Below are positions 1-64,000 of a stretch of DNA of 64,000 bases, piece after piece. The DNA is from Nitrososphaerota archaeon. Its GTDB lineage: Archaea; Thermoproteota; Nitrososphaeria; Nitrososphaerales; UBA57. The stretch lies in assembly GCA_002713205.1 (NCBI GenBank), contig PAVW01000006.1, forward strand, positions 4,779 through 68,778. The letters run 5' to 3'. Below the pieces are notes generated by a model, which was not told the origin of the DNA, did no database searches, and saw nothing but the letters and a program-made list of their open reading frames with translations. A program made the position numbers and the translations under genes. How positions within the stretch are numbered: the stretch's first letter is position 1; each line of letters opens with the position of its first letter.

Positions 1-1
1 A

Positions 2-676
2 AAATATCTCGGAGGAGCAGCAATAGGACTTGGTATTGGAGGGATAGGTTTACTAAATTCAAATAACAACTTGACAGAAGTAAAGACAAGAAATACAGAG
101 CTAGAAGAAAGCATTACTGGACTAAATGATAAATTAGATTTACTAAATTCATGGGCATTATACGGTGGAGGAAGCAATATAAAAAAAATGCCAAATATAA
201 TTGATAAAAAACCAACAATACGAATGGATGAAAATTTTTATTTCGATCATGGAACAGCAATCTGTAGAGTAGATAACAATCCTGAAGCATTTATAATGCC
301 AACATATAAAATGGGAGAAGTTAAAATTGAGAAAAATACATTTTTTATGTTAATGTCTACAAAGAGCTTACATGTTAAATCAATTGAAGAATCTGAAAAT
401 TCAACTTGTATTTTAGAAGGTTCAAGTGGAGATTGTTTTACTGAGGCATCTGCAAGAGGGCAAGTTTTTGGTTCAAGAATAAAACCAGAACCATTTTTAC
501 CAGAGGTTGTTGCAGTAGACGAAAAATCATTTGCTTTTACGGCATATTTTGATGAGGGTGAAGCTCCTGTAAACTATGCAATATTTGGTCCGAAATTTAC
601 TTTTACTGGAGAACTAACTACAGGTTCAGTAACAGTAAAAAGATTAAATCAATTAGCAAAATCTTTACCGAAATAA
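2..676 (+). CDS. Hypothetical membrane-anchored protein, 5' partial
   Basis: The ORF track gives 71..676 with a TTG start. The same frame is open from base 2 and encodes a hydrophobic Gly/Ala/Ile segment (GGAAIGLGIGGIGLL) just upstream, so the gene probably starts outside the window. No family recognised. An 11-nt gap to the next gene suggests co-transcription. Confidence 0.4.
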   Translation, partial: KYLGGAAIGLGIGGIGLLNSNNNLTEVKTRNTELEESITGLNDKLDLLNSWALYGGGSNIKKMPNIIDKKPTIRMDENFYFDHGTAICRVDNNPEAFIMPTYKMGEVKIEKNTFFMLMSTKSLHVKSIEESENSTCILEGSSGDCFTEASARGQVFGSRIKPEPFLPEVVAVDEKSFAFTAYFDEGEAPVNYAIFGPKFTFTGELTTGSVTVKRLNQLAKSLPK

Positions 677-687
677 AATATTCATAA

Positions 688-2412
688 ATGAAATTAATTT
701 TTATTTTATTATTTATATTAATAATAAATCCAGTATTTGCACAAAATATATTACTAATTACTACTGTAAATGATTATTATAGCTTTGATGGAACAGGTAA
801 TAATATAGAACAACCAACAAAAGGTTCAGCAAATCTAACCTTATTGAGAATAGTCACTCCAGCGTACAATGATGGAATAGCTTCATTATCAAATGAAAAT
901 TCTCCTAATCCAAGATTGGTAAGTAATTTTGTTTGTGAGCAACAACCAGAATTGGATATAATTGATGAAAGGAATTTATCAGATATGAACTGGGTTTTTG
1001 CACAATTCATATCTCATGATATAGATTTTACACCTACTGCAATATTTGATCCATCACTACGAAACCTAGATAGAATTCAAATATTAGCCCCTCGTAATGA
1101 CCAATTTTATGAAATGAATAGAACAATGATGTCGGTTTTTCGGAGTCTGTATGATGTAAATACAGGAACTTCTAAGAATAATCCACGTGAACAAATAAAC
1201 ACAATAACTGCATGGTTAGATGGAAGTGTAATATATGGTTCTTCAGAATCACGCGCAAACAAATTGAGAACATTTGAAGGTGGAGAATTAAAAGTAAGTC
1301 AGCATAATTCTGGAGATTTATTGCCATTAGCCCCAGTAGGGTCATTAGAGGAAAAGCAAGTAAGAGGACAAGCGTTCTTTGCAGGAGAAATTAGATCGAA
1401 TGAACATATTGCAATAACGGCTTTACATACATTATTTCTTAGAGAACATAACAGAATTGCAAAAGAAATCCATAGTGCGGAACCAGGCTTGACAGATGAA
1501 GAGATATTTCAAAAAGCAAGAAAAATCAATACGGCAATAATTCAATCTATAACATATAACGAGTTTTTACCATCATTAGGAATAGAATTAGATGAGTACA
1601 AAGGTTATAATAAATCGACAAATCCTCAGATATCTCATATTTTTTCAGTAGTAGCATTTCGAATTGGGCATAGTCAAGTAGGCGAGAGAGTAATATTAGT
1701 AAATTCAACACAAGATGTACAATCCATTCCAATGAAAGAAACTTTCTTTAATCCAGTAATAATTCACAGACAAGGAATTGATTCAATACTACGAGGGCTT
1801 TTTATGACAAAACAACAAGCAAATGATATTTATTATCATAATAGTATCAGAAATTTCTTATTTGATGAACCAGAAAGAGGAGGATTAGATCTTTGTGTAT
1901 TAGACATAGTAAGAGGTAGAGATCATGGAATACCTAATTATAATTCTGTAAGAAAGGAAATTGGATTAAACCGAGTAGAAGGATTCAATGATATAAATAA
2001 GGACGAAGAGGTCAGAATGAGATTGAAAGCTGCATATGGGGATATTGATGAACTTGATGCAATAATCGGCATATTAGCAGAAGAACATTTAGAAGGATCT
2101 ACTCTTGGACAAACAGGATATTTAATTATAAAAGATCAGTTTGAACGAATAAGAGATGGAGATCGTTTGTTTTATTTAAATGACCCAGATTTAAGAATGG
2201 TCAAGGAAGAAATTTCAAATACATCATTAGCAGATGTCATAGAAAGAAATACAGAAATTAAGAATGTACCAGATAATGTTTTTTTTGTATATGATATAGA
2301 ATCAGAAGACAATAATTCAATCTTAAAACAACAAACAATATGGATATATTTTTTGATATTTTTTACCGTTATTTTTGCTATTTATTTACGATATAAAAAC
2401 CACATCAGATAG
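688..2412 (+). CDS. Animal-type haem peroxidase family protein with N-terminal signal-like segment and C-terminal TM anchor
   Basis: 574 aa. Three motifs match the PF03098 family: WVFAQFISHDIDFT (distal His region), RSNEHIAITALHTLFLREHNRIA (proximal His region) and LDLCVLDIVRGRDHGIPNYN. Hydrophobic N-terminus is MKLIFILLFILIINPVFA; C-terminal helix is IWIYFLIFFTVIFAIYL followed by a basic tail. Confidence 0.8.
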   Translation: MKLIFILLFILIINPVFAQNILLITTVNDYYSFDGTGNNIEQPTKGSANLTLLRIVTPAYNDGIASLSNENSPNPRLVSNFVCEQQPELDIIDERNLSDMNWVFAQFISHDIDFTPTAIFDPSLRNLDRIQILAPRNDQFYEMNRTMMSVFRSLYDVNTGTSKNNPREQINTITAWLDGSVIYGSSESRANKLRTFEGGELKVSQHNSGDLLPLAPVGSLEEKQVRGQAFFAGEIRSNEHIAITALHTLFLREHNRIAKEIHSAEPGLTDEEIFQKARKINTAIIQSITYNEFLPSLGIELDEYKGYNKSTNPQISHIFSVVAFRIGHSQVGERVILVNSTQDVQSIPMKETFFNPVIIHRQGIDSILRGLFMTKQQANDIYYHNSIRNFLFDEPERGGLDLCVLDIVRGRDHGIPNYNSVRKEIGLNRVEGFNDINKDEEVRMRLKAAYGDIDELDAIIGILAEEHLEGSTLGQTGYLIIKDQFERIRDGDRLFYLNDPDLRMVKEEISNTSLADVIERNTEIKNVPDNVFFVYDIESEDNNSILKQQTIWIYFLIFFTVIFAIYLRYKNHIR

Positions 2413-2457
2413 AGAAAAGAACAAGTCATCTATATATTATTAAGATAATCAATATAA

Positions 2458-2769
2458 TGGCAATAGGTAGGGTTGGGGGGATAGCCGTCCCCCGTGCTGA
2501 AACCGGCTATATGCAGCACCAGTAACCAAGGGCTAAAATATGATAAATAAGAACCTGCCCTCTTGCTTGAATGAAATCACGCCGCGATTGGTGGTCACAA
2601 GAGATAGTCAACTCGAAGGAGATGATGATTCTTCAACTACTGAAACCGGACAGGTCCGGGAGGGAGCATCCGTATAGTGGGGTGGCTGCGCTTTCACGTC
2701 TACGTGAATGACTTTGTGAGTTGGGAAAAGGGCTTATTTACAATATGAATCCCTTTGGGGCTGTTGCCA
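2458..2769 (+). ncRNA. Signal recognition particle RNA (7S/SRP RNA)
   Basis: GC-rich island in an AT-rich, non-coding gap. It contains caggtccgggagggagca, matching the conserved SRP helix-8 motif (E. coli 4.5S CAGGUCCGGAAGGAAGCA). The termini pair (tggcaa 2458-2463 with ttgcca 2764-2769), giving about 312 nt, typical of archaeal SRP RNA. Exact ends are approximate. Confidence 0.75.
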
Positions 2770-2803
2770 ATATTCTTAAAGCAGTAACATGTATTAAAAA
2801 ATA

Positions 2804-3415
2804 ATGTTAAGAATAGGAAGTTTAGCAGGGATAGCAAGTCCAATAATTGGCATTCTAATGGTTTTATTATCGATTTATTTTTCTCCATGGTTTAGTTGGC
2901 AAGAAAATGCATTAAGTGATCTTGGAGTAGAGCAATCTGGCGGTACACAAATTGCAATCTATCTATTCAATATAGGTATGATTATTGCAGGTTCTCTAAT
3001 AGCATTATTTGTAGTTTTAACAAGGTCTATTTTAGCAAGCAATAGAAGAAATAAAATAGCTTACGCAATTTTATTTATTGGAGGTATCAATCTTGCATTA
3101 GTAGGAATATTTACAGAGAATTTTCCAATGGTACATAGAACAGTTGCGCTGATGTACTTTGTTACAACTCCAATAAGTTTGATGATTATTGGTTCAGGTA
3201 AAATAGCAAGTGACAGAACTTTCGGATTATTTAGCATTGGTGCAGGTGCAGTAGCATTAGTAGTAATCTTAGGATTAGTATTTTCAACATTGGGAATACC
3301 AATAGGTGAAATTTATCCAGAAGGAGCAGCAATTCCAGAATTTATAGAAGCTGTTATCTTAGGCATGTGGATAGGAATAGCAGGAATAAGAATATTTAAA
3401 ACAGGAAAGATATAA
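2804..3415 (+). CDS. Polytopic membrane protein (about 6 TM), possibly DUF998-like
   Basis: 203 aa, almost entirely hydrophobic helices. The family assignment comes only from overall architecture and an ALSDLG-type segment. Confidence 0.55.
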   Translation: MLRIGSLAGIASPIIGILMVLLSIYFSPWFSWQENALSDLGVEQSGGTQIAIYLFNIGMIIAGSLIALFVVLTRSILASNRRNKIAYAILFIGGINLALVGIFTENFPMVHRTVALMYFVTTPISLMIIGSGKIASDRTFGLFSIGAGAVALVVILGLVFSTLGIPIGEIYPEGAAIPEFIEAVILGMWIGIAGIRIFKTGKI

Positions 3416-3467
3416 TATTTTATATATTTTTTTAAATGTTAATAATGTCAACAACTATGTTTCTTTT

Positions 3468-3561
3468 GCCGTGATCGCCTAGCCTGGTAGGGCGCAGGAT
3501 TGCTATTCGGCAAAGATCCTGTCTCCGCAAGGAATCGTGGGTTCAAATCCCACTCACGGCG
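3468..3561 (+). tRNA. tRNA-Ser (anticodon GCU) with a probable ~10-nt intron 3' of position 37
   Basis: Manual fold: acceptor GCCGTGA/TCACGGC, discriminator G, 3-bp D stem GCC/GGC, anticodon stem CAGGA/TCCTG. The stem encloses TTGCTA[TTCGGCAAAG]A, and the intron GCAA pairs with TTGC. Long variable arm (TCTCCGCAAGGAATC) and T arm GTGGG-TTCAAAT-CCCAC. Confidence 0.7.
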
Positions 3562-3612
3562 TACATCTATCAACGTAATTTTTATGTTACACAGATAATA
3601 TCATATATAGAT

Positions 3613-3918
3613 ATGGAATACGGAATAATAACATCAATTTTAATTGTAATTGGATATGGATTACTGGGAGGCATAGTAGCAGGATATACATTCAAACGTA
3701 TTGCAAAACTACTTGTAATATTGATTGCATTGATATTAGTTGCAGTAAATTATTTTGGATATACAGAACTTTTGGGTATAAATTATAAATTTTTAACTAA
3801 TTTCGTAATAGAACAAACAGAACTATTAGGTTCTTCTTTATTGACAGCTGCTTTAGTAAATATTCCATTTGCAATTGGTTTTTTACTAGGTTTTATAATA
3901 GGAATAAGAAAATTTTAA
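3613..3918 (+). CDS. FUN14-family small membrane protein
   Basis: 101 aa. The pattern YGLLGGIVAGYTFKRIAKLLVILIALILVAVNYFGY followed by a C-terminal Gly-rich helix resembles FUN14 domain proteins. Confidence 0.55.
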   Translation: MEYGIITSILIVIGYGLLGGIVAGYTFKRIAKLLVILIALILVAVNYFGYTELLGINYKFLTNFVIEQTELLGSSLLTAALVNIPFAIGFLLGFIIGIRKF

Positions 3919-3923
3919 CAGCC

Positions 3924-4229
3924 TTACTTTTTTGTAGCGTCTAAACTAACAACAGGGTTTTCTCCAATAACTTCAGCAGTATGAACAGTATTAGCAGGAA
4001 CCAATAACATATCACCAGGACCTAAAATGAATTTCTTGCCCATAGCAGTCATTCTAAATTGACCAGATATCACAGTATCTATTTTATCGATAGAATGCGA
4101 ATGTTCAGGAAAATATGTCCCAGGTAAATAAGTATAAACAACAACCAAAAAGCCTTCATTCTCCAATTTTTTTTTCATGTTTTGTTCATTAAGAACGCCC
4201 CAATTTTCATTCCAATGCTCTACTTCCAT
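3924..4229 (-). CDS. Cupin-domain protein
   Basis: 101 aa with cupin motifs PEHSHSIDKIDTVISG and PGDMLLVPANTVHTAEV. Confidence 0.7.
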   Translation of the reverse strand: MEVEHWNENWGVLNEQNMKKKLENEGFLVVVYTYLPGTYFPEHSHSIDKIDTVISGQFRMTAMGKKFILGPGDMLLVPANTVHTAEVIGENPVVSLDATKK

Positions 4230-4264
4230 AATTAACTAAAGAATGAAATCATTAAAAAATTGTA

Positions 4265-4990
4265 CTATACATATTTCATATTATTTGCAAATATCATATC
4301 TATAACTTCGCATACACCTAGACCATTATCTTTTGTACAAATAAAATCAGCATGTTGTTTTAATTTATCTGTAGCATTGCGAACTGCAACAGAAAAACCA
4401 ACCAATTCAAAAACGGATAAATCATTGAGAGAGTCACCAATTGCTACTACTGAATCAGGATTAATTTTCTCATCGTTTAAAAATTTTCTCAGTGTGGATC
4501 CTTTATTAATTCCTGGAGGCATAATATTTATCATTTCATCAGACCGAGTTATATTCAAATTAAGATTTTTTTCTATTAATATAGACCTAACTTCTTCAAC
4601 AAAATCATCGAGATTACCTCTTGGATTTCTATCCAAAGCAAGAATAATTTGTTTATCATGATGAGCCTCTTTCGGTATACGACATATTGGTAGCCATTCG
4701 GATAAATTTTGTTTTAGAATATTAATATCAGATAAATCACCAAATACTTGTTTGGTATGTGTTTGACAATCATACAAAATAGCACCTTCTTCACAAATAA
4801 TAACATCTTTTATTCCCAAACTTCGAGTGATACCTAAAACATAATGTAATGTACGACCAGTAGATATTATTATTCGGACACCAGTTTGGGAGAGTTTTCG
4901 AATATTACGAATTTCTTCAATCGATAAATATCCATTGTCAAAAACAGTTCCATCTAAATCCAATACAAGGATCTTGACATATTGTTGCAC
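4265..4990 (-). CDS. HAD-superfamily hydrolase, Cof/IIB type (sugar-phosphatase-like)
   Basis: 241 aa. Motif I is LVLDLDGTV, motif II is ISTGR, motif IV is GDSLND. A cap region lies between motifs II and III. Confidence 0.8.
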   Translation of the reverse strand: MQQYVKILVLDLDGTVFDNGYLSIEEIRNIRKLSQTGVRIIISTGRTLHYVLGITRSLGIKDVIICEEGAILYDCQTHTKQVFGDLSDINILKQNLSEWLPICRIPKEAHHDKQIILALDRNPRGNLDDFVEEVRSILIEKNLNLNITRSDEMINIMPPGINKGSTLRKFLNDEKINPDSVVAIGDSLNDLSVFELVGFSVAVRNATDKLKQHADFICTKDNGLGVCEVIDMIFANNMKYV

Positions 4991-5034
4991 AGATTAATTA
5001 ATTGAGTTTATTATATAAAACTGGTCGAATTAGA

Positions 5035-5122
5035 TGCCGAGGGCCGGATTTGAACCGGCGACAGCTCGGTCTTCAGCCGAGTGTTAGAGTAAATTATCTC
5101 TCCCAGGCTGAGCTACCTCGGC
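5035..5122 (-). tRNA. tRNA-Phe (GAA) with ~14-nt non-canonical intron in the D arm
   Basis: Reverse complement reads GCCGAGG-TA-GCTC-AGCCTGGGA-GAG[ATAATTTACTCTAA]C-A-CTCGG-CTGAAGA-CCGAG-CTGTC-GCCGG-TTCAAAT-CCGGC-CCTCGGC-A. Without the insert it is a canonical archaeal tRNA-Phe. Confidence 0.8.
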
Positions 5123-5197
5123 ATTATCAATTTGTTAATTTTCTTCAAACCGGATAATTCCAATTAAGTATTCTTAGTAATATAAAATTTTTGTAGA

Positions 5198-5290
5198 TGC
5201 GGTCGACGGGATTTGAACCCATGTTACAGGCTTGGAGGGCCTATGTCCTAGACCAGATAGTCCCCTAATGAAGGACTGGACGACGACCGC
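5198..5290 (-). tRNA. tRNA-Gly (UCC) with ~18-nt non-canonical intron in the D loop
   Basis: Reverse complement reads GCGGTCG-TC-GTCC-AGTC[CTTCATTAGGGGACTATC]TGGTCTA-GGAC-A-TAGGC-CCTCCAA-GCCTG-TAAC-ATGGG-TTCAAAT-CCCGT-CGACCGC-A. The anticodon loop has C rather than U at position 33, which is unusual. Confidence 0.7.
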
Positions 5291-5325
5291 ATTAATTAAA
5301 TTGAGTCAACCATAGCTAAAAAATA

Positions 5326-6015
5326 TTATCCGTAATCAGATAGAATTATTTTTTCAAGTTCATAGACGATCCGAGAGCATACAAGGTGAGATTCTAATTT
5401 CCGTCGACTAATAGAATAAATATAATCAGAATTTGCTTCAATATCTTTAGAAAAACTACCATGTGAAAAACCACCAATTACTATAACTGGCCGTAAATAG
5501 TCAGATAATTGCGCAATAATGTTGGGTATATTTTCAAATCTACCTTTCCGTGTGAGAGCCATAGTAAGATCGGGATTTATATCTTTAAGAAGTTCTTGAA
5601 AAGAACAAGCGCGTAATGATAATAAAGTCGAATCGTCTTTAATTATTGTTTTAATAGAAAAGAGTTGTTCCATTAGAGAACTAAATCGTGAATATGATTT
5701 TGGCAATCGTACGCCAAAATTTATATCAATAACAGAATTTGTAACTGTATGGACATAAACCTTCAATTTTTTTTCCAAATACAATGGTGAAGATGTAAGC
5801 GAAATTAAACTCAAGTGAACAATATCAGGTCTTCCACGTTTTTCATTATCTGGTAAAAGTTTCATGCAAGGACTATGAAAACTTTTATCTAGAAGTATAT
5901 TATCAGAATGTTTTTTATACAAAGTTCTATATTTACGAATAACAGGATGATTAGAAAGTTCTTTAGGAACAGGTTCAAGAGCTGAATCAGCTAGAATAAT
6001 AGATAATCCTTCCAA
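5326..6015 (-). CDS. nep1: Ribosomal RNA small-subunit pseudouridine methyltransferase Nep1 (EMG1 family)
   Basis: 229 aa. N-terminus LSIILADSALEPVPKEL and the RPDIVH segment are typical of Nep1. It sits in the conserved archaeal neighbourhood next to Rpp21 and eS19. Confidence 0.75.
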   Translation of the reverse strand: MEGLSIILADSALEPVPKELSNHPVIRKYRTLYKKHSDNILLDKSFHSPCMKLLPDNEKRGRPDIVHLSLISLTSSPLYLEKKLKVYVHTVTNSVIDINFGVRLPKSYSRFSSLMEQLFSIKTIIKDDSTLLSLRACSFQELLKDINPDLTMALTRKGRFENIPNIIAQLSDYLRPVIVIGGFSHGSFSKDIEANSDYIYSISRRKLESHLVCSRIVYELEKIILSDYG

Positions 6016-6062
6016 ATTAAATAGTAAAAATTTTTATTTGTTAAATACATTACTAAGATTTT

Positions 6063-6377
6063 ATGAATGTAAAAATTAAAAAAAGAATCATAGCAAAAAA
6101 AAGAGCAGAAGAGCTCTTAGAATATGCAATATATAATTCTAAAAATAATGTGCCTCTTTCTATTGTTCAAGCAAATATTATAAAGAACCTATGTACAAAA
6201 TTCAACGTAAGATTAGATTTTTCAAATAGAATGTTATTCTGTCATAAATGTAAAAGATTCATAGTACCTGGTTTTAATTCTCGGATTCGACTTTCTAAAA
6301 TAAGAAAGTCAATCAATATTACGTGTTTATTTTGTGGATACAGTTATAGGAAAATGATAGTCAACAGTCAAACCTAA
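6063..6377 (+). CDS. rnp4: RNase P protein component 4 (Rpp21/Rpr2)
   Basis: 104 aa, basic, with a helical N-terminus and a Zn ribbon CHKCKRF...CLFCGY. Confidence 0.7.
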   Translation: MNVKIKKRIIAKKRAEELLEYAIYNSKNNVPLSIVQANIIKNLCTKFNVRLDFSNRMLFCHKCKRFIVPGFNSRIRLSKIRKSINITCLFCGYSYRKMIVNSQT

Positions 6378-6394
6378 ATATGATATAAATTATT

Positions 6395-6862
6395 TTGAAA
6401 GTGCATTTGACAAACGTAAACGAGGTTCCGCCAGAATTATTAATTGTGAATTTAGCAGAAAAATTAAAAGAAGAAGACTCTATTCAAGCACCTGAATGGT
6501 CATTTTATGTTAAAATGGGATCGCATTCTCATAGACCACCGCAAAATAAAGAATGGTGGTATGAACGTTGTGCGTCATTATTACGAAAGATATACATTCA
6601 TGGTCCAGTAGGCCTTTCAGACCTTGAAAGAATGTATGGAGGTAAAAAGCGTGTGAAATTTGCCAAACCACACCAAAGAAACGCAGGTCAATCAGCAATA
6701 AGAAAACCACTGCACCAACTTGAAAGTGCAGGTTATGTGGAAAAAAAAGCAACAAAAGGAAGAACCATTACAGGAAAAGGAATGAGTCTAATTGATAAAA
6801 CAAGCGATATAATTTTAAAAGACATAGCAAAAACTGACAATAGACTATCTAAATATATTTAA
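6395..6862 (+). CDS. rps19e: 30S ribosomal protein eS19 (S19e)
   Basis: 155 aa with segments PEWSFYVKMGSHSHRPPQNKEWWYERCASLLRK and LESAGYVEK characteristic of S19e. TTG start. Confidence 0.85.
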   Translation: MKVHLTNVNEVPPELLIVNLAEKLKEEDSIQAPEWSFYVKMGSHSHRPPQNKEWWYERCASLLRKIYIHGPVGLSDLERMYGGKKRVKFAKPHQRNAGQSAIRKPLHQLESAGYVEKKATKGRTITGKGMSLIDKTSDIILKDIAKTDNRLSKYI

Positions 6863-6929
6863 ACGAATAGAAAGGAATTTCTAAACATTAATAAAAAAAA
6901 TTTAATAGAGATATAGAAGTGATGATTTA

Positions 6930-7559
6930 TTGTTAGCGATATTTGATACTGAAGGCGTATTAATAGATGGTGAATTTTTACCAGAATTGGCAAAAATCAC
7001 TGGAAAAGAAAGAGAAATTCTAGATATTACAAATAAAGGAATAAATGGAGAAATAAAATGGGAAGAAGGTCTACTAGAACGAGTAAATAAGCTATTAGGA
7101 ATATCTTATGAAGAATGCATAAAAACAGCTGACCAATTACCCATCATGAATGGTGCGAAAGAAACCTTCAACGCACTCCGAAAATTAGGATTTACAACAT
7201 TAACAGTATCAGGAGGTCCAGATATACTAGTAAATAGAGTTAAAAGTGAATTAAAAATTGATTATGCAATTTCAAATCAATTGATTTTTGTTGATGGAAA
7301 ATTAAATGGAATTAAATTAAAAGTAGGTTCTAATAAAGTAAATGCAATCAAATCAATATTAAATGAGATAAATGAAAAAAAGGATAGCACAGTAGCAACA
7401 GTAGATGGAGCAAACGATATTGCATTATTTGAAATAGCAGGATTAAAGATATCTTTCAATGGGATAAAAATGATAAATGAAAAATCAGATTCGATTGTTT
7501 TAGAAAAGGATCTAAGAAAGATAATTCCAATAATTAAAGAGAAATTCGAATTAGTATAG
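6930..7559 (+). CDS. HAD-superfamily phosphatase, phosphoserine-phosphatase (SerB)-like
   Basis: 209 aa. Motif I variant FDTEGVL (D-x-E), motif II TVSGG, conserved Lys region, motif IV VDGANDI. Specificity cannot be determined. Confidence 0.6.
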   Translation: MLAIFDTEGVLIDGEFLPELAKITGKEREILDITNKGINGEIKWEEGLLERVNKLLGISYEECIKTADQLPIMNGAKETFNALRKLGFTTLTVSGGPDILVNRVKSELKIDYAISNQLIFVDGKLNGIKLKVGSNKVNAIKSILNEINEKKDSTVATVDGANDIALFEIAGLKISFNGIKMINEKSDSIVLEKDLRKIIPIIKEKFELV

Positions 7560-7565
7560 ACAATC

Positions 7566-10500
7566 TTATTGTTTAGCAGTTTCTACAATAGTGAGTGTAT
7601 TATTACTGAGCCAATCAAGACCGTCAACAAAAACTTCAGCCAACTCAATGGTCGTGATTACAGGAATCCCTAGTTCAACTGCTTTTCTGCGTATAAGATA
7701 TTCGTCTTCTATTATAGAATCAGCATTTTTGGAAGATTTAAGCATAGGAACGTTGATGATTAAATCGAATTCACGTTTAATTAAATAATCTTCTAAATTG
7801 GGCTTCCTTTCGTATTCTCCAATTTTATAGAGTGCAATAGAATCAATATTATTAGAATCAAGAAAATCAGCAGTGTGTTCAGTAGCAAATATCTTAAAGC
7901 CAAGTTCAGAGAATTTTTTTAGTACGGGTAAGAGTTTTTGTTTTTTCTCAGTACCGCCAATACTTACAAGTATGCTACCGTTTTTACGTGGTATATTATA
8001 ACCAGCAGAGATTAGTGATTTAAGAAAAGCATCGTAGAAGTTTTTACCAAAACATGCAACTTCACCAGTTGATTGCATTTCGACTCCAAGATTAGGATCA
8101 GCGCCATCTAACTGCATAAAAGAAAACTGAGGAACCTTTACGCCAACATATTGAATATTTCTATAATTAGGGAGATTTGAAGAAATCTTGCGGCCTAATA
8201 GTGCATTAGCAGATATTTGCATAAGATTCACACCGCTATATTTCGACACAAATGGCATAGATCTAGAGGCTCTTAGGTTACATTCAATAACTGAAACGGA
8301 TCCATCTTTAACAATAAATTGAGTATTAAATGGTCCTTTAATTTGAAGTTGCTTTGCAATTTTGTTTGTATAGTCAATAATAAGTGCTTCTTCACTAGGA
8401 TCTAGAGTTCTTGGCGGAATAGTCATTATTGCATCTCCAGAATGTACACCAGCTTTTTCTATATGTTCAAGAATTGCACCAATAAATACATCATCGCCAT
8501 CAGATACTGCATCTACTTCTATTTCTCGGGCATCCTCAATGAATTTACTAACAACGACAGGATAATCAGTATTAACTTTTGCAGCGTTTTCAAGAAATGT
8601 TTTAAGATTATCATTAGTCCAGATTACTCTCATTGCTGCACCACTAAGAACATAAGAAGGCCTTACGAGAAGAGGATATTTTTGTTCATTAGCAAATTTA
8701 TATGCACTATCTAGAGAAGTGAATGTTTGCCATGATGGTTGAGAGACGCCAATTTCATCTAATAATGCACTAAATTTCTCACGATTTTCTGCTCGATCAA
8801 TATTAGAACTAGAAGTTCCAAACAATTTAACATCATAATTTTGTAATTGATTAACAAGGTTATTTGCAATTTGTCCACCAACACATGTAACAAGACCATC
8901 TGGTTTTTCTTTATCATAAATATCAAGAATTCTTTCAAGTGTAATTTCTTCGAAATATAAACTATCACTCATGTCATAATCAGTAGAAACAGTTTCAGGA
9001 TTACAATTTACAACTATAATATCATAGCCATGTTCCTTTAATGCCCACACCATATTCATTGTAGACCAATCGAATTCAACCGAGCTACCAATTCTATATG
9101 TGCCAGCACCTAGAACGATAAGTTTTTTCTTATTAGAAGGTTTAACGTCGTCAAGAGAACCATCATAGGTTATATACAGATAATTTGTTTGTGCAGGCCA
9201 TTCAGCTGCAAGCGTATCAATTTGTTTAGTTCTGGGTAAAATATCATGATTTATTCGTATTTTGCGGACTTCAGATTCGTCTTTATTAAAATAAAGAGAC
9301 AGTTGTTTGTCTGAAAATCCTTTTTTCTTTGCCTCAAGAATAAGTAATTTATCACTTGGATCGGGATTTTCCAATAGTTTACGTTCAACATTAACAACGT
9401 TATTGATTTTATCAACAAACCATTTGTCTATAGTAGATATTCTTGATATTTCTTCAGGAGTAATATTTGAACGTAGAGATTCAACTATATGAAAAAGAAT
9501 TTCATCAGTAAAGTGAACCAGATTATCTTTAAGAGTTTCAGGATTAGAATCAGTATGGGAATCAGGTTGGCACAACCCTAATTTATCTATATCGACCATA
9601 CGAATAGCTTTTTGAAGAGCCTCTTCGAAAGAACTTCCTATAGACATAATTTCTCCAACGGATTTCATTTGCGTACCGATTTTTCTTGACACATTTTCAA
9701 ACTTTTTAAGGTCCCATCGAGGCATTTTAACCACAATATAATCAAGAGAGGGTTCAAAACAAGCAGTAGTTACACCAGTAACTTGATTGAAAAGTTCAGG
9801 AAGAGTTTTACCCAATATAACTTTGGCAGCTAGGTAAGCTAAAGGATATCCAGTTGCTTTTGATGCAAGTGCAGAAGAACGTGACAACCTTGCATTTATT
9901 TCAATTACATTATATTCTTCAGAATTAGGATCTAAAGAGAATTGGACATTACATTCGCCTATAATGTCACAAGCAGTTGCTGCTTTAATTGCTATTTCAC
10001 GTAATTTATGATATTCACGATTAGTAATTGTTTGTGATGGAGCTACAACAATATTGTCACCTGTGTGGACTTTCATTCCAAGAACATTTTCCATATTACA
10101 AACAGTGACACAATTTCCATCAGAATCACGCATTATTTCGTATTCAATCTGTTTCCAATCTCCAAGATATTCTTCAATTAATACTTGGTTTGTCAAACTA
10201 TTGGCAATTCCTTTGATAACAATCTCGTCAAGTTCATATTCATTATGAGCTACTCCACCACCCTTACCACCTAATGTATAAGCTGCACGAATCATAACTG
10301 GATAACCAAGTTCTCGAACCAATTCTTTGGCTTCTTCGAGAGAATAAACTGCTCGACTTTTCGGCGTATTAATACCTGATTCAGTCATCTTTTGTTTGAA
10401 AAGACCTCTATCTTCAGTAATCTCAATTCCGCGAATTTTAGTACCCAAGACTTTAACATTATATCTAGATAGGACACCTTGTTTGTCAAGTTGAATTCCA

Positions 10501-10787
10501 CAGTTTAATGCAGTTTGGCCACCAAAACTTAGTAAAATGGCGTCTGGACGTTCCTTAGCAATTACTTTAGTAACAAATTCTGGAATAACAGGAATAGAAT
10601 ATACATGAGGGCAGATACGTGAATCAGTCTGAATTGTAGCAATATTTGGATTAACTAATACAGTTTCAATGCCTTCTTCCTTAAGGGCTTTGATACATTG
10701 ACTTCCTGAATAATCAAATTCACCTGCTTCGCCAATTTTTATTGCTCCACTACCAAGAACTAGTATTTTGTTAATTTCATTAGTCAA
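7566..10787 (-). CDS. carB: Carbamoyl-phosphate synthase large subunit
   Basis: 1073 aa with duplicated ATP-grasp halves and an MGS-like C-terminus. The N-terminus ILVLGSGAIKIGEAGEFDYSGSQ is diagnostic. Confidence 0.95.
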   Translation of the reverse strand: MTNEINKILVLGSGAIKIGEAGEFDYSGSQCIKALKEEGIETVLVNPNIATIQTDSRICPHVYSIPVIPEFVTKVIAKERPDAILLSFGGQTALNCGIQLDKQGVLSRYNVKVLGTKIRGIEITEDRGLFKQKMTESGINTPKSRAVYSLEEAKELVRELGYPVMIRAAYTLGGKGGGVAHNEYELDEIVIKGIANSLTNQVLIEEYLGDWKQIEYEIMRDSDGNCVTVCNMENVLGMKVHTGDNIVVAPSQTITNREYHKLREIAIKAATACDIIGECNVQFSLDPNSEEYNVIEINARLSRSSALASKATGYPLAYLAAKVILGKTLPELFNQVTGVTTACFEPSLDYIVVKMPRWDLKKFENVSRKIGTQMKSVGEIMSIGSSFEEALQKAIRMVDIDKLGLCQPDSHTDSNPETLKDNLVHFTDEILFHIVESLRSNITPEEISRISTIDKWFVDKINNVVNVERKLLENPDPSDKLLILEAKKKGFSDKQLSLYFNKDESEVRKIRINHDILPRTKQIDTLAAEWPAQTNYLYITYDGSLDDVKPSNKKKLIVLGAGTYRIGSSVEFDWSTMNMVWALKEHGYDIIVVNCNPETVSTDYDMSDSLYFEEITLERILDIYDKEKPDGLVTCVGGQIANNLVNQLQNYDVKLFGTSSSNIDRAENREKFSALLDEIGVSQPSWQTFTSLDSAYKFANEQKYPLLVRPSYVLSGAAMRVIWTNDNLKTFLENAAKVNTDYPVVVSKFIEDAREIEVDAVSDGDDVFIGAILEHIEKAGVHSGDAIMTIPPRTLDPSEEALIIDYTNKIAKQLQIKGPFNTQFIVKDGSVSVIECNLRASRSMPFVSKYSGVNLMQISANALLGRKISSNLPNYRNIQYVGVKVPQFSFMQLDGADPNLGVEMQSTGEVACFGKNFYDAFLKSLISAGYNIPRKNGSILVSIGGTEKKQKLLPVLKKFSELGFKIFATEHTADFLDSNNIDSIALYKIGEYERKPNLEDYLIKREFDLIINVPMLKSSKNADSIIEDEYLIRRKAVELGIPVITTIELAEVFVDGLDWLSNNTLTIVETAKQ

Positions 10788-11914
10788 GTTAAATCACCGC
10801 CAATCATATCAAAGAAAACATCAAAGACATAAGAAGTGTCATAAGGACCAGGGTGTGCTTCAGGATGAAATTGTACTGCAATGCAAGAATTGTTTTTATG
10901 TTTAACACCTTCCAAAGAATTATCGTCAAGATTAACAAACCAAGGTTGTAAGTCTGTATTTGATAAAGAAGTTGAATCAACAGCATATCCATGATTTTGG
11001 CTGGTAACATAACTTCTTCCACTAATTAAATCACAACAAGATTTATTTTGACCTCTATGTCCGTATTGTAATTTATAAGTTGATGCTCCAAGTGCCAGTG
11101 AGATTAATTGATGACCTAAACATATTCCCAAAGTTGGAATGGAAGAGTTACAAATTCTATTGATGGTATCAAGATATTCAGTACAACGTTGTGGATCCCC
11201 TGGGCCATTACTAACAATTATTCCTTTAGGGTTGTATGCCATTATTTGTTCAAAGTTGTAATTATATGGAACCACTATAGCTGAATAGTTTCGTTTCAGT
11301 ACATTCCTAATAATGCCGTTCTTTACACCAAAATCTAAGATTACTACATTATCTACATAATTACCATAGACTTTAGGTGATTTAGTACTAACATATTTAA
11401 AAAATTCAAATGTTTCATAAGATTTAGCTTTACTAAGAATAGAATCAAGCGCTATATCATTTTGTTCATTACTAATAACACCCATCATAACGCCAGATTC
11501 TCTTATTTTGAGAGTGAGGCTTCTAGTATCAATATTACAAATTCCTGTTATTTCTTCTGATTTTAGCCATTCGTCAAATGTTCTTGTAGAACTCCAATGA
11601 TTAGGAGATTCACAGAGTTCATTTATAATAATACCATTAGGTTGAATTTTTGTGGATTCAAAATGAGTTGGAAGAGAAAATTCATCAAGGTCGGAATAAT
11701 CAGGAACACCATAATTACCAATTAATGGATAAGTAAACGACAATAATTGTCCGCCATAAGATGGATCAGTTAATGATTCAGTATACCCTACCATTCCAGT
11801 ATTAAAGACTACTTCACCTACAACAGTAGAAGGTTTGCCAAAACCTTGACCAAAGTATTTAGTGCCATCCTCTAATAGAAGTACTGCATCAGATTCTATA
11901 GAAGTATTCATCAA
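10784..11914 (-). CDS. carA: Carbamoyl-phosphate synthase small (glutaminase) subunit
   Basis: 376 aa with class I glutamine amidotransferase motifs GICLGHQL and HPE. It overlaps the carB start by 4 nt. Confidence 0.95.
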   Translation of the reverse strand: MMNTSIESDAVLLLEDGTKYFGQGFGKPSTVVGEVVFNTGMVGYTESLTDPSYGGQLLSFTYPLIGNYGVPDYSDLDEFSLPTHFESTKIQPNGIIINELCESPNHWSSTRTFDEWLKSEEITGICNIDTRSLTLKIRESGVMMGVISNEQNDIALDSILSKAKSYETFEFFKYVSTKSPKVYGNYVDNVVILDFGVKNGIIRNVLKRNYSAIVVPYNYNFEQIMAYNPKGIIVSNGPGDPQRCTEYLDTINRICNSSIPTLGICLGHQLISLALGASTYKLQYGHRGQNKSCCDLISGRSYVTSQNHGYAVDSTSLSNTDLQPWFVNLDDNSLEGVKHKNNSCIAVQFHPEAHPGPYDTSYVFDVFFDMIGGDLT

Positions 11915-11944
11915 TAATTAAATTCATATTGGCAATATAAGATT

Positions 11945-13189
11945 TTAATTTTTGGTGAGAGACAAACGTAAAAGAATAGGGCTAGAAATTGTGCTAACCA
12001 TAATCACACCCATCAAAATTGTATAGGCATAACTGTCAATCATCCCAACAGAATATCCAATTCCTGCAACGACTATTCCTACTTCACCCCGTGATGCCAT
12101 TCCTATACCAATTCGTTGAGCTTTAATTTTATCACGTAAGAATACAAATGCAGGAATACCACAACCGATAAATTTACCTATCATAGCCAATACTAAAATT
12201 ACTCCAAATGCAAAAAGATCCATACTAAATATTTCTATAATATTTATTTGAGCTCCAACATATGCAAAAAATATTGGGGCAAAAATAATTCTAATATGAT
12301 TAGTAAAGATTTCAATTTGATGCTTAAACTGTGAACCCGCAATGGCCATACCTGCAGCGAATGTTCCAACAATTGGTGATAATCCAATGTAATATGCAAT
12401 TGCACCCCAAACTAGAATGATAAAAATTGTTAATGTTTCAAGTGTTGAAGGTACATTAGGAAATTTTTCGGTGGCGTCGGTTAATTTTAGATCTTGAGTG
12501 CGAGATGCAATGACATTTAGAAATTTTGGTAACAAATAGACTGAACCCAATAAAAGACCTACCCATAATGAAAGAGTCAATACTGTAGTGGATACAATGC
12601 TAGCTAAACCAGGAATTGAACCAGTACTTCCAATTGCAAGTACAACACCAAGAACAGTAAGACCCAATACATCATCTACTACAGCAGCATATATCATAAT
12701 TTCAGATTCGATATTCTTTAATTGATCAAGTTCTTCAAGAGTTCTTATTGTAATGGCAATACTGGTAGCAGTTAAAGCAGTAGCAATAAGTATTGATTCA
12801 AGTGATTCGAAACCGACATATAGACTTCCATAATAACCCAATATAAACGGTATAACAACTCCTGCAGTTCCTATAACAAATGCAGGCAAGCCAGCTTTTC
12901 TAAATTGTTTAAATGTAAATTCTAATCCTGCGCTAAATAAAATAATCATACCTCCAATCTCAAAGAAAGTTTCAAGAACATAATTTTCGTTAATAGGACC
13001 ACTAAAAATAGGTTCACCTGCTAATATAATCAGACCACCTATCGCAAATGGTCCAAAAATCATACCTGCAATAATTTCTCCAATTACTTCAGGAAGTTTT
13101 ACGCGTTTAAAAATCAAAGCAAATATTTTTGCAGTGACTATCAATAGACTTATTGCAAGAATTGTATGAATTGGATTAAAATCAGACAC
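11945..13189 (-). CDS. Cation:proton antiporter (CPA2/Kef-NapA type Na+/H+ exchanger family)
   Basis: 414 aa, about 12 TM. N-terminal LPEVIGEIIAGMIFGP and overall topology are typical of the Na_H_Exchanger family. No C-terminal TrkA domain. Confidence 0.8.
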   Translation of the reverse strand: MSDFNPIHTILAISLLIVTAKIFALIFKRVKLPEVIGEIIAGMIFGPFAIGGLIILAGEPIFSGPINENYVLETFFEIGGMIILFSAGLEFTFKQFRKAGLPAFVIGTAGVVIPFILGYYGSLYVGFESLESILIATALTATSIAITIRTLEELDQLKNIESEIMIYAAVVDDVLGLTVLGVVLAIGSTGSIPGLASIVSTTVLTLSLWVGLLLGSVYLLPKFLNVIASRTQDLKLTDATEKFPNVPSTLETLTIFIILVWGAIAYYIGLSPIVGTFAAGMAIAGSQFKHQIEIFTNHIRIIFAPIFFAYVGAQINIIEIFSMDLFAFGVILVLAMIGKFIGCGIPAFVFLRDKIKAQRIGIGMASRGEVGIVVAGIGYSVGMIDSYAYTILMGVIMVSTISSPILLRLSLTKN

Positions 13190-13308
13190 CGTATATCAAG
13201 TACAATTATAGAAACAGATGTATATAATTTTAACAAGTCAATTTTATTATAGATATAAACACGATCTTTGTTCTTTATCGTTTGCGTTTGACTATCTTTA
13301 GATGGATA

Positions 13309-14013
13309 TTAATTTTGTTTTGGCATGTGGTAGTCTTCGTCGGCAATATTTCCATCTTCAACAGTAATTATACGAGAAGCTTGTTGGGCAACGACAGGAT
13401 CATGAGTAATAAGAATTATAGTTTTTTTGGTATTTTTATTAAGATTGTATAATAAATCTATAATAGACATGGAAGTTTTAGTATCAAGATTTCCTGTAGG
13501 TTCATCTCCAAGAATAATTGGTGGATCAACAGATAAGGCACGAGCTATTGCTACACGTTGTTGTTGACCGCCACTAAGTTGATTAGGATTATTTCGCCAT
13601 CGATCTTCTAATCCTACCATCTTAAGCATCTCATAAGCACGTTTCTTTCTTTTATAAGAATTAACACCAAGAATAGATAATGGAAGTTCTACATTTGCAA
13701 GTGCTGAAAAACGAGAAATTAAATTAAAAGATTGAAATATAAAACCAATTTTTTTATTGCGTAAAAGAGCCAGATGAGAAGAATTAAGAGAGGTTGTTTG
13801 AATTCCATCAATAAATATTTTACCTGAGCTTGGCGTATCTAGAGCTCCAATTAAATTTAATAATGTTGATTTTCCACTTCCTGAAGGTCCCATAATTGCA
13901 ACAAATTCTCCTGTTTGAATTTTTATACTAACGTTATCGAGTGCTATTGTCTCCAGACCTTCGCCAGTATAGACCTTTCTTAATGACTCGGTTTGTAATA
14001 TTTCTGAAGACAA
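13309..14013 (-). CDS. ABC transporter ATP-binding protein (MacB/LolD-like)
   Basis: Walker [10 protein letters not shown], signature [15 protein letters not shown], Walker [13 protein letters not shown]-loop ITHD. Confidence 0.9.
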
Positions 14014-14022
14014 TTTATCTAC

Positions 14023-16791
14023 CTAGAATGGTTGATTATTGTTTCGGCGTCGCATAAGTAAGATTACAATAATAAAAACAAATATACCAGTTCCTATCAT
14101 TGTTGGCGTATTAAAAAATTGTAATGAACTAGGACAATCATCTTGTTGTGATGCAAATGGTAATAAAAGATTATTCGATTCAGGACAGTTCTGAACGTTT
14201 GTAGAAATAGAATCCGATATACTTCCATCTATATTCAAGTTAAAGAATTCTGAAATAGCATATGTATTTCCATATGAATCATCATAACTAATTACTAGTT
14301 CAATTGGAATTTGTCCATTTGGTGATGATTCACTAACTTGGAATTTAAGGCTAAAAGGAACAAGCGAATCTGGATCAACTTCACCAATATATTGAGTGCT
14401 TTCAGAATTAGTCAGAATAGAATTAGACGGAGCAATGGATAGAGTCAAAAATTGCGCTTCTTTATCACCTATATTCAATATACTACCGATAAAACTGGCA
14501 TTGCCTCCAGAAGGAATAATAGTAGGGGAAAAAGTCACTGAACTAGATTTAATATCAATATTTCCTCGAATGGTAAATCCCATCTGCCGAATTTCATCAT
14601 GATGAATGCCATTAATATCTAAATAAGATATAGAGATTTGTATTGGAAAAGAGCTATCAGTGAAACTAAGGGAAGTAAAAATATCAGGACTTATTGTAAC
14701 GGATTCCAATGAATCTAATCTATCGAATTTCCAAGTAGAACTTCCAGAATTTAAAAATATAGGAAAAGAATTTTGAACAGAAATAAATTGTAAATCTAGT
14801 ACCAGATTTGATATAGGTTCATCGTCAATATTCTGTATTATAATGTCAGATTTAGTCACACGGCCCGATTGTAATATATTATCAGGTACTTCGATAGAAA
14901 TTGGTGAAGACCAGCATGCTGGAAGTAACCAAACCATATTAGGAGCAGAACAATCTTCCTTAACTACAATTCCAATTTCTTGAATTTCTTGATATATTTC
15001 CCCATTGGCAGTACGATATGAAACAGTTATTGACACAAAGTATAATCCTTGTTGAGCAGTCGGAGATACATACGTTTTAAAAGTTAATGATTTTAGATCA
15101 CCTGATTCCAACAAGCCTATTTTTCTCTCAGTATCACCTTCAGCAGTACTTAAGAAGCCTTGAGAATTAGAATAGGATAATAAAACTTTGAGTGAGTAAA
15201 CAGGTGCGCTTCCTATATTATCTATATCAATTACTAAATCGTTTAAAGTTCCAATGAAGAAGACATTTTCGTCTAGATTAATATCAATATCACTAACTCC
15301 TTCTATATTTATAGAAAATAAAACACTATCAGAACGCAAAATAGAATCCTTATCTAGATATGAAAGATCAATACTAATGGTATAAGTTCCTAAAGTTGCA
15401 TCATCATTTATGTTAATTAAAAATTCTGCAGATGTGGTAGAACCACTTGATACGACATTACCGAAAGAGCTAGAGATAAAATTATTATTAGTAGTTGTAA
15501 ATGGATTAGTTAGCACAAGGGTACCTTGAATACCACTAATAGGACCTGTATCTCGATTTTGGATTACAATTGTAAGTCCAACACCCTTATCCCCAGGTTC
15601 AACATTTATTTTGTTGTTATCAGAACCCCAAAATGCATCTACAAGTACAATTCCTCGCCGACTCATTTCATCAATTCGAATATTAATTGTACGAGTTTCT
15701 AAGATGTCATTACCAAATGAATCTGTATAAACCATATTACAGGTCAATTGGAAAGTTTGTCCAGCAGTAGAAATTGGAGCAAATATTGATGGCATAAGTG
15801 TAACTGAGCTATTAGGTGAAAGTGAGCTAAATTTCCATTTATTATCTGAGCTTATTAGACTTAATGGTGGAGGAATAGTAATAGAAAAATCCACAGAGCC
15901 TGTACGTCTTGTTCCTTCATTAGTAATAATAAGTTCTAGATCGTTAGATTGGTTTGGAGAAAATGTCTGCATATTTGAAGTAATTTTCAAAAAACTACGT
16001 CCAGTTATTTGAACTTTAATTTCTCTATCTATAGATGTACCAATTATAGAATCAATAGTTTTATAATTAACAATCAATGGTAATTTTAGAAGTTCTAATT
16101 TAGCAGTATCATCAATATCAACTAAAAAGTTAAAAGATAAACTGTTTCCAGACTTTAACGTAGTAGAAGAAATATCAAACAATCGATTGCCGCCAGTACG
16201 ATTTGTCAAATGTCGAGGAAGAGTAATAGTAATAGAAACATCAGTAATATCAAAATAACCACCATGTCTAATAATAACATTCAAATTAGAACCTAGATCT
16301 CCAGGGGCTACCTCAATTGGAACTTCTTGCGTACCCCAATCGGAAAAGAGAATTTCAAATTGTGTAACGAATATCTTCAATTCATAATTACCAGTACCTG
16401 AGAATTTTCTTCCGGATATTTTTAAGTAATAATGACCCGATTCTAATACCGTATAATCAATTGATTCATCTTCACCTGTACGTTTTTTTGACGAAGCTAA
16501 TTCAATTTCATTATTATCTGCACTGTCTGGATCAAACAAAAATAGATTTAAATCGCTACCAGAAGGAACATCAAGCAATATAGAAATGTCTTGACCTGCA
16601 AGAACATGAATTTTATAATAAACTTCAACACTATACCCTTCCGCCCATGTTCCATCGATTTGACCAGAGGAAATTAATTCTGCATTGGAGATGGAGCTTT
16701 CTGCATTAACAGGAGGAATAATTAAGAACAATTGACTAAGAAGAAGAATCAAAACAAGGAATATCACTAATAGGGATTTAATATTATACAT
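14023..16791 (-). CDS. Large surface protein with signal peptide, PPC-like domain, repeated beta-sandwich domains and a C-terminal TM anchor
   Basis: 922 aa. The N-terminal hydrophobic leader ends ...PPVNAE. The pre-peptidase-C-terminal-like segment includes DLNLFLFDPD and GHYYLKISG...GNYELKI. The long Ser/Thr/Asn-rich beta-type region resembles COG1361/CARDB-type archaeal envelope proteins. C-terminal helix GTGIFVFIIVILLM is followed by RRRNNN. It lies 9 nt upstream of the ABC ATPase. Confidence 0.6.
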   Translation of the reverse strand: MYNIKSLLVIFLVLILLLSQLFLIIPPVNAESSISNAELISSGQIDGTWAEGYSVEVYYKIHVLAGQDISILLDVPSGSDLNLFLFDPDSADNNEIELASSKKRTGEDESIDYTVLESGHYYLKISGRKFSGTGNYELKIFVTQFEILFSDWGTQEVPIEVAPGDLGSNLNVIIRHGGYFDITDVSITITLPRHLTNRTGGNRLFDISSTTLKSGNSLSFNFLVDIDDTAKLELLKLPLIVNYKTIDSIIGTSIDREIKVQITGRSFLKITSNMQTFSPNQSNDLELIITNEGTRRTGSVDFSITIPPPLSLISSDNKWKFSSLSPNSSVTLMPSIFAPISTAGQTFQLTCNMVYTDSFGNDILETRTINIRIDEMSRRGIVLVDAFWGSDNNKINVEPGDKGVGLTIVIQNRDTGPISGIQGTLVLTNPFTTTNNNFISSSFGNVVSSGSTTSAEFLININDDATLGTYTISIDLSYLDKDSILRSDSVLFSINIEGVSDIDINLDENVFFIGTLNDLVIDIDNIGSAPVYSLKVLLSYSNSQGFLSTAEGDTERKIGLLESGDLKSLTFKTYVSPTAQQGLYFVSITVSYRTANGEIYQEIQEIGIVVKEDCSAPNMVWLLPACWSSPISIEVPDNILQSGRVTKSDIIIQNIDDEPISNLVLDLQFISVQNSFPIFLNSGSSTWKFDRLDSLESVTISPDIFTSLSFTDSSFPIQISISYLDINGIHHDEIRQMGFTIRGNIDIKSSSVTFSPTIIPSGGNASFIGSILNIGDKEAQFLTLSIAPSNSILTNSESTQYIGEVDPDSLVPFSLKFQVSESSPNGQIPIELVISYDDSYGNTYAISEFFNLNIDGSISDSISTNVQNCPESNNLLLPFASQQDDCPSSLQFFNTPTMIGTGIFVFIIVILLMRRRNNNQPF

Positions 16792-16888
16792 ATTGAATCA
16801 TGTTGACTATCAATAGATATAATAATTGCTATTAAAAAAAATACCATTAGGCATCATAATATAGAATATAAAAAAACAATTTTAGAAG

Positions 16889-16984
16889 TGGACCGGGAGG
16901 GATTTGAACCCTCGACCTCCCCCATGCCAAGGGGGTATCCTACCAAACTAGACGAATGGCCGTTATAATAAAAAGTTCCAGCCC
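16889..16984 (-). tRNA. tRNA-Ala (GGC) with ~22-nt insertion between the 5' acceptor strand and the D arm
   Basis: Reverse complement reads GGGCTGG[AACTTTTTATTATAACGGCCAT]TC-GTCT-AGTTTGGTA-GGAT-A-CCCCC-TTGGCAT-GGGGG-AGGTC-GAGGG-TTCAAAT-CCCTC-CCGGTCC-A. The acceptor pairing gives the Ala identity pair G3:U70. The exact intron boundaries are uncertain. Confidence 0.6.
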
Positions 16985-17045
16985 GTCGTGAAAAAATATC
17001 CAGTCCATTTATATTAAAAAAACTAATATGCTTAAGTGTTTAAGA

Positions 17046-17492
17046 TTATATGAATTTAATATTATTCTTTTTAAGTTGGTTTTTTATTTGAATTGATATA
17101 TCTTTTAATTCATCATGAGTAAAGTTTTTTCTCAATGGCCAAAAATTATTTCCGGTATCATTATTAAATCGAGGAATAATATGAACATGAACATGAAATA
17201 TATCTTGACTTGCAGCTTTTCCATTGGATTGACCTATATTAACACCATCTGCATGAACAATACCCCATACCACATTTGTCAATATAGAAACAATCTCAAA
17301 TAATTTTGATACGTCATCTTTTTTCATATCAATTATGTAAGGATAATGTTGTTTAGGTAAAACTAACAAATGACCGCGATTTATAGGAAATTTATCCATG
17401 ATGGAGATAAATGATGAATTTTCGAAGATAATAATTGCTTCTTGCGTACCTTGAATAATATCACAAAAAACACATTTTTGCTTCATAATCAT
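17046..17492 (-). CDS. HIT-family nucleotide hydrolase/transferase
   Basis: 148 aa with N-terminal CVFCDII and the histidine triad HVHVHIIPR. Confidence 0.85.
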   Translation of the reverse strand: MIMKQKCVFCDIIQGTQEAIIIFENSSFISIMDKFPINRGHLLVLPKQHYPYIIDMKKDDVSKLFEIVSILTNVVWGIVHADGVNIGQSNGKAASQDIFHVHVHIIPRFNNDTGNNFWPLRKNFTHDELKDISIQIKNQLKKNNIKFI

Positions 17493-17684
17493 TCACAATA
17501 TAATATAAAAAATAAGACTCGTCTATAAATGAACCGAAATCCGATATATTTATATCATGAATAATGTTGGAATTAATTTAACTGCTATGAAAAATAATTC
17601 AGGATTTTCTAAAGTATCAATTTTTGTAGTTATTCGTTTAGTTGTCAATTGACAATAGCGAATTTTTTTGCTGTTTATCATTAA

Positions 17685-19388
17685 ATGGGAGATGTATTTA
17701 TCTTGGTTGAAATAACTGGTGCTGAAGCTCTTATAAAGGCATTAATAAACGAAAAAGTAGAGGGTATTTTTGGATTACCTGGCGGTGCAAATCTACCTAT
17801 GTATGATACACTATATGATAGTGAAATTCGTCATATTTTAGCTCGACATGAACAGTGTGCGGCACATATGGCAGATGGATATGCAAGAGCGTCAAGGAAA
17901 CCGGGTGTTTGTTTTGCAACATCAGGTCCAGGAGCTACTAATCTAATTACAGGAATTGCAACTGCTTTTGCAGATTCTTCACCAATGGTAGCAATAACTG
18001 GGCAAGTGGCGACAAATATGATAGGAAAAGATGCATTTCAAGAATGTGATACAATAGGTATTGCTACACCAGTTACAAAATATACATATCAACCACTTAC
18101 ATCTGCTGAAGTTCCACAGATGATAAAAAATGCATTTCATATTGCTACATCTGGCAGGCCAGGTCCTGTTTTAGTTGATATACCTAAAAATGCTCAGGTT
18201 GATAAAATGGATATTACTTTTCCGAAAAAAGTGAATTTACGAAAAGCAAATCCTATAAACTCGCCTGACATTACAATGGTGAGCAAAGCAGCAGAATTAT
18301 TGTTAAAAGCAGAAAGACCAATGATAATGACAGGAGGAGGCACAATAATATCCGGTGCATTCAGAGAACTCCAAGCCGTGGCAGAATTTTTAATGTCTCC
18401 AGTTGTATCAACATTTAAAGGAAAGGGCGGATTTTCAGAAACACATTATCTTTCTCTAGGCCCAATTGGAATGCATGGCCATATTGAAGCAAACAAATTA
18501 GTATTGGAGGCAGATGTACTACTAGCTGCAGGAGCAAGATTTTCTGATCGTTCAGTTGGAAAATGGGATGAATTTGCTAATGAAATGAAAATAATTCATG
18601 CAGATATAGATCCATCAGAAATAGGAAAAAATAAAGATGCGGATATTGGTCTAATAGGCGATATAAAAAATACATTAAAGCTATTATTATCGTCATTAGA
18701 ACAGAAAGCAAAAAGTAAGAATGAAGACTATCCATGGATTAAACATGTTAAAGAAATAAGAGATATTTGGAGAAGTAAACCATTACCAGCACCAAGAGAA
18801 ATTACTGGGCCAAGACTATTAAAGAAAATGAGAGAGATTCTGCCTGCTGCTTGTCTTTATACAACAGAAGTGGGTCAGCATCAAATGTGGGCATCATTAC
18901 ACTTTGATGTTATAGAACCTGGGACATTCTTTACATCAACAGGTCTAGGAACAATGGGTTGGGGTCTTCCAGCTGCTGTCGGTGCAAAATTTGCCAGGCC
19001 AGATTTACCCGTAATTGATATAGCAGGAGATGGAAGTGTGCAAATGACTGAATCAACATTAGCAACTTCTGTGACAGAAGATTTGCCTGTAATAACAGTA
19101 ATTTTTAACAATGGAATGTTAGGAATGGTAGCTCAATGGCAAAGATTATTCTATGAAAGAAAATACATGGGTGTGGAATTAAAAGGACTACCAGACTATG
19201 TGAAAATTGCAGAGGCGTATGGTGCAGAAGGGATAAGAGCCCAGTCTATGAATGAATTTGAAAAGGCATTGAAATCAGCTCTAAATAGTAACATTGCTAC
19301 AATTATAGATGTACCAATAAATCCAGAAGAAGATGTATTTCCATTTGTTGTTCCAAATACTGCTCTAAAAGACATGGTAATAGCCTAA
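17685..19388 (+). CDS. ilvB: Thiamine-diphosphate enzyme, acetolactate synthase large-subunit-like
   Basis: 567 aa. N-terminus is GAEALIKALINEKVEGIFGLPGGANLPMYD..HEQCAAHMADGYARASRKPGVCFATSGPGATNL. The TPP-binding motif is GDGSVQM...NNGMLGMV. No small regulatory subunit lies adjacent, so the exact activity is unverified. The start could be a few codons downstream. Confidence 0.8.
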   Translation: MGDVFILVEITGAEALIKALINEKVEGIFGLPGGANLPMYDTLYDSEIRHILARHEQCAAHMADGYARASRKPGVCFATSGPGATNLITGIATAFADSSPMVAITGQVATNMIGKDAFQECDTIGIATPVTKYTYQPLTSAEVPQMIKNAFHIATSGRPGPVLVDIPKNAQVDKMDITFPKKVNLRKANPINSPDITMVSKAAELLLKAERPMIMTGGGTIISGAFRELQAVAEFLMSPVVSTFKGKGGFSETHYLSLGPIGMHGHIEANKLVLEADVLLAAGARFSDRSVGKWDEFANEMKIIHADIDPSEIGKNKDADIGLIGDIKNTLKLLLSSLEQKAKSKNEDYPWIKHVKEIRDIWRSKPLPAPREITGPRLLKKMREILPAACLYTTEVGQHQMWASLHFDVIEPGTFFTSTGLGTMGWGLPAAVGAKFARPDLPVIDIAGDGSVQMTESTLATSVTEDLPVITVIFNNGMLGMVAQWQRLFYERKYMGVELKGLPDYVKIAEAYGAEGIRAQSMNEFEKALKSALNSNIATIIDVPINPEEDVFPFVVPNTALKDMVIA

Positions 19389-19476
19389 GAATATTGGAAA
19401 AAAATTAGTTAAATAAAGAATAATAGATGGTAGAAACACAACAATTTTATTGTATTCCGAGTTAGAATTTTAAGAA

Positions 19477-20394
19477 TTGCCTAGAAGAAATCACGGTAAT
19501 AATAAGAGCGGTCAAGAACTTCAGAAACCAGAGTGGTTAAAGATTAGTTTGAGCAAGGATGCGAATTATTCACATATTAAAAAATTAACAAAAATGTCAA
19601 ATTTACATACTGTATGTGAAGAAGCCAATTGTCCGAATATTTATGAATGTTGGAATGGAGGAACAGCAACTTTCATGCTATTAGGAGATGTTTGTACTCG
19701 TGTATGCAAATTTTGTTATGTGAAATCTGGAAAACCAAATGGAATAGTAGATAGTTTTGAGCCAGAAAATGTTGCAAAGACTGTTAACAAATTAAATTTT
19801 AAATATGTAGTTCTAACATCTGTTAATCGTGATGATCTTGATGACGGAGGAGCTAGTCATTTTGCACAAACAGTAAATGAAATTCATAAGATCAATCCAA
19901 AGATTTTAGTTGAAGTATTGATTCCTGACTTTGCTAATGATTTGTCTTCATTATCGACTATTGTGAATTCTAAACCAACAGTAGTTGCACATAATATAGA
20001 AACTACAGAGTCATTAAGTCCAATGATACGAGATATCAGAGCAGATTATCATAAATCATTGAATGTATTAAAGACAATAAAAAAGATTGAACCTAAAATT
20101 TATACTAAATCATCAATTATGTTAGGATTAGGGGAAACAGAAAACGAGGTAATTCGCACCATGAGAGATTTAAGAAAAGTAGATGTAGACATAATAACAC
20201 TAGGTCAATATCTACAACCATCTTCATTTCATGCGCAAATAAAAGAATACGTGCATCCTAAAAAATTTAAAAAATTAAAATCCATTGGATTAAAAATGGG
20301 ATTTATGTACATTGCTGCTGGGCCATTAGTTAGAAGTTCGTATAAAGCAGGAGAATTGTTTGTAACAAGTATCAAGAGAGAAAAAAGAACATGA
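19477..20394 (+). CDS. lipA: Lipoyl synthase
   Basis: 305 aa with the auxiliary cluster motif CEEANCPNIYEC and radical-SAM motif CTRVCKFC. Confidence 0.9.
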   Translation: MPRRNHGNNKSGQELQKPEWLKISLSKDANYSHIKKLTKMSNLHTVCEEANCPNIYECWNGGTATFMLLGDVCTRVCKFCYVKSGKPNGIVDSFEPENVAKTVNKLNFKYVVLTSVNRDDLDDGGASHFAQTVNEIHKINPKILVEVLIPDFANDLSSLSTIVNSKPTVVAHNIETTESLSPMIRDIRADYHKSLNVLKTIKKIEPKIYTKSSIMLGLGETENEVIRTMRDLRKVDVDIITLGQYLQPSSFHAQIKEYVHPKKFKKLKSIGLKMGFMYIAAGPLVRSSYKAGELFVTSIKREKRT

Positions 20395-21365
20395 TAATGA
20401 CATTAAATCAAGCAGTGAGAAGTGCATTAAATAATGAAATGGAAAAAAATGATAAAATTGTCCTCTTAGGAGAAGATATTGGAAAAACTGGCGGTGTTTT
20501 TCGAACGACAGAAGGTTTGTATGATAAATTTGGGTCAAAAAGAGTAATAGATACGCCATTAAATGAATCAGGGATTGTAGGGACCGCAATTGGCATGGCA
20601 TTGTATGGAATGAAACCTGTGGTTGAAATCCAATTTATGGATTTTGTATTTCCAGCGTTTGATCAGATAGTTTCGGATCTTTCTAAATTTAGATATAGAA
20701 CAGGAGGTGCTTACAGTTGTCCAATAGTGATTAGAATGCCATATGGCGGAGGAATTAAAGGAGCTTCGTATCATTCGCAAAGTGGTGAAACTCATTTTGT
20801 ACATACGGCAGGGCTAAAAGTAATCATACCTTCAACACCATATGATACCAAAGGATTATTAATATCTGCAATGCGAGATGATGATCCGGTTATTTTCTTT
20901 GAACCAAAAAGATTCTATAGATCAATTAAAGAAGATATTCCTGAAGAATCTTTTACCATACCAATAGGTAAAGCAAACATTATTGAAGAAGGAAATGATG
21001 TAACTGTAATTAGTTATGGTGCAACCATGCAAACAGTAAAAGAGGCTACGTCAATAATAAAAGAAGAAGGAATAAATCCAGAAGTAATTGATTTAAGAAG
21101 CCTCTCACCTCTAGATTCAAATACGATATTGCAATCAGCAAAAAAAACAGGCAGAGTAGTCATTGTACATGAAGCACCAAAAACACTTGGAATGAGTGCA
21201 GAGATTTCAGCATTAATATCTGAAAACTGTTTAGAGTATTTAGAAGCACCAATACAAAGAGTAACAGGCTTAGATACGCCATTTCCATACACATTAGAAA
21301 AACAATATTTACCTGATGTGAACAGAATATATAAAAAAATTAAATTAACGGTAGAATACACTTAG
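20391..21365 (+). CDS. 2-oxoacid dehydrogenase E1 component, beta subunit
   Basis: 324 aa with transketolase-like pyrimidine-binding and C-terminal domains (LLGEDIGKTGGVFRTT, VIDTPLNESGIVG, EIQFMDF). It overlaps the lipA stop by 4 nt. Confidence 0.9.
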   Translation: MIMTLNQAVRSALNNEMEKNDKIVLLGEDIGKTGGVFRTTEGLYDKFGSKRVIDTPLNESGIVGTAIGMALYGMKPVVEIQFMDFVFPAFDQIVSDLSKFRYRTGGAYSCPIVIRMPYGGGIKGASYHSQSGETHFVHTAGLKVIIPSTPYDTKGLLISAMRDDDPVIFFEPKRFYRSIKEDIPEESFTIPIGKANIIEEGNDVTVISYGATMQTVKEATSIIKEEGINPEVIDLRSLSPLDSNTILQSAKKTGRVVIVHEAPKTLGMSAEISALISENCLEYLEAPIQRVTGLDTPFPYTLEKQYLPDVNRIYKKIKLTVEYT

Positions 21366-21372
21366 TGATTAT

Positions 21373-22527
21373 ATGGTATACAATTTTAGATTAGCTGACA
21401 TAGGAGAAGGGATTGTAGAAGGCGAGATAAGTAAGTGGTTTGTTAAAAAAGGAGACATTGTAAAGGAAAATCAACCATTAGTAGAAGTAATTACTGAGAA
21501 AGTAACAGTAGAATTACCATCTCCAGTAAATGGAAAAATAATTGAAATAGGACCAGATTCAGGTAAAATAGTAAAAGTTGGCGAAACTGTGGTTATTATA
21601 GACGATGGTAGTAAAACAGAAACAAATCAAGAAATACAAGTACCAGAAATAAAAAATCAAATAAAAAATGAATTAAGGAAAAACAATGAAAATAAAAAAA
21701 TAATTGCTACTCCCGCAGTAAAGAGATTAGCAAAAGAATTGGGAATAAATTTAATAAAAGTGATCGGTACAGGAGAAAATGGGAAAATTATTGAAAAAGA
21801 TGTAAAACGTTTTTCAAAACTCCAAGATTCCAATAATGAAGAAAGAATATCAATAAAAGGAACGCGAAAAACAATTGCAGAACGATTATCGAAATCATCA
21901 CATAGAGTAGTGCAAGCTTGGATTATGGAAGAGATAGACATGAATAGAGTTTCAGAATTAAAAACAAAATTAAAAGATCATAGAAATAAAGAAATTAAAT
22001 TAACTTACATGCCATTTATCATAAAAGCCGTAATCGAATCATTAAAAACTAATCCTAAGATTAATGCATCATTAGATGAAGAAACTAACGACATAGTAAT
22101 AAAAAGAGATTTCAACATAGGAATAGCAACAGATACAGAGCAAGGATTAGTAGTTCCAGTAATTCAAAAAGCACAAGAAAAAAATATTTTTGAGCTTGCA
22201 AAAGAAATTAATGAATTAGTAAGTTTAGCAAAGAACAATAAATTAAATATTGAAAATCTACAAGGAGGAACATTTACAGTTACAAATATAGGATCTATTG
22301 GTGGAATATCATCAATACCAATTGTCAATCACCCAGAGGTAGCAATTCTTGCAGTAAATAAAATTATGAAAAAAGTCGTACTTTGGGAAAATGAAATTAT
22401 TGCCAGAGATAGAGTGTATTTGTCATTATCCTTTGATCATAGAGTTTTAGATGGTGCAGATATTGCAAGATTCCTGAATTCAATTAAAGATTATTTGCAA
22501 GATCCAGATAGATTAATTCAACAATGA
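21373..22527 (+). CDS. 2-oxoacid dehydrogenase E2 component (dihydrolipoamide acyltransferase)
   Basis: 384 aa with an N-terminal lipoyl domain (VEVITEKVTVELPSPVNGKI), a peripheral subunit-binding domain (ATPAVKRLAKELGINL) and the catalytic motif SFDHRVLDGA. Confidence 0.9.
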   Translation: MVYNFRLADIGEGIVEGEISKWFVKKGDIVKENQPLVEVITEKVTVELPSPVNGKIIEIGPDSGKIVKVGETVVIIDDGSKTETNQEIQVPEIKNQIKNELRKNNENKKIIATPAVKRLAKELGINLIKVIGTGENGKIIEKDVKRFSKLQDSNNEERISIKGTRKTIAERLSKSSHRVVQAWIMEEIDMNRVSELKTKLKDHRNKEIKLTYMPFIIKAVIESLKTNPKINASLDEETNDIVIKRDFNIGIATDTEQGLVVPVIQKAQEKNIFELAKEINELVSLAKNNKLNIENLQGGTFTVTNIGSIGGISSIPIVNHPEVAILAVNKIMKKVVLWENEIIARDRVYLSLSFDHRVLDGADIARFLNSIKDYLQDPDRLIQQ

Positions 22528-23186
22528 CAATTCTTAAAATAGCCGATATTGGAAAAATAGAATACAAGAGATCATTGGCATTACAAAAAAGATTAGTCGA
22601 AGCACGTAAAAAAAAACAGATATGCGATACATTATTACTAGTAGAACATCCAGGAACCATAACGTTAGGAAAACAAACAAATAATTCAGATTTAGTTGAT
22701 GAAAAGTTTCCTATTTTTAAGATTGATAGAGGAGGAAGTGCAACTTACCATGGACCAGGTCAACTGATAGGATACATAATAATGGATCTAATAGGAAAAG
22801 AAATTTCAATCAGTGTATTAGTGAGAAAAATTGAAAAATGTTTGATAGATACATTAGCAGAATACAATATCGAGTCTAATATGATTACTGGAAAACCAGG
22901 TGTGTGGTATGAACAAAAAAAAATTGCTTCAATTGGTTTAGCGGTAAAAAAATGGATTACTTATCATGGATTTTGTTTGAATATAAACACAGATCTAGAG
23001 GCATATGACGCAATTAAACCATGTGGATTTGATAGTAAAATAATGACTTCGTTAAAGCAATTGAAAGGTAAAGAAATTTCTGAAATTGAGGTAAAAGAGA
23101 AACTAGTAAAAAATTTTACTAAGATATTCGACTATGAAGAGATTGAATATCAGTACAATTTATCGTCACAGTTAAAAATCAAATAA
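22524..23186 (+). CDS. lipB: Octanoyltransferase (lipoate-protein ligase B)
   Basis: 220 aa with RGGSATYHGPGQL and the catalytic KPCG segment. It overlaps the E2 stop by 4 nt. Confidence 0.85.
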   Translation: MTILKIADIGKIEYKRSLALQKRLVEARKKKQICDTLLLVEHPGTITLGKQTNNSDLVDEKFPIFKIDRGGSATYHGPGQLIGYIIMDLIGKEISISVLVRKIEKCLIDTLAEYNIESNMITGKPGVWYEQKKIASIGLAVKKWITYHGFCLNINTDLEAYDAIKPCGFDSKIMTSLKQLKGKEISEIEVKEKLVKNFTKIFDYEEIEYQYNLSSQLKIK

Positions 23187-24054
23187 ATTCTTTCATAATT
23201 TCTTTAGACATATTACCAGTATTATCAAGAGGTTGTTCTACCAAAGGACCATTCTTTAAGCCAGGGTCGTCATCTTCATAAGTAGCTTGATTTGCTTCAT
23301 AGAATACACCAATGGGAATTTTAACATCCCATTCATGTGCTTTCTTAATTGCTGAATCTAAATTACGTGTATTGTGTTTTTCATCTTCGAGTTTATAGAC
23401 TCTTTCACGAAACCATTCATAAGTCTGAATTTTATTATAAGTAACACAAGGACTAAGAACATCTACCAGTGAAAATCCCTTATGTGTAAGAGCATTTTTA
23501 GTAATCATAGCTAAATGAGATGGATCACCTGAAAAACCTCTAGAAATATAAGTTGCGCCAGAAATCAATCCCAAAGCAATTGGATTTACAGGTACTTCCA
23601 ATGAACCAGTAGGTGTAGACTTTGTAAGCATTCCTTTATCAGAAGTAGGAGAGGCTTGACCAGTTGTTAAACCATAAACTTGATTATTCATTACAATATA
23701 TGTAAGATCAATATTACGCCTCATAGCATGAATGAAATGACCTAACCCTATTCCATAGCCATCACCATCACCACCAGTGGCAATAACTTTAAGATTATGG
23801 TTACCAAATCGTATTCCACTTGCTACGGGTACTGCCCTACCATGCAGACCATGAAATCCATATGAATTAATAAAACCCGTTATGTTTGAAGAACAACCAA
23901 TACCAGAAACCACTACTACATCTTTAGAATTAATTTGTAATTCAGTTAATGCACTTAGCACGCCTCTAAGAACGGCAAAATCACCACAACCCGGACACCA
24001 AGTTGGAGTGGTATTTGTTTTATAATCAGATATTTTTTTTGATTCAGTCTCCAA
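23179..24054 (-). CDS. korB: 2-oxoacid:ferredoxin oxidoreductase, beta subunit (TPP/Fe-S)
   Basis: 291 aa with TWCPGCGDF, GIGCSS and GGDGDGYGIG motifs. 2-oxoglutarate versus pyruvate specificity is unknown. Confidence 0.9.
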   Translation of the reverse strand: METESKKISDYKTNTTPTWCPGCGDFAVLRGVLSALTELQINSKDVVVVSGIGCSSNITGFINSYGFHGLHGRAVPVASGIRFGNHNLKVIATGGDGDGYGIGLGHFIHAMRRNIDLTYIVMNNQVYGLTTGQASPTSDKGMLTKSTPTGSLEVPVNPIALGLISGATYISRGFSGDPSHLAMITKNALTHKGFSLVDVLSPCVTYNKIQTYEWFRERVYKLEDEKHNTRNLDSAIKKAHEWDVKIPIGVFYEANQATYEDDDPGLKNGPLVEQPLDNTGNMSKEIMKEFI

Positions 24055-25788
24055 TTAAATAATATCCCTCACTTTATCAATAATTTCTTCGGTATAAAAT
24101 GGCTCTCCATCATACTTAAATAAAGTATGATTAATTTTGAATCCGGTTTCCATAGTAATTAATTTAGATAGTTGGCCTGTGAAATTTCCTTCAATAATCA
24201 ATGTGTCATTACTCGTTTCAAGAATTTTTTGAATTCCAGATTGAAAAGGTGCTAAATATTTTATATGAAGATGATTTATTGGCAAGTTTTCTTGAGAGAA
24301 AAAATGCATAGACTCTCTAATAACATTAAAAGTTGAACCCCAACTGACTAGAGTCAATTTAGCATCATCAGTACCATATAACTTAGGAATTGGCAAATCT
24401 TTTTTTACAAAATCCATTTTTTTCATTCTTTTGTCCATTATCTTTGTTCTCATTTCAGGATCGGTAAAAACATCACTAATTACATTACCAAAATCATCAT
24501 GTTCATCACTTGTAGCCTGAAATATAGTACCAGATGTTCCAGGAAAAGCACGTGGAGAAACACCAGTGGGTGTAAATTTATATCTTCTATATGCATTGTC
24601 AGATGGTTTATGAGTAACAATTTCACCTCTATCAATAATGGCATCAAAATTAAATGAATCAACTGATTCCATGTGTTCAGAGAGAAAAAGATCAGATAGT
24701 AAGATAACAGGAAGTTGATATTTATCAGCAAGATTAAACGCCTCAATAGTTGAATAATAACAATCTTCAACAGTAGATGGTGCGATAATAACTTTAGGGA
24801 AATCTCCTTGTGATGCACCAATAGCTTGGAATAAATCTGCTTGTTCTGTTTTGGTCGGCAATCCAGTAGATGGACCGCCTCTCATCGAATTAATTATCAC
24901 TAAAGGTGTTTCTGTCTGTCCTGCAAGTCCAATAGCTTCAGTCATTAATGAAAAACCACCTCCAGATGTACCCACCATAGACCTAGCACCTGCAAAAGAT
25001 GCACCAATTGCCATATTAATTACTGAAATTTCATCTTCTGCTTGTTTAACAACCATGCCAGTTTGTATTGAATGTGCAGAGAGCCAGTGTAATATAGACG
25101 ATGCAGGAGTCATAGGATATGCGGCATAAAACTTACAGCCTGCAGATATTGAACCCAATGATAATGCTTGATTCCCTGTTAAAACAGGTCTTTTATTGTC
25201 AAGATCAGTTTCTAATTTAAAATCAAATTGTGGTAAATTTTTGTCTGCATAATCATAACCTGCTTTAGAAACTTGTAAATTAACTTCCATAGCAGTTTGT
25301 TTCTTTTTTCCAAAATAATCACGAATAACGTTCGCCATATTTTCAAAATCTAAATCTAATAGCTTAATTAATGCACCGAGCGCAACCGTATTTTGTAAAA
25401 TAGGATTACGTCCAATATCTTTAATTATCTGACCGACAGGTAGAGGACATAATATTATATTTTCGTTGATTTTATCTTTATTTGGTTTAATTTTATCACT
25501 ATTATACAATATTGCACCACCAGGAACAATATCAACACAATTTCTTTCAAATTCACGCTGGTTTAAAGCAATTAAAAAATCAACTTTATTTCCATGTGTA
25601 AAAACTTTTTCATGGGATGCACGAATTTGTAACCAAATAAAACCTCCTCGGATTACAGATTGATAGCTATTATAAGCTAATAGATGTAAACCACTTCTTG
25701 AACAAATTTTTGCAAATGCTTCACCTGAAGAGGCTATTCCATCGCCAGCTGCTCCAGCTACACGTAATACAACCTCAGTTTTAGACAT
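24055..25788 (-). CDS. korA: 2-oxoacid:ferredoxin oxidoreductase, alpha subunit (fused gamma-alpha type)
   Basis: 577 aa with an N-terminal gamma-like domain and an alpha domain (AAYPMTPAS). It directly abuts the beta subunit gene. Confidence 0.9.
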   Translation of the reverse strand: MSKTEVVLRVAGAAGDGIASSGEAFAKICSRSGLHLLAYNSYQSVIRGGFIWLQIRASHEKVFTHGNKVDFLIALNQREFERNCVDIVPGGAILYNSDKIKPNKDKINENIILCPLPVGQIIKDIGRNPILQNTVALGALIKLLDLDFENMANVIRDYFGKKKQTAMEVNLQVSKAGYDYADKNLPQFDFKLETDLDNKRPVLTGNQALSLGSISAGCKFYAAYPMTPASSILHWLSAHSIQTGMVVKQAEDEISVINMAIGASFAGARSMVGTSGGGFSLMTEAIGLAGQTETPLVIINSMRGGPSTGLPTKTEQADLFQAIGASQGDFPKVIIAPSTVEDCYYSTIEAFNLADKYQLPVILLSDLFLSEHMESVDSFNFDAIIDRGEIVTHKPSDNAYRRYKFTPTGVSPRAFPGTSGTIFQATSDEHDDFGNVISDVFTDPEMRTKIMDKRMKKMDFVKKDLPIPKLYGTDDAKLTLVSWGSTFNVIRESMHFFSQENLPINHLHIKYLAPFQSGIQKILETSNDTLIIEGNFTGQLSKLITMETGFKINHTLFKYDGEPFYTEEIIDKVRDII

Positions 25789-25817
25789 AGATCATCAAAG
25801 ATATTAAAAAAGTTATA

Positions 25818-26072
25818 TTATTTAATCTTACAAATAAAAAATTTTAATGATTTTTCGGTTTTATTGAAAAAAATTAGATCGTGTCCTGTTTTTTTAACCC
25901 AAGATTTAATATCTTCTTCGGCAACTGGATCATCAGCTAATACTTCAAGGATATCACCATCTTTCATTTCCAAAATTTTTTGACGTGTACGAAAAACCGG
26001 TTCTGGACAAAAATATCCCCTCATATCCAAGCTAAAATCAGGTTTTATAGATTTTGATTTATCATCATCCAT
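25818..26072 (-). CDS. TusA/SirA-family sulfur-carrier protein
   Basis: 84 aa with DMRGYFCPEPV (CPxP motif) and ILEVLADDPVAEEDIKSW, typical of the TusA family. Confidence 0.75.
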   Translation of the reverse strand: MDDDKSKSIKPDFSLDMRGYFCPEPVFRTRQKILEMKDGDILEVLADDPVAEEDIKSWVKKTGHDLIFFNKTEKSLKFFICKIK

Positions 26073-26183
26073 ATTAGAATTGAAAGAATATGAAATAAAT
26101 AGTATTTGGATTTAGGTAAAAAAAAAATATTATATTTATATCGAATATATTTTGTTTAATTAGTGTTATAACATTAATACTAA

Positions 26184-27481
26184 ATGAATATTATGGAATT
26201 CAAGCTGCCTAGAGGGATGAGGGATATAGAGCCAGCAGAATATGCTATTATCGAAGAGGTTAGAGAAGCTTTCAAACAAACATGTAAGGTTTTTAATTTT
26301 AGAATAATGGAGCCATCACCTATAGAAATGTTATCAACATTAGAAGCTAAAGGAGACCTAGCAATCAGAGATGAAATATATTATTTCAAAGATAAAGGAG
26401 ACAGAGAATTAGGATTAAGATTTGATCTAACGGTTGGTATAACAAGAAACATAACCCAAAAAAAAGGAATCGTATTACCGGTCAAAATTGGGACATTTGG
26501 AAGCATGTTCAGATATGATGAACCTCAATATGGCAGATATAGATGGTTTCATCAATGGAATGCTGAAATTTATGGAGAAAATGAATTAGAAGCCGAAGCT
26601 GAAATTATAGATTTTACTACGTTTCTTTTTAATATATTAGGACTGAAAAATCTAATAATTAAAATAGGTGATAGAAGACTTGCAGAAGATTTCATAAGAA
26701 AAGAATTAAAAGAAAATGATTTAGAAACGGTAAAAAAATTACTGCGACTTCTAGATAAAACAAATAAAAAGAATGATAATGAAATAATTGATGAAGCGAA
26801 ACAATCTGGAATATCAAGAGAGATAATTATTAATCTTCTAGAATTTGGAAAAATAAAAGAATCGCCTGAACATTTAAAGAAAATGATAATATAAAAAATA
26901 GAAGATGTCAAGATATCATAACTCTTGTAGATCTTCTTAAAGAACGAAATATTAGAAATATTGAAATAGACTTTGGTTTAGTACGAGGTTTAGATTATTA
27001 TTCTGGTGTAGTATTTGAAATAATCAATAACGATGATCCAAATATTGGATCAATTGCAGGAGGAGGAAGATATGACAAACTGCCAGAAAATTTTGGAAGA
27101 AGTGATTTAGGTGCGGTTGGAATTGCTGGCGGGATAGAAAGAACAATATCTGCATTAATAAAACCATCAGATATATATAATAATATTATTTATATCGCCT
27201 ATACAAATTATAAATTTAAAAAAGAGATACTATCCTTGACAAAACAACTTAGAGAACATGGATTAACTGTTTCTTATGACTTAACAAATAAAAAATTAAA
27301 GAGGCAATTTGAATTGGCTGCTTTACGGAACTGTAAAATGTTAATTCTATTTGCTGATAAAGAATATTCTGAGGGGAAAGTTATTCTGCGTAATATGACA
27401 ACTGGAAAAGAAGATTTAATCAATAAAAATATAATAAAAAAATCAATATTAAATGAATTAAATAAATTTAAAAAAAAATAG
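26184..27481 (+). pseudogene. hisS: Histidyl-tRNA synthetase, reading frame interrupted (frameshift near 26870-26891)
   Basis: The N-terminal 236 codons carry class II motifs (LPRGMRDIEP; FRYDEPQYGRYRWFHQWNAEIYG) and end at TAA 26892-26894. The remainder is open in a different frame from 26870 to 27481 and has no ATG before 27236; it encodes LVRGLDYYSGVVFEI, GGGRYD, GIAGGIERT and the anticodon-binding domain. Joined length would be about 430 aa, normal for HisRS. This could be an assembly error rather than a true pseudogene. Confidence 0.8.
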
Positions 27482-27547
27482 ATAAGGTCATTAATTTAAC
27501 CCATTTTAATCAAAATTTTAAATGCTGTTACAGTTTATAATTAAAAG

Positions 27548-30500
27548 ATGAAGGAGAATCTAGTATTATTTTGTTTAATTTGTTTAATTTTATCGTTACA
27601 GACTGTAATTATAGTTCCGACGAGTCAAGGTGAAAGTGACGAAATTTCTATTGACGCAATTCCGTCAGAATATATTGTAATTACAAAAGGTAGCAGTGGA
27701 ACAATCACACTAGATATAACAAAAGTAAATAGCACGTTAGGAAGTGGAAATCCTATAAGAACGGTGTCAATAAGTGTAGAGAATTTGCCTACTGGAAGTA
27801 GCGCAAGTGTTTCTAGTCCTTTTAGCACTTCGGTATTTGTAGGTGTGACAAGTTACAATTTAGACGTTACAATTACAGCACCTCTTAGCGTAGAAAGCGG
27901 GAGTTACAATGTAGTATTCAGAGCTACATTAGATAAAGATTCTGAAGATGTAAATACGAATGATGTAACAAAAACAGTAACTGTATATATTTCAGATTTT
28001 GAACTTTCCACATCATCATCTACAGTTACACTTATGCCTGGTGAAAGTGAAGAGATAGTATTAACAGCAAAATCATTGAATAATTTTTCCGGGTCGGTGG
28101 ATGTAATTTTACCAACAGTAACGGGTGCAGTAATTGAAAACTTAGGAAGTCTAAACGTTCCTGAAGGAACTCAAGATACTACAAATATTAGATTTACAAT
28201 AAACAGCAATGCAGTAGAAAATGGTAATGGCGTTCCTGTAGATATAAAAACTAAAGTAGGAAATTTGGAACGTATAATCACAATTACTTTAAAAATTATT
28301 CCAAATACCCTTCAGATAGAATTAACAGCAGATCCTAATCCTGTAGTTATTTTTCAAGAAAGTGTGATTACAGCGACTATCAAAGATGGTAACGGAATTG
28401 TGATTTCAGGAGCAAATGTAACGCTATCATTTTCAGGTGGAAGTGGTAGTTTTTCAAATTCATTATCTTCTATTGCAGGTATTACTGATTCGAATGGAAA
28501 ATTTTCCGATCAGTTCGAGGTGATTAAAGGAGTAGTAATAATCAAAGCAGAAACCTCAAAAACCAACTATGGTACGAGTAGTACGACCATAACGCTAGGT
28601 ACAAAAGGACATTTTGAACTTTCAGTGGAACCAGATAGTAACATAATAAATGCAGGGGATCAAAAAACTTTGACTGTGTCTGTACGATCAATTGATGGCT
28701 TTAATTCGCCCGTTAAACTGTCATATGCAGGAGGAGGAATAGGGATTTCAGTAGAGTTCACTTCCAGTGATATAATAACGCCACCACCAAACGAGACTTC
28801 TGAAGCTAGTGTTTTAATTACACTTTCAAATTCTGTAGATCCAAAACTTTACAGTGTGCAATTAATTGGGGTAGATACAATAACAGGCGAGTTGTCAAAG
28901 ACTGCAACATTTTCTATTGATGTGCCGGAAGTCGATATAGCAATAACTATCACGCCAAGTAAACAAACTATTAATCAAGGAGATATAGCATTATTCAACA
29001 TTACATTGTTATCACTTGGTGGTTTTCAAAGTGATGGTGTTACTTTAAAAACAGATCTACCTGACGATATGGAGGTGACGTTTATACCTAATCCAGTGAC
29101 GTTAGAACCTGGTGGAAATAGAAAACTTCAGTTGCGTATAGAAACAAATGACAACACCAATCCAATTGATGAGTATCCCATAATTATTGCTGCAACATCT
29201 CTAAATTCTGAAACTACAATAACTGCGTACTTGACGGTTAAAGAGTTATTCGATGTATTTTTTGATTCAACACATAGGATAGGGGGAGAAGAATTGGCTG
29301 TTGTTAAAATTTTTGTAGATGGTTTTCCAATACAAGAAGAAGATCTACCAGCTCATAGGAAATATGTCGAAGGAACAAATATCACAATAAAAATCCTCAA
29401 CAATATAGTTGATGAGGAAAAGGGAGTACGATACAAATTTAATTCTTGGAACGATGGAAGTGTATCAGTGGAAAGAAAAATCACCGTGGATAGATCTTCG
29501 ACATTTAGAGCGGAATTTGATAAAGAATTTTTACTTGAACTTAAAACTACACCAATTGGTGTTACAAAACCGTTAGGTGATGGATGGTATAAAGAATATA
29601 CTGAAGTTTCAATAAACACAATGCCAATAGTTGATATAACGGATACATCAAGATACAAATTTCAAAACTGGGACGGAGCAATATTAGCCAAAAATGAAAG
29701 GACGGATATAGTAATGGATGCGCCAAAACAAATTTTTGCGAATTATATATTGCAATATAGAATAAGTAGAACTGTAGAACCTGAATTTCTGAAGAATTTA
29801 ATTAATTTGTCAGAAAAGGAATGGGTTGACAGAGGAGCGCAAATCGATTTAGTAGCAGACGAAAAAGTCAACGAATATGGTTTTAAACAATGGATTATAG
29901 AAAGCAGTCTAGGAAGAGAGTCTATAATTAACAATCCTTGGAAAATAAGTGTCAATGAACCAATTAATATAATTTTAGAATATCAGCTTCTTCCTGATGT
30001 ACAAATAGTATCAGTAAATATGGCAAATAACGGATTTGAAGGAGAATTTTCACATATGTGGTTGAATTTAGCGAATAATCATCTTAGAGGAGGAGACATA
30101 ATAATAAAAGTAGAAACGAGCATAGATGGACTTGTAATTACACCATTAAAAATTGAAATGTTTATCGATGCAAATGAAGAAAAGACAATATCATTTATGA
30201 TTAATTATACAAAACAAGGTAGCGGAACAATAAAATTTACACTGGAAAAGACTGCACAGATGGAATCGAAAGAGTTTTATAAAGAATTTAAAATATTTTC
30301 ACAGAATGAAAAGAGAATTGTGATAAATATGGGTAAATCTCTTAGTGCTAAGCATCTTCCTGAGTTTAATAGTTTAATGGAGCCAAATGATAGAGTAATA
30401 ATTTGCGCGACAGAAATAATTGAACAAACAATGCTACAAGAAAGTGCGACTGAATTAGAAAAAGCAAGATTAATTTTAAAATTTTTGTCATCGAGAATTA

Positions 30501-31978
30501 TAAGTGTACCTGAAATACAACCACGTAGTGTATCAGAACTAATACGTGAATTTGGAGTTATGGGTTGTGCAAATAGTAACAATATTATAGAAGGAGACTC
30601 AAGAACAGCACAAATACTATATGGAGGTTTATTGAGATCAATTGAAATTGAAGTAAGACCGGTTATAGGCATCTTAGGTACGTCGACAAATATGATTTCG
30701 CCAAATGTTGAATTACATGCATGGCTTGAAGTAAAATTAGATAACCAGTGGATAATTATCGATCCATCAACTGGGATAATGTCTATTGATTTAATACTGC
30801 CGGAGAATGTACAAGGAGAATTTAATCAACGTGAGATATTCAATGCAATACCAGAGCAAGGTGGAATATTATCAGCTATGATGTATAAATGCATTACGAT
30901 ATGTAATATAGATATAACTGAATCATACAGTGGAAAAGTGCCAATTTTTAATCCAGGGTCAATGATTTTTGTAGAAGGAGATGTAAATGTGAATATAATA
31001 GACTCAAATCGTAATTTCATCACTAATGGAACTTTAGTTACATATTCATGGTCAGAGAATAATCAAGAAGAGAGTTTATCAAGATTTGTAAAGTTAATTA
31101 TGTTGTCAGAAGGTGTAGATCTGCAATATATAACAATAAACATAGAAGGGCAATTGGGAAAACAATTTCAACTAAATATATTGAATTCGATTAATTTTGA
31201 ATATAAAGTAACTTCTATTTCACCGACTTTATTTTCAAAGTCGGAAGTAGAATATAAAATTCAGATAGAAGGAAATAAATTATCAATATATGAATTTGTT
31301 ACGTTGGAATTCGAAGAAAATGAAATTGATATTATATCAACTTCATCAATAATTAGAGAAAGTCAACAAAGAAGATTAACGGCAATAGAAATTACAGTAG
31401 CTGGTAATAAAGGCAATACAGGAACAGTGATAATAAGCATACCTAGAGAAATATTTTCAGAACTGAATTCAGAATCAACAGATATAATTGTAATAATAGA
31501 TGAACAAAGAGTACCGGTAGAAATAATAGATGATGAATTAATACCAATAATAAAAATAAATTACATATTTAATATGGAAAAAGAAATTCAAGAAAAAAGA
31601 ATCATAGTTTTCTTAAAAACATATAAAGTTTCATTCGAATTGAGAGATCCACTAAATAGAATAATTAATAATGCCGAAATAAAAATGATCGGGGAAACTG
31701 AAAATAGAACGCAAATAAGTAACCAACCAATATTTGAACAACTTCATCCTGGGAATTACAAATTTACAATTAATTATAGAGGCGAATTAGAAGAGATTTC
31801 AAAACGAATTAATGATGATGATATAAACGTTAGAATTAATTTATTTAGATCAGATTCTATGGTTAGTTTCATAACAGCAGGTATTTTTATAATAATTGCA
31901 GTAATATCCTTCGGTATACAAATTGCTCTTTCAAAAGTAATACCTGAAGATAAAAAGAAATCAGCTTCGGGTTCTTAA
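27548..31978 (+). CDS. Giant surface protein with transglutaminase-like core, signal peptide and C-terminal TM anchor
   Basis: 1476 aa. The N-terminal leader is LVLFCLICLILSLQTVIIVPTSQG. The N-terminal half is a long Ser/Thr-rich Ig-like or CARDB-like repeat region. Transglutaminase-like Cys-His-Asp pattern: MGC(1007)ANS...LLRSIEIEVRPVIG...H(1057)AWLEVKLDNQWIIID(1072)PSTG, codons 30566-68, 30716-18 and 30761-63. C-terminal helix is ITAGIFIIIAVISFGIQIAL. Confidence 0.7.
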   Translation: MKENLVLFCLICLILSLQTVIIVPTSQGESDEISIDAIPSEYIVITKGSSGTITLDITKVNSTLGSGNPIRTVSISVENLPTGSSASVSSPFSTSVFVGVTSYNLDVTITAPLSVESGSYNVVFRATLDKDSEDVNTNDVTKTVTVYISDFELSTSSSTVTLMPGESEEIVLTAKSLNNFSGSVDVILPTVTGAVIENLGSLNVPEGTQDTTNIRFTINSNAVENGNGVPVDIKTKVGNLERIITITLKIIPNTLQIELTADPNPVVIFQESVITATIKDGNGIVISGANVTLSFSGGSGSFSNSLSSIAGITDSNGKFSDQFEVIKGVVIIKAETSKTNYGTSSTTITLGTKGHFELSVEPDSNIINAGDQKTLTVSVRSIDGFNSPVKLSYAGGGIGISVEFTSSDIITPPPNETSEASVLITLSNSVDPKLYSVQLIGVDTITGELSKTATFSIDVPEVDIAITITPSKQTINQGDIALFNITLLSLGGFQSDGVTLKTDLPDDMEVTFIPNPVTLEPGGNRKLQLRIETNDNTNPIDEYPIIIAATSLNSETTITAYLTVKELFDVFFDSTHRIGGEELAVVKIFVDGFPIQEEDLPAHRKYVEGTNITIKILNNIVDEEKGVRYKFNSWNDGSVSVERKITVDRSSTFRAEFDKEFLLELKTTPIGVTKPLGDGWYKEYTEVSINTMPIVDITDTSRYKFQNWDGAILAKNERTDIVMDAPKQIFANYILQYRISRTVEPEFLKNLINLSEKEWVDRGAQIDLVADEKVNEYGFKQWIIESSLGRESIINNPWKISVNEPINIILEYQLLPDVQIVSVNMANNGFEGEFSHMWLNLANNHLRGGDIIIKVETSIDGLVITPLKIEMFIDANEEKTISFMINYTKQGSGTIKFTLEKTAQMESKEFYKEFKIFSQNEKRIVINMGKSLSAKHLPEFNSLMEPNDRVIICATEIIEQTMLQESATELEKARLILKFLSSRIISVPEIQPRSVSELIREFGVMGCANSNNIIEGDSRTAQILYGGLLRSIEIEVRPVIGILGTSTNMISPNVELHAWLEVKLDNQWIIIDPSTGIMSIDLILPENVQGEFNQREIFNAIPEQGGILSAMMYKCITICNIDITESYSGKVPIFNPGSMIFVEGDVNVNIIDSNRNFITNGTLVTYSWSENNQEESLSRFVKLIMLSEGVDLQYITINIEGQLGKQFQLNILNSINFEYKVTSISPTLFSKSEVEYKIQIEGNKLSIYEFVTLEFEENEIDIISTSSIIRESQQRRLTAIEITVAGNKGNTGTVIISIPREIFSELNSESTDIIVIIDEQRVPVEIIDDELIPIIKINYIFNMEKEIQEKRIIVFLKTYKVSFELRDPLNRIINNAEIKMIGETENRTQISNQPIFEQLHPGNYKFTINYRGELEEISKRINDDDINVRINLFRSDSMVSFITAGIFIIIAVISFGIQIALSKVIPEDKKKSASGS

Positions 31979-33298
31979 CAATTTGTTTAAATTTTTATCA
32001 TAAATTACGAAGGTATTTTCTAGTTTTTTAAGGTCATCTTCAGTAATATTGAATTCATCCCATAACTCCATATCATGAATATACGACTTAAAACTGTCAT
32101 AGCCATTTTGCAATGGCTTAATTATATTTTCTAATTTTGCGCCACCTAATAATAATAAAACATCCATTCTATCAGAAGTCTCACGTACAGGAACAATGTG
32201 TAACAATGATTCTTTGAGTGCAGGAAATCGTTTTCTATTCCAAGAATTATAATCATCTTCTATACGTTTAGAAGATATATTTTGGAGAACAGTTTCAGGA
32301 ACTCTTATTATAGCAATACTTAGAATAATTGATTCAAATTCAAATGGCGAAAGTGGGAAATATGCAGCGTCGTCAAGAATATTTTTTATATTATCATATA
32401 TTTCATAACTTCTCCCATAGACATAAACCGGAGAAAATGCAAGTACTTTTAGAGATTTTGCAATTCGACTTAAGTTATTAATAGTAGTTCCATGTTCAGA
32501 TATCAAATTAAGCATTCGAGGAACTAAAACATCTGAATTTAATGTTTTACCAGAACGATCTATTCCTATCATTTTCTCAAGTGCATTACCTTGAAGAACC
32601 ACCAATATATCTCCAGAAGCCTTTTGACTTTTAATTATTCGAGAGAGGCCACAATATGCATTAAATTGAATTTGATCAGTATCAGTAGTCGATGGTAACA
32701 CAGAAAAAATAATTCTAGATGTTCCTTGGTTAATTGATTGGATTTTACGAAGGACATAAGGCGTTATAGCAGAAACTAATGGTTCACCCAGTAAACCAGT
32801 CAATATAACAGTCTGGTCTTGGATATTCTCATTAATACCGACTCGTCGGATGTGATCATCTAATTGTTTATTTTCAGACAAATTAGATCCTATACCGCTC
32901 CAGAGATTAATTTCATTACTTATATTCAAATCAAATTTAAATATTCCATTATTTGATTCAACATTATTATTTTTTATATCTGAAAACGATTCTAAATCCG
33001 ATTTAGAAGAACCCAATACCAAATAATTAGAAGATGATTGGTAGGTATGTGTACTGAGATTAAAAATAGTTTGAGAACCGTATAAACCAATACCAAGATT
33101 AATAATTTTTTTACTTTTCGTGAGGTTTTGATTTGTAAACATATCAATAATAAATTTTAATTCTTGTTGAAAATTAATAAGTGGTGAATCACAAGTTGCG
33201 CAATCATCTAGTCCGCGGACATTCTTATGTCCATCAGGACATAAAATAAAGGAATCAGAATTTGATTTACGATTATTAGGACGAATTCTAATATTCAT
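31961..33298 (-). CDS. Degenerate FtsZ/tubulin-fold protein with N-terminal Zn-ribbon-like element (predicted pseudo-GTPase)
   Basis: The ORF track gives 31961..33382 (473 aa). I prefer Met29 (33298) as the start, which leaves an 82-nt divergent intergenic region. It carries CPDGH-x8-CATC, then FtsZ-like segments at FtsZ-like spacing (about 100 and 104 aa apart). T1 position is INLGIGLYGSQ versus GVGGGGxN. T4 position is ILTGLLGEPLVSA versus GMGGGTGTG. T7 position is TTINNLSRI versus INVDFADV. All three nucleotide or catalytic motifs are degenerate. Confidence 0.55.
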   Translation of the reverse strand: MNIRIRPNNRKSNSDSFILCPDGHKNVRGLDDCATCDSPLINFQQELKFIIDMFTNQNLTKSKKIINLGIGLYGSQTIFNLSTHTYQSSSNYLVLGSSKSDLESFSDIKNNNVESNNGIFKFDLNISNEINLWSGIGSNLSENKQLDDHIRRVGINENIQDQTVILTGLLGEPLVSAITPYVLRKIQSINQGTSRIIFSVLPSTTDTDQIQFNAYCGLSRIIKSQKASGDILVVLQGNALEKMIGIDRSGKTLNSDVLVPRMLNLISEHGTTINNLSRIAKSLKVLAFSPVYVYGRSYEIYDNIKNILDDAAYFPLSPFEFESIILSIAIIRVPETVLQNISSKRIEDDYNSWNRKRFPALKESLLHIVPVRETSDRMDVLLLLGGAKLENIIKPLQNGYDSFKSYIHDMELWDEFNITEDDLKKLENTFVIYDKNLNKLLRTRS

Positions 33299-33380
33299 GT
33301 CAATAATAGAAACCACATAGTGATACAAATAATTTTTCCAAAAATACGTAAATACTATAGAAATATTCGATAAAATAAGC

Positions 33381-34367
33381 ATGAAAAGTAATCAAACAAT
33401 CAAATATGATTCAATCATGGTTGATGAGAACGGAGTAAAAACAAAGGGCAGAATACATGTATCGAATGTAAGTTTATCCTTTGAAAGAAAAATTGGATTA
33501 ATATCAAAAAAATTTGAACCGATGTTAAAAATTCCAATCGAATCAATAACGTCTTTTAATAAAAAAACATATTTTGAAATAAGTCTTAATTATGTAATTT
33601 CAGATCAAAAAGTAATAATAAATATTATTTTTAATACTCCCGCAGAAGTAATAGAAATAATAGAAAAAATTAATTCTTTGAAAAGTAATCTGGAAATCAA
33701 AGAGGAAAGAAACCAACAATTAGAACAAGATAATAAGATAAATAAAATAGATTATTCAACATATATTTATGATACTAGTTTCAAAATTTTATCAATAATA
33801 TCAATAATATTTGAACTTTTAAAAGAAAATACAAATAGTAATTGGGATAATGTAGATAATGAATATAAAAAATTTAATGAATTAATTGCATCACTTGAAA
33901 ATAATAATATAAATCTAGTACAAGATTCTACAAAAATAAAATCTGCACTTCAAACTAGAGATACTGAGAAAATATTTAATTCAATGAAAGCAAGTATTAG
34001 AACACTGGGAAACGTCTTAGAATCAGAAATTCCATACAAAGAATGGAATGAATATGATAATTCAATAAAACCAAGCTGGAACAATATTCAAATATTTTAT
34101 TTATTAACACTATCATTGAATCAAGCTATATATTTTTCTAAATTAAATATTGATTTTGATAAAGATAAAACATTAAACAATATATTCAAATATATTCCAA
34201 TTGTAAATTCAAATTTTTCAAATATAGCATCGTATGATAAAGATGAAATATCGAATAAGATGATAAAGGATGATCCTGAAATATTAAAAGAAATAATCAC
34301 ACAAATGTCAATGAATTTACAAAAGAATGTGAAAGAATTATTAAAGCAAGCAAGCTTATTATCCTAA
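33381..34367 (+). CDS. Hypothetical protein with a beta-rich N-terminal domain (PH/GRAM-like?) and a helical C-terminal region
   Basis: 328 aa with no TM segment. The first ~100 aa alternate short hydrophobic strands ending in an amphipathic helix (PAEVIEIIEKINSLKS). The remainder is Asn/Lys/Glu-rich and helical. The fold call is a guess. Confidence 0.45.
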   Translation: MKSNQTIKYDSIMVDENGVKTKGRIHVSNVSLSFERKIGLISKKFEPMLKIPIESITSFNKKTYFEISLNYVISDQKVIINIIFNTPAEVIEIIEKINSLKSNLEIKEERNQQLEQDNKINKIDYSTYIYDTSFKILSIISIIFELLKENTNSNWDNVDNEYKKFNELIASLENNNINLVQDSTKIKSALQTRDTEKIFNSMKASIRTLGNVLESEIPYKEWNEYDNSIKPSWNNIQIFYLLTLSLNQAIYFSKLNIDFDKDKTLNNIFKYIPIVNSNFSNIASYDKDEISNKMIKDDPEILKEIITQMSMNLQKNVKELLKQASLLS

Positions 34368-36829
34368 TTTTTAAGAATTTTGTGTAGAATACTAGTTTTT
34401 GTGTCAAAAGATATCTTCTTTTTACCAATAGCAAATAATTGAAGATATTGTATTGCATATTTTGATTTTACAGGTAATTGCGTTGGAAGAACTTTTCCAT
34501 CTATTTTAATCAATGAAGAAATCAATGGCTCAATATTGATATAATTTAAGATAAATTCATTCATTATCAGATATTTTTTAAGTGTGTTAGTTTCATTTTC
34601 AATAATTTTTATTCCATATTCAATATTAGAGAGTCTATCAGAAACATCATTAAGTACCTGATCATCTAATTTTCCTAAAGATGCTTTAATATCTGAGATT
34701 AACTGTGTATCCTTACCCCAATGAAAATCAGCCGGAATTTTAGAATCATTTCGTTTTTCAAATTCATGTAATAATTGTAATAGTTCTTCAATAACTGTTC
34801 GAGTTCCTGATTCAAGGAAAGCTAGCGAATCCATAACATCAGGTAAATAAAGAATCCCGCGAAAAGTTTCAAGATTTTCAAAATCCTTAGAAATTCTTTG
34901 AGTAATAAGACCAGTTTCAGTTGTTTTCGGGTCTTTACCTAATGATTCATTTAATGGTAAAACATTAGATTCGTACATCTTAACTGATCGTTTAATCAAC
35001 TTTTTTAAATTGACAATAGTTTTTTGCATTATTTTCATGTATCTTTGATTTAATGAATTAATTGTTACTAACAATGAATCCAGAGCTTGTTCTCCCTGAC
35101 CTTGTTGAATGAAATTTTCGCTAATTGAAATAGATGTTGCTTCAAGTGTAGGATCGAAATTTCTTTGTACTACTTTAACAAGTTTATCAGAAATATTAAT
35201 AGTATTTTGTGATAATTCTAGAAGGAAATTATTTAAATCGTCCTGATGACTAAGAATTATTGTAAAGGCAATTTCTGCATCAGGATCTAAATGTGTTAAC
35301 TCAATATCAGGTAAATTAACTATTCCCAACTTATTTAAACTATTGAGCAGAGTCTTACTTTTATCTAATTGTCTATTATGATATTCAATTAATTTCTTAT
35401 GCAAATTAATTTCATTTTCAGATTGAATAGCTGAAAGTTCATATATTATTTTAACTTTAGAATTTAAAATTTTATAAGATAAAGTATCAACACCATCAAG
35501 TGTAATAAGCAATTCCTCTTTGAATTTGTTAGCTGCAGTAAGTTCAAAATTGATATCAATTCCAGGACAAGCATCTTGAATTTTTTTTATTTTTTCAAAG
35601 AAAGCATCTACTAATAAAGAATGATCTTTACAAACTTTTTTAATTGTTTCATTCAATTGTGCAGATATATATCGTTTGGATAAACTTATTGAACTAACGG
35701 AAAGAATTACGCCAAACCCTCCAGCAGATAAAATAGTTTTTAATGAATTTGAAAAATTAAAACTGGTATAATAATCAAAGGGAATTTGCATGGTCTGTAA
35801 TGGAATAATAAAGAAAATACAGCCTAAAATAATAGTAAATATGAACGAGAAATCCGGAATTTGATTAAGATCAACACCACGTAACTTTAACCAAGGCCAT
35901 ATTCTATCCATAATACCAACAACAGAAAATGTGACAAGTAGTAAAAGTGGAATAAATAAAATAACCAACCGATCAATTAATAAAAATAAATAAGGATGAA
36001 ATACGTCATTTTGTACAGTTAAAATTCCTGAAAATAATTCACGAATGACGGGTAAATCAAATGAAGATAACCTAGGATTCTCATTAAAAATCAATTGATT
36101 GAAAAGAGGTAGTGATTCTGAACTCATAATGTGAAAAATTTCTTGTGGATTTAAATTTTCATTAATATTTGCATTATATGCAAAAGAAAGAGCGCCAAAA
36201 GGAATAAGTATCATAAGAAACATAAAACACATTCCTAAATTGCGTAAGAATTCATGGTCTTTTCGAATTAAAACAATCGACAACATTAATGGAATAGAAA
36301 TGAAATAATAAGGAGTTAAAAATAATGCTCCTGATATTAGACCAATAATAGGTGATAACAAATTATTTTTATTAGTAAGAGATCTAACTGTGAATAATCC
36401 TACAAAAAACAAATTAATTAATAACCACCAGAAAGGGACACTGGTTTGATATAGATAAGCTGGAATGAAAGTAAAAATCGATAGTGAAAATCCTATAAGA
36501 GGAGATCTAAAACCAATAACTGACGTTATAATAGCTATAAGAAATACTATTGGAACCGGATATAAGGGAATTACATACAACAATGTTGCAGTAAGAATAA
36601 ACAAGAGAATAGAAAGAAATACGTTCTGTAGGTTTTTACGGTATTGAATTTCTCGTTCTATTGCATTATCAATAGAAGGCGAGGGCCTTATACCAACTTT
36701 GTCAATAACTGAACTGTTAATGAGAGATGGCAAGGTAGTTTCTACATGTTTTTTATTATCAATACTAAGAATCTGTATCTTCAATCTTTTCTGTAGTAGT
36801 AAGTTGATGATCAGGTGATATGTGAACAC
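34364..36829 (-). CDS. Polytopic membrane protein (about 10-11 TM) with ~430-aa helical/coiled-coil cytoplasmic C-terminal domain
   Basis: 821 aa. Residues ~70-390 form successive hydrophobic helices; residues ~390-821 are heptad-like and helical. The annotated start overlaps the upstream gene by 65 nt. A TTG about 20 nt inside the upstream stop region is an alternative start. Either way the two genes appear translationally coupled. Confidence 0.6.
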   Translation of the reverse strand: MFTYHLIINLLLQKRLKIQILSIDNKKHVETTLPSLINSSVIDKVGIRPSPSIDNAIEREIQYRKNLQNVFLSILLFILTATLLYVIPLYPVPIVFLIAIITSVIGFRSPLIGFSLSIFTFIPAYLYQTSVPFWWLLINLFFVGLFTVRSLTNKNNLLSPIIGLISGALFLTPYYFISIPLMLSIVLIRKDHEFLRNLGMCFMFLMILIPFGALSFAYNANINENLNPQEIFHIMSSESLPLFNQLIFNENPRLSSFDLPVIRELFSGILTVQNDVFHPYLFLLIDRLVILFIPLLLLVTFSVVGIMDRIWPWLKLRGVDLNQIPDFSFIFTIILGCIFFIIPLQTMQIPFDYYTSFNFSNSLKTILSAGGFGVILSVSSISLSKRYISAQLNETIKKVCKDHSLLVDAFFEKIKKIQDACPGIDINFELTAANKFKEELLITLDGVDTLSYKILNSKVKIIYELSAIQSENEINLHKKLIEYHNRQLDKSKTLLNSLNKLGIVNLPDIELTHLDPDAEIAFTIILSHQDDLNNFLLELSQNTINISDKLVKVVQRNFDPTLEATSISISENFIQQGQGEQALDSLLVTINSLNQRYMKIMQKTIVNLKKLIKRSVKMYESNVLPLNESLGKDPKTTETGLITQRISKDFENLETFRGILYLPDVMDSLAFLESGTRTVIEELLQLLHEFEKRNDSKIPADFHWGKDTQLISDIKASLGKLDDQVLNDVSDRLSNIEYGIKIIENETNTLKKYLIMNEFILNYINIEPLISSLIKIDGKVLPTQLPVKSKYAIQYLQLFAIGKKKISFDTKTSILHKILKN

Positions 36830-39470
36830 CTTGTTCTAATAGAAATGAATGAGAAAGGAGTGTTTCACCTTTTGTTGTTTGGTTGTAAAGTATTCCCATT
36901 TCCTTAAAATTGTCTAAATCCGAAGGAGATGCTTTTGCAGCAATAATGAGAAATCTCATTGTCCAAGGATCATCAGAATCAACTTCTCTAATATAGATGC
37001 TTTTAGATGCATCTTTACTTACATAGCCCGCAAGCATGGTTTTTGCTTCAGAATCTAAATCAGAATCCCAAATACCACGCGGACTAACTACAGTAAACCA
37101 CAGGTAATCAGTGCGATATTTTGAAGTCAACCCGAGAGTAGCAGGAATTCGAAAGATTCCCAAAGCACTTGCTAAATATTCTTTCAAATGTTTGCGATCA
37201 ATAATCTCATTGAGCATATTTTCCTGAGTTAAAGAAGCTTCATCTTCAAGTAAAATACGTTGCATAATTTTTAGTTGTTCACCTTCAGTTAGTTCTGCGA
37301 CACGATCATAATAACCTCGATCTCTCATAGTTTCATTCATTTTTTCATAGTAAGAATTTTCAAAAGTAGTAGCTTCAGTTAACATTTTTCTATAATTAGA
37401 AGCTACTTCAAATTTTCTTTCAATATTAGTATAAGCAGAGAGTTTATTTTCAAGGATCTGTCTTTCACCACTTACAGCATTAATTTGTTGATCAATAAGA
37501 TGCAATTCATGTTCTAAATCAGAAGATTTACTTTGCATAATTTTTTTGCGCGGTCCTAGAAACCCAAATCGAATCTTTTTTGCCTGTCCACCAACACGAT
37601 CTTTTTCCTGGGTTCTACTTTTCTGTTTTATTAATAATGATTCTTCATGTGTACGAAGAGTATCTAATCTTTCAGATATAATACGTTTCATTACTTGACA
37701 ATCACTTAATCGCGCATCAAGAGTTTTAACTTCTAATGAAATAGGGGAAAGAAGAGAAGATAATAAAGCAAAATTAATAACAAGTTCTGGATTAGATATT
37801 CTGGAAACAGATTCTTTCATACGATCATGTAATTCACTCTGATCGAGTTTATCAATAGTTTTAGATAATTTATCGGACAAATTATGAATTTGTAAGTAAA
37901 GTTTCAGACCGTCAAGATAATAATTTATTAATCCAATTAAATTAATTGTATCATTAATAATTTGTAATTGTCGAGGAGTTAAACTTTGAGCACTAGGGAG
38001 AGTTGATTGAAGATCTTCAGTGAGTGTTTTTACTTTTTCTTGTAATTTTTGATAATTTTGAGAGAGATTAAGGCTCAATGAGACCATTTCTTCAGAAAGA
38101 GATCGTATTCTAGATTCAACTGTGCCGTCTACAGCATTTAATCCTATGGACAAAACAGATTTCGATAAATCCGTGATTAGACTTCTAACTGAATCTTCGA
38201 CCCCTCGAATATGCATAACAAGATCAGCGTCCATAGATGTCCCCTCACCAAGAAAACTCTGTACGGTCGATTCAAACCTTGATTCGTCATAAGTGTTTTT
38301 TTCAATAAGAAGTCGTCGATATATAGATTTTAATTCAAGAAAATCTGAGTCGAAGATTGTTTTCAAACCAAAAGTTTCTTTTGTTCCATTATAAATATCT
38401 AATTTTTCCCGTCGTAATTCTCGAAGTCTATCGAGTTTATCTAGATAGATTTTTGTGAGATCAATAAATTCAGCAACAGGATAAGAAACTTTTAGAGTTG
38501 ACATAACATTGACCCATTTCCCATCTAAATCAACATTAGAACCAATATTACTAAATAAATCGGCTAAATCAAAGTTTAATGATTTCATTAGAATATCAAC
38601 AATAGCTTCATCAACTAATTTTCTAGCATCTAGTACACTACCAGCTCTGCTATAAGCAGGACCTAAGGACATCATAAGAAATGCAGTAAATGGATTTTGA
38701 TATGTATCCCCATATTTACTAGTAATTTTATGATTTAATGATCTATCAATTGCAAATTCATGCTCTAACAATGCAGCATAGCTAGCAGCGCCTTTTGCAG
38801 GAGGATCATCACCACTACAAGGCAATATAGTTAAACCAATTATAGGAATTCCACTACCTATTTTTTTACGTAGATGTCGTGTAAAATCTAGTGCAGTGCC
38901 ACTTCCAGAACCACCGCCAAGTCCATAAATAATAAATATAATTGGTTGTACTGTAGAAGTAAAAACATGTTCCTTAAATTTATCCATATAACCATCAACA
39001 AGTTTTAGATGGTGATAATTTAAACCGTATATTGCTTTAGAAAGTGCACGTTTTCTTCCCACACCACCAGCTAAAGGAGGTATTTCCATTGAAGAGGAAA
39101 GCCAAGGAATATAGTTATCTGGTACTTTTACACCTTCTCTTTGTAAAAATTCAGGATAATTTTGGATAAAATCAAACATAGATTCAGGAGTTGGGAATTT
39201 CATTGTCTTGCTAACCAATTTAATTTTATCAGCAGGAATATTATTAATCTTCAAATCGTCACCAAGTCTCTTATATGCCATATCAAGGCTACGAATGTCG
39301 TGATCAGCAACGTCCAATGATAAGAGAGATACCTTAACCCCTTCAATTTTTAGGAGGTCGATAAGATCAGATTTATTTTTAATAAATGCCTCAATTACAT
39401 TAGCACCAGTTCCTCCTAATCCAATTATCTGTATAGAATTCGTATAACTGCGAGCTTTGTTTTCTGACAA
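36765..39470 (-). CDS. FtsZ/tubulin-superfamily GTPase fused to a long coiled coil and a C-terminal globular domain
   Basis: 901 aa. T1 is IIGLGGTGANV (39399-39422). T3-like segment is LAGGVGRKRALSKA. The T4 tubulin signature is GLGGGSGSG (38898-38924). The T7-like segment is LNFDLADLFSNI (38559-38576), about 110 aa after T4 as in FtsZ. Residues ~330-720 are heptad-rich. Residues ~720-901 look globular. Confidence 0.75.
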   Translation of the reverse strand: MSENKARSYTNSIQIIGLGGTGANVIEAFIKNKSDLIDLLKIEGVKVSLLSLDVADHDIRSLDMAYKRLGDDLKINNIPADKIKLVSKTMKFPTPESMFDFIQNYPEFLQREGVKVPDNYIPWLSSSMEIPPLAGGVGRKRALSKAIYGLNYHHLKLVDGYMDKFKEHVFTSTVQPIIFIIYGLGGGSGSGTALDFTRHLRKKIGSGIPIIGLTILPCSGDDPPAKGAASYAALLEHEFAIDRSLNHKITSKYGDTYQNPFTAFLMMSLGPAYSRAGSVLDARKLVDEAIVDILMKSLNFDLADLFSNIGSNVDLDGKWVNVMSTLKVSYPVAEFIDLTKIYLDKLDRLRELRREKLDIYNGTKETFGLKTIFDSDFLELKSIYRRLLIEKNTYDESRFESTVQSFLGEGTSMDADLVMHIRGVEDSVRSLITDLSKSVLSIGLNAVDGTVESRIRSLSEEMVSLSLNLSQNYQKLQEKVKTLTEDLQSTLPSAQSLTPRQLQIINDTINLIGLINYYLDGLKLYLQIHNLSDKLSKTIDKLDQSELHDRMKESVSRISNPELVINFALLSSLLSPISLEVKTLDARLSDCQVMKRIISERLDTLRTHEESLLIKQKSRTQEKDRVGGQAKKIRFGFLGPRKKIMQSKSSDLEHELHLIDQQINAVSGERQILENKLSAYTNIERKFEVASNYRKMLTEATTFENSYYEKMNETMRDRGYYDRVAELTEGEQLKIMQRILLEDEASLTQENMLNEIIDRKHLKEYLASALGIFRIPATLGLTSKYRTDYLWFTVVSPRGIWDSDLDSEAKTMLAGYVSKDASKSIYIREVDSDDPWTMRFLIIAAKASPSDLDNFKEMGILYNQTTKGETLLSHSFLLEQGVHISPDHQLTTTEKIEDTDS

Positions 39471-39478
39471 CTATATCA

Positions 39479-40408
39479 CTACTCTAAATGTTCAAGTTCC
39501 TTTTTAATACTTTCAATTTCAGTTGCTAGTTCCTTATCAATTCGTTGTGCGCGAACTAATACAAGATCAAGTCGATTTGCTTTGTCATTCACATAGCTAA
39601 CTAAAAATGAATTTGAAGTACGAGCACGATAAAATAGAAATGCTAGAATTAATGAAATAAGTGCAAAAGAAATAGAAGCTGCCATATACAAAGTTGTAGT
39701 CATAGGCGGTTCAGGGAAATCAGAATTAGGGATAGTAGAAAGAAGAACAATTGCATCATCATAAAAACCAAAAGAAGTTAATGTCTCTGCTTCATTAACA
39801 ATACTAAGTGCTAATTCAGAATACTTAGCATCCATACTGGTTTCAGATAATATTTTACGTTTATCAGATAACAAATTTTCATAAGTAATAATTGTCTGAT
39901 CGGTAATTGTGTAAGTTTTATCATCAAGAATCTCCATAGACTCTAATGAAAGAATCAAAATAGAAAATTGTTGCAAAGAATGAACAGTTTTTTGTATATC
40001 TTGAAGTTGTTGTTCAGTTATATCACCAGGAATCATACCATTGAGAGTAAATTCTGCAATTCCTTCCTTAGCTTGAAACATAATTGATTGTGAACCAGGA
40101 GTCCACGTTGAAGTATCTACACCAGCATAATTATTTTCCAATGTCCAAAATTCATTTCCTGATTTTTCCATACTAGTAGAAAGTAAAATATTATCACTGA
40201 GTGTTGCACCAATTTCTATAGTAAACTTAACAGTATATGCACCACCAGCAACAAGAGACTTGTCTGTAATGTCATTTCCATTTGGATCCAATACAACAAA
40301 ACTAGATAGAACTGCGGGTGCTTGTTCAAAGGAAAGAGGAATTTGAAAACAACAAGTCAATAACAAGAAGAATAATAGTGCAGAAACAAAATTTAATTTT
40401 AAATTCAT
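39479..40408 (-). CDS. Bitopic membrane protein with signal peptide, extracytoplasmic beta-rich domain, TM helix and short helical cytoplasmic tail
   Basis: 309 aa. Leader is FVSALLFFLLLTCCFQIP; TM helix is TLYMAASISFALISLILAFLFY; the tail ends RIDKELATEIESIKKELEHLE. Its stop lies 8 nt upstream of the 901-aa gene start. Confidence 0.55.
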   Translation of the reverse strand: MNLKLNFVSALLFFLLLTCCFQIPLSFEQAPAVLSSFVVLDPNGNDITDKSLVAGGAYTVKFTIEIGATLSDNILLSTSMEKSGNEFWTLENNYAGVDTSTWTPGSQSIMFQAKEGIAEFTLNGMIPGDITEQQLQDIQKTVHSLQQFSILILSLESMEILDDKTYTITDQTIITYENLLSDKRKILSETSMDAKYSELALSIVNEAETLTSFGFYDDAIVLLSTIPNSDFPEPPMTTTLYMAASISFALISLILAFLFYRARTSNSFLVSYVNDKANRLDLVLVRAQRIDKELATEIESIKKELEHLE

Positions 40409-40483
40409 AATGATGTATGTTTTTATTCAAATATATGTTTTAAGTATTTAATGATGAAAATACTGAATTATAGAACTGTCAAT

Positions 40484-40978
40484 CTATTCAATTAACGAAA
40501 ACGCTAATCTAACAGCATCATAAGCGTCATTTGCAACTAAATATCTATGTTCTGCAAATCCAATTGGAGTATTTACGAACCAATCGACAACACCGCCAGT
40601 ATTCTGTATTATAATAACAGGTTTATTTAGATTCAATGCAAGAGAAAGTTCAGAGAGCGTACCCCAACTTCCAGATATACCAATAACTGCATCCGCTACA
40701 CTCACCACAAAAAAATTTCTAATTTTACCAATTGATGTAGGTATACATATATCAATGAATTGATTTGCTGCATTAATATTGTCATCTGGTAATATACCCA
40801 CTGTAATTCCATTGTATTTTTTAGCGCCGCGAGATGCACATTCCATAACACCACCAAGACCACCACAAACAAGTATACCATTCTTTTTCGCAATCTCGAT
40901 TCCAACTTTTTCTGCAATATCACTAATGTGAGTTGAAGAAACTTCATTACTTCCACAAACAGCAATTTTTTTTCTCAA
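40484..40978 (-). CDS. TIGR00725/LOG-family Rossmann-fold protein
   Basis: 164 aa with GGLGGVMECASRGA and SGSWGTLSELS (a PGGxGTxxE-like motif). Confidence 0.7.
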   Translation of the reverse strand: MRKKIAVCGSNEVSSTHISDIAEKVGIEIAKKNGILVCGGLGGVMECASRGAKKYNGITVGILPDDNINAANQFIDICIPTSIGKIRNFFVVSVADAVIGISGSWGTLSELSLALNLNKPVIIIQNTGGVVDWFVNTPIGFAEHRYLVANDAYDAVRLAFSLIE

Positions 40979-40981
40979 TGA

Positions 40982-41461
40982 CTAATCAGATACACTATAT
41001 TTTCCACGATAATAAATTAATGGTTTAGAATTTTTGTTTAGACCTAACTTAATAACTCTACCAACAAAAATATGATGATCTCCTGATAAAAAAACAGAAT
41101 CAACTTTACAGTCAATAAAAGCTAAAGCATTAATTAAAACCGGAGATCCACTAGTCCTATATTTCCATAGGTCATCATCAAATCTATTTTCCTTAGTTTT
41201 TGGATCGGCAAATTTTTGGCTAAGATTTTTTTGTTTATCAGTTAAAATATTCACAGTAAAAATTTTACTTTGTTTAATAAGTTTATAAGATTCAGCTTTA
41301 GTGTCAATACAAATTAAAACTAATGGAGGTGTTAAAGAAACGGACGTGAAAGCATTAACTGTTAAGCCATGAATTCTTCCATTTAATGAAGTTGTAACAA
41401 TGGTCACTCCTGTAGCAAAACATCCCAAAACAGTTTTAAATTTTTTAGAAGTAATAGGCAT
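40982..41461 (-). CDS. Flavin reductase-like FMN-binding protein
   Basis: 159 aa with FKTVLGCFATGVTIVTT and the overall Flavin_Reduct pattern. Confidence 0.75.
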   Translation of the reverse strand: MPITSKKFKTVLGCFATGVTIVTTSLNGRIHGLTVNAFTSVSLTPPLVLICIDTKAESYKLIKQSKIFTVNILTDKQKNLSQKFADPKTKENRFDDDLWKYRTSGSPVLINALAFIDCKVDSVFLSGDHHIFVGRVIKLGLNKNSKPLIYYRGKYSVSD

Positions 41462-41546
41462 GAATTGGTATTATATTCGATTAATTACAATATATATTTA
41501 AACAATTCAGGAAACTTTTTCTCGAAGATTTACCTAATATCATAAA

Positions 41547-41774
41547 ATGACTCAATGTGTAAAATGTAATTATGATAAAAAAGGCATAGAATCACTCGTT
41601 TTTCAAGGTGAAATCTGGAATAAGATAAGGAATAACATATGCATGGACTGCTGGAGCGAATGGGAAGATGATATGCAAATGAAAGTAATGAATGAATACA
41701 CCTTAGACTTATCAAATAAACAACATAGAAAATATTTAACAGAGAAAATGAAAGAGTTTTTAAGTTTAAATTAA
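41547..41774 (+). CDS. yggX: YggX-like Fe(2+)-trafficking / oxidative-damage protection protein
   Basis: 75 aa. It aligns by eye with E. coli YggX: C-x..G(E)(I/L)..(K)I.N.I....W..W......(V/L)(M/I)NE..L(D/N)(L/M).N..HRK.L...M..FL. Confidence 0.7.
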   Translation: MTQCVKCNYDKKGIESLVFQGEIWNKIRNNICMDCWSEWEDDMQMKVMNEYTLDLSNKQHRKYLTEKMKEFLSLN

Positions 41775-41775
41775 T

Positions 41776-44058
41776 TCATTGTAATATTTGTTTACGTAAA
41801 ACATTAAGAGCTGAACCTTCTTTGAACCAGTTGATTTGAGATTTAGTGTAAGTATGTTTCAACAAAAGTTTTTCGTGAGTTTTATCTTGATGTTTAACTA
41901 TAGCTTCTAGATTTTGATTTTCACTAAAGTGTTCAAGATCAAGGATGTCAATCAAATCATTTTCTTGAATAACATCATAATTATTTTCATTAACAAATGT
42001 AAGAGTTAAAATTCCTTGTTTTTTAAGATTTGTTTCATGAATACGGGCAAAACTTTTTGCAATAACTACTGTACAGCCAAGATAACGAGGAGACATTGCA
42101 GCATGTTCCCTACTGCTCCCTTCACCATAATTATCTTCACCAATAATCATCCAAGAGATTTTATTTTTCTTATAATATCTGGCAATAGAAGAAAATGCTT
42201 CAATATTTCCTGTAATTTGATTTTTACCCATACCAATGGAATTATGAAAAGAATTTGCAGCACCAATCAATAAATTATCACTAATGTTATCTAGATGACC
42301 ACGAAACTTCAACCAAGAACCTGCTGGAGATATATGATCTGTTGTGCATTTACCTTTTATTTTTCCTAAAATGATTAAATTAGAATAATTTTTACTGTTC
42401 CATGAATCAAATTGGTCTAAGACCTGCAACCTTTTACTATTTTTAGCGATGAGTATTTCAAATTCTGATTTATTAGATTGTGGAGGTATATACAAATCAC
42501 TAGACCAAACAAACCCGTTTTTTGGTATATCAGAAACCGGAGGAGGCGGTTTTAATTTAAATTTAGAACCATCATTAGCAATGAGATAATCTTTAGTTGG
42601 ATTGAATGATAATCGACCTGCAAGAGATAATGCAACTACTATTTCAGGACTAGCCATGAAACTCATAGTTTCTCTACTGCCATCATTTCGCCCAGGAAAA
42701 TTTCTATTAAAGGATGTAAGAATAGTATTTTTCTGATTTTTTATTTCAGGTCTATTCCATTGACCAATACAAGGGCCACAAGCATTAGCAAGTACAGTAG
42801 CGCCAATTGATTCAAGATTATACAATTGCCCATCTCGTTCAATTGTAGCTCGAATTTGTTCTGAACCAGGGGTAATTAATAAAGGAACGGATGTTTTAAT
42901 ATTCTTATCAACTGCTTGTAGAGCTATGCTTGATACTCTTCCCATATCTTCATACGACGAATTAGTACAACTTCCAATAAGCCCAACTGAAATTTCATCA
43001 ATATAATCATTAGTACGGACATCATCAGCAAGTTGAGAAATAGGGCGAGCTAGATCAGGAGTATGCGGGCCAACAACATATGGTTCAAGATCAGATAAGT
43101 TGATTTCAATAACCCTTTTAAAATATTTGGTAGGATTATTTTCAATTTCTTTGTCAATAGTAAAAAGATTATAATATTTATTGATAAGATTAGAAATTGA
43201 TTTTCGATTTGTGTGATTAAGATAATTTATCATGGTTTCATCTAAAGGAAAAATAGAAGAAGTAGCACCAATTTCAGCTCCCATATTTGTAATAGTTGCT
43301 TTACCAGTGCAGCTAATTGATTTTGTTCCAGGACCAAAATATTCAATAATGCAATTTGTTGCACCTGAAACAGTTAAGATAGATGTGAGATATAGAATTA
43401 TATCCTTAGGAGAAGTCCAGCCATTTAATTCACCAGTCAGATATACACCAATTCGCTCAGGATACAAAATTTCCCAATTAAATCCTGCCATAACTTCGGA
43501 CGCATCTATACCTCCTACACCAATACCCATCATTCCTAAACCACCAGAATTTGGTGTATGTGAATCGGTGCCAATAATTAGACCTCCAGGAAATGCATAA
43601 TTTTCAAGTAAAACTTGATGTATTATACCAGCACCTGGTTTCCAAAATCCGATACCAAATTTCTTAGATGCTGATTCAAGAAATTTATACACTTCATTGT
43701 TTTCAAAAAGAGCTCGTTTGATATCAGAGCTAGCTGAGACCTTAGCCTGAATTAAATGATCACAATGTAGGGTAGTAGGAACTAATACTTTAGAAAGTTT
43801 AGATTGCATAAATTGTAAGAGAACCATCTGCCCAGAAGCATCTTGTAATGCTACTCTGTCAGGTTTTATAAATATATAATCGCGACCAGGGGTAAGAGAA
43901 TCAAATTTAGGTTCAGATAAATGTCCAATAAAAAGTTTTTCAGCAAGTGTAAGTGGTTTGGAATCATATTCTTGAAATTTCTGAATATTTAATTGTATTT
44001 TATCGTAAATCCCTTTAATTAATGATATAGGAGTCATATCTTGCATTTTACTAATCAA
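41776..44058 (-). CDS. acn: Aconitate hydratase, mitochondrial-type (~760 aa)
   Basis: Motifs IIHQVLLENYAFPGGLIIGTDSHTPN, GSCTNSSYEDM, NACGPCIGQW, GKCTTDHISPAGSWLKFRGHLDNIS and NYGEGSSREHAA...FARIHETNLKKQG. Confidence 0.95.
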   Translation of the reverse strand: MISKMQDMTPISLIKGIYDKIQLNIQKFQEYDSKPLTLAEKLFIGHLSEPKFDSLTPGRDYIFIKPDRVALQDASGQMVLLQFMQSKLSKVLVPTTLHCDHLIQAKVSASSDIKRALFENNEVYKFLESASKKFGIGFWKPGAGIIHQVLLENYAFPGGLIIGTDSHTPNSGGLGMMGIGVGGIDASEVMAGFNWEILYPERIGVYLTGELNGWTSPKDIILYLTSILTVSGATNCIIEYFGPGTKSISCTGKATITNMGAEIGATSSIFPLDETMINYLNHTNRKSISNLINKYYNLFTIDKEIENNPTKYFKRVIEINLSDLEPYVVGPHTPDLARPISQLADDVRTNDYIDEISVGLIGSCTNSSYEDMGRVSSIALQAVDKNIKTSVPLLITPGSEQIRATIERDGQLYNLESIGATVLANACGPCIGQWNRPEIKNQKNTILTSFNRNFPGRNDGSRETMSFMASPEIVVALSLAGRLSFNPTKDYLIANDGSKFKLKPPPPVSDIPKNGFVWSSDLYIPPQSNKSEFEILIAKNSKRLQVLDQFDSWNSKNYSNLIILGKIKGKCTTDHISPAGSWLKFRGHLDNISDNLLIGAANSFHNSIGMGKNQITGNIEAFSSIARYYKKNKISWMIIGEDNYGEGSSREHAAMSPRYLGCTVVIAKSFARIHETNLKKQGILTLTFVNENNYDVIQENDLIDILDLEHFSENQNLEAIVKHQDKTHEKLLLKHTYTKSQINWFKEGSALNVLRKQILQ

Positions 44059-44269
44059 TATTAAATTTTAATATCTAGTTAAAATAGTTTCCTTGATAGC
44101 AATTCGAGTAAAGGTTAAAAGAAAAAACCAGTATTATGGTTATTATGAATATTGGAGAATTTTTCGGCTTTATTAATAATTCATTAATTATGCTTTTCAT
44201 AATTTCAATTGTTTTAATTTTTGTCTATGAATATCAATCTAATAAAACTGAGAAAATTTAGATGAATAT

Positions 44270-47017
44270 ATGCAAAATAATGATATAGAAAAGAAAATCA
44301 TTTCACAATTTACAAAAATTGGATTTGTTAATTTAACAAATATACAAAAACAATCATATTCAATTATTAGAAAGAAAAAAAATCTATTGTTAGTAGCGCC
44401 TACAGGATCTGGAAAGACCGAAGCTGCAATTATTCCAATTATTGTTGAAATCATCAACAACAGGCCAGAGAAGAATAAAGTAAGTGTATTATATATCACT
44501 CCATTAAGGGCATTAAATAGAGATATTTTTGAGAGAATAATTAAGTATACGAAATTAGAAGGCGTAACAGCAGAAGTAAGGCATGGAGATACAACAAGAA
44601 TACAAAAACGTCGAATGATTGAAAATCCACCTGATGTATTAATAACTACACCTGAAACACTTGCAATTCTTGTAACAAATAAATCTACAAGAGTAATTTT
44701 GTCGTCAGTTAAATGGACAATAATTGATGAATTTCATGAACTAATTGGAAATGAACGCGGAACACAGTTGACATTATCATTAGAACGATTACAAAAATTA
44801 AGCAGTAACAAAATTGTAAGAATTGGTTTATCAGCTACACTAGGCGATGTTAATAATAGTTTAAAGCTTTTATCTGGAAATAATAATAAATATTTCTCAG
44901 AAGCAATTATAGACAGTACCGTAAGAGAATATGATATAGAAATAAAATATTTGAATGGAAATTTAGTTGATTTATCAAATTTAGTCTTAAAATATGTATT
45001 AGAAAAAAGAAAAACTACACTATTATTTACAAATACCAGAGTGGAGGCAGAAGCTATCGGGTCGATATTAAAGGCAAAATCACCAGAATTTCCAGTTGAA
45101 GTGCATCATGGATCTCTAGCTAAAGAAGTAAGAGAAAATACGGAATTAAAACTAAAAAGTAATGAACCAGTTCTGGTAGTATGTACATCTTCCCTTGAAT
45201 TAGGTCTAGACATAGGTAGTATTGATAGTGTTATTCAATTAGGTTCGCCAAGACAAGCTATCAAGCTTATTCAGAGAATTGGAAGAAGTAGACATAAAGT
45301 AGGGCAAACAGCAAAAGGCATCATATTTACAAATAAAATAGACGATGAAATAGAATCACTTGCTCTTGTTAATCGAATTAAGGATAAAGATTTAGAATCT
45401 ATTTCAATGCATGAGAAATCACTGGATGTTTTATCACATCAAATAACGGGCATGGTAATGGAAAATGAAAATTCCAATATAAATGACGTGTTTTTTATAG
45501 TAAAAAACGCATATCCATTTCGAAATATCACTAAAGAAGAACTTGTTGAATGTGTTATATTTTTACAAAAACACGGAATAATAGGATTTAATGGGGAAAA
45601 AATGTGGAGAAGAAGTAGAATATTTGAATATTATTATCAAAACATCTCCACAATACCAGATTCACTTCAATTTACTGTTAGAGACATTACGAAAAAGAAA
45701 ATCATTGGAAGATTAGATCAATTATTTGTAGGCGAATATGGTGAGCCTGGAAAAACATTCATATTGAAAGGAAATTCTTGGCGAATCATATCCATAGATG
45801 ACGAAAAAAAGATAGTTCATGTAGAACCAATTTTTACAGATATAACAAATATACCTCATTGGATAGGAGAACTTATTCCTGTAGACTTTGGAACTGCACA
45901 AAGAGTTGAAAAATTAAGAGAAGAAATTTTTAACCAGAAAATAAATACAAGCCCTGAGCAAAAAGAAAGAATTGTAAAGACATTTAATGCATTAAATGTC
46001 ATTCCCAATAATCAAAATATCATAATAGAAAAAAATGTAAAAAATAAATCAGTCATATTACATTGTTGTTTTGGTTCAAAGATCAATCAAACTATTGCAA
46101 CTTTATTATCTACAATAATTTCTTCAAAAAGCGGTGTTTTAATTGACGCAAAAACAGATCCATATAGAATTTTATTATCATCACAAGGACTGATTTCTGA
46201 AAATAATATTGAAGATGCAATTATAAACGAAATTGAATTAGAAGAGATATTAAAGGTGGCAATAGTCGGATCACATCCACTTAATTGGAAAATTTGGCAC
46301 GTATCGAAAAGGTTTGGAGTAATAAAAAAAGAAGCAGAATATGATAGACGAGCGGTTAAACTTATTCAAAAAAGGTATAAAAATACACCATTATATAAAG
46401 AAGTCATAAGAGAATTAATTTTAGAAAAATACGATATGGTGAATACTAAAAAAATTCTCCAAAAAATAAGGCAAAATAAAATTAAAATAATTTTTAAATC
46501 AATCAAGGAGTTCACACCTCTGGCAAAACCAATCTTAGAGCATGCTTCGACATTTGCAGCTCTTCCATTAACTGTTGAAAAAAGTATAATAGATCTTATA
46601 AAAAAAAGACTTGAAGAAACAAATAATAAATTAATGTGTATAAGTTGTGGAAAATGGGAAACCGTGATAAAACCAATCAATATAAAACAAAAAAATATGG
46701 GATGTAAAATATGTAAATCTAAATTAATAACTCGTACATTTGTAACAGATTATGATCTTTTAAAAATCATAAATAAAAAGAAAAAGGGGAAACAACTAAC
46801 TGATTCGGAAGAAATATCATTTAAAAAAGCATGGAAAGTTTCATCATTAATTCAACATTTTGATAAAAAAGCTATTATTACGCTATCAGGATTTGGAATA
46901 GGACCTGTTACAGCAGCCAGAATATTACGCAATACGTTTTCAGAAGAAGATTTATTTAAAAAAATATATGTTGCAGAAAAACTTTATGTAACTACAAGAG
47001 GGTTTTGGAAAGAATAG
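44270..47017 (+). CDS. lhr: Lhr-like ATP-dependent (DEAD/DEAH) helicase
   Basis: 915 aa with motif I APTGSGKTEAA, motif II IIDEFHEL, motif III SATL, HHGSL, and motif VI QRIGRSRH. It has the DEAD-associated C-terminal region and a CxxC...CxxC zinc ribbon (CISCGKW...CKICKSK). Confidence 0.85.
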   Translation: MQNNDIEKKIISQFTKIGFVNLTNIQKQSYSIIRKKKNLLLVAPTGSGKTEAAIIPIIVEIINNRPEKNKVSVLYITPLRALNRDIFERIIKYTKLEGVTAEVRHGDTTRIQKRRMIENPPDVLITTPETLAILVTNKSTRVILSSVKWTIIDEFHELIGNERGTQLTLSLERLQKLSSNKIVRIGLSATLGDVNNSLKLLSGNNNKYFSEAIIDSTVREYDIEIKYLNGNLVDLSNLVLKYVLEKRKTTLLFTNTRVEAEAIGSILKAKSPEFPVEVHHGSLAKEVRENTELKLKSNEPVLVVCTSSLELGLDIGSIDSVIQLGSPRQAIKLIQRIGRSRHKVGQTAKGIIFTNKIDDEIESLALVNRIKDKDLESISMHEKSLDVLSHQITGMVMENENSNINDVFFIVKNAYPFRNITKEELVECVIFLQKHGIIGFNGEKMWRRSRIFEYYYQNISTIPDSLQFTVRDITKKKIIGRLDQLFVGEYGEPGKTFILKGNSWRIISIDDEKKIVHVEPIFTDITNIPHWIGELIPVDFGTAQRVEKLREEIFNQKINTSPEQKERIVKTFNALNVIPNNQNIIIEKNVKNKSVILHCCFGSKINQTIATLLSTIISSKSGVLIDAKTDPYRILLSSQGLISENNIEDAIINEIELEEILKVAIVGSHPLNWKIWHVSKRFGVIKKEAEYDRRAVKLIQKRYKNTPLYKEVIRELILEKYDMVNTKKILQKIRQNKIKIIFKSIKEFTPLAKPILEHASTFAALPLTVEKSIIDLIKKRLEETNNKLMCISCGKWETVIKPINIKQKNMGCKICKSKLITRTFVTDYDLLKIINKKKKGKQLTDSEEISFKKAWKVSSLIQHFDKKAIITLSGFGIGPVTAARILRNTFSEEDLFKKIYVAEKLYVTTRGFWKE

Positions 47018-47018
47018 A

Positions 47019-47990
47019 ATGAAAAGGAAATCTTATTGCATATCACATGGAAAAGACGTAGATGGAATAGCATCAGCATCGCTGGTTAAAATGGTCACTA
47101 AATCAACTGTGTATCTTGTCAATTATGATAAAATAATCAAAGTGTTGAGTAGTATTGATGATAATTCCGAGGTATATGTTTGTGATTTAGGTATGAATGA
47201 TTCAATTGCAGATGACTTCATTAATGAATGTAAAAGAATAACTAAAAAAGGTCATTTGACTTACATAGACCATCATATTCTAAAACCAAATATTAAACGT
47301 AAACTTATAGAATCAAATATTACTCTAGTACATTCGAGAAAAGAATGTGCAGGCGTTCTAACATATGAACATTTAAAAAAATCACTGCCAAGAGGCGCAT
47401 CGATATTAGCATGTTATGCAGCAATAACAGATTATTTAGATAATCAACCAATTGCAAAGAGCCTAATAAGCAATTATGATAGGCAATTAGTTTTATTTGA
47501 ATCAACTATGTTAGCATACGCATTTGCATATAGTGGTGCAAGACAAAAATTTGGCAATCAAATTGTAGATGAATTTCAGAATCTAAAATTTCCACATGAA
47601 ATAAAAGATGTTGCAGAATTAGCAAATAAACAAGCTGAAAAAATGAAGGAGGTTATGGAAAAGATAAAGAAAGATGCCAAATATTATAGAAATTTTGCAT
47701 GTATGGAATCAAATGAATCAACCATAGGATTAGTTGCCAATTTGATAATTGGGGAATTAAATGTTCCAGTGGGATTTGCATATAAATATAATTCGAATGG
47801 ATACTATGAAATGTCTTTTCGTGCAAAATATGATTCGAAGGTAAATTTAGGTCAAATAGTTTCAAAAATAACTACTAAGATTGGCGGAATGGGAGGCGGG
47901 CATAATAAAGCCTGCGGGGCAAGAATACCTGAAGAAACATTTGATGATTTTATTAAATTATTTAAGAGAGAATTGAATAAAACAAATTAA
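47019..47990 (+). CDS. DHH/DHHA1-family phosphoesterase (NrnA/RecJ-like)
   Basis: 323 aa with HGKDVDGIASA, CDLG, IDHH and GGMGGGHNKACGA motifs. It starts 2 nt after the lhr stop. Confidence 0.75.
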   Translation: MKRKSYCISHGKDVDGIASASLVKMVTKSTVYLVNYDKIIKVLSSIDDNSEVYVCDLGMNDSIADDFINECKRITKKGHLTYIDHHILKPNIKRKLIESNITLVHSRKECAGVLTYEHLKKSLPRGASILACYAAITDYLDNQPIAKSLISNYDRQLVLFESTMLAYAFAYSGARQKFGNQIVDEFQNLKFPHEIKDVAELANKQAEKMKEVMEKIKKDAKYYRNFACMESNESTIGLVANLIIGELNVPVGFAYKYNSNGYYEMSFRAKYDSKVNLGQIVSKITTKIGGMGGGHNKACGARIPEETFDDFIKLFKRELNKTN

Positions 47991-48008
47991 TTTAAACAAA
48001 AAACAATA

Positions 48009-49340
48009 TCAAGGAGCAGGTTTAATAAATTTATTTCGCATCTGGTTTTTTGTTATGTTTCTAGATCGAGTTATAATATTCAGAGCATTTTCATAAATTT
48101 CTGTTTTGTCTAGTCGTATTTGAGCAATCCCTTCCTCAATTGCCTTCATTCCAACGGCTGCGGCTTCTCTTGCATATACTTCAATTTCATTCATATTAGG
48201 AATTATTTTATTTTCAGTTAATCCTTGTTCTTCGGCATAAGAAGCTAGTTCGTAAGCTGCGGCTAAACACATAGAATCTGTAAGTTTTTGGGCACGAACG
48301 TCGAGTGCTCCGCGAAATAATCCAGGAAAACCAAGAGAATTATTGACCTGATTTGCAAAATCAGATCTTCCAGTAGCAATAATTGCAGCACCTGCAGTTT
48401 TAGCATCCCAAGGCCAAATCTCTGGAACAGGATTAGCACAAGCAAAAATAATTGGATTATCAGCCATATTTTTAATCCATGATGGTTTAATAACATCAGG
48501 GCCAGGTTTTGAAAGAGCTATACATACATCAGATCCTTGTAATGATTCAGGTATTCCACCATCAAGTTGGTCTTTATTGGTTTGCTGAGCAATATTCCAT
48601 TTAATTTTGTTCTCTTGTAAATCTTCTCGTTGTAAATTTATAATTCCACGACTATCAACAACTACAACATTCTTAATATCCATTCCAGCTTTTTCCAATA
48701 ATCGAACTAGTGCAACATTAGCAGCACCACTACCAACAAGACTAATTTTCAATTTGTTAAATTTTTTATTGACGAATTTTGCAGAATTAATTAGCCCTGC
48801 AATTACAACTAGTGCAGTACCTTGTTGATCATCATGCCATACAGGTATCGGAAGAGTTTGTTGTAATTCAGACAATATATCAAAACATTTCGGGCTTTCA
48901 ATATCTTCAAGATTAATACCACCAAAAGTAGGAGCTATAATCTTACAAAATCGGATTATTTCATCTTTATCTTTTGTATCTAACATTAGTGGCACAGCAT
49001 CAACACCGCCAAGATATTTGAATAATAATGATTTACCTTCCATAACAGGTAGACCTGCTTCTGGACCAATATCACCTAATCCCAATACACGTGAGCCATC
49101 ACTAACTATGGCCACAGAATTTCCTTTATTAGTATGTTCAAAAACTTGTAATTTATCATTACTAATGTTTTTACAAGGCGCTGCAACACCTGGAGAATAC
49201 CAAATTGCAAAGTCGTCGAATGATCTTATAGGACATTTTACCATAGTTTCAATTTTTCCTTTATAATATGGGTGTAAAAGTAACGCATCTTCACCAGGTT
49301 TTTGGGCTTTTTTTTCTAATTCTTTTTTAGTTTTTTCCAA
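48009..49340 (-). CDS. NAD(P)-dependent malic enzyme (short, MaeB N-terminal type)
   Basis: 443 aa with GLGDIGPEAGLPVMEGKSLLFK and the dinucleotide fold LVGSGAANVA. Confidence 0.9.
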   Translation of the reverse strand: MEKTKKELEKKAQKPGEDALLLHPYYKGKIETMVKCPIRSFDDFAIWYSPGVAAPCKNISNDKLQVFEHTNKGNSVAIVSDGSRVLGLGDIGPEAGLPVMEGKSLLFKYLGGVDAVPLMLDTKDKDEIIRFCKIIAPTFGGINLEDIESPKCFDILSELQQTLPIPVWHDDQQGTALVVIAGLINSAKFVNKKFNKLKISLVGSGAANVALVRLLEKAGMDIKNVVVVDSRGIINLQREDLQENKIKWNIAQQTNKDQLDGGIPESLQGSDVCIALSKPGPDVIKPSWIKNMADNPIIFACANPVPEIWPWDAKTAGAAIIATGRSDFANQVNNSLGFPGLFRGALDVRAQKLTDSMCLAAAYELASYAEEQGLTENKIIPNMNEIEVYAREAAAVGMKAIEEGIAQIRLDKTEIYENALNIITRSRNITKNQMRNKFIKPAP

Positions 49341-49453
49341 TATATCACTAATAATTATTATTTTTTTTTAGATTTATTCTTTATGTAGGTAACTCTATCT
49401 GAAAATATAGAAAAGAATTATAGAGAGAAATAGATAATGAAGATGAACAACAG

Positions 49454-50476
49454 ATGAAAATAGCGATAATTGGATTAGGTGTTGCAGGTTCATATTTACT
49501 ACATACTCTAAGTTCTGAACATGAAGTTAAGGGATTTGAGATGCAAAAAGAAGGACAATTCGATGCGGTTTGTGCTTGGGGCGCATCAAAAAGTGAAATG
49601 AAGAAAATATTTGCGAGAATTAACATTAATTTTGATAATTATATCTTTTTCAATGGTAAAAATATTCATTTGGATTTAAAGGGAAAAATAAGAAAAATAG
49701 GGTGTAAAGGATTAATAACTTACAATAAACATCAATTAGAATTAGATTTAACCAAAGGACTTGATGCAAATTATGGAATAAGAATAACACCTGAAAACTT
49801 TTCAGTTGATGAATATGATTTAGTAATAGACGCAACAAGTCTGCAAAGAGTTATGTTACCAAAAGTTAAAGATCAACTTCTTGTACCTTGTGTAGAATAT
49901 ATGGTAGAATATGACAAGCCTCCATATGATGATTTCTATGTAAAACCGTTTAGCACAGCAAGTGGTTATTTTTGGTATTTTCCATTAAATGGAAAAATTG
50001 CATATGTCGGCGCAGGTGATTATTATAGGAAACACATGGAAGAACTAAATAAATTTAATAATAAACACGGAGGCAAAATACTAAAAAAAATTGGACGGCC
50101 AATTCGTTTATCGTCACCAGAATCGTGTCAACCATTTACGAAAGGGAATGTAGTTGGTGTTGGAGAAGCTATTGGAACTGTATTTCCATTAATAGGTGAA
50201 GGAATAATCCCCAGCTTACAATGTGCAGAATTATTGAAAAAAAATATTAATAATATTCCTCAATATATAGAAGATGTAAAAAAAGAATTCAAAGTGTATT
50301 CAGATGTTTTCAGAGTTATTAAATTAAAAATGAACAATAACCTCAATCCATACAATTTCATTCTAAATTCAGGTTCTATTTGGAAGACTTATCGTACAAT
50401 GAGGAAGCAAGAAGAAAGGTTCGGTCTTGAAGTTAAAATGAAAGATATGGCAGAGATACTATTAACACAGTTGTAA
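49454..50476 (+). CDS. FAD/NAD(P)-binding oxidoreductase (geranylgeranyl-reductase-like)
   Basis: 340 aa with an N-terminal KIAIIGLGVAGSYLL (GxGxxG) and a later GEAIG segment. Function is uncertain. Confidence 0.5.
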   Translation: MKIAIIGLGVAGSYLLHTLSSEHEVKGFEMQKEGQFDAVCAWGASKSEMKKIFARININFDNYIFFNGKNIHLDLKGKIRKIGCKGLITYNKHQLELDLTKGLDANYGIRITPENFSVDEYDLVIDATSLQRVMLPKVKDQLLVPCVEYMVEYDKPPYDDFYVKPFSTASGYFWYFPLNGKIAYVGAGDYYRKHMEELNKFNNKHGGKILKKIGRPIRLSSPESCQPFTKGNVVGVGEAIGTVFPLIGEGIIPSLQCAELLKKNINNIPQYIEDVKKEFKVYSDVFRVIKLKMNNNLNPYNFILNSGSIWKTYRTMRKQEERFGLEVKMKDMAEILLTQL

Positions 50477-50556
50477 GATTTATATCGAAGGTATTTCTAT
50501 TGTAGGTTGTTAAACAATGATACATGATAAAAATTATGTAGTAGGTGTTAATTTAA

Positions 50557-51702
50557 TTGCCAGAAAGTATAGTAAAATATTTAGCGAAACTAGAATTCGA
50601 AATAGATGGAATAGTAGATAAAGCCGATATAATTGGAGCAATTTTTGGCCAGACCGAGGGGTTATTTGGACCAGAAATGAATTTAAACGAGCTTCAAAAG
50701 AATTGGAAAGTCGGGAGAATAGAAATTTCTATTCAGCCACATAACGGTAAAGGTAAAGGCAATGTAACAATTCCTATGAGTACAGATATATCAACAGTTT
50801 CTTTGATAGCAGCTGCTGTTGAAGCAATAGATAAAGTAGGCCCATGTTCATCACATTTTAAGCTCAAATCGATTGACGATGTAAGAGCATTAAAAAGAGA
50901 AGCTATAGTAGCAAGAGCCAAAGGAATAATGAAAGATTGGAGTGCAAAAAGTGCCAGTGAAGGTGAAGATATTTTAAGAGATGTTTCAGATGTTGGTAAA
51001 AAAGTCAAAATAACAGCTTATGGGAAAGAAGAGCTACCTGCCGGCCCTGCTATAAATACATCAAAAGATATTATTATTGTAGAAGGAAGAGCAGATGTAT
51101 TAAATCTGTTAAGAGCAGGAATAGAAAATACAATTGCAGTAGAAGGCACAAATGTACCTGATGCAATTGCTAAATTGAGCAAAGAAAAACAACTTTCAGC
51201 TTTTCTAGATGGAGACAGGGGAGGAGACTTAATTTTGCGAGAATTGAATCAAGTCATTAAATTAACCAAGGTATCAAGAGCTCCAAAAGGAAGAGAAGTA
51301 GAAGAATTAACTCCAATTGAGATTTTAGAAATATTAAACAATGGTAAATTAAAAACAGTGGAGGAAACTAAAAGCGATATCAAGGATAAACAAATACCAG
51401 ACGGAATACCGTCTAAACTGATTGAAATTGGAAAACAAATCAAACAGGATCTTGAAGGAACGTTAGAATCACATGTTTATGATTCTTCTTTTAAAGAAAT
51501 AGACAAAGTTCCAGTTAGTGAACTAGTAAAAACAATAGAATCAAAAAATAAGATAGAGTTTATAATTTTTGACGGCATTATTACTAGTAGACTTATAGAA
51601 ATTGCAGAAAAAAAAGGAGTGAAAGTTATTATTGGGAATAGAATGGGAAAGATTGGAAATAATCCATCAATAAAAATGCTAACTTTTCAACAATTAGAAT
51701 AG
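50557..51702 (+). CDS. dnaG: Archaeal DnaG-type primase / exosome-associated TOPRIM protein
   Basis: 381 aa with TOPRIM motifs IIVEGRADVLNLLRAG and LDGDRGGDLI. The N-terminal domain is typical of archaeal DnaG. Confidence 0.85.
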   Translation: MPESIVKYLAKLEFEIDGIVDKADIIGAIFGQTEGLFGPEMNLNELQKNWKVGRIEISIQPHNGKGKGNVTIPMSTDISTVSLIAAAVEAIDKVGPCSSHFKLKSIDDVRALKREAIVARAKGIMKDWSAKSASEGEDILRDVSDVGKKVKITAYGKEELPAGPAINTSKDIIIVEGRADVLNLLRAGIENTIAVEGTNVPDAIAKLSKEKQLSAFLDGDRGGDLILRELNQVIKLTKVSRAPKGREVEELTPIEILEILNNGKLKTVEETKSDIKDKQIPDGIPSKLIEIGKQIKQDLEGTLESHVYDSSFKEIDKVPVSELVKTIESKNKIEFIIFDGIITSRLIEIAEKKGVKVIIGNRMGKIGNNPSIKMLTFQQLE

Positions 51703-51716
51703 AGTAAAATTGTAAC

Positions 51717-52784
51717 ATGTTATTAATTAGGCTTCAAAAAAGGCCTGGAATAGCTGTTATAACACCAGAAAATGTTGATGATCTATGGACAATACGTAGA
51801 ATTGTCATTCCAAAAGATATAATTTCTGGACATACAAAACGAGTGATTAAAGATAAAAGTGAACATGCACGGCCAGGTAAAGGAGAAAGAATAAGAGTTA
51901 AACTTAGTATTGAAGTGGAAAAAATTAATTTAGATCACTTGTTAGAAAGAATTCGCATATCAGGGAAAATCGTGGAAACTTCTGATGAATCAATAAGTAA
52001 AGGAGCTTACCATTCATTTAATTTAACAATTGGAAATTCAATTATTATAAAAAAAAATTATTTCGAAGATTTTCATATTAATTTAATTAAAAATAAAATA
52101 AAATCCACTGATAGATACATTATAATATGTATAGATAGACGGCAAGCAGGAATAGGTTTGATAACAGGGACTCATCTCAAATTATTTTCAAATATTGAAT
52201 CAGGTCTAGCTGGAAAAATGTATAAAACTAATACATCATATTCAAACTATTTTGATAAAATATTGAAAGATATTATCAATATTCATACAAAAGGAATAAA
52301 AATTATAGTTACTGGACCAAGTGAAATAAAAAAAGAATTTGTAAATTACTGTATTGGAAAAGCAAAAAATTTAGCCGAATATATTACGATCATAGAAGGA
52401 GTAGATTTAGGTGGTCAAGATGGAATTTTCATGTCGTTAAAATCACCAAATTTTAAAAATTTTTTACAGAAATCTGAATTAACAAAAGCTATCTTATTTA
52501 CTGAAGAAGCAATAAGCAGGATTTCAAGAGGAGATAAAAAAGTCTGTTTTACGTTCAATGATACTTTACGAGCAAGTAAGATGAGTTCAATAAATGTTGT
52601 AATGATTTCAAGTAAAATTTTCGAGGGGAGAAATGAAACCGACGTAATAGAATTATTAAATAATATAGAAAAATTTAAGGGAAGAACTTTCCTTTTAGAT
52701 AGTTCAACTGAAATAGGAAAACAAATTGATTCTTTAGGAGGAGTATTAGCCTTACTGAGATATCAAATGGATTGGGTAGATTGA
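51717..52784 (+). CDS. pelA: Pelota (mRNA surveillance / ribosome rescue factor)
   Basis: 355 aa with an eRF1-like three-domain layout. The N-terminal segment ITPENVDDLWTIRRIV is typical of Pelota. Confidence 0.8.
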   Translation: MLLIRLQKRPGIAVITPENVDDLWTIRRIVIPKDIISGHTKRVIKDKSEHARPGKGERIRVKLSIEVEKINLDHLLERIRISGKIVETSDESISKGAYHSFNLTIGNSIIIKKNYFEDFHINLIKNKIKSTDRYIIICIDRRQAGIGLITGTHLKLFSNIESGLAGKMYKTNTSYSNYFDKILKDIINIHTKGIKIIVTGPSEIKKEFVNYCIGKAKNLAEYITIIEGVDLGGQDGIFMSLKSPNFKNFLQKSELTKAILFTEEAISRISRGDKKVCFTFNDTLRASKMSSINVVMISSKIFEGRNETDVIELLNNIEKFKGRTFLLDSSTEIGKQIDSLGGVLALLRYQMDWVD

Positions 52785-53080
52785 ATAATCCAATCAAGAT
52801 ATTTAGAATTTGTATGATTCAATTCAAAATCTATAATTTCGGGAATTTCATAGCTATGATTTTCCTCTAAGAATTGTCGAAGTTGTTTAATCTTCTTATC
52901 AGTTGTTTTATAAATTACTAAATATTCATCATTGTTTTCAATTTTCTCATGCCAAGAATACATAGAATTAATAGGAAAGATATTGGCGCATGCAGCAATC
53001 TTGCTTTCAATAGCTAGTTTAGAAATTTTATTTGCTTCGTCGATAGAGGAAAATGTTGATAGTAATATTATTATTTTCAT
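52763..53080 (-). CDS. cutA: Divalent-cation tolerance protein CutA
   Basis: 105 aa with KIAACANIFPINSMYSWHEKIENNDEYLVIYKT and HSYEIPEII...YLDWI. Its 3' end overlaps the pelota 3' end convergently by 22 nt. Confidence 0.85.
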   Translation of the reverse strand: MKIIILLSTFSSIDEANKISKLAIESKIAACANIFPINSMYSWHEKIENNDEYLVIYKTTDKKIKQLRQFLEENHSYEIPEIIDFELNHTNSKYLDWIIQSTQSI

Positions 53081-53128
53081 AATCTATATTATAATCACTT
53101 GAAAATGAATTTAATGTTTTTATGATAA

Positions 53129-53728
53129 CTAAATAATCATCAGATCGACCAGGCCTTCTCTGATCAGTCTAATAGCGACAGCGCCAATTAATAGACCCAT
53201 AATTCTAGATATTGCTAATGAACCTTCTTTGCCAAATAAACGCATAAATCCTGATCCCAATCTGAGAGTTATCAAGCAAATAAACAATGAAACAGATATT
53301 ACAGCTAATTTCAAAAAGATTCCAGACATGACCAAAACATAACTAATGCTACCAGGTCCAGCTAATATGGGAGTAGCCAAGGGAAAGATTGCAAGACTAG
53401 ATTTAGTATTTTTGTTAAGATAATTTGTATTTCTACCAAGTACATATTCGACAGAAAAAACAAGAAGTACTATTCCACCAATAATTTTTAAATCTCCCAT
53501 GGTTATCCCTAAGATAATAAGAATAAACTGTCCAAAGAAACCAAAGAAGATCAATATGAGATATGATAAAAGGACGGATTTGTTTACCACTTTAATTCTT
53601 TCCTTTTTTCTTAATTTAGAAGTTAAAGAAGAAAACATAGGAACAGAACCAAAAGGATCAAGTATAGCTAACAATGAAATAAGAGACTGAAAAAACACTA
53701 TAGTTGATTCTGTCATCAGGATAGGCAC
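53129..53728 (-). CDS. MarC-family (UPF0056) integral membrane protein
   Basis: 199 aa, 6 TM, with LLAILDPFGSVPMF at the N-terminus, typical of MarC. Confidence 0.8.
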   Translation of the reverse strand: MPILMTESTIVFFQSLISLLAILDPFGSVPMFSSLTSKLRKKERIKVVNKSVLLSYLILIFFGFFGQFILIILGITMGDLKIIGGIVLLVFSVEYVLGRNTNYLNKNTKSSLAIFPLATPILAGPGSISYVLVMSGIFLKLAVISVSLFICLITLRLGSGFMRLFGKEGSLAISRIMGLLIGAVAIRLIREGLVDLMII

Positions 53729-53789
53729 ATATATTCAATAATTGAACTGATGAATAAGTCTATTTACAAGAGATTTGCTTTAACCATAT

Positions 53790-54740
53790 ATGAAAGTAAA
53801 TTTGTGTCTGAAATGTCAGGAGAAAGCAGTATATCACAGAAAATATTCAGGAGAAAATCTATGTCCAAATTGCTTTAATAATTCGTTAATTGAAAAAACT
53901 AGAAAAACAATTTCGAAATATAAAATGATAAATTATGGAGATAAAGTTGCAATAGGTGTATCAGGAGGAAAAGATAGTCTAGCGTTACTAGACATATTAA
54001 TTAAAATAAAAGAATACAAAGACTTTGAATTAATTGCAATTACAATTGACGAAGGCATTGCAAATTACAGAGAAGAGGCAATTGAAATTGCATTAAACGC
54101 TGCGTCAAAAGCAGGTGTCAAACAAGTAGTTTTATCATTCAAAGAACTTTTTAATTTTGGATTAGACGAGGCGTTAATGAATAGAAAAGAGAAGAAAATA
54201 ACATCCTGTGCAATTTGTGGGCCATTACGTAGAAGAGCAATAGAAATAGGTGCAAAAAAAGTAGGTGCAAACATAATTGCAACTGGGCACAACTTGGACG
54301 ATATATTACAGAGTTTCATGATAAATCTATTTAGTGGTGATGTTTATAGGATTAAAGCAGGAGATCCAAGAAAAGAAGCAAAAAAAGAATTCATGATTCG
54401 TAGGATAAAACCATTTATGGAAATTTATGAAACTGAAATTGCATTTTATAGTTTTTTAAACGAGTTACGCTTTCAAACTTTAGAATGTCCACACATGAAT
54501 GAAGGTATAAGAACTGAAATTAGAAATTCGCTGGATAATTTTGAAAATAAACATGCAGGTATAAAGCTAAGTTTAATTAAGTCTATGTTTGAAATTTGTG
54601 AGAATATAAAACTTAATCCAAAACAATTACAAAGTTGTAATATTTGTGGATATAATTCATCAAGCAATCCATGTTCGACTTGTAAAACGGTAGAATATAT
54701 TAGCGAACTAACCAGATCGTCTAGTTTAGAAAATAGATGA
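53790..54740 (+). CDS. PP-loop ATPase of the TtuA/NcsA (Ncs6/Ctu1) tRNA 2-thiolation family
   Basis: 316 aa with an N-terminal CxxC...CxxC pair, the PP-loop GVSGGKDS, and a C-terminal CNICG...CSTC. Confidence 0.8.
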   Translation: MKVNLCLKCQEKAVYHRKYSGENLCPNCFNNSLIEKTRKTISKYKMINYGDKVAIGVSGGKDSLALLDILIKIKEYKDFELIAITIDEGIANYREEAIEIALNAASKAGVKQVVLSFKELFNFGLDEALMNRKEKKITSCAICGPLRRRAIEIGAKKVGANIIATGHNLDDILQSFMINLFSGDVYRIKAGDPRKEAKKEFMIRRIKPFMEIYETEIAFYSFLNELRFQTLECPHMNEGIRTEIRNSLDNFENKHAGIKLSLIKSMFEICENIKLNPKQLQSCNICGYNSSSNPCSTCKTVEYISELTRSSSLENR

Positions 54741-54806
54741 GACTAACAATTTGTTACTAACATTAATAGTGAGAGTTTTATACCAGAACTAGTTAATACT
54801 TTCATA

Positions 54807-55484
54807 TTGGGCAATAATGAAGAAATAGGTGAGTTTTTAGATCTTCTAGGCAACAGTACGCGTAGAAGAATATTGCTATTATTAGCAAACGAACCAAGAT
54901 ATTTTATACAATTATCAAAAGAATTAGGTGTAAGTCAACAAGCAGTTCTAAAGCATTTAATTAGATTAGAGAATTCAGGGTTAATTGAGTCATTTAGAGC
55001 AAAAAGTAATTTATCAGCTCCAGATAGAAAATACTTCAAATTAGACAAGTCAATTTATATGAGTATAGATATAACAGGAAATTCTATGAATATCAAAATG
55101 GAAAGTTTAGAGGATACTAATAATAATCAAGATAAAATACTCTTAGAATCAACTAAAATTAATCAGGGAAAACGTGATGTGGATATTACACGAATTATTA
55201 AAGAAACAGATTTAAAATTACAGAAAATAAATAAACATATGATATATTTAGAAGATGAAAAAATGTCTTTATTAAAAGAACAAGAACAAGTGTTGCAAAA
55301 AGCACATCAAATAATTCAGGAATCATTAGATGAAGAATTAGCTAGAAAGATACTATATTCAAGATTGAATTCATCTAATAGATTTAATTTAGAAGAGCTT
55401 TCAGAGGAATTAAACGCGAGAGAAAAAGAAATTAAGAATATTATTAAAAAATTAGAAGATAGATTTTCTGTTGAATTAATATAA
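54807..55484 (+). CDS. ArsR-family winged-helix regulator with C-terminal coiled coil
   Basis: 225 aa with RRRILLLLANEPRYFIQLSKELGVSQQAVLKHLIRLENSGLIE, followed by a Lys/Glu-rich helical region. Confidence 0.7.
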   Translation: MGNNEEIGEFLDLLGNSTRRRILLLLANEPRYFIQLSKELGVSQQAVLKHLIRLENSGLIESFRAKSNLSAPDRKYFKLDKSIYMSIDITGNSMNIKMESLEDTNNNQDKILLESTKINQGKRDVDITRIIKETDLKLQKINKHMIYLEDEKMSLLKEQEQVLQKAHQIIQESLDEELARKILYSRLNSSNRFNLEELSEELNAREKEIKNIIKKLEDRFSVELI

Positions 55485-55505
55485 ATTTAAGAAAAAAACA
55501 ACATA

Positions 55506-55991
55506 TTAGTTTGTAGCAATAGAAGTTGTTTGTGGAAGTTTTGATGAAGCTGTTTTCAAGGCGTTTTTACCTTCATTGAAGAATTCTTTGTAAGTGTTAA
55601 CCTCAAGTATAACGGATCCAATATTTACACGGGCTGCAAGACCAATAGGTTTACCATAAGCACGTCTCATACCTTCTTGTAATCGGTCTGCACCTGCAGT
55701 AGCAAGCATCCTATTTTCACTAATTACAACATGAGGATAAAGTTTAACGGATAATCTATAACTAGTTTCGCCAATGTGTTTTGTAAGAGATTTATTAGCA
55801 GAAACACGTGCAGCTTCTATAGCATTGTCACGGATTTGCGATTTTTCCTTTGAAATCAACTGGAGTTTTAAGTTATAATCAGAATTAGAAGCACCAGTAT
55901 TAAATCGAGCTATTTTAATATCAGGCGTACCTGGAGCATATTTTTTACTCAAAGGCATGCCATTAGGCGTTCTATAGTTGCTACCATTCAT
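55506..55991 (-). CDS. rpl10e: 50S ribosomal protein uL16 (L10e)
   Basis: 161 aa with GADRLQEGMRRAYGKPIGLAARV, characteristic of L10e. Confidence 0.9.
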   Translation of the reverse strand: MNGSNYRTPNGMPLSKKYAPGTPDIKIARFNTGASNSDYNLKLQLISKEKSQIRDNAIEAARVSANKSLTKHIGETSYRLSVKLYPHVVISENRMLATAGADRLQEGMRRAYGKPIGLAARVNIGSVILEVNTYKEFFNEGKNALKTASSKLPQTTSIATN

Positions 55992-56050
55992 ATTTAATAT
56001 AGAATATTAAAGGTGTAATTAAATATGTTCCAGAGAGGAAAAATAGTAAA

Positions 56051-57229
56051 ATGAAAAAATATCTATTAACTTTAGTAAATGGAGAATTATCATATTATGA
56101 AATAAATACTATCCTAAATTTAAAAAGCACACCTTATAAAATTCTTATAAAAAACAACAATTTCTTAATTCTTGAAATAGAATCACTTAAAGAATTTTCA
56201 AAATTAGGAGGAGTATACAAAATCATTGAGATTACAGCAGAAAATGAATCAATAGAAAAATTATATAAGAGCATCAAACAAAATAATGAATTTGTTTGGT
56301 TAGAGGAAAAAGCACGATGGTGTTTAAGTTATTATTCAATTGAAAAAACAAATAATGCAATATATAAAAAAATGAGCGAGTATTTAAACGAAGAGATTTC
56401 CAAATTAGTAAAAAAGAATAAACAAATGAACAATGATATTTTAGAAGATTCTTTTAGGGAAATATCTGTAAATAAAATAAAAACCATAACGGAAATAGTT
56501 CTGGCTTATGATGGTAAAAAATTCTACATTGGAAAAACTAAAATAATTTTTAATTCAACTGATTATATAAAAAGAGATTTATCAAGGCCATTTCAAGATT
56601 CTTCAATTAGTATCTCACCAAGAATTGCAAGAATTCTTGTAAATTTATTAGGATTAAAAAATAATCAAACTGTTTTAGATCCATTTTGTGGAACTGGTAC
56701 TTTTTTAATAGAAGCGTCAATTCTAGGATTAAATGTAATGGGCACAGATAAACGAAAAGAATGTGTTAATGGTACTAGAAAGAATCTTCAATGGATTAAT
56801 AAAAATCAAAAGAAGATAAACAACAATATAATGGTTAATGATGCGGAAAAATTAGTTAGTTTTCAAAAAAGAACAATAGATGGAATTGTTACTGAGCCAA
56901 TTCTTTTACCAAACTTAAAGCGTCATCCAAATGAGATAAAAACCAGAGAATTATTAAAAATCACTCAAAAAATCTATGTTAAGGCAATGATTTCTATGAA
57001 TCGAGTATTAAAAGAAAATGGAAAATTAGTAATAGTCACTCCACGTGTAAAAACAAATCGAGGAAAATTTATTTCATTGGATATACTTCACATGATTAAA
57101 GAATCAGGTTTTAGATTTACCAGGATTCATAAGAACAATCAACCAATTATTGTGAAATATTCGAAAGATCAAAAGATAATTAGAGAAGTATGGGTAATGC
57201 AAAAAGAAGAGAATTCAACTCAATCGTAA
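56051..57229 (+). CDS. Class I SAM-dependent RNA methyltransferase-like protein (UPF0020/Trm11-Trm14-like) with atypical motif IV
   Basis: 392 aa with SAM motif I VLDPFCGTGTFLIEA. The position normally occupied by (D/N)PPY reads TEPIL. The N-terminal domain could be THUMP-like. Confidence 0.5.
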   Translation: MKKYLLTLVNGELSYYEINTILNLKSTPYKILIKNNNFLILEIESLKEFSKLGGVYKIIEITAENESIEKLYKSIKQNNEFVWLEEKARWCLSYYSIEKTNNAIYKKMSEYLNEEISKLVKKNKQMNNDILEDSFREISVNKIKTITEIVLAYDGKKFYIGKTKIIFNSTDYIKRDLSRPFQDSSISISPRIARILVNLLGLKNNQTVLDPFCGTGTFLIEASILGLNVMGTDKRKECVNGTRKNLQWINKNQKKINNNIMVNDAEKLVSFQKRTIDGIVTEPILLPNLKRHPNEIKTRELLKITQKIYVKAMISMNRVLKENGKLVIVTPRVKTNRGKFISLDILHMIKESGFRFTRIHKNNQPIIVKYSKDQKIIREVWVMQKEENSTQS

Positions 57230-57904
57230 TAGTATTTTTTTAGCAAAACCTAAGAGTATACTAGTTTCACGTGGAGAAGGTTTTCCTCTTTTAATAACAT
57301 GATTTAAGCTTTTTTCAATCAGGTGAATTTTATGTTCTGGAAGATTCAACTTAGTAGCAATGTCTATGTAAGTATTAGTCATCATATTAATTGCATCTCT
57401 ATTTGCAATTGTACGGCTATGAAAGTTAGTATTTGATATTTCATAAAGAATAATTGAAAGTGCATGACTAATGTTCAAGGTTGAATAGCTACTATTAGTT
57501 GGAATGTGAAGAACAATATCAACTTGTTCTAGTTCGTAATTAGTTAAACCGGTAGTGTCTCGTCCAAATATTAAACAAATATTTTGACCAACGTTATTCA
57601 GTGATTCACGAAGCTCAGAAACAGATATAGATTGTCTAGAACTGATCCCTCTTTGACTAGTTATAGCAGTAGTTGCAATCAATGTATCAAACATATTCAA
57701 ATCATTGAAAGATATACGAACACAATTATCAAGAATATCTACTCCATGAGATGCAAATGGACGAGCTTTTTGTAAATCAATATCTGAATTACATAATAAT
57801 AATTTATCAAAACCAAAATTTTTCATGATTCTGGCTACATAACCGACGTTAATAGGATACAATGGTTCAATTAAACAAATTGAAATGTCTTTATCAGAAA
57901 TCAT
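57215..57904 (-). CDS. SpoU/TrmH-family RNA 2'-O-methyltransferase (TrmJ-like)
   Basis: The ORF track gives 57215..57994. I prefer Met31 (57904) as the start, which removes the overlap with the upstream gene. Motifs are LIEPLYPINVGYVARIMKNFGF and LIFGRDTTGLTNYEL...IPTNSSYSTLNISHALSIILYE. Confidence 0.75.
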   Translation of the reverse strand: MISDKDISICLIEPLYPINVGYVARIMKNFGFDKLLLCNSDIDLQKARPFASHGVDILDNCVRISFNDLNMFDTLIATTAITSQRGISSRQSISVSELRESLNNVGQNICLIFGRDTTGLTNYELEQVDIVLHIPTNSSYSTLNISHALSIILYEISNTNFHSRTIANRDAINMMTNTYIDIATKLNLPEHKIHLIEKSLNHVIKRGKPSPRETSILLGFAKKILLRLS

Positions 57905-57917
57905 CGTTATAAAAACA

Positions 57918-58508
57918 TTAATCCTCCAACTGATTAAGAATATTATATGTGTAATTTTTAGTTCGGGTTGCCTCAAGTACATACAAAGTTTCAAAAAATA
58001 ACTTTGTTTTCGACAAGATATTTAATTTAATAGAAGATAATTCATCAAGTTGTAAACGGTCTAGAATGTAGAAAGGATTAGATAAATCTGATACGAGAAA
58101 GATTACTCGACCGTCAGATTTTATAATATTTAGAGATAAATTCAACCAATAAAGTGTTTTTTCAATGCCATATATTCCTCCATCGGTAGATATATCAGTA
58201 TATTGATCATGGGGTAGATATGGCGGGTTAAAAACTACTAGATCAAAAAATTGATTGTTGAACATAGAAATACCATCCCCCAATAATAAATCAACTCGAT
58301 TTGTTAAGTGCATTTTTTTAATTCGTTGATTAGTAAAATCAATTGCTTTGGGATCAATATCAATACCAACGACAAAATCATTGACCATTGCAAGCTCTTG
58401 TGTTATCAAACCATTACCAACACCAATTTCCAATGCTATAAGATCATGAAAATTTTTCAATGTATCAATAAGTAAATATGTATCATGAGAAGGTTCATAG
58501 ATATTCAA
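57918..58508 (-). CDS. HemK/Mtq2-family (glutamine-N5) methyltransferase
   Basis: 196 aa with SAM motif LEIGVGNGLI and catalytic VFNPPYLP. Confidence 0.65.
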   Translation of the reverse strand: MNIYEPSHDTYLLIDTLKNFHDLIALEIGVGNGLITQELAMVNDFVVGIDIDPKAIDFTNQRIKKMHLTNRVDLLLGDGISMFNNQFFDLVVFNPPYLPHDQYTDISTDGGIYGIEKTLYWLNLSLNIIKSDGRVIFLVSDLSNPFYILDRLQLDELSSIKLNILSKTKLFFETLYVLEATRTKNYTYNILNQLED

Positions 58509-58514
58509 TATATA

Positions 58515-59264
58515 TCAATCCTGATTTATAATTAATTTTTTAATTATTAATACTATATCTTCAGGACTTAAATCGGCAAGGCGATGGGAAAGATTAACAT
58601 TATATTTAGATGAATTTTGGGAATAAGATTGATTAGAGGTCATCATCTTAATTGCAGTACCAAGTTTTTTTCTTCTATAGGAAAAGAGTTTTTTGACTGA
58701 CTGCATCTCCAGAGAATTGAGTTGGTTTTTTGGTGTAAAAACTACAATTTTGGAATATACCTTAGGTTTTGGAATAAAACAGTCAGGGGATAAAATTTCG
58801 ATTTCTTCAATATTAAAACAATATTGTGATATAACACTAATAGCACGGTAATAAGGAGTATTAGATTTTGATGTTAATTTATCAACAAATTCTTTTTGAA
58901 GTATTACAACAGCTCTTCTAAAATCACGTTCAGCTAACCATCGAATAAATCTTTCAGATTCAGAAAACGGCAAACTTGAAATAAATATATTAAAATTTTC
59001 AGTATATTTTAGGCCATCAATATGTTTAAGATCAAGATTTTGATTTTTAGATAGTTTAAGTTTTGCCAATTCATACAAATTTTTATCAATCTCAGAAGAA
59101 ACAACATATTTGCTCTTTTCACATAATAACCCGGTAAGAACAGCTTTACCTGTGCCAAGTTCATATACAATATCATTTTCAGTAATATCAGCTAAATTAA
59201 TCATCTTTTCAATTATATTTTGATCAATTAGAAAGTTCTGGCCAAAATTTTGTCGATTTGTCAA
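58515..59264 (-). CDS. ksgA: 16S rRNA dimethyladenosine transferase KsgA/Dim1
   Basis: 249 aa with FGQNFLID, ELGTGKAVLT and SSLPF motifs. Confidence 0.85.
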   Translation of the reverse strand: MTNRQNFGQNFLIDQNIIEKMINLADITENDIVYELGTGKAVLTGLLCEKSKYVVSSEIDKNLYELAKLKLSKNQNLDLKHIDGLKYTENFNIFISSLPFSESERFIRWLAERDFRRAVVILQKEFVDKLTSKSNTPYYRAISVISQYCFNIEEIEILSPDCFIPKPKVYSKIVVFTPKNQLNSLEMQSVKKLFSYRRKKLGTAIKMMTSNQSYSQNSSKYNVNLSHRLADLSPEDIVLIIKKLIINQD

Positions 59265-59280
59265 TTTATGTATGTATAAA

Positions 59281-59841
59281 TTACTTTCTGATAAAAACGT
59301 TTAATTTCGTACTACAAGAAAGTTCATCAAATAATCTTCTAGCGATAAGTTTTGAAGGATCACGAATATGAATTCGTTCTTGTAGATCTGAAAAACTAGA
59401 AAATCTATTAATGTCTCGTTCTTTTAATATTTGACTTAATAATGTCTTTCCAATACCTGGAATTACTTCAAGAAAATGTAATCTTGGAGTTAGAGCCTGG
59501 CTGTCATTGAAGTAATTCACATAAAAAGTTTCATTATTACGAACTATAGTTTCTAAGATTTCAGGTAATGAATTAATTGAATCGGAAGTGAGATTTGAAT
59601 ATAATAATTTTCCAAGTACACTAACAACTTTAGATCTACCATCTTTTCCAATTCCTATTTTTTCACTAATTGTAAATGATTCTTCAGGAGAACCAAGAAT
59701 TTCTAACAAAGTTAAATTATCGAGTCCAATGCCTTGAATTATTGTTCCATCTCGCCCTTTAATAAGTGAAGATCTACTATTTATTCGAAAATCGAGAATA
59801 AATGCAAATTCTTCATATTTTTTTTGATGAATACTACCCAT
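59281..59841 (-). CDS. DUF655-family conserved archaeal protein (OB + helix-hairpin-helix)
   Basis: 186 aa with a C-terminal HhH-like segment (IPGIGKTLLSQIL). It occupies the conserved position between rpoF and ksgA in archaeal genomes. Confidence 0.6.
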   Translation of the reverse strand: MGSIHQKKYEEFAFILDFRINSRSSLIKGRDGTIIQGIGLDNLTLLEILGSPEESFTISEKIGIGKDGRSKVVSVLGKLLYSNLTSDSINSLPEILETIVRNNETFYVNYFNDSQALTPRLHFLEVIPGIGKTLLSQILKERDINRFSSFSDLQERIHIRDPSKLIARRLFDELSCSTKLNVFIRK

Positions 59842-59996
59842 ATAACCACCGAATCAAAATAAAAGAGTTAGAAATTAGAAATATATTCGGTGTAATAGAT
59901 ATTTAATGTAAATAAAAATGAATAGGGCAATTAGAGTCAGCACTATATATATACAAACTTTAGTATTAAACTTTATTAAACAAAGAAAAAGTAGAA

Positions 59997-60332
59997 TTAT
60001 TCGTAGACTTTTTCAACAATAGAAAGTATTTGTTCCATGTCTTCAGTTGGAATTAATTTTTTCCAACCACTAGTAAATACGCGTAATTCGGGAAGGGTTT
60101 TTGGGTTAATATTTAAAATCTGATATGCTTCCTCCAGATTCAGATATCCTAAAGCAACAATTTGTTCAGATGCTTTCTTGAATTTTTTTTTATCAGGATT
60201 AGAAAACTTAATTACATAATCATAAGTTCTTTTTTGGATTTGATCTGCATTTGTTATATCAAGTTTGGAGAGTATATCTTTTACCTCAGATAAACTAATA
60301 ATAGTGGATTTCTTTGTTTTTATATCAAACAC
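59997..60332 (-). CDS. rpoF: DNA-directed RNA polymerase subunit Rpo4/F
   Basis: 111 aa and helical. It lies immediately downstream of L21e, as in the conserved archaeal cluster. The N-terminal SLSEVKDIL pattern fits. Confidence 0.7.
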   Translation of the reverse strand: MFDIKTKKSTIISLSEVKDILSKLDITNADQIQKRTYDYVIKFSNPDKKKFKKASEQIVALGYLNLEEAYQILNINPKTLPELRVFTSGWKKLIPTEDMEQILSIVEKVYE

Positions 60333-60617
60333 CTAATTTTGTGGCTTTATATGTTCAAATCTAGCTATAACAGTCTTAAGTTTTTTCCCAACTGGAACGG
60401 CAATCTCTAGCGAACGCTTGTTTGCTTGTTTCACAGTACCAACCAACCCGTGAAATCGTCTATGTGGCATGCCTTTAACCTGAGTAGGATCAATAATAAT
60501 AATTACTTTATCATCAGATTTATAATCCCTGAGTAAGTAACTTAGTCCTTTTGGATATGGTTTCCTTTTTGAAAGGAGCGATCGTGTCTTTCTTCTGTAA
60601 CCCGAATTTCTTGCCAT
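60333..60617 (-). CDS. rpl21e: 50S ribosomal protein eL21 (L21e)
   Basis: 94 aa with GYRRKTRSLLSK and MPHRRFHGLVGTV motifs. Confidence 0.9.
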   Translation of the reverse strand: MARNSGYRRKTRSLLSKRKPYPKGLSYLLRDYKSDDKVIIIIDPTQVKGMPHRRFHGLVGTVKQANKRSLEIAVPVGKKLKTVIARFEHIKPQN

Positions 60618-60700
60618 CTAGATTCTTCGTATTGATATTTTTCCTATTATTTAAAATAATTGATTTAAGACAATTTGATTTATAATTATTATAGAATATT

Positions 60701-61369
60701 TTACTTGTTATTATTTAGTATTTTTTCTACATATGCGGCAATTAATCCACCCAGAATCGGACCTATCCAGTATAAATGGTGGCTTTGTAATGAATTCTCT
60801 AAGCCATAATAATATGAAATTATTGCAGGGCCAAATGATCTAGCAGGATTCATAGACGCGCCAGTTATAGGACCACCTGCAAATATATCTACAGTTATTA
60901 TCAACCCAATTGCAAAACCATGCCATCCAACTGGAGCTTTTTTGCTAACTGCAGTACTAAAGATTACGAATACAAGAAAGAATGTTAAGATAATTTCCAA
61001 GATCAATATATTAAGGTCAGAAACACCAAGTGCAGGTAAATTAGAACCAAAATTTACCTTAGAACCCATGGGAAATAAGAAAGCATGAGCGATAGCAGCT
61101 ATAACTCCGGCTGTGAGTTGAGTTAACATATATGCAATACCAGTTTGCATATCAATTGTTTTTCTATATAGCATAGCTATAGTGACTGCAGGATTAAAAT
61201 GGGCGCCAGATATGTGTCCGACAGAATAAATCATTATTGCAATTACTAGACCATGTGTTAAAGCTACTGCAGTAATTGAACCTCCAGTTGCAATAGCTAA
61301 AGTACCAAAGAAAACAAGTGCGAAAGTGCCGAGAAATTCGGCAAGACAAGCACGGTAATTAACAGACAT
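60701..61369 (-). CDS. aqpM: Aquaporin/MIP-family channel
   Basis: 222 aa, 6 TM, with two NPA boxes (HISGAHFNPAVT and GASMNPARS). Confidence 0.9.
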   Translation of the reverse strand: MSVNYRACLAEFLGTFALVFFGTLAIATGGSITAVALTHGLVIAIMIYSVGHISGAHFNPAVTIAMLYRKTIDMQTGIAYMLTQLTAGVIAAIAHAFLFPMGSKVNFGSNLPALGVSDLNILILEIILTFFLVFVIFSTAVSKKAPVGWHGFAIGLIITVDIFAGGPITGASMNPARSFGPAIISYYYGLENSLQSHHLYWIGPILGGLIAAYVEKILNNNK

Positions 61370-61379
61370 TTAAGATCAT

Positions 61380-61904
61380 TTATTTAGGTAGTGGATATAC
61401 TAATTCGCCACCAGATGCTTGTAATGAAGGTTGTCGTTGTGTTTTAGCACCTTTTGTAGTCCAAAATATTTCAGCAATCTTTCTTACAGATTCGAGAAGT
61501 TCTTCTGCAGCTTCGAGACCTACTTGTTGTCGCGTCTTTGATGAAATTTTCATTGTCTTCCAAAACAAATCATGCAAATCAGGATATTTTTCAAGATGTT
61601 CAGGTTTAAAATAATCAGCCCATATAATTCGTAATTCATTTTTACAACTTTCTGCGTGTGATTCTTTCACAGCCATGTATCGAGCTAATTTTGTTTGTCT
61701 TTGATGATCATCAGGTTCATCTGCAAGAGCATTGATAAGTTGATTCATACGCACAACAGTCAGTGCATCTAATTGAGCCCTATGTGGGTCATAGATACCA
61801 CATGGAATATCACAGTGTGCATACGCATATTTTATCGGGTATAAAATATTAAAAAATTTATTTTTAATGAACTGAATATTCATAACAATTAATTCAATAT
61901 ACAT
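61380..61904 (-). CDS. sodN: Nickel superoxide dismutase precursor
   Basis: The Ni-hook HCDIPCGIYDP (61791-61817 covers H30-Y38) is preceded by a pro-peptide ending ...YAYA. WADYFKPEHLEKYPDLHDL and IFWTTKGA match Streptomyces NiSOD. The true start may be Met8 (61883). Confidence 0.9.
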   Translation of the reverse strand: MYIELIVMNIQFIKNKFFNILYPIKYAYAHCDIPCGIYDPHRAQLDALTVVRMNQLINALADEPDDHQRQTKLARYMAVKESHAESCKNELRIIWADYFKPEHLEKYPDLHDLFWKTMKISSKTRQQVGLEAAEELLESVRKIAEIFWTTKGAKTQRQPSLQASGGELVYPLPK

Positions 61905-61942
61905 ACTTTAAAATTTAACTATGAATAAAAAAGAATCGGAAT

Positions 61943-62383
61943 ATGGACGTTTTAAGAATATTAAACGCCGCATTTTTTCCTATTTATTATATAACTGCAA
62001 AGAGATTTTTAGTAATTGGGCATTGTATGGAACCAGAATTAAGAGAAGGCGAATCTGTATTTATTAATAAGATATATTACAAATTGAATAAAATTCAACG
62101 AAATGATATAATCGGTATAAAGAATAACCATAAAGTTGAAATTAAAAGGATTGTAGGTATGCCAAACGATATAATATCGATCTCAGGAAATTTGATACTA
62201 GTAAATGGAAAAAAAATCAAAGAGAATCATAAAGAACAAGCTCAGAACAATGTTCAAAAATTAGAAGTGAAATTAGGAAAAGAAGAATATTATGTATTAG
62301 GAGATGACTATTGTCCAAAATGTATAGATTCAAGAAAATATGGTCCAATAACAAAAAAGCAAATAATAGGCAAAGTGTTATAG
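61943..62383 (+). CDS. sodX: S26-family signal-peptidase-like protein, probable NiSOD maturation protease (SodX-like) with Cys at the nucleophile position
   Basis: 146 aa, divergent from sodN. It has S26 boxes GHCMEPEL (usually G-x-S-M-x-P), KRIVGMPNDII and GDDYCPKCIDSRKYGPI. The Cys28 codon is 62024-62026. Confidence 0.65.
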   Translation: MDVLRILNAAFFPIYYITAKRFLVIGHCMEPELREGESVFINKIYYKLNKIQRNDIIGIKNNHKVEIKRIVGMPNDIISISGNLILVNGKKIKENHKEQAQNNVQKLEVKLGKEEYYVLGDDYCPKCIDSRKYGPITKKQIIGKVL

Positions 62384-62392
62384 TAATAGAAA

Positions 62393-63208
62393 TTGCAGAA
62401 AAAATTATCGCATTCACTGGTAACAAACGATAAATATGAAATAGAAATACCAATAATTGGACTTGGTGTATGGGGCATGTCTAAAAACAAGACAGAAAAT
62501 GCAGTAAAATCAGCAATTAATACATGGTACAAACATATAGACACTGCACAAATTTATAAGAATGAAGAACAGGTAGGAAAAGCAGTAAAAGAAAGAAAGG
62601 ATATTTTTATTACTACAAAGTTATGGGAAAGTAATTTTGGATATGAAAAAACAATAGAAGCTTGTGAAAGAAGTTTATCTAAATTAAATAGAATCGATTT
62701 ATTTTTAGTACACTCTCCTCATAAACCAAAATTACGAAAAGAAACATGGGAGGCAATGCAATATCTATTAAAAAACAAATATGTCAAAGCAATAGGAGTT
62801 TCAAATTTTGGAATACATCATATTAAAGAAATATTATCATGGGCAGAAATTGGTCCTTGTATAAACCAAATAGAATTATCGCCATTCCTCCAGAGAACTG
62901 AATTAGTTAATTTCTGTAAAGCAAATGGAATATCTACAACAGCTTACAGTCCACTAACTCATGGAATAAAGATAAATGATAAAAAATTAAAAAAGATATC
63001 AGAACGATATAAAAGGACATCAGCTCAAATTTTAATTAGATGGAGTATACAAAAAGGAAATATAGCAATACCAAAATCATCTAATAAAAACCGAATCGAA
63101 GAGAATTTTGATGTATTTAATTTTAAGATAAAAAATAAGGATATGGAATTATTAGATGAATTCGAACAAGAATTTATAACATCGTGGAATCCAACAATAG
63201 AACCATAA
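62393..63208 (+). CDS. Aldo/keto reductase
   Basis: 271 aa with IGLGVW, IDTAQIYKNEEQVG, DLFLVHSP and IPKSSNKNRIEENF motifs. TTG start. Confidence 0.85.
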   Translation: MQKKLSHSLVTNDKYEIEIPIIGLGVWGMSKNKTENAVKSAINTWYKHIDTAQIYKNEEQVGKAVKERKDIFITTKLWESNFGYEKTIEACERSLSKLNRIDLFLVHSPHKPKLRKETWEAMQYLLKNKYVKAIGVSNFGIHHIKEILSWAEIGPCINQIELSPFLQRTELVNFCKANGISTTAYSPLTHGIKINDKKLKKISERYKRTSAQILIRWSIQKGNIAIPKSSNKNRIEENFDVFNFKIKNKDMELLDEFEQEFITSWNPTIEP

Positions 63209-63269
63209 TATTTTGCAAACAACCACATATCCATTATATTTAATACGAGTTTTTGACATGAAATTTTAT

Positions 63270-63354
63270 GCGGGGGTCGCCCAGCCCGGTCAAAGGCGTA
63301 GGATTTAGGCTCCTATCTCTCAGGAGTTCGTGGGTTCAAATCCCACCTCCCGCA
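63270..63354 (+). tRNA. tRNA-Leu (UAG)
   Basis: Acceptor GCGGGGG/CTCCCGC with discriminator A. Anticodon arm is TAGGA-TTTAGGC-TCCTA. Long variable arm, T arm GTGGG-TTCAAAT-CCCAC. No intron. Confidence 0.8.
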
Positions 63355-63445
63355 TTTATTTAATATTTTTTCAATGTGTAAAAATAACTTTGAATACAGA
63401 ACATTTATTCAAGAGAATCACGAGTAAATTCTAGACATTGAAAAT

Positions 63446-64000
63446 ATTTGATATAATGGGATATTCAACTAGAGCGATTAGAGAAAGAAAATTGAGATCA
63501 GGACTTACAATTTTAATGGTCCTATTAGGGGCAATGTTATTGACAGGATTAAACGGTTTAGGTGGAGGTTTTAGTTATAATATTGAAAAAGAATTCGAAG
63601 CGTTAGCACCAGATGTAATTACATTAACTAGATCACCAATAATAAGTGGACCTGGTGAGGATCCAGATGAACCAGACCCTGCCCCACCAGTTGAATTAAA
63701 CTTAGAAACATTAAAGAGTGTAAGGAGAATAGAAGGAGTAATCGAAGTCATACCAAGTTTTAGAGAAGGTTTACAAATAGAATATGCTGGAAAATCACAA
63801 ACAACATCTATAATTGGAATAAATCCACAAAAATTAACTTTTGTACTACCAGGATTAACTTTTCTCGAAGGAGGTTTTACAGAGCCAAATGATCCGACTG
63901 GGATACTATTAGGATTCACAGTTGCATATCCAGGTGGATTAGATTCAGAACCATTTGCTCAGGTTGGAAATTTAGTTTGTGCAAAATCAGCAAAGCAGGA
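63446..64000 (+). CDS. ABC transporter permease, FtsX/MacB type, 3' partial
   Basis: Not in the ORF track because it runs off the window. ATG is at 63446 and the frame stays open for 185 codons to the edge. The N-terminus RAIRERKLRSGLTILMVLLGAMLLTG, followed by an extracytoplasmic domain, matches MacB/FtsX-like permeases. Confidence 0.7.

What the first reader, a model, noticed from the sequence alone, without database searches (positions are those of the whole stretch)
31961..33298. FtsZ-fold paralogue with degenerate T1, T4 and T7 motifs and an N-terminal Zn-ribbon-like element (pseudo-GTPase)
Segments line up with FtsZ at near-native spacing, but the functional residues are replaced.
- T1: GIGLYGSQ replaces GGGGxN.
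- T4: GLLGEPLVS replaces GGGTGTG.
- T7: INNLSRI replaces NxDxxD.

Flanking hydrophobic patterns are retained: IIFSVLPSTTD versus VTKPFxFEG, and DILVVLQGNAL versus DxxIxIxNDxL. A C-x3-H-x8-C-x2-C element precedes the domain.

Some archaea that divide with the Cdv/ESCRT-III system are known to retain divergent FtsZ-like proteins of unknown role. Finding such a protein next to an intact FtsZ-like GTPase and membrane partners suggests a regulatory or capping subunit.
Basis: partly seen in the sequence, partly recalled or inferred. Interest (0 to 1): 0.65.

Follow-up and report, generated by a model that had tools for sequence, protein, structure and literature searches.

The report
Dead tubulin-like protein with zinc ribbon
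This gene encodes a well-conserved tubulin/FtsZ-superfamily protein that has lost its GTP-binding and catalytic motifs but carries a zinc-ribbon head; it sits in a six-gene membrane-spanning module next to an intact FtsZ-like GTPase in marine thaumarchaea, and the family has apparently not been described.

Summary
Window 31961..33298 (-) encodes a 445-aa protein with a full tubulin fold (AF2 pLDDT 76; Foldseek E about 1e-13 to gamma/beta-tubulin, CetZ and OdinTubulin). It is closer to tubulin/CetZ than to FtsZ proper.

- **Motifs:** the GGGTGSG signature is replaced by G-E-P-L-V-S-A. The T6 Asn is Gly. The T7 segment has no acidic residue. T1 keeps only GxxGxQ.
- **Zinc ribbon:** a C-x3-H-x8-C-x2-C element precedes the domain and is invariant in the clade.
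- **Not decay:** all 35-99% identical thaumarchaeal orthologues share the degenerate T4, and dN/dS is 0.05-0.20.
- **Derived state:** more distant family members keep LGGGTGSG, with or without the zinc ribbon, so the dead state arose inside an active family.
- **Context:** the gene lies in a strictly syntenic six-gene module: type-I membrane protein, FtsZl1 GTPase (901 aa), polytopic membrane protein, 328-aa protein, this gene, and a 1476-aa transglutaminase/Ig surface protein.
- **Wider parallels:** a hot-spring Nitrososphaeria relative has the module with a near-intact copy. Haloarchaea and Methanoperedens have an analogous two-tubulin operon.

The protein differs from the published thaumarchaeal FtsZ, Nmar_1262. 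I rate it a new variant of a known kind.

The parts
31961..33298 (-). Candidate gene: 445-aa zinc-ribbon tubulin-like pseudo-GTPase (stop codon included)
   Evidence: ORF and translation. 59 thaumarchaeal orthologues. AF2 model with pLDDT 76. Foldseek matches to tubulins at E about 1e-13. dN/dS 0.05-0.20.
33173..33250 (-). N-terminal Zn-ribbon-like element, aa 17-42, with ligands C20, H24, C33 and C36
   Evidence: C20, G23, H24, C33 and C36 are invariant in the degenerate clade (A6). The same CPxGH-x8-CxxC element occurs in relatives with intact GGGTG. Relatives hit Zn_Ribbon_1 PF13240 at E about 1e-4, below threshold; the window copy gives no hit.
33071..33094 (-). T1 loop equivalent GIGLYGSQ (aa 69-76): GxxGxQ retained, tubulin-type
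   Evidence: HMMER alignment to BtubB GQCGNQ. G69, G71 and G74 are invariant.
32768..32797 (-). T4 signature-loop equivalent TGLLGEPLVSA (aa 168-177), with GGGTGSG replaced by GEPLVSA
   Evidence: Alignment to TubZ/BtubB. E172 is invariant and G171 nearly so in all degenerate-clade members. Other family branches keep LGGGTGSG.
32579..32611 (-). S6/T6 equivalent DILVVLQGNAL (aa 230-240); the guanine-contacting Asn position is Gly237
   Evidence: Alignment to BtubB LLDNEAL and the family motif table.
32462..32491 (-). T7/H8 equivalent GTTINNLSRI (aa 270-279); T272 and N275 sit at the two acidic positions
   Evidence: Alignments A1, A2 and fam.aln. Intact relatives have (D/E)xx(D/E)(Y/W). Deeper thaumarchaeal orthologues P0056/57, P0059 and P0062 keep the second acidic residue.
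33299..33380 (.). 82-bp AT-rich divergent intergenic region between the candidate and the 328-aa gene (presumed promoters)
   Evidence: Sequence. The divergent arrangement is conserved in all thaumarchaeal loci.
33381..34367 (+). p328: 328-aa cytoplasmic protein of unknown fold, divergently transcribed; a thaumarchaeal-clade-specific module member
   Evidence: No hit in Pfam, NCBIfam, PADLOC or PDB. No TM segment. Syntenic in L001, L002, L004-L012, L041, L044 and L045.
34364..36829 (-). TM821: polytopic membrane protein (about 8-9 TM) with a 430-aa all-helical soluble C-half. The true start is probably about 30 codons downstream of the listed GTG.
   Evidence: TM scan. AF2 of the C-half gives pLDDT 83 and long helices with no PDB fold match. 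Homologues lie immediately upstream of the tubulin-like gene in L013 and L043, and more remotely in L003 (E 7e-8).
36765..39470 (-). FtsZl1-type GTPase, 901 aa: N-terminal FtsZ-like domain with intact GLGGTGAN and GLGGGSGSG, then a long mostly helix-prone (presumed coiled-coil) region and a C-terminal domain
   Evidence: Pfam Tubulin_2 PF13809 at E 3.4e-10, 40 bits, above the 27-bit cut-off. The length and N-terminal domain fit the architecture described in PMC2875224; the coiled coil and C-terminal domain were not tested here. A T7-like xFDL(A/S)DL motif is conserved about 115 aa after T4. 77% identical to L001 and 48% to L013.
39479..40408 (-). p309: type-I membrane protein (signal peptide, about 210-aa ectodomain, one TM, short cytoplasmic tail); first gene of the FtsZl1 operon
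   Evidence: Translation and TM scan. Syntenic in thaumarchaeal loci, with a homologue next to FtsZl1 in L013.
27548..31978 (+). TG1476: 1476-aa surface protein (signal peptide, Ig-like Big_1/CarboxypepD_reg/DUF11 domains, transglutaminase core, C-terminal TM anchor), convergent with the candidate and overlapping it by 18 nt
   Evidence: Pfam. TM scan. Syntenic in all thaumarchaeal loci.

Best explanation
**Shown: what it is**
- The gene encodes a functional, vertically inherited member of a small archaeal tubulin-like family. One large branch of that family carries an N-terminal zinc ribbon.
- In a thaumarchaeal sub-clade that includes this window, the nucleotide pocket has been dismantled. 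The T4 signature is GGGTGSG to GE(P/T)LVS(A/G), with an invariant Glu at the second position. The T6 Asn is Gly.
- In the window's own sub-lineage, the two T7 acidic residues that would activate GTP hydrolysis in a neighbouring subunit are also gone.
- The rest of the tubulin body and the zinc ribbon stay under strong purifying selection.

**Inferred: how it works**
- The protein no longer binds or hydrolyses GTP in the canonical way. It acts as a non-enzymatic structural or adaptor subunit of a six-gene, envelope-spanning module.
- The motor or polymer of that module would be the adjacent, highly conserved FtsZl1 GTPase.
- I think its most likely direct partner is the cytoplasmic helical half of the polytopic membrane protein encoded just upstream, because that pairing recurs across most branches of the family sampled.
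- The zinc ribbon would give a second protein contact.
- It may also bind FtsZl1 assemblies through tubulin-type surfaces without turning over nucleotide. That would amount to a stabilising or terminating subunit.
- The module links these cytoplasmic tubulin-superfamily proteins, through p309 and TM821, to a giant transglutaminase/Ig-domain surface protein. This suggests envelope or S-layer organisation, or cell-shape control, rather than Cdv-type division.
For: **Fold and homology**
- AF2 pLDDT 76, pTM 0.75.
- Foldseek: gamma-tubulin 3cb2 E 4.5e-14, beta-tubulin TM 0.66, CetZ 3zid, OdinTubulin 7evl, all full length.
- Clade-only profile hits TubZ and AtubB2; hhalign 99.8%.

**Motif loss**
- Residue-level mapping onto TubZ/BtubB and the family motif table.

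**Derived state, not ancestral**
- In a rough NJ tree the degenerate clade nests among Zn-ribbon branches that keep LGGGTGSG.
- The hot-spring Nitrososphaeria locus L013 has SLGGGMGSG and INVSDL in the same module.

**Selection**
- dN/dS is 0.05-0.13 among orthologues.
- dN/dS is 0.20 for the window versus its 90%-identical relative. That is equal to or lower than its neighbours at 0.31 and 0.22.
- E172 and the Cys/His ligands are invariant.

**Module**
- The same six genes occur in the same order in L001, L004-L010, L012 and L045; contig-truncated L002, L011, L041 and L044 show the corresponding parts of it. The aconitase and POR flanks match where the contigs extend that far (L001; POR side also in L002).
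- Topologies from TM scans.
- FtsZl1 passes the Pfam Tubulin_2 cut-off and keeps T1, T4 and a T7-like motif.

**Conserved partner**
- A TM821-type protein lies immediately upstream of the tubulin-like gene in L013, L043 and L003, and in haloarchaeal/Methanoperedens operons.

**Rates**
- The candidate evolves at about the same rate as p309 and TM821, and more slowly than p328 and TG1476.
Against: - No binding, polymerisation or interaction was tested, and no interface prediction was possible.
- T1 (GxxGxQ), the T3 Asn-x-Trp and the T5/FNA block are retained, so non-canonical nucleotide binding is not excluded.
- The gene is a separate transcription unit, divided from the FtsZl1 operon by an opposite-strand gene. 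Functional coupling rests on conserved synteny only.
- FtsZl1 has its own T7-like motif and so does not obviously need a partner.
- The fold of the TM821 C-half gave no informative match.
- The ANME-2 relatives of the family do not share the neighbourhood.
- The NJ tree is rough: BLOSUM distances and no support values.
Confidence: 0.6

Rival explanations
1. The protein is still a nucleotide-binding, self-polymerising tubulin-like cytoskeletal protein. It would use a remodelled pocket, so it is divergent rather than dead, and it would form its own filaments independently of FtsZl1.
For: T1 keeps GxxGxQ, the T3 Asn-x-Trp is kept, and the T5/FNA block is kept. The M-loop-position block YGRSYEIY is invariant, which would fit lateral contacts. 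Deeper orthologues keep the T7 acidic residue.
Against: Five of the seven T4 residues whose backbone amides wrap the phosphates are replaced, two by Glu and Pro/Thr and the others by bulky aliphatics. The T6 Asn is Gly. The window lineage has no T7 acidic residue. By precedent, Nmar_1262, which lacks the motif, did not polymerise, and restoring GGGTGTG did not rescue it (PMC3684127).
Confidence: 0.12
2. The six-gene cluster is a conflict or defence system of the tubulin-plus-coiled-coil type proposed by Kaur, Burroughs, Iyer and Aravind (2020). The dead tubulin would then be a decoy or sensor subunit.
For: Proteins with a tubulin domain fused to a coiled coil, with membrane and extracellular partners, have been read as NTP-dependent conflict systems. 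Inactive enzymatic domains are common in such systems (PMC7159879).
Against: The cluster has no vWA protein, no TRAFAC GTPase, no HSP70 and no recognisable effector. PADLOC gave no meaningful hit. The module sits at one fixed chromosomal position between aconitase and POR genes in genomes whose candidate orthologues are 59% identical (L001); the 36%-identical L002 retains the POR flank. It evolves under strong purifying selection, with FtsZl1 77% to 48% identical. This is the behaviour of a housekeeping locus, not a variable island.
Confidence: 0.1
3. The gene works independently of its neighbours. It would be a zinc-ribbon-mediated regulator, binding nucleic acid or protein, that merely happens to be syntenic.
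For: It has its own promoter region and is monocistronic, convergent with one neighbour and divergent from the other. The zinc ribbon is among the most conserved parts.
Against: Linkage to a TM821-type protein persists across Thaumarchaeota, Methanoperedens and Halobacteria despite gene-order changes. Linkage to FtsZl1 and p309 persists in L013 with a different order.
Confidence: 0.1
4. It is a decaying relic (pseudogene in the making) of an active tubulin-like gene.
For: Catalytic motifs are lost. Its Pfam score is below threshold.
Against: The reading frame is intact in every full-length thaumarchaeal copy examined. dN/dS is 0.05-0.20. The degenerate T4 sequence is itself conserved, with an invariant Glu. 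There are many invariant blocks.
Confidence: 0.02

Closest known systems
Halo.Tub / CetZ-like archaeal tubulin paralogues (Santana-Molina et al. 2023, PMC9871819)
   Same: The intact-motif, zinc-ribbon-less branch of the same family occurs in Halobacteria and Methanosarcinales/Methanoperedens. It has two tubulin genes in quasi-tandem and coiled-coil or helical neighbours, which fits the published description of Halo.Tub. hhalign to the window's clade gives 99.8%. It shares the tubulin-like FNA/YNA block and the C-terminal helices.
   Different: I could not confirm identity with Halo.Tub because the text gives no accessions. The window protein has an N-terminal zinc ribbon, lacks GGGTGSG, the T6 Asn and the T7 acids, and is in Thaumarchaeota next to an FtsZl1 gene instead of a second canonical tubulin.
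Nmar_1262, the thaumarchaeal 'FtsZ' of Nitrosopumilus maritimus (Ng et al. 2013, PMC3684127)
   Same: It is a tubulin/FtsZ-superfamily protein in a Cdv-dividing thaumarchaeon that lacks the GTP-binding signature and the T7 loop. It does not polymerise in yeast, even with GGGTGTG restored.
   Different: It has a different variant motif (AGKAGSA versus GEPLVSA). No such motif occurs in any of the 209 family sequences collected or in the window. No zinc ribbon or module context has been reported for it. I did not have its sequence for a direct comparison.
FtsZl1 / Tubulin_2 family (Makarova & Koonin 2010, PMC2875224)
   Same: This is the family of the 901-aa neighbour: an N-terminal FtsZ-like GTPase, a coiled coil and a helical C-domain, predicted to form membrane-remodelling complexes with membrane proteins.
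   Different: The candidate itself is not FtsZl1. It has no Tubulin_2 hit, it has a complete tubulin C-terminal domain and it has no coiled coil. The thaumarchaeal module lacks the vWA, P-loop GTPase and OmpA partners described for FtsZl1 operons.
Eukaryotic tubulin, gamma-tubulin and CetZ structures
   Same: These are among the top-ranked structural matches over the whole chain (TM 0.6-0.7), including helices H11 and H12. T1 has the tubulin-type GxxGxQ.
   Different: Sequence identity is 10-15%. The signature motif is absent. There is an extra zinc ribbon and a low-confidence insert at aa 105-130.
Beta-tubulin's T7 and the non-hydrolysed N-site GTP of the alpha/beta heterodimer (general textbook knowledge; analogy only)
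   Same: It is a tubulin-family subunit whose T7 lacks the catalytic acid. A nucleotide in the partner it contacts would therefore not be hydrolysed. This is a possible model for a stabilising or capping role beside FtsZl1.
   Different: Beta-tubulin binds GTP itself, whereas this protein almost certainly does not. No heterodimer has been shown.

Membership tests
Tubulin/FtsZ superfamily | Two-domain fold: Rossmann-like nucleotide-binding domain, core helix H7 and a C-terminal activation domain | tested here: met
   The AF2 model (pLDDT 76) has the full S1-S10/H1-H12 order. Foldseek gives E 4.5e-14 to 1e-12 and TM 0.57-0.71 to gamma/beta-tubulin, CetZ and OdinTubulin over about 445 columns.
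Tubulin/FtsZ superfamily | Significant sequence-profile match (Pfam PF00091, gathering score 33 bits) | tested here: inconclusive
   The window protein scores 14.3 bits, E 0.051, below the cut-off but spanning the whole profile. Orthologues score 20-25 bits. Family members P0060 and P0061 pass at 38 bits. hhalign between the two branches gives 99.8%. The clade-only profile hits TubZ at E 0.0022.
Tubulin/FtsZ superfamily | Signature motif (G/A)GGTG(S/T)G in loop T4 | tested here: not met
   GEPLVSA sits at the aligned position. The loop is degenerate in all thaumarchaeal-clade members.
Tubulin/FtsZ superfamily | T7 loop NxDxx(D/E) that activates GTP hydrolysis in the adjacent subunit | tested here: not met
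   T272 and N275 occupy the two acidic positions, and aa 270-282 contain no acidic residue. Deeper orthologues keep the second acid.
Tubulin/FtsZ superfamily | GTP binding, GTPase activity and nucleotide-dependent polymerisation | not testable with these tools
   This needs biochemistry. Model coordinates and docking were not available.
FtsZ proper | FtsZ equivalog profile (TIGR00065), GGGGxN in T1, and the FtsZ_C domain with a C-terminal peptide | tested here: not met
   No NCBIfam hit. T1 is the tubulin-type GxxGxQ. The top 50 fold matches shown include tubulins, gamma-tubulin, CetZ and OdinTubulin but no FtsZ chain.
CetZ | CetZ-type fold with intact GTP-binding motifs; a euryarchaeal cell-shape protein | tested here: not met
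   The fold is similar to CetZ 3zid (E 1.4e-12). However, the GTP motifs are absent and the sequence profile relates it more closely to the Halobacteria/Methanosarcinales tubulin-like branch.
FtsZl1 / Tubulin_2 (PF13809) | Tubulin_2 profile match, followed by a coiled coil and a helical C-domain | tested here: not met
   The candidate has no Tubulin_2 hit and no coiled coil. The 901-aa neighbour meets the profile criterion at 40.1 bits versus a 27-bit cut-off; its coiled coil and helical C-domain were not tested.
Nmar_1262-type thaumarchaeal FtsZ-like | Variant T4 motif AGKAGSA (PMC3684127) | tested here: not met
   The motif is absent from the candidate, from 209 collected family sequences and from the six-frame translation of the window. 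No direct sequence comparison was possible.
Zinc ribbon (Pfam Zn_Ribbon_1 PF13240 / DZR) | Two knuckles supplying four Cys/His ligands on a short beta-hairpin pair | tested here: inconclusive
   C20, H24, C33 and C36 are invariant. Short beta-strands are predicted at low confidence. Relatives score 20-22 bits against a cut-off of 25, E about 1e-4. The window copy gives no hit. Metal binding was not tested.
Pseudo-GTPase (functional class) | GTPase fold retained, nucleotide and catalytic residues lost, and the gene kept under purifying selection | tested here: met
   Fold, motif loss and dN/dS 0.05-0.20. Absence of nucleotide binding is inferred, not measured.

The most novel reading that the evidence does not exclude
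Cdv-dividing Thaumarchaeota may carry a previously unrecognised tubulin-based, envelope-spanning machine. In it, an FtsZl1 GTPase and a nucleotide-free zinc-ribbon tubulin would form a fixed heteromeric pair: one subunit turns over or holds GTP, the other is purely structural, loosely like alpha/beta-tubulin. The pair would be anchored by a polytopic membrane protein and coupled to a giant transglutaminase/Ig-domain surface protein. The module would be homologous to the two-tubulin operons of Halobacteria and Methanoperedens. On this reading, loss of GTP binding came first and loss of the T7 acid came later, which would record a stepwise conversion of a polymer subunit into a cap or adaptor.
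Probability: 0.2. Interest if true: 0.8.

Novelty: new variant of a known kind. Interest (0 to 1): 0.6.

Why it matters
Thaumarchaeota divide with the Cdv/ESCRT-III system, yet they keep tubulin-superfamily genes whose roles are unknown. The one studied so far, Nmar_1262, neither polymerises nor localises to the division site.

This finding adds a second, distinct tubulin-like lineage. It has three features I did not find described for this family in the papers I searched:
- A zinc-ribbon fusion.
- A conserved loss of the GTP pocket under strong purifying selection.
- A fixed six-gene context that joins it to an intact FtsZl1 GTPase, membrane proteins and a huge surface protein.

That context gives concrete, testable partners for an archaeal cytoskeletal pseudo-enzyme. 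It also offers a natural series for asking how a polymerising GTPase becomes a non-catalytic scaffold. The series runs from intact, to T4 lost with T7 kept, to both lost. The same question is relevant to the origin of functionally asymmetric tubulin pairs.

The analysis also links thaumarchaeal, haloarchaeal and Methanoperedens operons into one family of 'tubulin plus membrane anchor plus Ig-domain surface protein' systems. All the members whose database names I looked up are annotated only as hypothetical proteins.

Tried and rejected
- **PDB sequence search.** phmmer of the single protein against the PDB found nothing. Only profiles worked.
- **Pattern scans.** The narrower A4 scan of metagenomes returned only 8 loci, and just L043 was an intact Zn-ribbon member with context.
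- **Second homologue search.** The search with A2 returned only thaumarchaeal and Methanosarcinales members and none of the Zn-ribbon/GGGTG branch. As a result, their gene neighbourhoods, apart from L013 and L043, and their taxonomy remain largely unknown. Cluster look-up gave only 'hypothetical protein' names: Nitrososphaerota, Thermoproteota and one Dehalococcoidia-labelled MAG.
- **TM821 C-half.** AF2 gave a confident all-helical model, but Foldseek found no match at E < 0.1. An EzrA/spectrin-like idea is therefore unsupported.
- **Module proteins.** NCBIfam and PADLOC gave nothing. PDB searches of p328 and p309 gave nothing useful.
- **Co-folding.** I did not run co-folding with the FtsZl1 N-domain.
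- **Rejected hypothesis.** I considered that FtsZl1 lacks a T7 loop and that the candidate supplies it in trans. I dropped this because thaumarchaeal FtsZl1 has a conserved xFDL(A/S)DL motif at T7-like spacing, and the window protein has no T7 acid.
- **Literature.** Searches found no paper describing a zinc-ribbon tubulin or this module.

Full report
**1. Observation**

Window 31961..33298 on the minus strand is an intact ORF of 445 codons.

- **Start codon.** The mechanical ORF extends to an ATG at 33382. Most homologues (length 439-455 aa) start at the internal Met, as MNIRIR, MSIRIR or MTRP; only the gene call for the 99%-identical P0001 includes the extension. The longer version would overlap the divergent gene that starts at 33381.
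- **Quoted strings.** Every string is present: GIGLYGSQ (aa 69-76), GLLGEPLVS (168-176), IIFSVLPSTTD (196-206), DILVVLQGNAL (230-240), INNLSRI (273-279), and C20-x3-H24-x8-C33-x2-C36.

**2. Is it really tubulin/FtsZ-like?**

Yes, on several lines of evidence.

- **Sequence, weak alone.** Pfam Tubulin covers profile positions 2-189/190 at only E 0.051, and a single-sequence PDB search found nothing.
- **Orthologues.** They reach E 2.4e-5 and 7.6e-4 against Pfam Tubulin.
- **Clade-only profile.** A profile built only from the motif-degenerate clade hits TubZ (E 0.0022) and Asgard AtubB2 (E 0.0075).
- **Wider profile.** Adding two distant relatives gives TubZ 1.4e-7, BtubB 9e-6, CetZ 2e-5 and gamma-tubulin 3e-5.
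- **Profile-profile.** hhalign of the degenerate clade against the intact-motif branch gives 99.8%, E 2.5e-29, over 375 columns.
- **Structure.** The AlphaFold2 model (pLDDT 76, pTM 0.75) has the complete strand and helix order of tubulin, including two long C-terminal helices. Foldseek returns gamma-tubulin, beta-tubulin, CetZ and OdinTubulin over the whole chain (E 4.5e-14 to 1e-12, TM 0.57-0.71), and no FtsZ chain appears in the top 50 shown.

At family level the protein is tubulin/CetZ-like rather than FtsZ-like. The T1 loop (GxxGxQ) and the FNA block (matching tubulin YNA) fit this.

**3. State of the functional motifs**

Residue-level HMMER alignments to TubZ and BtubB and family alignments give the following.

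| Element | Canonical | Window protein | Note |
|---|---|---|---|
| T1 | tubulin GQCGNQ | G71-L-Y-G-S-Q76 | the two glycines and the Gln are kept |
| T3 | tubulin N-x-W (G-A-G-N-N-W) | I-N-L-W | Asn and Trp kept, flanking Gly lost |
| T4 | GGGTGSG | G171-E-P-L-V-S-A177 | five of seven positions changed |
| T6 | guanine-contact Asn | Gly237 | lost |
| T7/H8 | two acidic residues | T272 and N275 | no acidic residue anywhere in aa 270-282 |

- Glu172 is invariant in the clade.
- The two T7 acidic positions correspond to D251/E254 in tubulin and D209/D212 in E. coli FtsZ.
- Canonical GTP binding, and trans-activation of a neighbour's GTPase, are therefore both very unlikely in this protein. This is an inference from sequence, not a measurement.

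**4. Decay or conserved state?**

The state is conserved.

- **Orthologues.** Fifty-nine thaumarchaeal proteins at 35-99% identity, about 440 aa where full-length, share the degenerate T4 (GE[PTNVA][LI][VTA][SA]) in every representative I aligned.
- **Selection among orthologues.** Pairwise Nei-Gojobori dN/dS is 0.05-0.13.
- **Selection in the window's own lineage.** Against a 90%-identical relative, dN/dS is 0.20. That is as low as or lower than its neighbours TM821 (0.31) and p328 (0.22).
- **Invariant features.** The zinc ligands, Glu172, the FNAxC block, a YGRSYEIY block at the M-loop position and DVLLLLGG are invariant or nearly so.

**5. The family**

An exhaustive profile search of 1.84 billion representatives found only 166 related clusters, 62 of them below E 1e-30. 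They fall into three groups.

- **Group i: no zinc ribbon, intact motifs.** These have intact GGGTG and a T7 of the form (D/E)xxD(Y/W). They come from Halobacteria and Methanosarcinales/ANME-2/Methanoperedens. This is probably the 'Halo.Tub' group of Santana-Molina et al. 2023, though I could not verify that by accession.
- **Group ii: zinc ribbon plus intact or near-intact LGGGTGSG.**
- **Group iii: zinc ribbon plus degenerate T4.** This is the thaumarchaeal clade that includes the window.

In a rough NJ tree, group iii nests inside the zinc-ribbon branch, so the dead pocket is derived. Within group iii, the deeper members keep the second T7 acid: P0056/57 (DLAE), P0059 (TLEE) and P0062 (GLAE). 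The window, its close relatives, the P0018 group and P0063 have lost it. This suggests a two-step loss.

The N-terminal element of relatives matches Pfam Zn_Ribbon_1 just below threshold (E about 1e-4). All named members are annotated as 'hypothetical protein'.

**6. Neighbourhood**

Every thaumarchaeal locus recovered shows this order, complete in L001, L004-L010, L012 and L045 and truncated by contig ends in L002, L011, L041 and L044:

p309, then FtsZl1 (about 900 aa), then TM821, then p328 on the opposite strand, then the candidate, then TG1476 on the opposite strand.

The cluster lies between the aconitase/flavin-reductase/SLOG genes and the HisRS/TusA/POR genes, as in the window.

| Protein | Features |
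|---|---|
| p309 | signal peptide, ectodomain, one TM |
| TM821 | about 8-9 TM plus a 430-aa soluble helical half |
| TG1476 | signal peptide, Ig-like domains, transglutaminase core, C-terminal anchor |
| FtsZl1 (901 aa) | passes the Tubulin_2 cut-off; N-terminal FtsZ-like domain as in the Makarova-Koonin FtsZl1 architecture; intact T1 and T4; conserved T7-like xFDL(A/S)DL motif |

- FtsZl1 is the most conserved module member: 77% identity to L001 and 48% to L013. The candidate is 59% and 27% identical to the same two loci.
- In the hot-spring Nitrososphaeria MAG L013 the same families co-occur in a different order. There, the zinc-ribbon tubulin has SLGGGMGSG and INVSDL, so the association predates the motif loss.
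- A TM821-type protein immediately precedes the tubulin-like gene in L013 and L043. More remotely, the C-half of the L013 protein matches L003_692 at E 7e-8.
- Halobacteria, Methanoperedens and Pyrohabitans carry an operon of this form: about 690 aa with 1-2 TM, a tubulin, small genes, about 695 aa, the family tubulin, then CARDB/CarboxypepD_reg/Ig surface proteins.
- The recurring theme is therefore two tubulin-superfamily proteins, membrane-anchored helical proteins and large Ig-domain surface proteins.

**7. Mechanism (inferred)**

- The protein is most simply a non-catalytic structural or adaptor subunit of this module. It would be held by the cytoplasmic half of TM821 and/or by FtsZl1 assemblies, and the zinc ribbon would give a further contact.
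- Because it lacks both a nucleotide pocket and a T7 acid, any tubulin-type longitudinal contact with FtsZl1 would be non-hydrolytic, so it would stabilise or terminate the assembly.
- The extracellular transglutaminase/Ig protein points to envelope or shape functions.

**8. Rivals**

- **Conflict system (PMC7159879).** This is disfavoured by the absence of vWA, GTPase and effector genes, by the absence of PADLOC hits and by fixed core-genome synteny.
- **Residual nucleotide binding.** It cannot be excluded without biochemistry.
- **Decay.** It is excluded by the selection analysis.

**9. Relation to the literature**

- The published thaumarchaeal 'FtsZ', Nmar_1262, has the variant motif AGKAGSA and fails to polymerise (PMC3684127). 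That motif is absent from this family and from the window. The candidate is therefore a second, distinct dead tubulin-like lineage.
- I found no paper describing a zinc-ribbon tubulin or this module.

**10. Verdict**

- Novelty: a new variant of a known kind.
- Interest: 0.6.

Noticed in passing
window 688..2412 (+): A 574-aa protein matches the 'Animal haem peroxidase' domain (PF03098) over its full length (E 2e-148). This is an unusual family for an archaeon and may reflect horizontal acquisition.
   Followed up: no
window 26184..27481 (+): The histidyl-tRNA synthetase gene is split by a frameshift. tblastn with the 435-aa HisRS of locus L001 matches residues 1-226 in one frame (about 26217-26864) and residues 254-427 in another (about 26912-27436). 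This is either an assembly or sequencing error or a real disruption of an essential gene.
   Followed up: partly
window 36765..39470 (-): The thaumarchaeal FtsZl1 protein is extremely conserved: 77% identity where the candidate is 59%, and 48% to a hot-spring Nitrososphaeria copy. It carries a conserved T7-like motif xFDL(A/S)DL about 115 aa after GGGSGSG. The original FtsZl1 description could not identify T6-H7 elements in the family.
   Followed up: partly
L014, L024, L030, L032, L038, L042 (Halolamina, Halobaculum, Methanoperedens, Pyrohabitans, Natrinema versiforme and a metagenome contig): These loci share a conserved operon of up to 9 genes (all nine in the haloarchaeal loci, a subset in L030 and L032). 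It has two tubulin paralogues, each preceded by a membrane-anchored protein of about 690 aa, followed by CARDB/CarboxypepD_reg/Ig-domain surface proteins. It appears to be uncharacterised and parallels the thaumarchaeal module.
   Followed up: partly
representatives P0111, P0116, P0117: A second group in the family also has a degenerate T4 (SLSEG, SVSDG, STWDG). It lacks a recognisable zinc ribbon and has different lengths (383-496 aa). This may be an independent loss of the GTP signature.
   Followed up: no
protein P0070: One member with a zinc ribbon and intact GGGTG is labelled as coming from a Dehalococcoidia bacterium MAG. This could be a binning error or a transfer to bacteria.
   Followed up: no
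window 2460..2767 (+) and 3467..3562 (+): An archaeal SRP RNA (Rfam RF01857, 107 bits) is followed by a 96-nt tRNA that ARAGORN could not assign. It probably contains an intron.
   Followed up: no
window 17685..25788 and 41776..49340: The gene content includes pyruvate:ferredoxin oxidoreductase, aconitase, malic enzyme, a TPP enzyme and an Lhr-type helicase. The closest genomes are uncultured marine Nitrososphaerales/Nitrosopumilales MAGs at only 58-59% identity for the candidate. The window therefore seems to come from a poorly sampled marine thaumarchaeal lineage. No amo genes appeared among the roughly 20 window ORFs I screened against Pfam.
   Followed up: no

Follow-up and report, generated by a model that had tools for sequence, protein, structure and literature searches.

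A divergent FtsZl1-family tubulin relative with a helical arm, encoded beside a second tubulin-like protein and membrane proteins in a Nitrososphaeria archaeon

The window analyzed here, a 64,000-nucleotide stretch of a Nitrososphaerota archaeon contig, raises the question of what an FtsZ/tubulin-like protein of about 900 residues is, and what it might do in this organism. From the DNA alone, gene B was predicted to encode such a GTPase, followed by about 400 aa of coiled coil and a C-terminal domain. The claimed open reading frame was recovered as 901 codons plus a stop, and all four of the motif strings originally quoted occur in its translation. A plus-strand reading of the same interval was dropped because that frame is riddled with stops, which places the gene on the minus strand (Table 1).

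Table 1. Positions in the window of gene B, its domains and motifs, and the associated genes.
Feature	Position	Strand	Basis
Gene B, 901-aa FtsZl1/Tubulin_2-type protein	36765..39470	-	TTG start; ORF list and translation, Pfam, homologs
B: GTPase domain, residues 9-276	38643..39446	-	strands S1-S6 and helices H1-H6; AF2, Foldseek
B: T1 loop IIGLGGTGANV, residues 15-25	39396..39428	-	between S1 and H1 in model
B: T3-like loop and H3 start, AGGVGRKRALSKA, residues 134-146	39033..39071	-	conservation and models
B: T4 tubulin signature GLGGGSGSG, residues 183-191	38898..38924	-	conservation and PDB sequence searches
B: core helix H7, residues 279-297	38580..38636	-	helix in both AF2 models
B: T7-like loop and H8, LNFDLADLFSNI, residues 298-309	38544..38579	-	loop 298-301, then helix 302-309, in both AF2 models
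B: S7-like strand, residues 320-329	38484..38513	-	ordered only in full-length model
B: all-helical arm, residues 332-714, 11 helices	37329..38477	-	secondary structure of full-length AF2 model, pLDDT mostly >85
B: C-terminal alpha/beta domain, residues 715-895	36786..37328	-	AF2 model
Gene A, 309 aa	39479..40408	-	hydropathy scan; ortholog; upstream position
Gene C, up to 821 aa	34364..36829	-	hydropathy scan; ortholog; co-occurrence
Gene D, 328 aa	33381..34367	+	soluble, fast-evolving; ortholog match
Gene E, 445 aa from conserved start	31961..33298	-	longest ORF to 33382; ortholog, profile, motif alignments
Gene F, 1476 aa	27548..31978	+	Pfam; TM segments; locus counts

We identified 340 homologs of B, with conservation along the full length at about 900 aa. 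The motif matches survive a proper alignment of 33 homologs, with identities down to 34%, and are not due to chance. Invariant residues include G17, G19, and G22 of the T1 loop, G183, G185-187, G189, and G191 of T4, and the T5 residues. G135, G136, R139, and R141 of the T3-like loop, which sits before a helix starting at residue 137 or 141 and ending at 154 in the two AF2 models, are also invariant, as are A282 and D287 of H7. The T7-like motif is retained in the alignment immediately behind predicted helix H7, with invariant F300 and D301 and with D304 and L305 conserved to at least 90%. In both models and in the alignment, H7 is followed by an acidic T7-type loop with a predicted catalytic role. 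Within the "NxDxxD" pattern only F300, D301, and D304 are conserved, and N299 is variable; in FtsZ, the equivalent T7 position is a conserved Asn. The distance from T4 to T7 (G187 to D301) is 114 residues, compared with about 100 in Escherichia coli FtsZ, in keeping with the roughly FtsZ-like spacing originally noted. A similar xFDxxD motif occurs in some Tubulin_2 proteins of 750-1150 aa.

Sequence searches of the PDB, with B alone or with a full-length profile, returned CetZ1 (4b46) and FtsZ, with matches limited to about 40 residues around T4. With the profile, residues 175-216 align with 4b46 (E=3.2e-4) and nothing else aligns, so we turned to structure prediction to test the fold. AF2 models were obtained for the N-terminal domain (residues 1-345; pLDDT 83.4, pTM 0.84) and for the full-length protein (pLDDT 89.7, pTM 0.78). 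The 50 best Foldseek matches of the N-terminal model in the PDB are all CetZ, FtsZ, TubZ, or tubulins, led by CetZ2 (4b45; E=1.6e-7, target-normalized TM score about 0.5). For the full-length model, the best 50 listed likewise contain nothing outside the FtsZ/CetZ/TubZ/tubulin group, and the match is a contiguous N-terminal one only. TubZ is among them (2xkb, E=7e-6; 2xkb_D against the N-terminal model, E=1.5e-5). The Pfam family Tubulin_2 (PF13809) matches residues 15-219 over profile positions 2-208 of 356 with 40.1 bits (E=3.4e-10), above the curated gathering threshold of 27 bits, and the T4 region also matches PF00091 with 28.7 bits. All close homologs are precomputed as PF13809. Together with the T1 and T4 motifs, the models and structural matches bear out a tubulin-superfamily fold for residues 1 to about 310. 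The GTPase domain also carries family-specific insertions, between S2 and S3 and between S3 and H3. B is a real but very divergent relative of FtsZ and tubulin, and it belongs to the FtsZl1 family.

FtsZl1 was described as an FtsZ-like domain at the N-terminus and a globular domain at the C-terminus, separated by a long coiled-coil or helical region (Makarova and Koonin 2010, PMC2875224), and it corresponds to Pfam Tubulin_2 (PMC9871819). The architecture of B is therefore not new: residues 1-310 hold the GTPase domain with H7, T7, and H8, residues 332-714 are helical, and residues 715-895 are globular. B shares with FtsZl1 this three-part layout, a Tubulin_2 score above the cut-off, and membrane-protein neighbors. 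The authors of the 2010 study counted FtsZl1 as one of the most divergent lineages in the FtsZ/tubulin superfamily, found nothing alignable beyond H5 and no T7 motif, and left filament formation open, there being no recognizable T7 loop or C-terminal domain (PMC2875224). B, in contrast, has a clear conserved H7 and a T7-type motif. Its C-terminal domain is predicted to be alpha/beta, whereas that of FtsZl1 was described as "mostly alpha-helical" (PMC2875224). FtsZl1 gene neighbors include vWA, OmpA-like, Ser/Thr kinase, and divergent membrane P-loop GTPase genes, and a role in membrane remodeling was predicted from the membrane-protein neighborhoods (PMC2875224). None of A, C, D, E, and F is a vWA, OmpA, Ser/Thr kinase, or P-loop GTPase (Walker A/NKxD pair) protein; the B cluster instead has a second tubulin-like gene and orphan membrane proteins. 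Members of the roughly 900-aa subfamily occur only in Nitrososphaeria, Bathyarchaeia, Methanomethylicota, and Dehalococcoidia/Chloroflexota, none of them among the lineages listed in 2010. Outside this clade and a group of proteins of 500-590 aa, full-length similarity extends next to proteins of 740-1150 aa, strong Tubulin_2 members that score 60-92 bits. New for FtsZl1 are thus the range of this subfamily, the T7-type motif, the apparently inserted arm, and the partners A, C, and E.

The helical region is less uniform than originally predicted. Its helices are 13-56 residues long, the longest at 577-632 and 636-687, and in a heptad scan only 114 of its 383 residues, in coiled-coil-like stretches at 415-489 and 641-679, rise above the 99th percentile of shuffled sequences. 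A helical arm with coiled-coil-like stretches is therefore retained, and the claim of some 400 aa of heptad-rich coiled coil was overstated; in the model this part of B is a multi-helix arm and not a continuous coiled coil. An arm of this size could block canonical lateral or longitudinal contacts.

The C-terminal domain of about 180 aa (FRIPATLGLTSKYRTDYLWFTVVSPRGIW) is present, as predicted, and conserved: W791, P797, W801, Y816, and W836 are invariant in the 33 homologs. Its description as distinct fared less well, because of the behavior of a short strand that follows H8. Residues 320-329 have pLDDT values of 41-44 and form no strand in the 1-345 model; in the full-length model they reach 86-95 and are assigned as a strand by DSSP. 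For the segment 310-331 as a whole, pLDDT rises from about 42 to about 90 once residues beyond 345 are included, and past residue 345 the full-length model has strands only in the C-terminal domain. The strand is flanked by Y330, which is invariant, and P331, at least 90% conserved in the same alignment. Since it is ordered only with the C-terminal domain present, the modeled arm looks inserted within the C-terminal half of the tubulin-like body rather than appended to it, and the C-terminal domain was probably not added as a separate unit.

In FtsZ and tubulin, the second domain packs against H7 and consists of a four-stranded sheet (S7-S10) plus H9 and H10. The predicted elements of B come in an order that agrees with this, without a sequence match: the S7-like strand 320-329, the arm, helix 759-774, strand 790-796, helix 803-816, and strands 825-831 and 837-847. 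The link of this domain to the C-terminal domain of FtsZ and tubulin comes from secondary-structure order and the gain in AF2 confidence only. Searched separately with a 28-sequence profile, the C-terminal domain gave no credible PDB match and no Pfam family, and its comparison with protein E by hhalign (probability 0.3%) lends no support at the sequence level to a common origin of their C-terminal halves. In a coevolution scan (mutual information with APC; 123 non-redundant sequences), the pair W319-F840 ranked fourth, and four pairs joined the strand to the C-terminal domain against three expected, which is no overall enrichment, in a signal dominated by phylogeny (Neff 72).

CetZ proteins (PDB 4b45, 4b46, 3zid) provide the best structural matches of B and the best T4 sequence matches, and like B they are archaeal tubulin-superfamily proteins that do not act in division. 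The sequence likeness is, however, confined to about 40 residues around T4. CetZ is compact, with two domains in about 350-400 aa, and is not known to have a helical arm or co-encoded membrane partners. B is not a member of the CetZ family, and the structural match is at the level of the superfamily.

B lies in a gene cluster that is conserved and apparently undescribed, with a second tubulin-like protein (E) and two membrane proteins (A and C). Gene A ends 8 nt from the start of B and is found directly upstream of B in 70 of the 76 loci with enough upstream flank. A hydropathy scan of A predicts an N-terminal signal or anchor, an extracytoplasmic domain of about 210 aa, a TM helix at 240-258, and a cytoplasmic helical tail of about 50 aa. 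The protein is 33% identical to its Dehalococcoidia ortholog (E=1e-59), and its profile gave nothing significant against PDB and Pfam (best, a Wzt-type beta-sandwich, E=0.15). C has about seven TM helices within residues 83-383, followed by a cytoplasmic helical domain of about 430 aa, and also has a Dehalococcoidia ortholog (E=1e-53). As the longest ORF for C runs 65 nt into B, translation probably begins further downstream. Nothing significant was found with the C profile in PDB and Pfam, the best matches being designed helical bundles. The idea that C is the "membrane-associated GTPase" of archaeal FtsZl1 operons was dropped because Walker A and NKxD motifs are absent. Where at least 6 kb of flank is available on both sides, C is present at 45 and E at 46 of 47 loci. 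The association of A, B, C, and E spans Nitrososphaeria, Chloroflexota, and Bathyarchaeia despite differing gene order and strand; at one Bathyarchaeia locus B occurs alone.

E combines an N-terminal zinc ribbon (CPxxH...CxxC) with the second tubulin/FtsZ-superfamily domain of the cluster. It is 28% identical (E=1e-61) to a Dehalococcoidia protein bearing PF00091. In the PDB its profile matches CetZ1 (E=3.6e-11) as well as Asgard tubulin, TubZ, BtubB, and gamma-tubulin, with E-values of 1e-8 to 1e-11 for AtubB2, BtubB, and gamma-tubulin. In this organism the T4 signature of E is degenerate (LLGEPLVSA versus LGGGTGSG) and the T7 acids are also lost; alignments show loss of the GTP signature in several lineages. 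Compared directly by hhalign, B and E align over the T4-T5 segment only (78% probability). At the level of sequence, E is thus a tubulin-superfamily protein and a distant paralog of B. Like alpha/beta-tubulin, BtubA/B, and Asgard AtubA/B, B and E are superfamily paralogs encoded together, and one of the two, E, is catalytically degenerate in some lineages (motif alignments). Unlike in those heterodimeric tubulins, E bears a zinc ribbon, the two proteins are very distant from each other and from true tubulins, and no Tubulin_C domain was detected.

The reading that we prefer, at about even chances of being right, is that B forms a membrane-coupled, assembly-activated GTPase filament that would serve as a cytoskeletal or remodeling machine of the envelope rather than as a division ring. 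GTP would be bound by the N-terminal domain through loops T1-T6, and hydrolysis would need the T7 loop (D301, D304) of a second subunit reaching into the GTP pocket. As in FtsZ and tubulin, this would link activity to subunits joining head to tail, in protofilaments or at least in dimers. It is from these motifs that we infer filament-dependent GTP hydrolysis, which was also part of the original prediction. After H8, the second half of the body would begin with strand 320-329, from which the chain would leave as the helical arm of about 385 residues before returning as the C-terminal alpha/beta domain that completes the sheet. An arm that leaves and re-enters the tubulin-like body in this way would stick out sideways from the filament. 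Attachment of the filament to the membrane probably comes from A, a single-pass protein that is mostly extracytoplasmic, and from polytopic C with its large cytoplasmic helical domain, and E, the zinc-ribbon paralog, is a probable working partner. Because E has lost the GTP signature and T7 acids here, it may act in this organism as a non-catalytic subunit, cap, or adaptor. A search of a paper library found no experimental work on FtsZl1 proteins or on the B gene cluster, and polymerization is therefore a prediction for the whole family.

Some of the same observations would fit a rather unlikely mechanism without filaments, in which B is a dimerization-activated GTPase switch, working as homodimers or B-E heterodimers, with the arms as a stalk that bends or fuses membrane in a dynamin-like manner. 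The conserved motifs fit a single longitudinal interface, one paralog nearly always accompanies B, and that paralog, having lost its GTP signature in several lineages, brings to mind a partner that is non-exchanging or non-catalytic. The folded multi-helix bundle of the arm, as opposed to a simple coiled coil, and the membrane proteins among the partners could also be accommodated. However, B and E are only distantly related, and E here, having neither the T4 signature nor the T7 acids, could neither bind GTP canonically nor activate B. A dynamin-like or P-loop domain is absent, and to our knowledge all characterized tubulin-superfamily members with an intact T7 loop polymerize.

Sets of vWA, kinase, and GTPase genes occur in conflict systems too. 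A role of the cluster in anti-phage defense or another conflict, with the tubulin-like NTPase as sensor or effector scaffold, is nevertheless quite improbable, even though bacterial FtsZl1 genes often adjoin such genes (PMC2875224) and the family is patchily distributed across domains. A SLOG-family gene 75 nt upstream of A has a weak PADLOC match to PsyrA (E=1.3e-7), but it is of the housekeeping type (TIGR00725, 131.9 bits versus a cut-off of 106.9) and at the other loci with listed genes it does not adjoin the cluster. None of A to F matches the defense models of PADLOC-DB 2.0, and searches of the cluster revealed no effector domain such as a nuclease, protease, or TIR. Its neighbors in the window are housekeeping genes (carbamoyl-phosphate synthase, aconitase, Lhr helicase, and malic enzyme), and within Nitrososphaeria synteny is stable, flanking genes included.

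It is highly improbable that B is the cell-division FtsZ of this organism or a replacement for it. With division FtsZ it shares superfamily and GTPase fold, with conserved GTP-binding and T7 motifs (GGGxGxG, T5, H7, and an xxDxxD T7 loop at similar spacing). The original prediction that B is unlike division FtsZ nevertheless holds: the NCBIfam ftsZ equivalog (TIGR00065) scores 20.1 bits against a cut-off of 295.2, large insertions separate T1 from T4, and in the model a 385-residue helical arm interrupts the C-terminal half of this 901-aa protein. Pfam detects no FtsZ_C domain in B, and the C-terminal tail is variable, with no conserved peptide. Nitrososphaeria, moreover, encode Cdv (ESCRT-III-type) division proteins (PMC9723716), and Makarova and Koonin argued against a division role for FtsZl1 since canonical FtsZ is usually also present (PMC2875224). 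There is a similarly slight chance that B is a TubZ/PhuZ-like DNA-segregation motor of a plasmid, virus, or chromosome: TubZ is among its best structural matches and the zinc ribbon of E could in principle bind nucleic acid, but the setting is chromosomal and housekeeping, the cluster holds no replication, partition, or phage genes and keeps its position across related genomes, and the conserved partners are membrane or secreted proteins and not a TubR-like DNA-binding adaptor.

For the preferred assembly-activated filament, the conserved H7-T7-H8 unit of the B subfamily and the apparent retention of the second half of the body turn polymerization-coupled GTPase activity into a concrete, testable prediction. 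B also suggests, plausibly, how the tubulin body could take up a large arm without losing its second half. With the second tubulin-like protein and the two orphan membrane proteins it makes up a compact candidate system that spans three abundant, largely uncultured lineages (Nitrososphaeria, Bathyarchaeia, and Dehalococcoidia) and could open cytoskeleton-membrane coupling to study in them. The E orthologs provide a natural series of active and degenerate tubulin-like partners. At least some TACK archaea and Dehalococcoidia have protein S-layers and no peptidoglycan wall. We tentatively propose, as a possibility that we would bet against, that the cluster encodes an undescribed trans-envelope machine in which catalytic B, its body split by the 385-residue arm, would work with zinc-ribbon E, which has repeatedly lost GTP binding, and with C and A linking it to the cell surface, the whole having been exchanged between TACK archaea and Dehalococcoidia. 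If true, this would be a distinct type of prokaryotic cytoskeleton acting on membrane or S-layer organization or on cell shape.

Two further genes are linked to the cluster less widely. D was detected at nine of 11 Nitrososphaeria and 10 of 15 Chloroflexota loci, on the strand opposite to B here and on the same strand in Dehalococcoidia, where the match to its ortholog is weak but significant (E=1e-7). Its profile gave nothing significant against PDB and Pfam; one D ortholog only touches Pfam bPH_3 (E=0.041), and the N-terminus is possibly PH-like. F is linked to the cluster in Nitrososphaeria only, at nine of 11 loci there. With TM segments at 5-23 and 1432-1450 in a hydropathy scan, a Pfam Transglut_core match of 29.9 bits (cut-off 23), and a Big_1 match below cut-off, F is predicted to be a large protein that is secreted and anchored by its C-terminus, and that contains a transglutaminase-like core and an Ig-like domain.

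The original observation is real and its interpretation essentially right. A 901-codon open reading frame runs on the minus strand from a TTG start codon at 39470 to a stop at 36765; the plus-strand frame at 36765-39470 is full of stops. Every sequence string quoted in the original prediction was found in the minus-strand translation of this protein, B (table). The window has a G+C content of ~31%, and its nearest relatives in public databases are MAGs of uncultured marine Nitrosopumilales/Thaumarchaeota. The N-domain of B (residues ~1-345) shares 87% identity with that of 'Thaumarchaeota archaeon ASW2_bin45'.

Features of the gene cluster and its surroundings, with the motifs of protein B
Feature	Position	Strand	Description
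F	27548-31978	+	1476 aa; secreted, C-terminally anchored; transglutaminase-like core, Ig-like (Big_1) domain
E	31961-33298	-	445 aa; zinc ribbon and second tubulin-like domain
D	33381-34367	+	328 aa; soluble, fast-evolving
C	34364-36829	-	up to 821 aa; ~7 TM helices, ~430-aa helical cytoplasmic domain; no P-loop
B	36765-39470	-	901 aa; start 8 nt past end of A
A	39479-40408	-	309 aa; signal/anchor, extracytoplasmic domain, TM 240-258, short cytoplasmic helix
T1 string	B residues 15-25	-	IIGLGGTGANV
T3-like string	B residues 134-146	-	AGGVGRKRALSKA
T4 string	B residues 183-191	-	GLGGGSGSG
T7-like string	B residues 298-309	-	LNFDLADLFSNI
C-terminal string	B C-terminus	-	FRIPATLGLTSKYRTDYLWFTVVSPRGIW
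PPC protein	14023-16791	-	922 aa; PPC (pre-peptidase C-terminal) and NPCBM-associated domains
SLOG/LOG-like protein	40484-40978	-	Rossmann protein, 75 nt upstream of A

B has a tubulin/FtsZ fold. Pfam Tubulin_2 (PF13809) matches residues 15-219 (E=3.4e-10; 40.1 bits, curated cut-off 27), and PF00091 reaches 28.7 bits in the T4 region, under its cut-off of 33. PDB sequence searches aligned only ~40 residues around T4, with CetZ1 (4b46) as the top match (E=0.036 from the single sequence, 3.2e-4 from a profile), so structures were predicted. AF2 models were obtained for residues 1-345 (32-sequence alignment; pLDDT 83.4, pTM 0.84) and for the full length (33 sequences; pLDDT 89.7, pTM 0.78). With either model, the 50 best Foldseek matches in the PDB are FtsZ, CetZ, TubZ and tubulins only; for the N-domain model they include CetZ2 (4b45; E=1.6e-7), E. 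coli FtsZ (6ll6; 3.8e-7), TubZ (2xkb_D; 1.5e-5) and gamma-tubulin (3cb2; 1.8e-5). The predicted tubulin/FtsZ GTPase thus stands, and neither Pfam, AF2 nor Foldseek assigned it to a non-tubulin Rossmann GTPase.

Catalytic residues were assessed in an alignment of 33 homologs with identity down to 34%. Invariant positions are G17, G19 and G22 (T1); G135, G136, R139 and R141 (T3-like loop and start of H3); G183, G185-187, G189 and G191 (T4); P217, C218 and D221 (T5); N246; A282 and D287 (H7); and F300 and D301. Conservation is at least 90% at D304 and L305. Both AF2 models place helix H7 at 279-297, a loop at 298-301 and helix H8 at 302-309, and the T7-like motif occupies the expected T7 position in each. 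The claim that B keeps both T7 acidic residues holds for D301 and D304 because they are conserved in the alignment and placed after H7 in the models, but N299 of the same motif varies (N, S, R, K or D). In FtsZl1, the divergent FtsZ-like family, Makarova and Koonin (2010) found T6-H7-T7 unidentifiable and aligned nothing past H5 (PMC2875224); the clearly retained H7-T7 unit is new here. Some larger Tubulin_2 proteins, among them one of 1145 aa (SSLNFDSNDQ) and one of 747 aa (SHLSFDSND), also carry an xFDxxD-like string after an H7-like segment, so this T7-type feature may be wider in the family.

The original prediction read the following region as ~400 aa of coiled coil. Residues 332-714 are wholly helical in the full-length model, with 11 helices of 13-56 residues each, the longest at 577-632 and 636-687. 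A heptad scan against shuffled controls flagged only 415-489 and 641-679 (114 of 383 arm residues). Coiled-coil-like character is therefore retained for those two segments, but the model shows a folded, multi-helix arm rather than a continuous coiled coil. Residues 715-895 (the C-domain) form a conserved alpha/beta domain, as seen in the alignment and full-length model, and returned no match in PDB and Pfam searches.

Segment 310-331 is disordered in the truncated 1-345 model (pLDDT 41-44), and residues 320-329 form a confident strand in the full-length model (pLDDT 86-95). Strands past residue 345 are confined to the C-domain, and therefore in this model strand 320-329 must pair with the C-domain. 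The FtsZ C-terminal domain has the topology S7-H9-S8-H10-S9-S10. The second half of B mirrors this order, with an S7-like strand, the arm, helix 759-774, strand 790-796, helix 803-816, and strands 825-831 and 837-847. Given the strand pairing and the FtsZ-like element order, we propose that the arm is probably inserted into the second domain of a tubulin body, and not added to a truncated FtsZ, a topology new here. The insertion was not confirmed by hhalign of the C-domain against protein E (probability 0.3%) or by a coevolution test of strand 320-329 versus the C-domain, which was uninformative.

A three-part architecture like that of B is what defines FtsZl1 (PMC2875224), which Santana-Molina et al. 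equate with Pfam Tubulin_2 (PMC9871819). The architecture had been singled out as unlike that of division FtsZ; the layout is already known from a family named in 2010. An N-domain profile search of 1.84 billion representative proteins matched 357 at E<=1e-3, of which 100 passed E<=1e-10 and 38 passed E<=1e-30. Approximately 15 representatives are full-length ~860-916-aa proteins of B's clade, 500-590-aa proteins form the next tier, and many ~740-1150-aa proteins follow at E ~1e-8 to 1e-14; the six of the latter that were scanned are all strong Tubulin_2 members (60-92 bits). Based on these tiers and scores, sequence comparison places B in a small subfamily at the periphery of the FtsZl1/Tubulin_2 assemblage. 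Some homologs carry the NCBI name 'tubulin-like domain-containing protein', and no experimental study of any FtsZl1 protein was found in the literature searched.

Nitrososphaeria/Nitrosopumilales, Bathyarchaeia, Methanomethylicota and Dehalococcoidia/Chloroflexota have homologs conserved along the entire protein, and 205 species-level genomes have a relative. All 80 retrieved loci come from assemblies that are metagenome-derived or belong to uncultured organisms. The 2010 FtsZl1 member list includes none of the four lineages (PMC2875224); the subfamily and its lineage range are new here. Second-tier proteins of 470-590 aa (P0194, P0197-P0200, P0203, P0204, P0206, P0212, P0215, P0221) match the N-domain profile at E=1e-27 to 1e-52, lack FDxxD and the long arm, and look like a separate, shorter sister group.

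The gene neighborhood is the most informative result of this analysis. B lies in a tightly packed cluster (genes A-F), and A-E each have an orthologue on one Dehalococcoidia contig, all five on the same strand in the order A-B-C-D-E (pairwise E: A 1e-59, C 1e-53, D 1e-7, E 1e-61). Across 85 fetched loci, A is directly upstream of B in 18/19 Nitrososphaeria, 24/26 Chloroflexota and 28/31 Bathyarchaeia/other. Where at least 6 kb of flank was available on both sides, C is present in 11/11, 15/15 and 19/21 loci of these groups, respectively, and E in 11/11, 15/15 and 20/21. In Bathyarchaeia, E is on the opposite strand between B and C, and the association is still kept. One bathyarchaeial locus (L005) has a lone B gene (10001-12865) that adjoins a Cdc6/Orc1-family gene and lacks A, C and E within 10 kb.

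A, C and D have no matching Pfam, PDB or PADLOC family. The reported FtsZl1 partners (vWA, OmpA-like, Ser/Thr kinases and a membrane-associated P-loop GTPase) are all absent; the GTPase belongs to archaeal FtsZl1 operons, whereas the B cluster is without one. No gene cluster of two tubulin-like proteins and orphan membrane proteins was found described in the literature searched, and we regard this conserved arrangement as new.

Protein E is the second tubulin-like protein. A Dehalococcoidia orthologue carries PF00091; in the window, E goes undetected by Pfam because its T4 motif has decayed to LLGEPLVSA. A profile of 16 orthologues matched PDB entries for CetZ1 (E=3.6e-11), Asgard AtubB2 (3.7e-11), TubZ (1.5e-10), BtubB (1.8e-9) and gamma-tubulin (about 2e-8). 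B and E are remote, with hhalign covering the T4-T5 segment only (78% probability). Dehalococcoidia and some Nitrososphaeria keep an intact T4 (LGGGTGSG or LGGGMGSG); T4 is degenerate in the window's clade and in Bathyarchaeia (e.g., WDGIGSG, GEGVGSA). The T7 equivalent has lost its acidic residues in the window's clade (TINNLSRI) and keeps them in other lineages (e.g., VDLAEM, DFIEDF). With both T4 and the T7 acids lost from E, only B retains every catalytic element in the window organism, and E appears to be a non-catalytic partner. In the longest ORF of E (31961-33382), M29 is probably the conserved start.

The E zinc ribbon has invariant C48, P49, H52, C61 and C64 in nine orthologues from Nitrososphaeria and Dehalococcoidia. 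Bathyarchaeial E proteins are without it, and some bathyarchaeial B homologs (the L005 gene, P0091, P0095) are ~950 aa with an extra C-terminal CxxC...CxxC zinc-ribbon-like extension. A ribbon is thus carried by B or by E, a hint that the two work within a single complex.

The analysis supports directly the fold of B, its conserved nucleotide-binding and T7 residues, its helical arm, a conserved C-domain touching strand 320-329 in the model, constant co-encoding with A, C and E apart from the few exceptions above, and the membrane topology of A and C; the mechanism is inferred from these. Potentially, GTP hydrolysis would be triggered by a longitudinal contact in which D301 and D304 enter the neighbor's pocket, hence assembly-coupled activity. 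The arm would project from the polymer towards the cytoplasmic domain of C (residues ~385-821) and the cytoplasmic tail of A (residues 259-309) and engage them, E could be a cap, nucleator or adaptor, and the overall role may be in membrane or envelope organization. We give this picture as a whole about an even chance. The main rival, a non-filamentous switch activated by dimerization or a dynamin-like remodeler, is rather unlikely. A role in cell division is highly improbable, given the low ftsZ equivalog score (20 bits, cut-off 295) and the Cdv division proteins encoded in Nitrososphaeria; Makarova and Koonin argued likewise against it for FtsZl1 (PMC2875224). DNA segregation by B and a defence function of the cluster both seem very remote.

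No mobile-element or defence signatures were seen around the cluster. The flanks are housekeeping genes (carbamoyl-phosphate synthase, Na+/H+ antiporter, acetolactate-synthase-type gene, 2-oxoacid:ferredoxin oxidoreductase, aconitase, flavin reductase, Lhr-type helicase and malic enzyme). The SLOG/LOG-like protein (Pfam LDcluster4 E=1e-38; NCBIfam TIGR00725 131.9 bits) has a weak PADLOC PsyrA match (E=1.3e-7); its gene does not adjoin the cluster in loci whose genes were listed, and thus is probably unrelated.

With its GTG start, the longest ORF of C reaches 65 nt into the 3' end of B (36765-36829). In related loci, similarity to C begins anywhere from ~55 nt inside B to at least ~35 nt past its end, so the true start in the window is probably downstream. 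F and E are convergent genes whose ends overlap by 18 nt. F accompanies the cluster in syntenic position in 9/11 Nitrososphaeria loci and is missing from the Chloroflexota and Bathyarchaeia loci; it may be a lineage-specific extracellular component. The PPC protein, too, is probably a large surface protein of this small genome.
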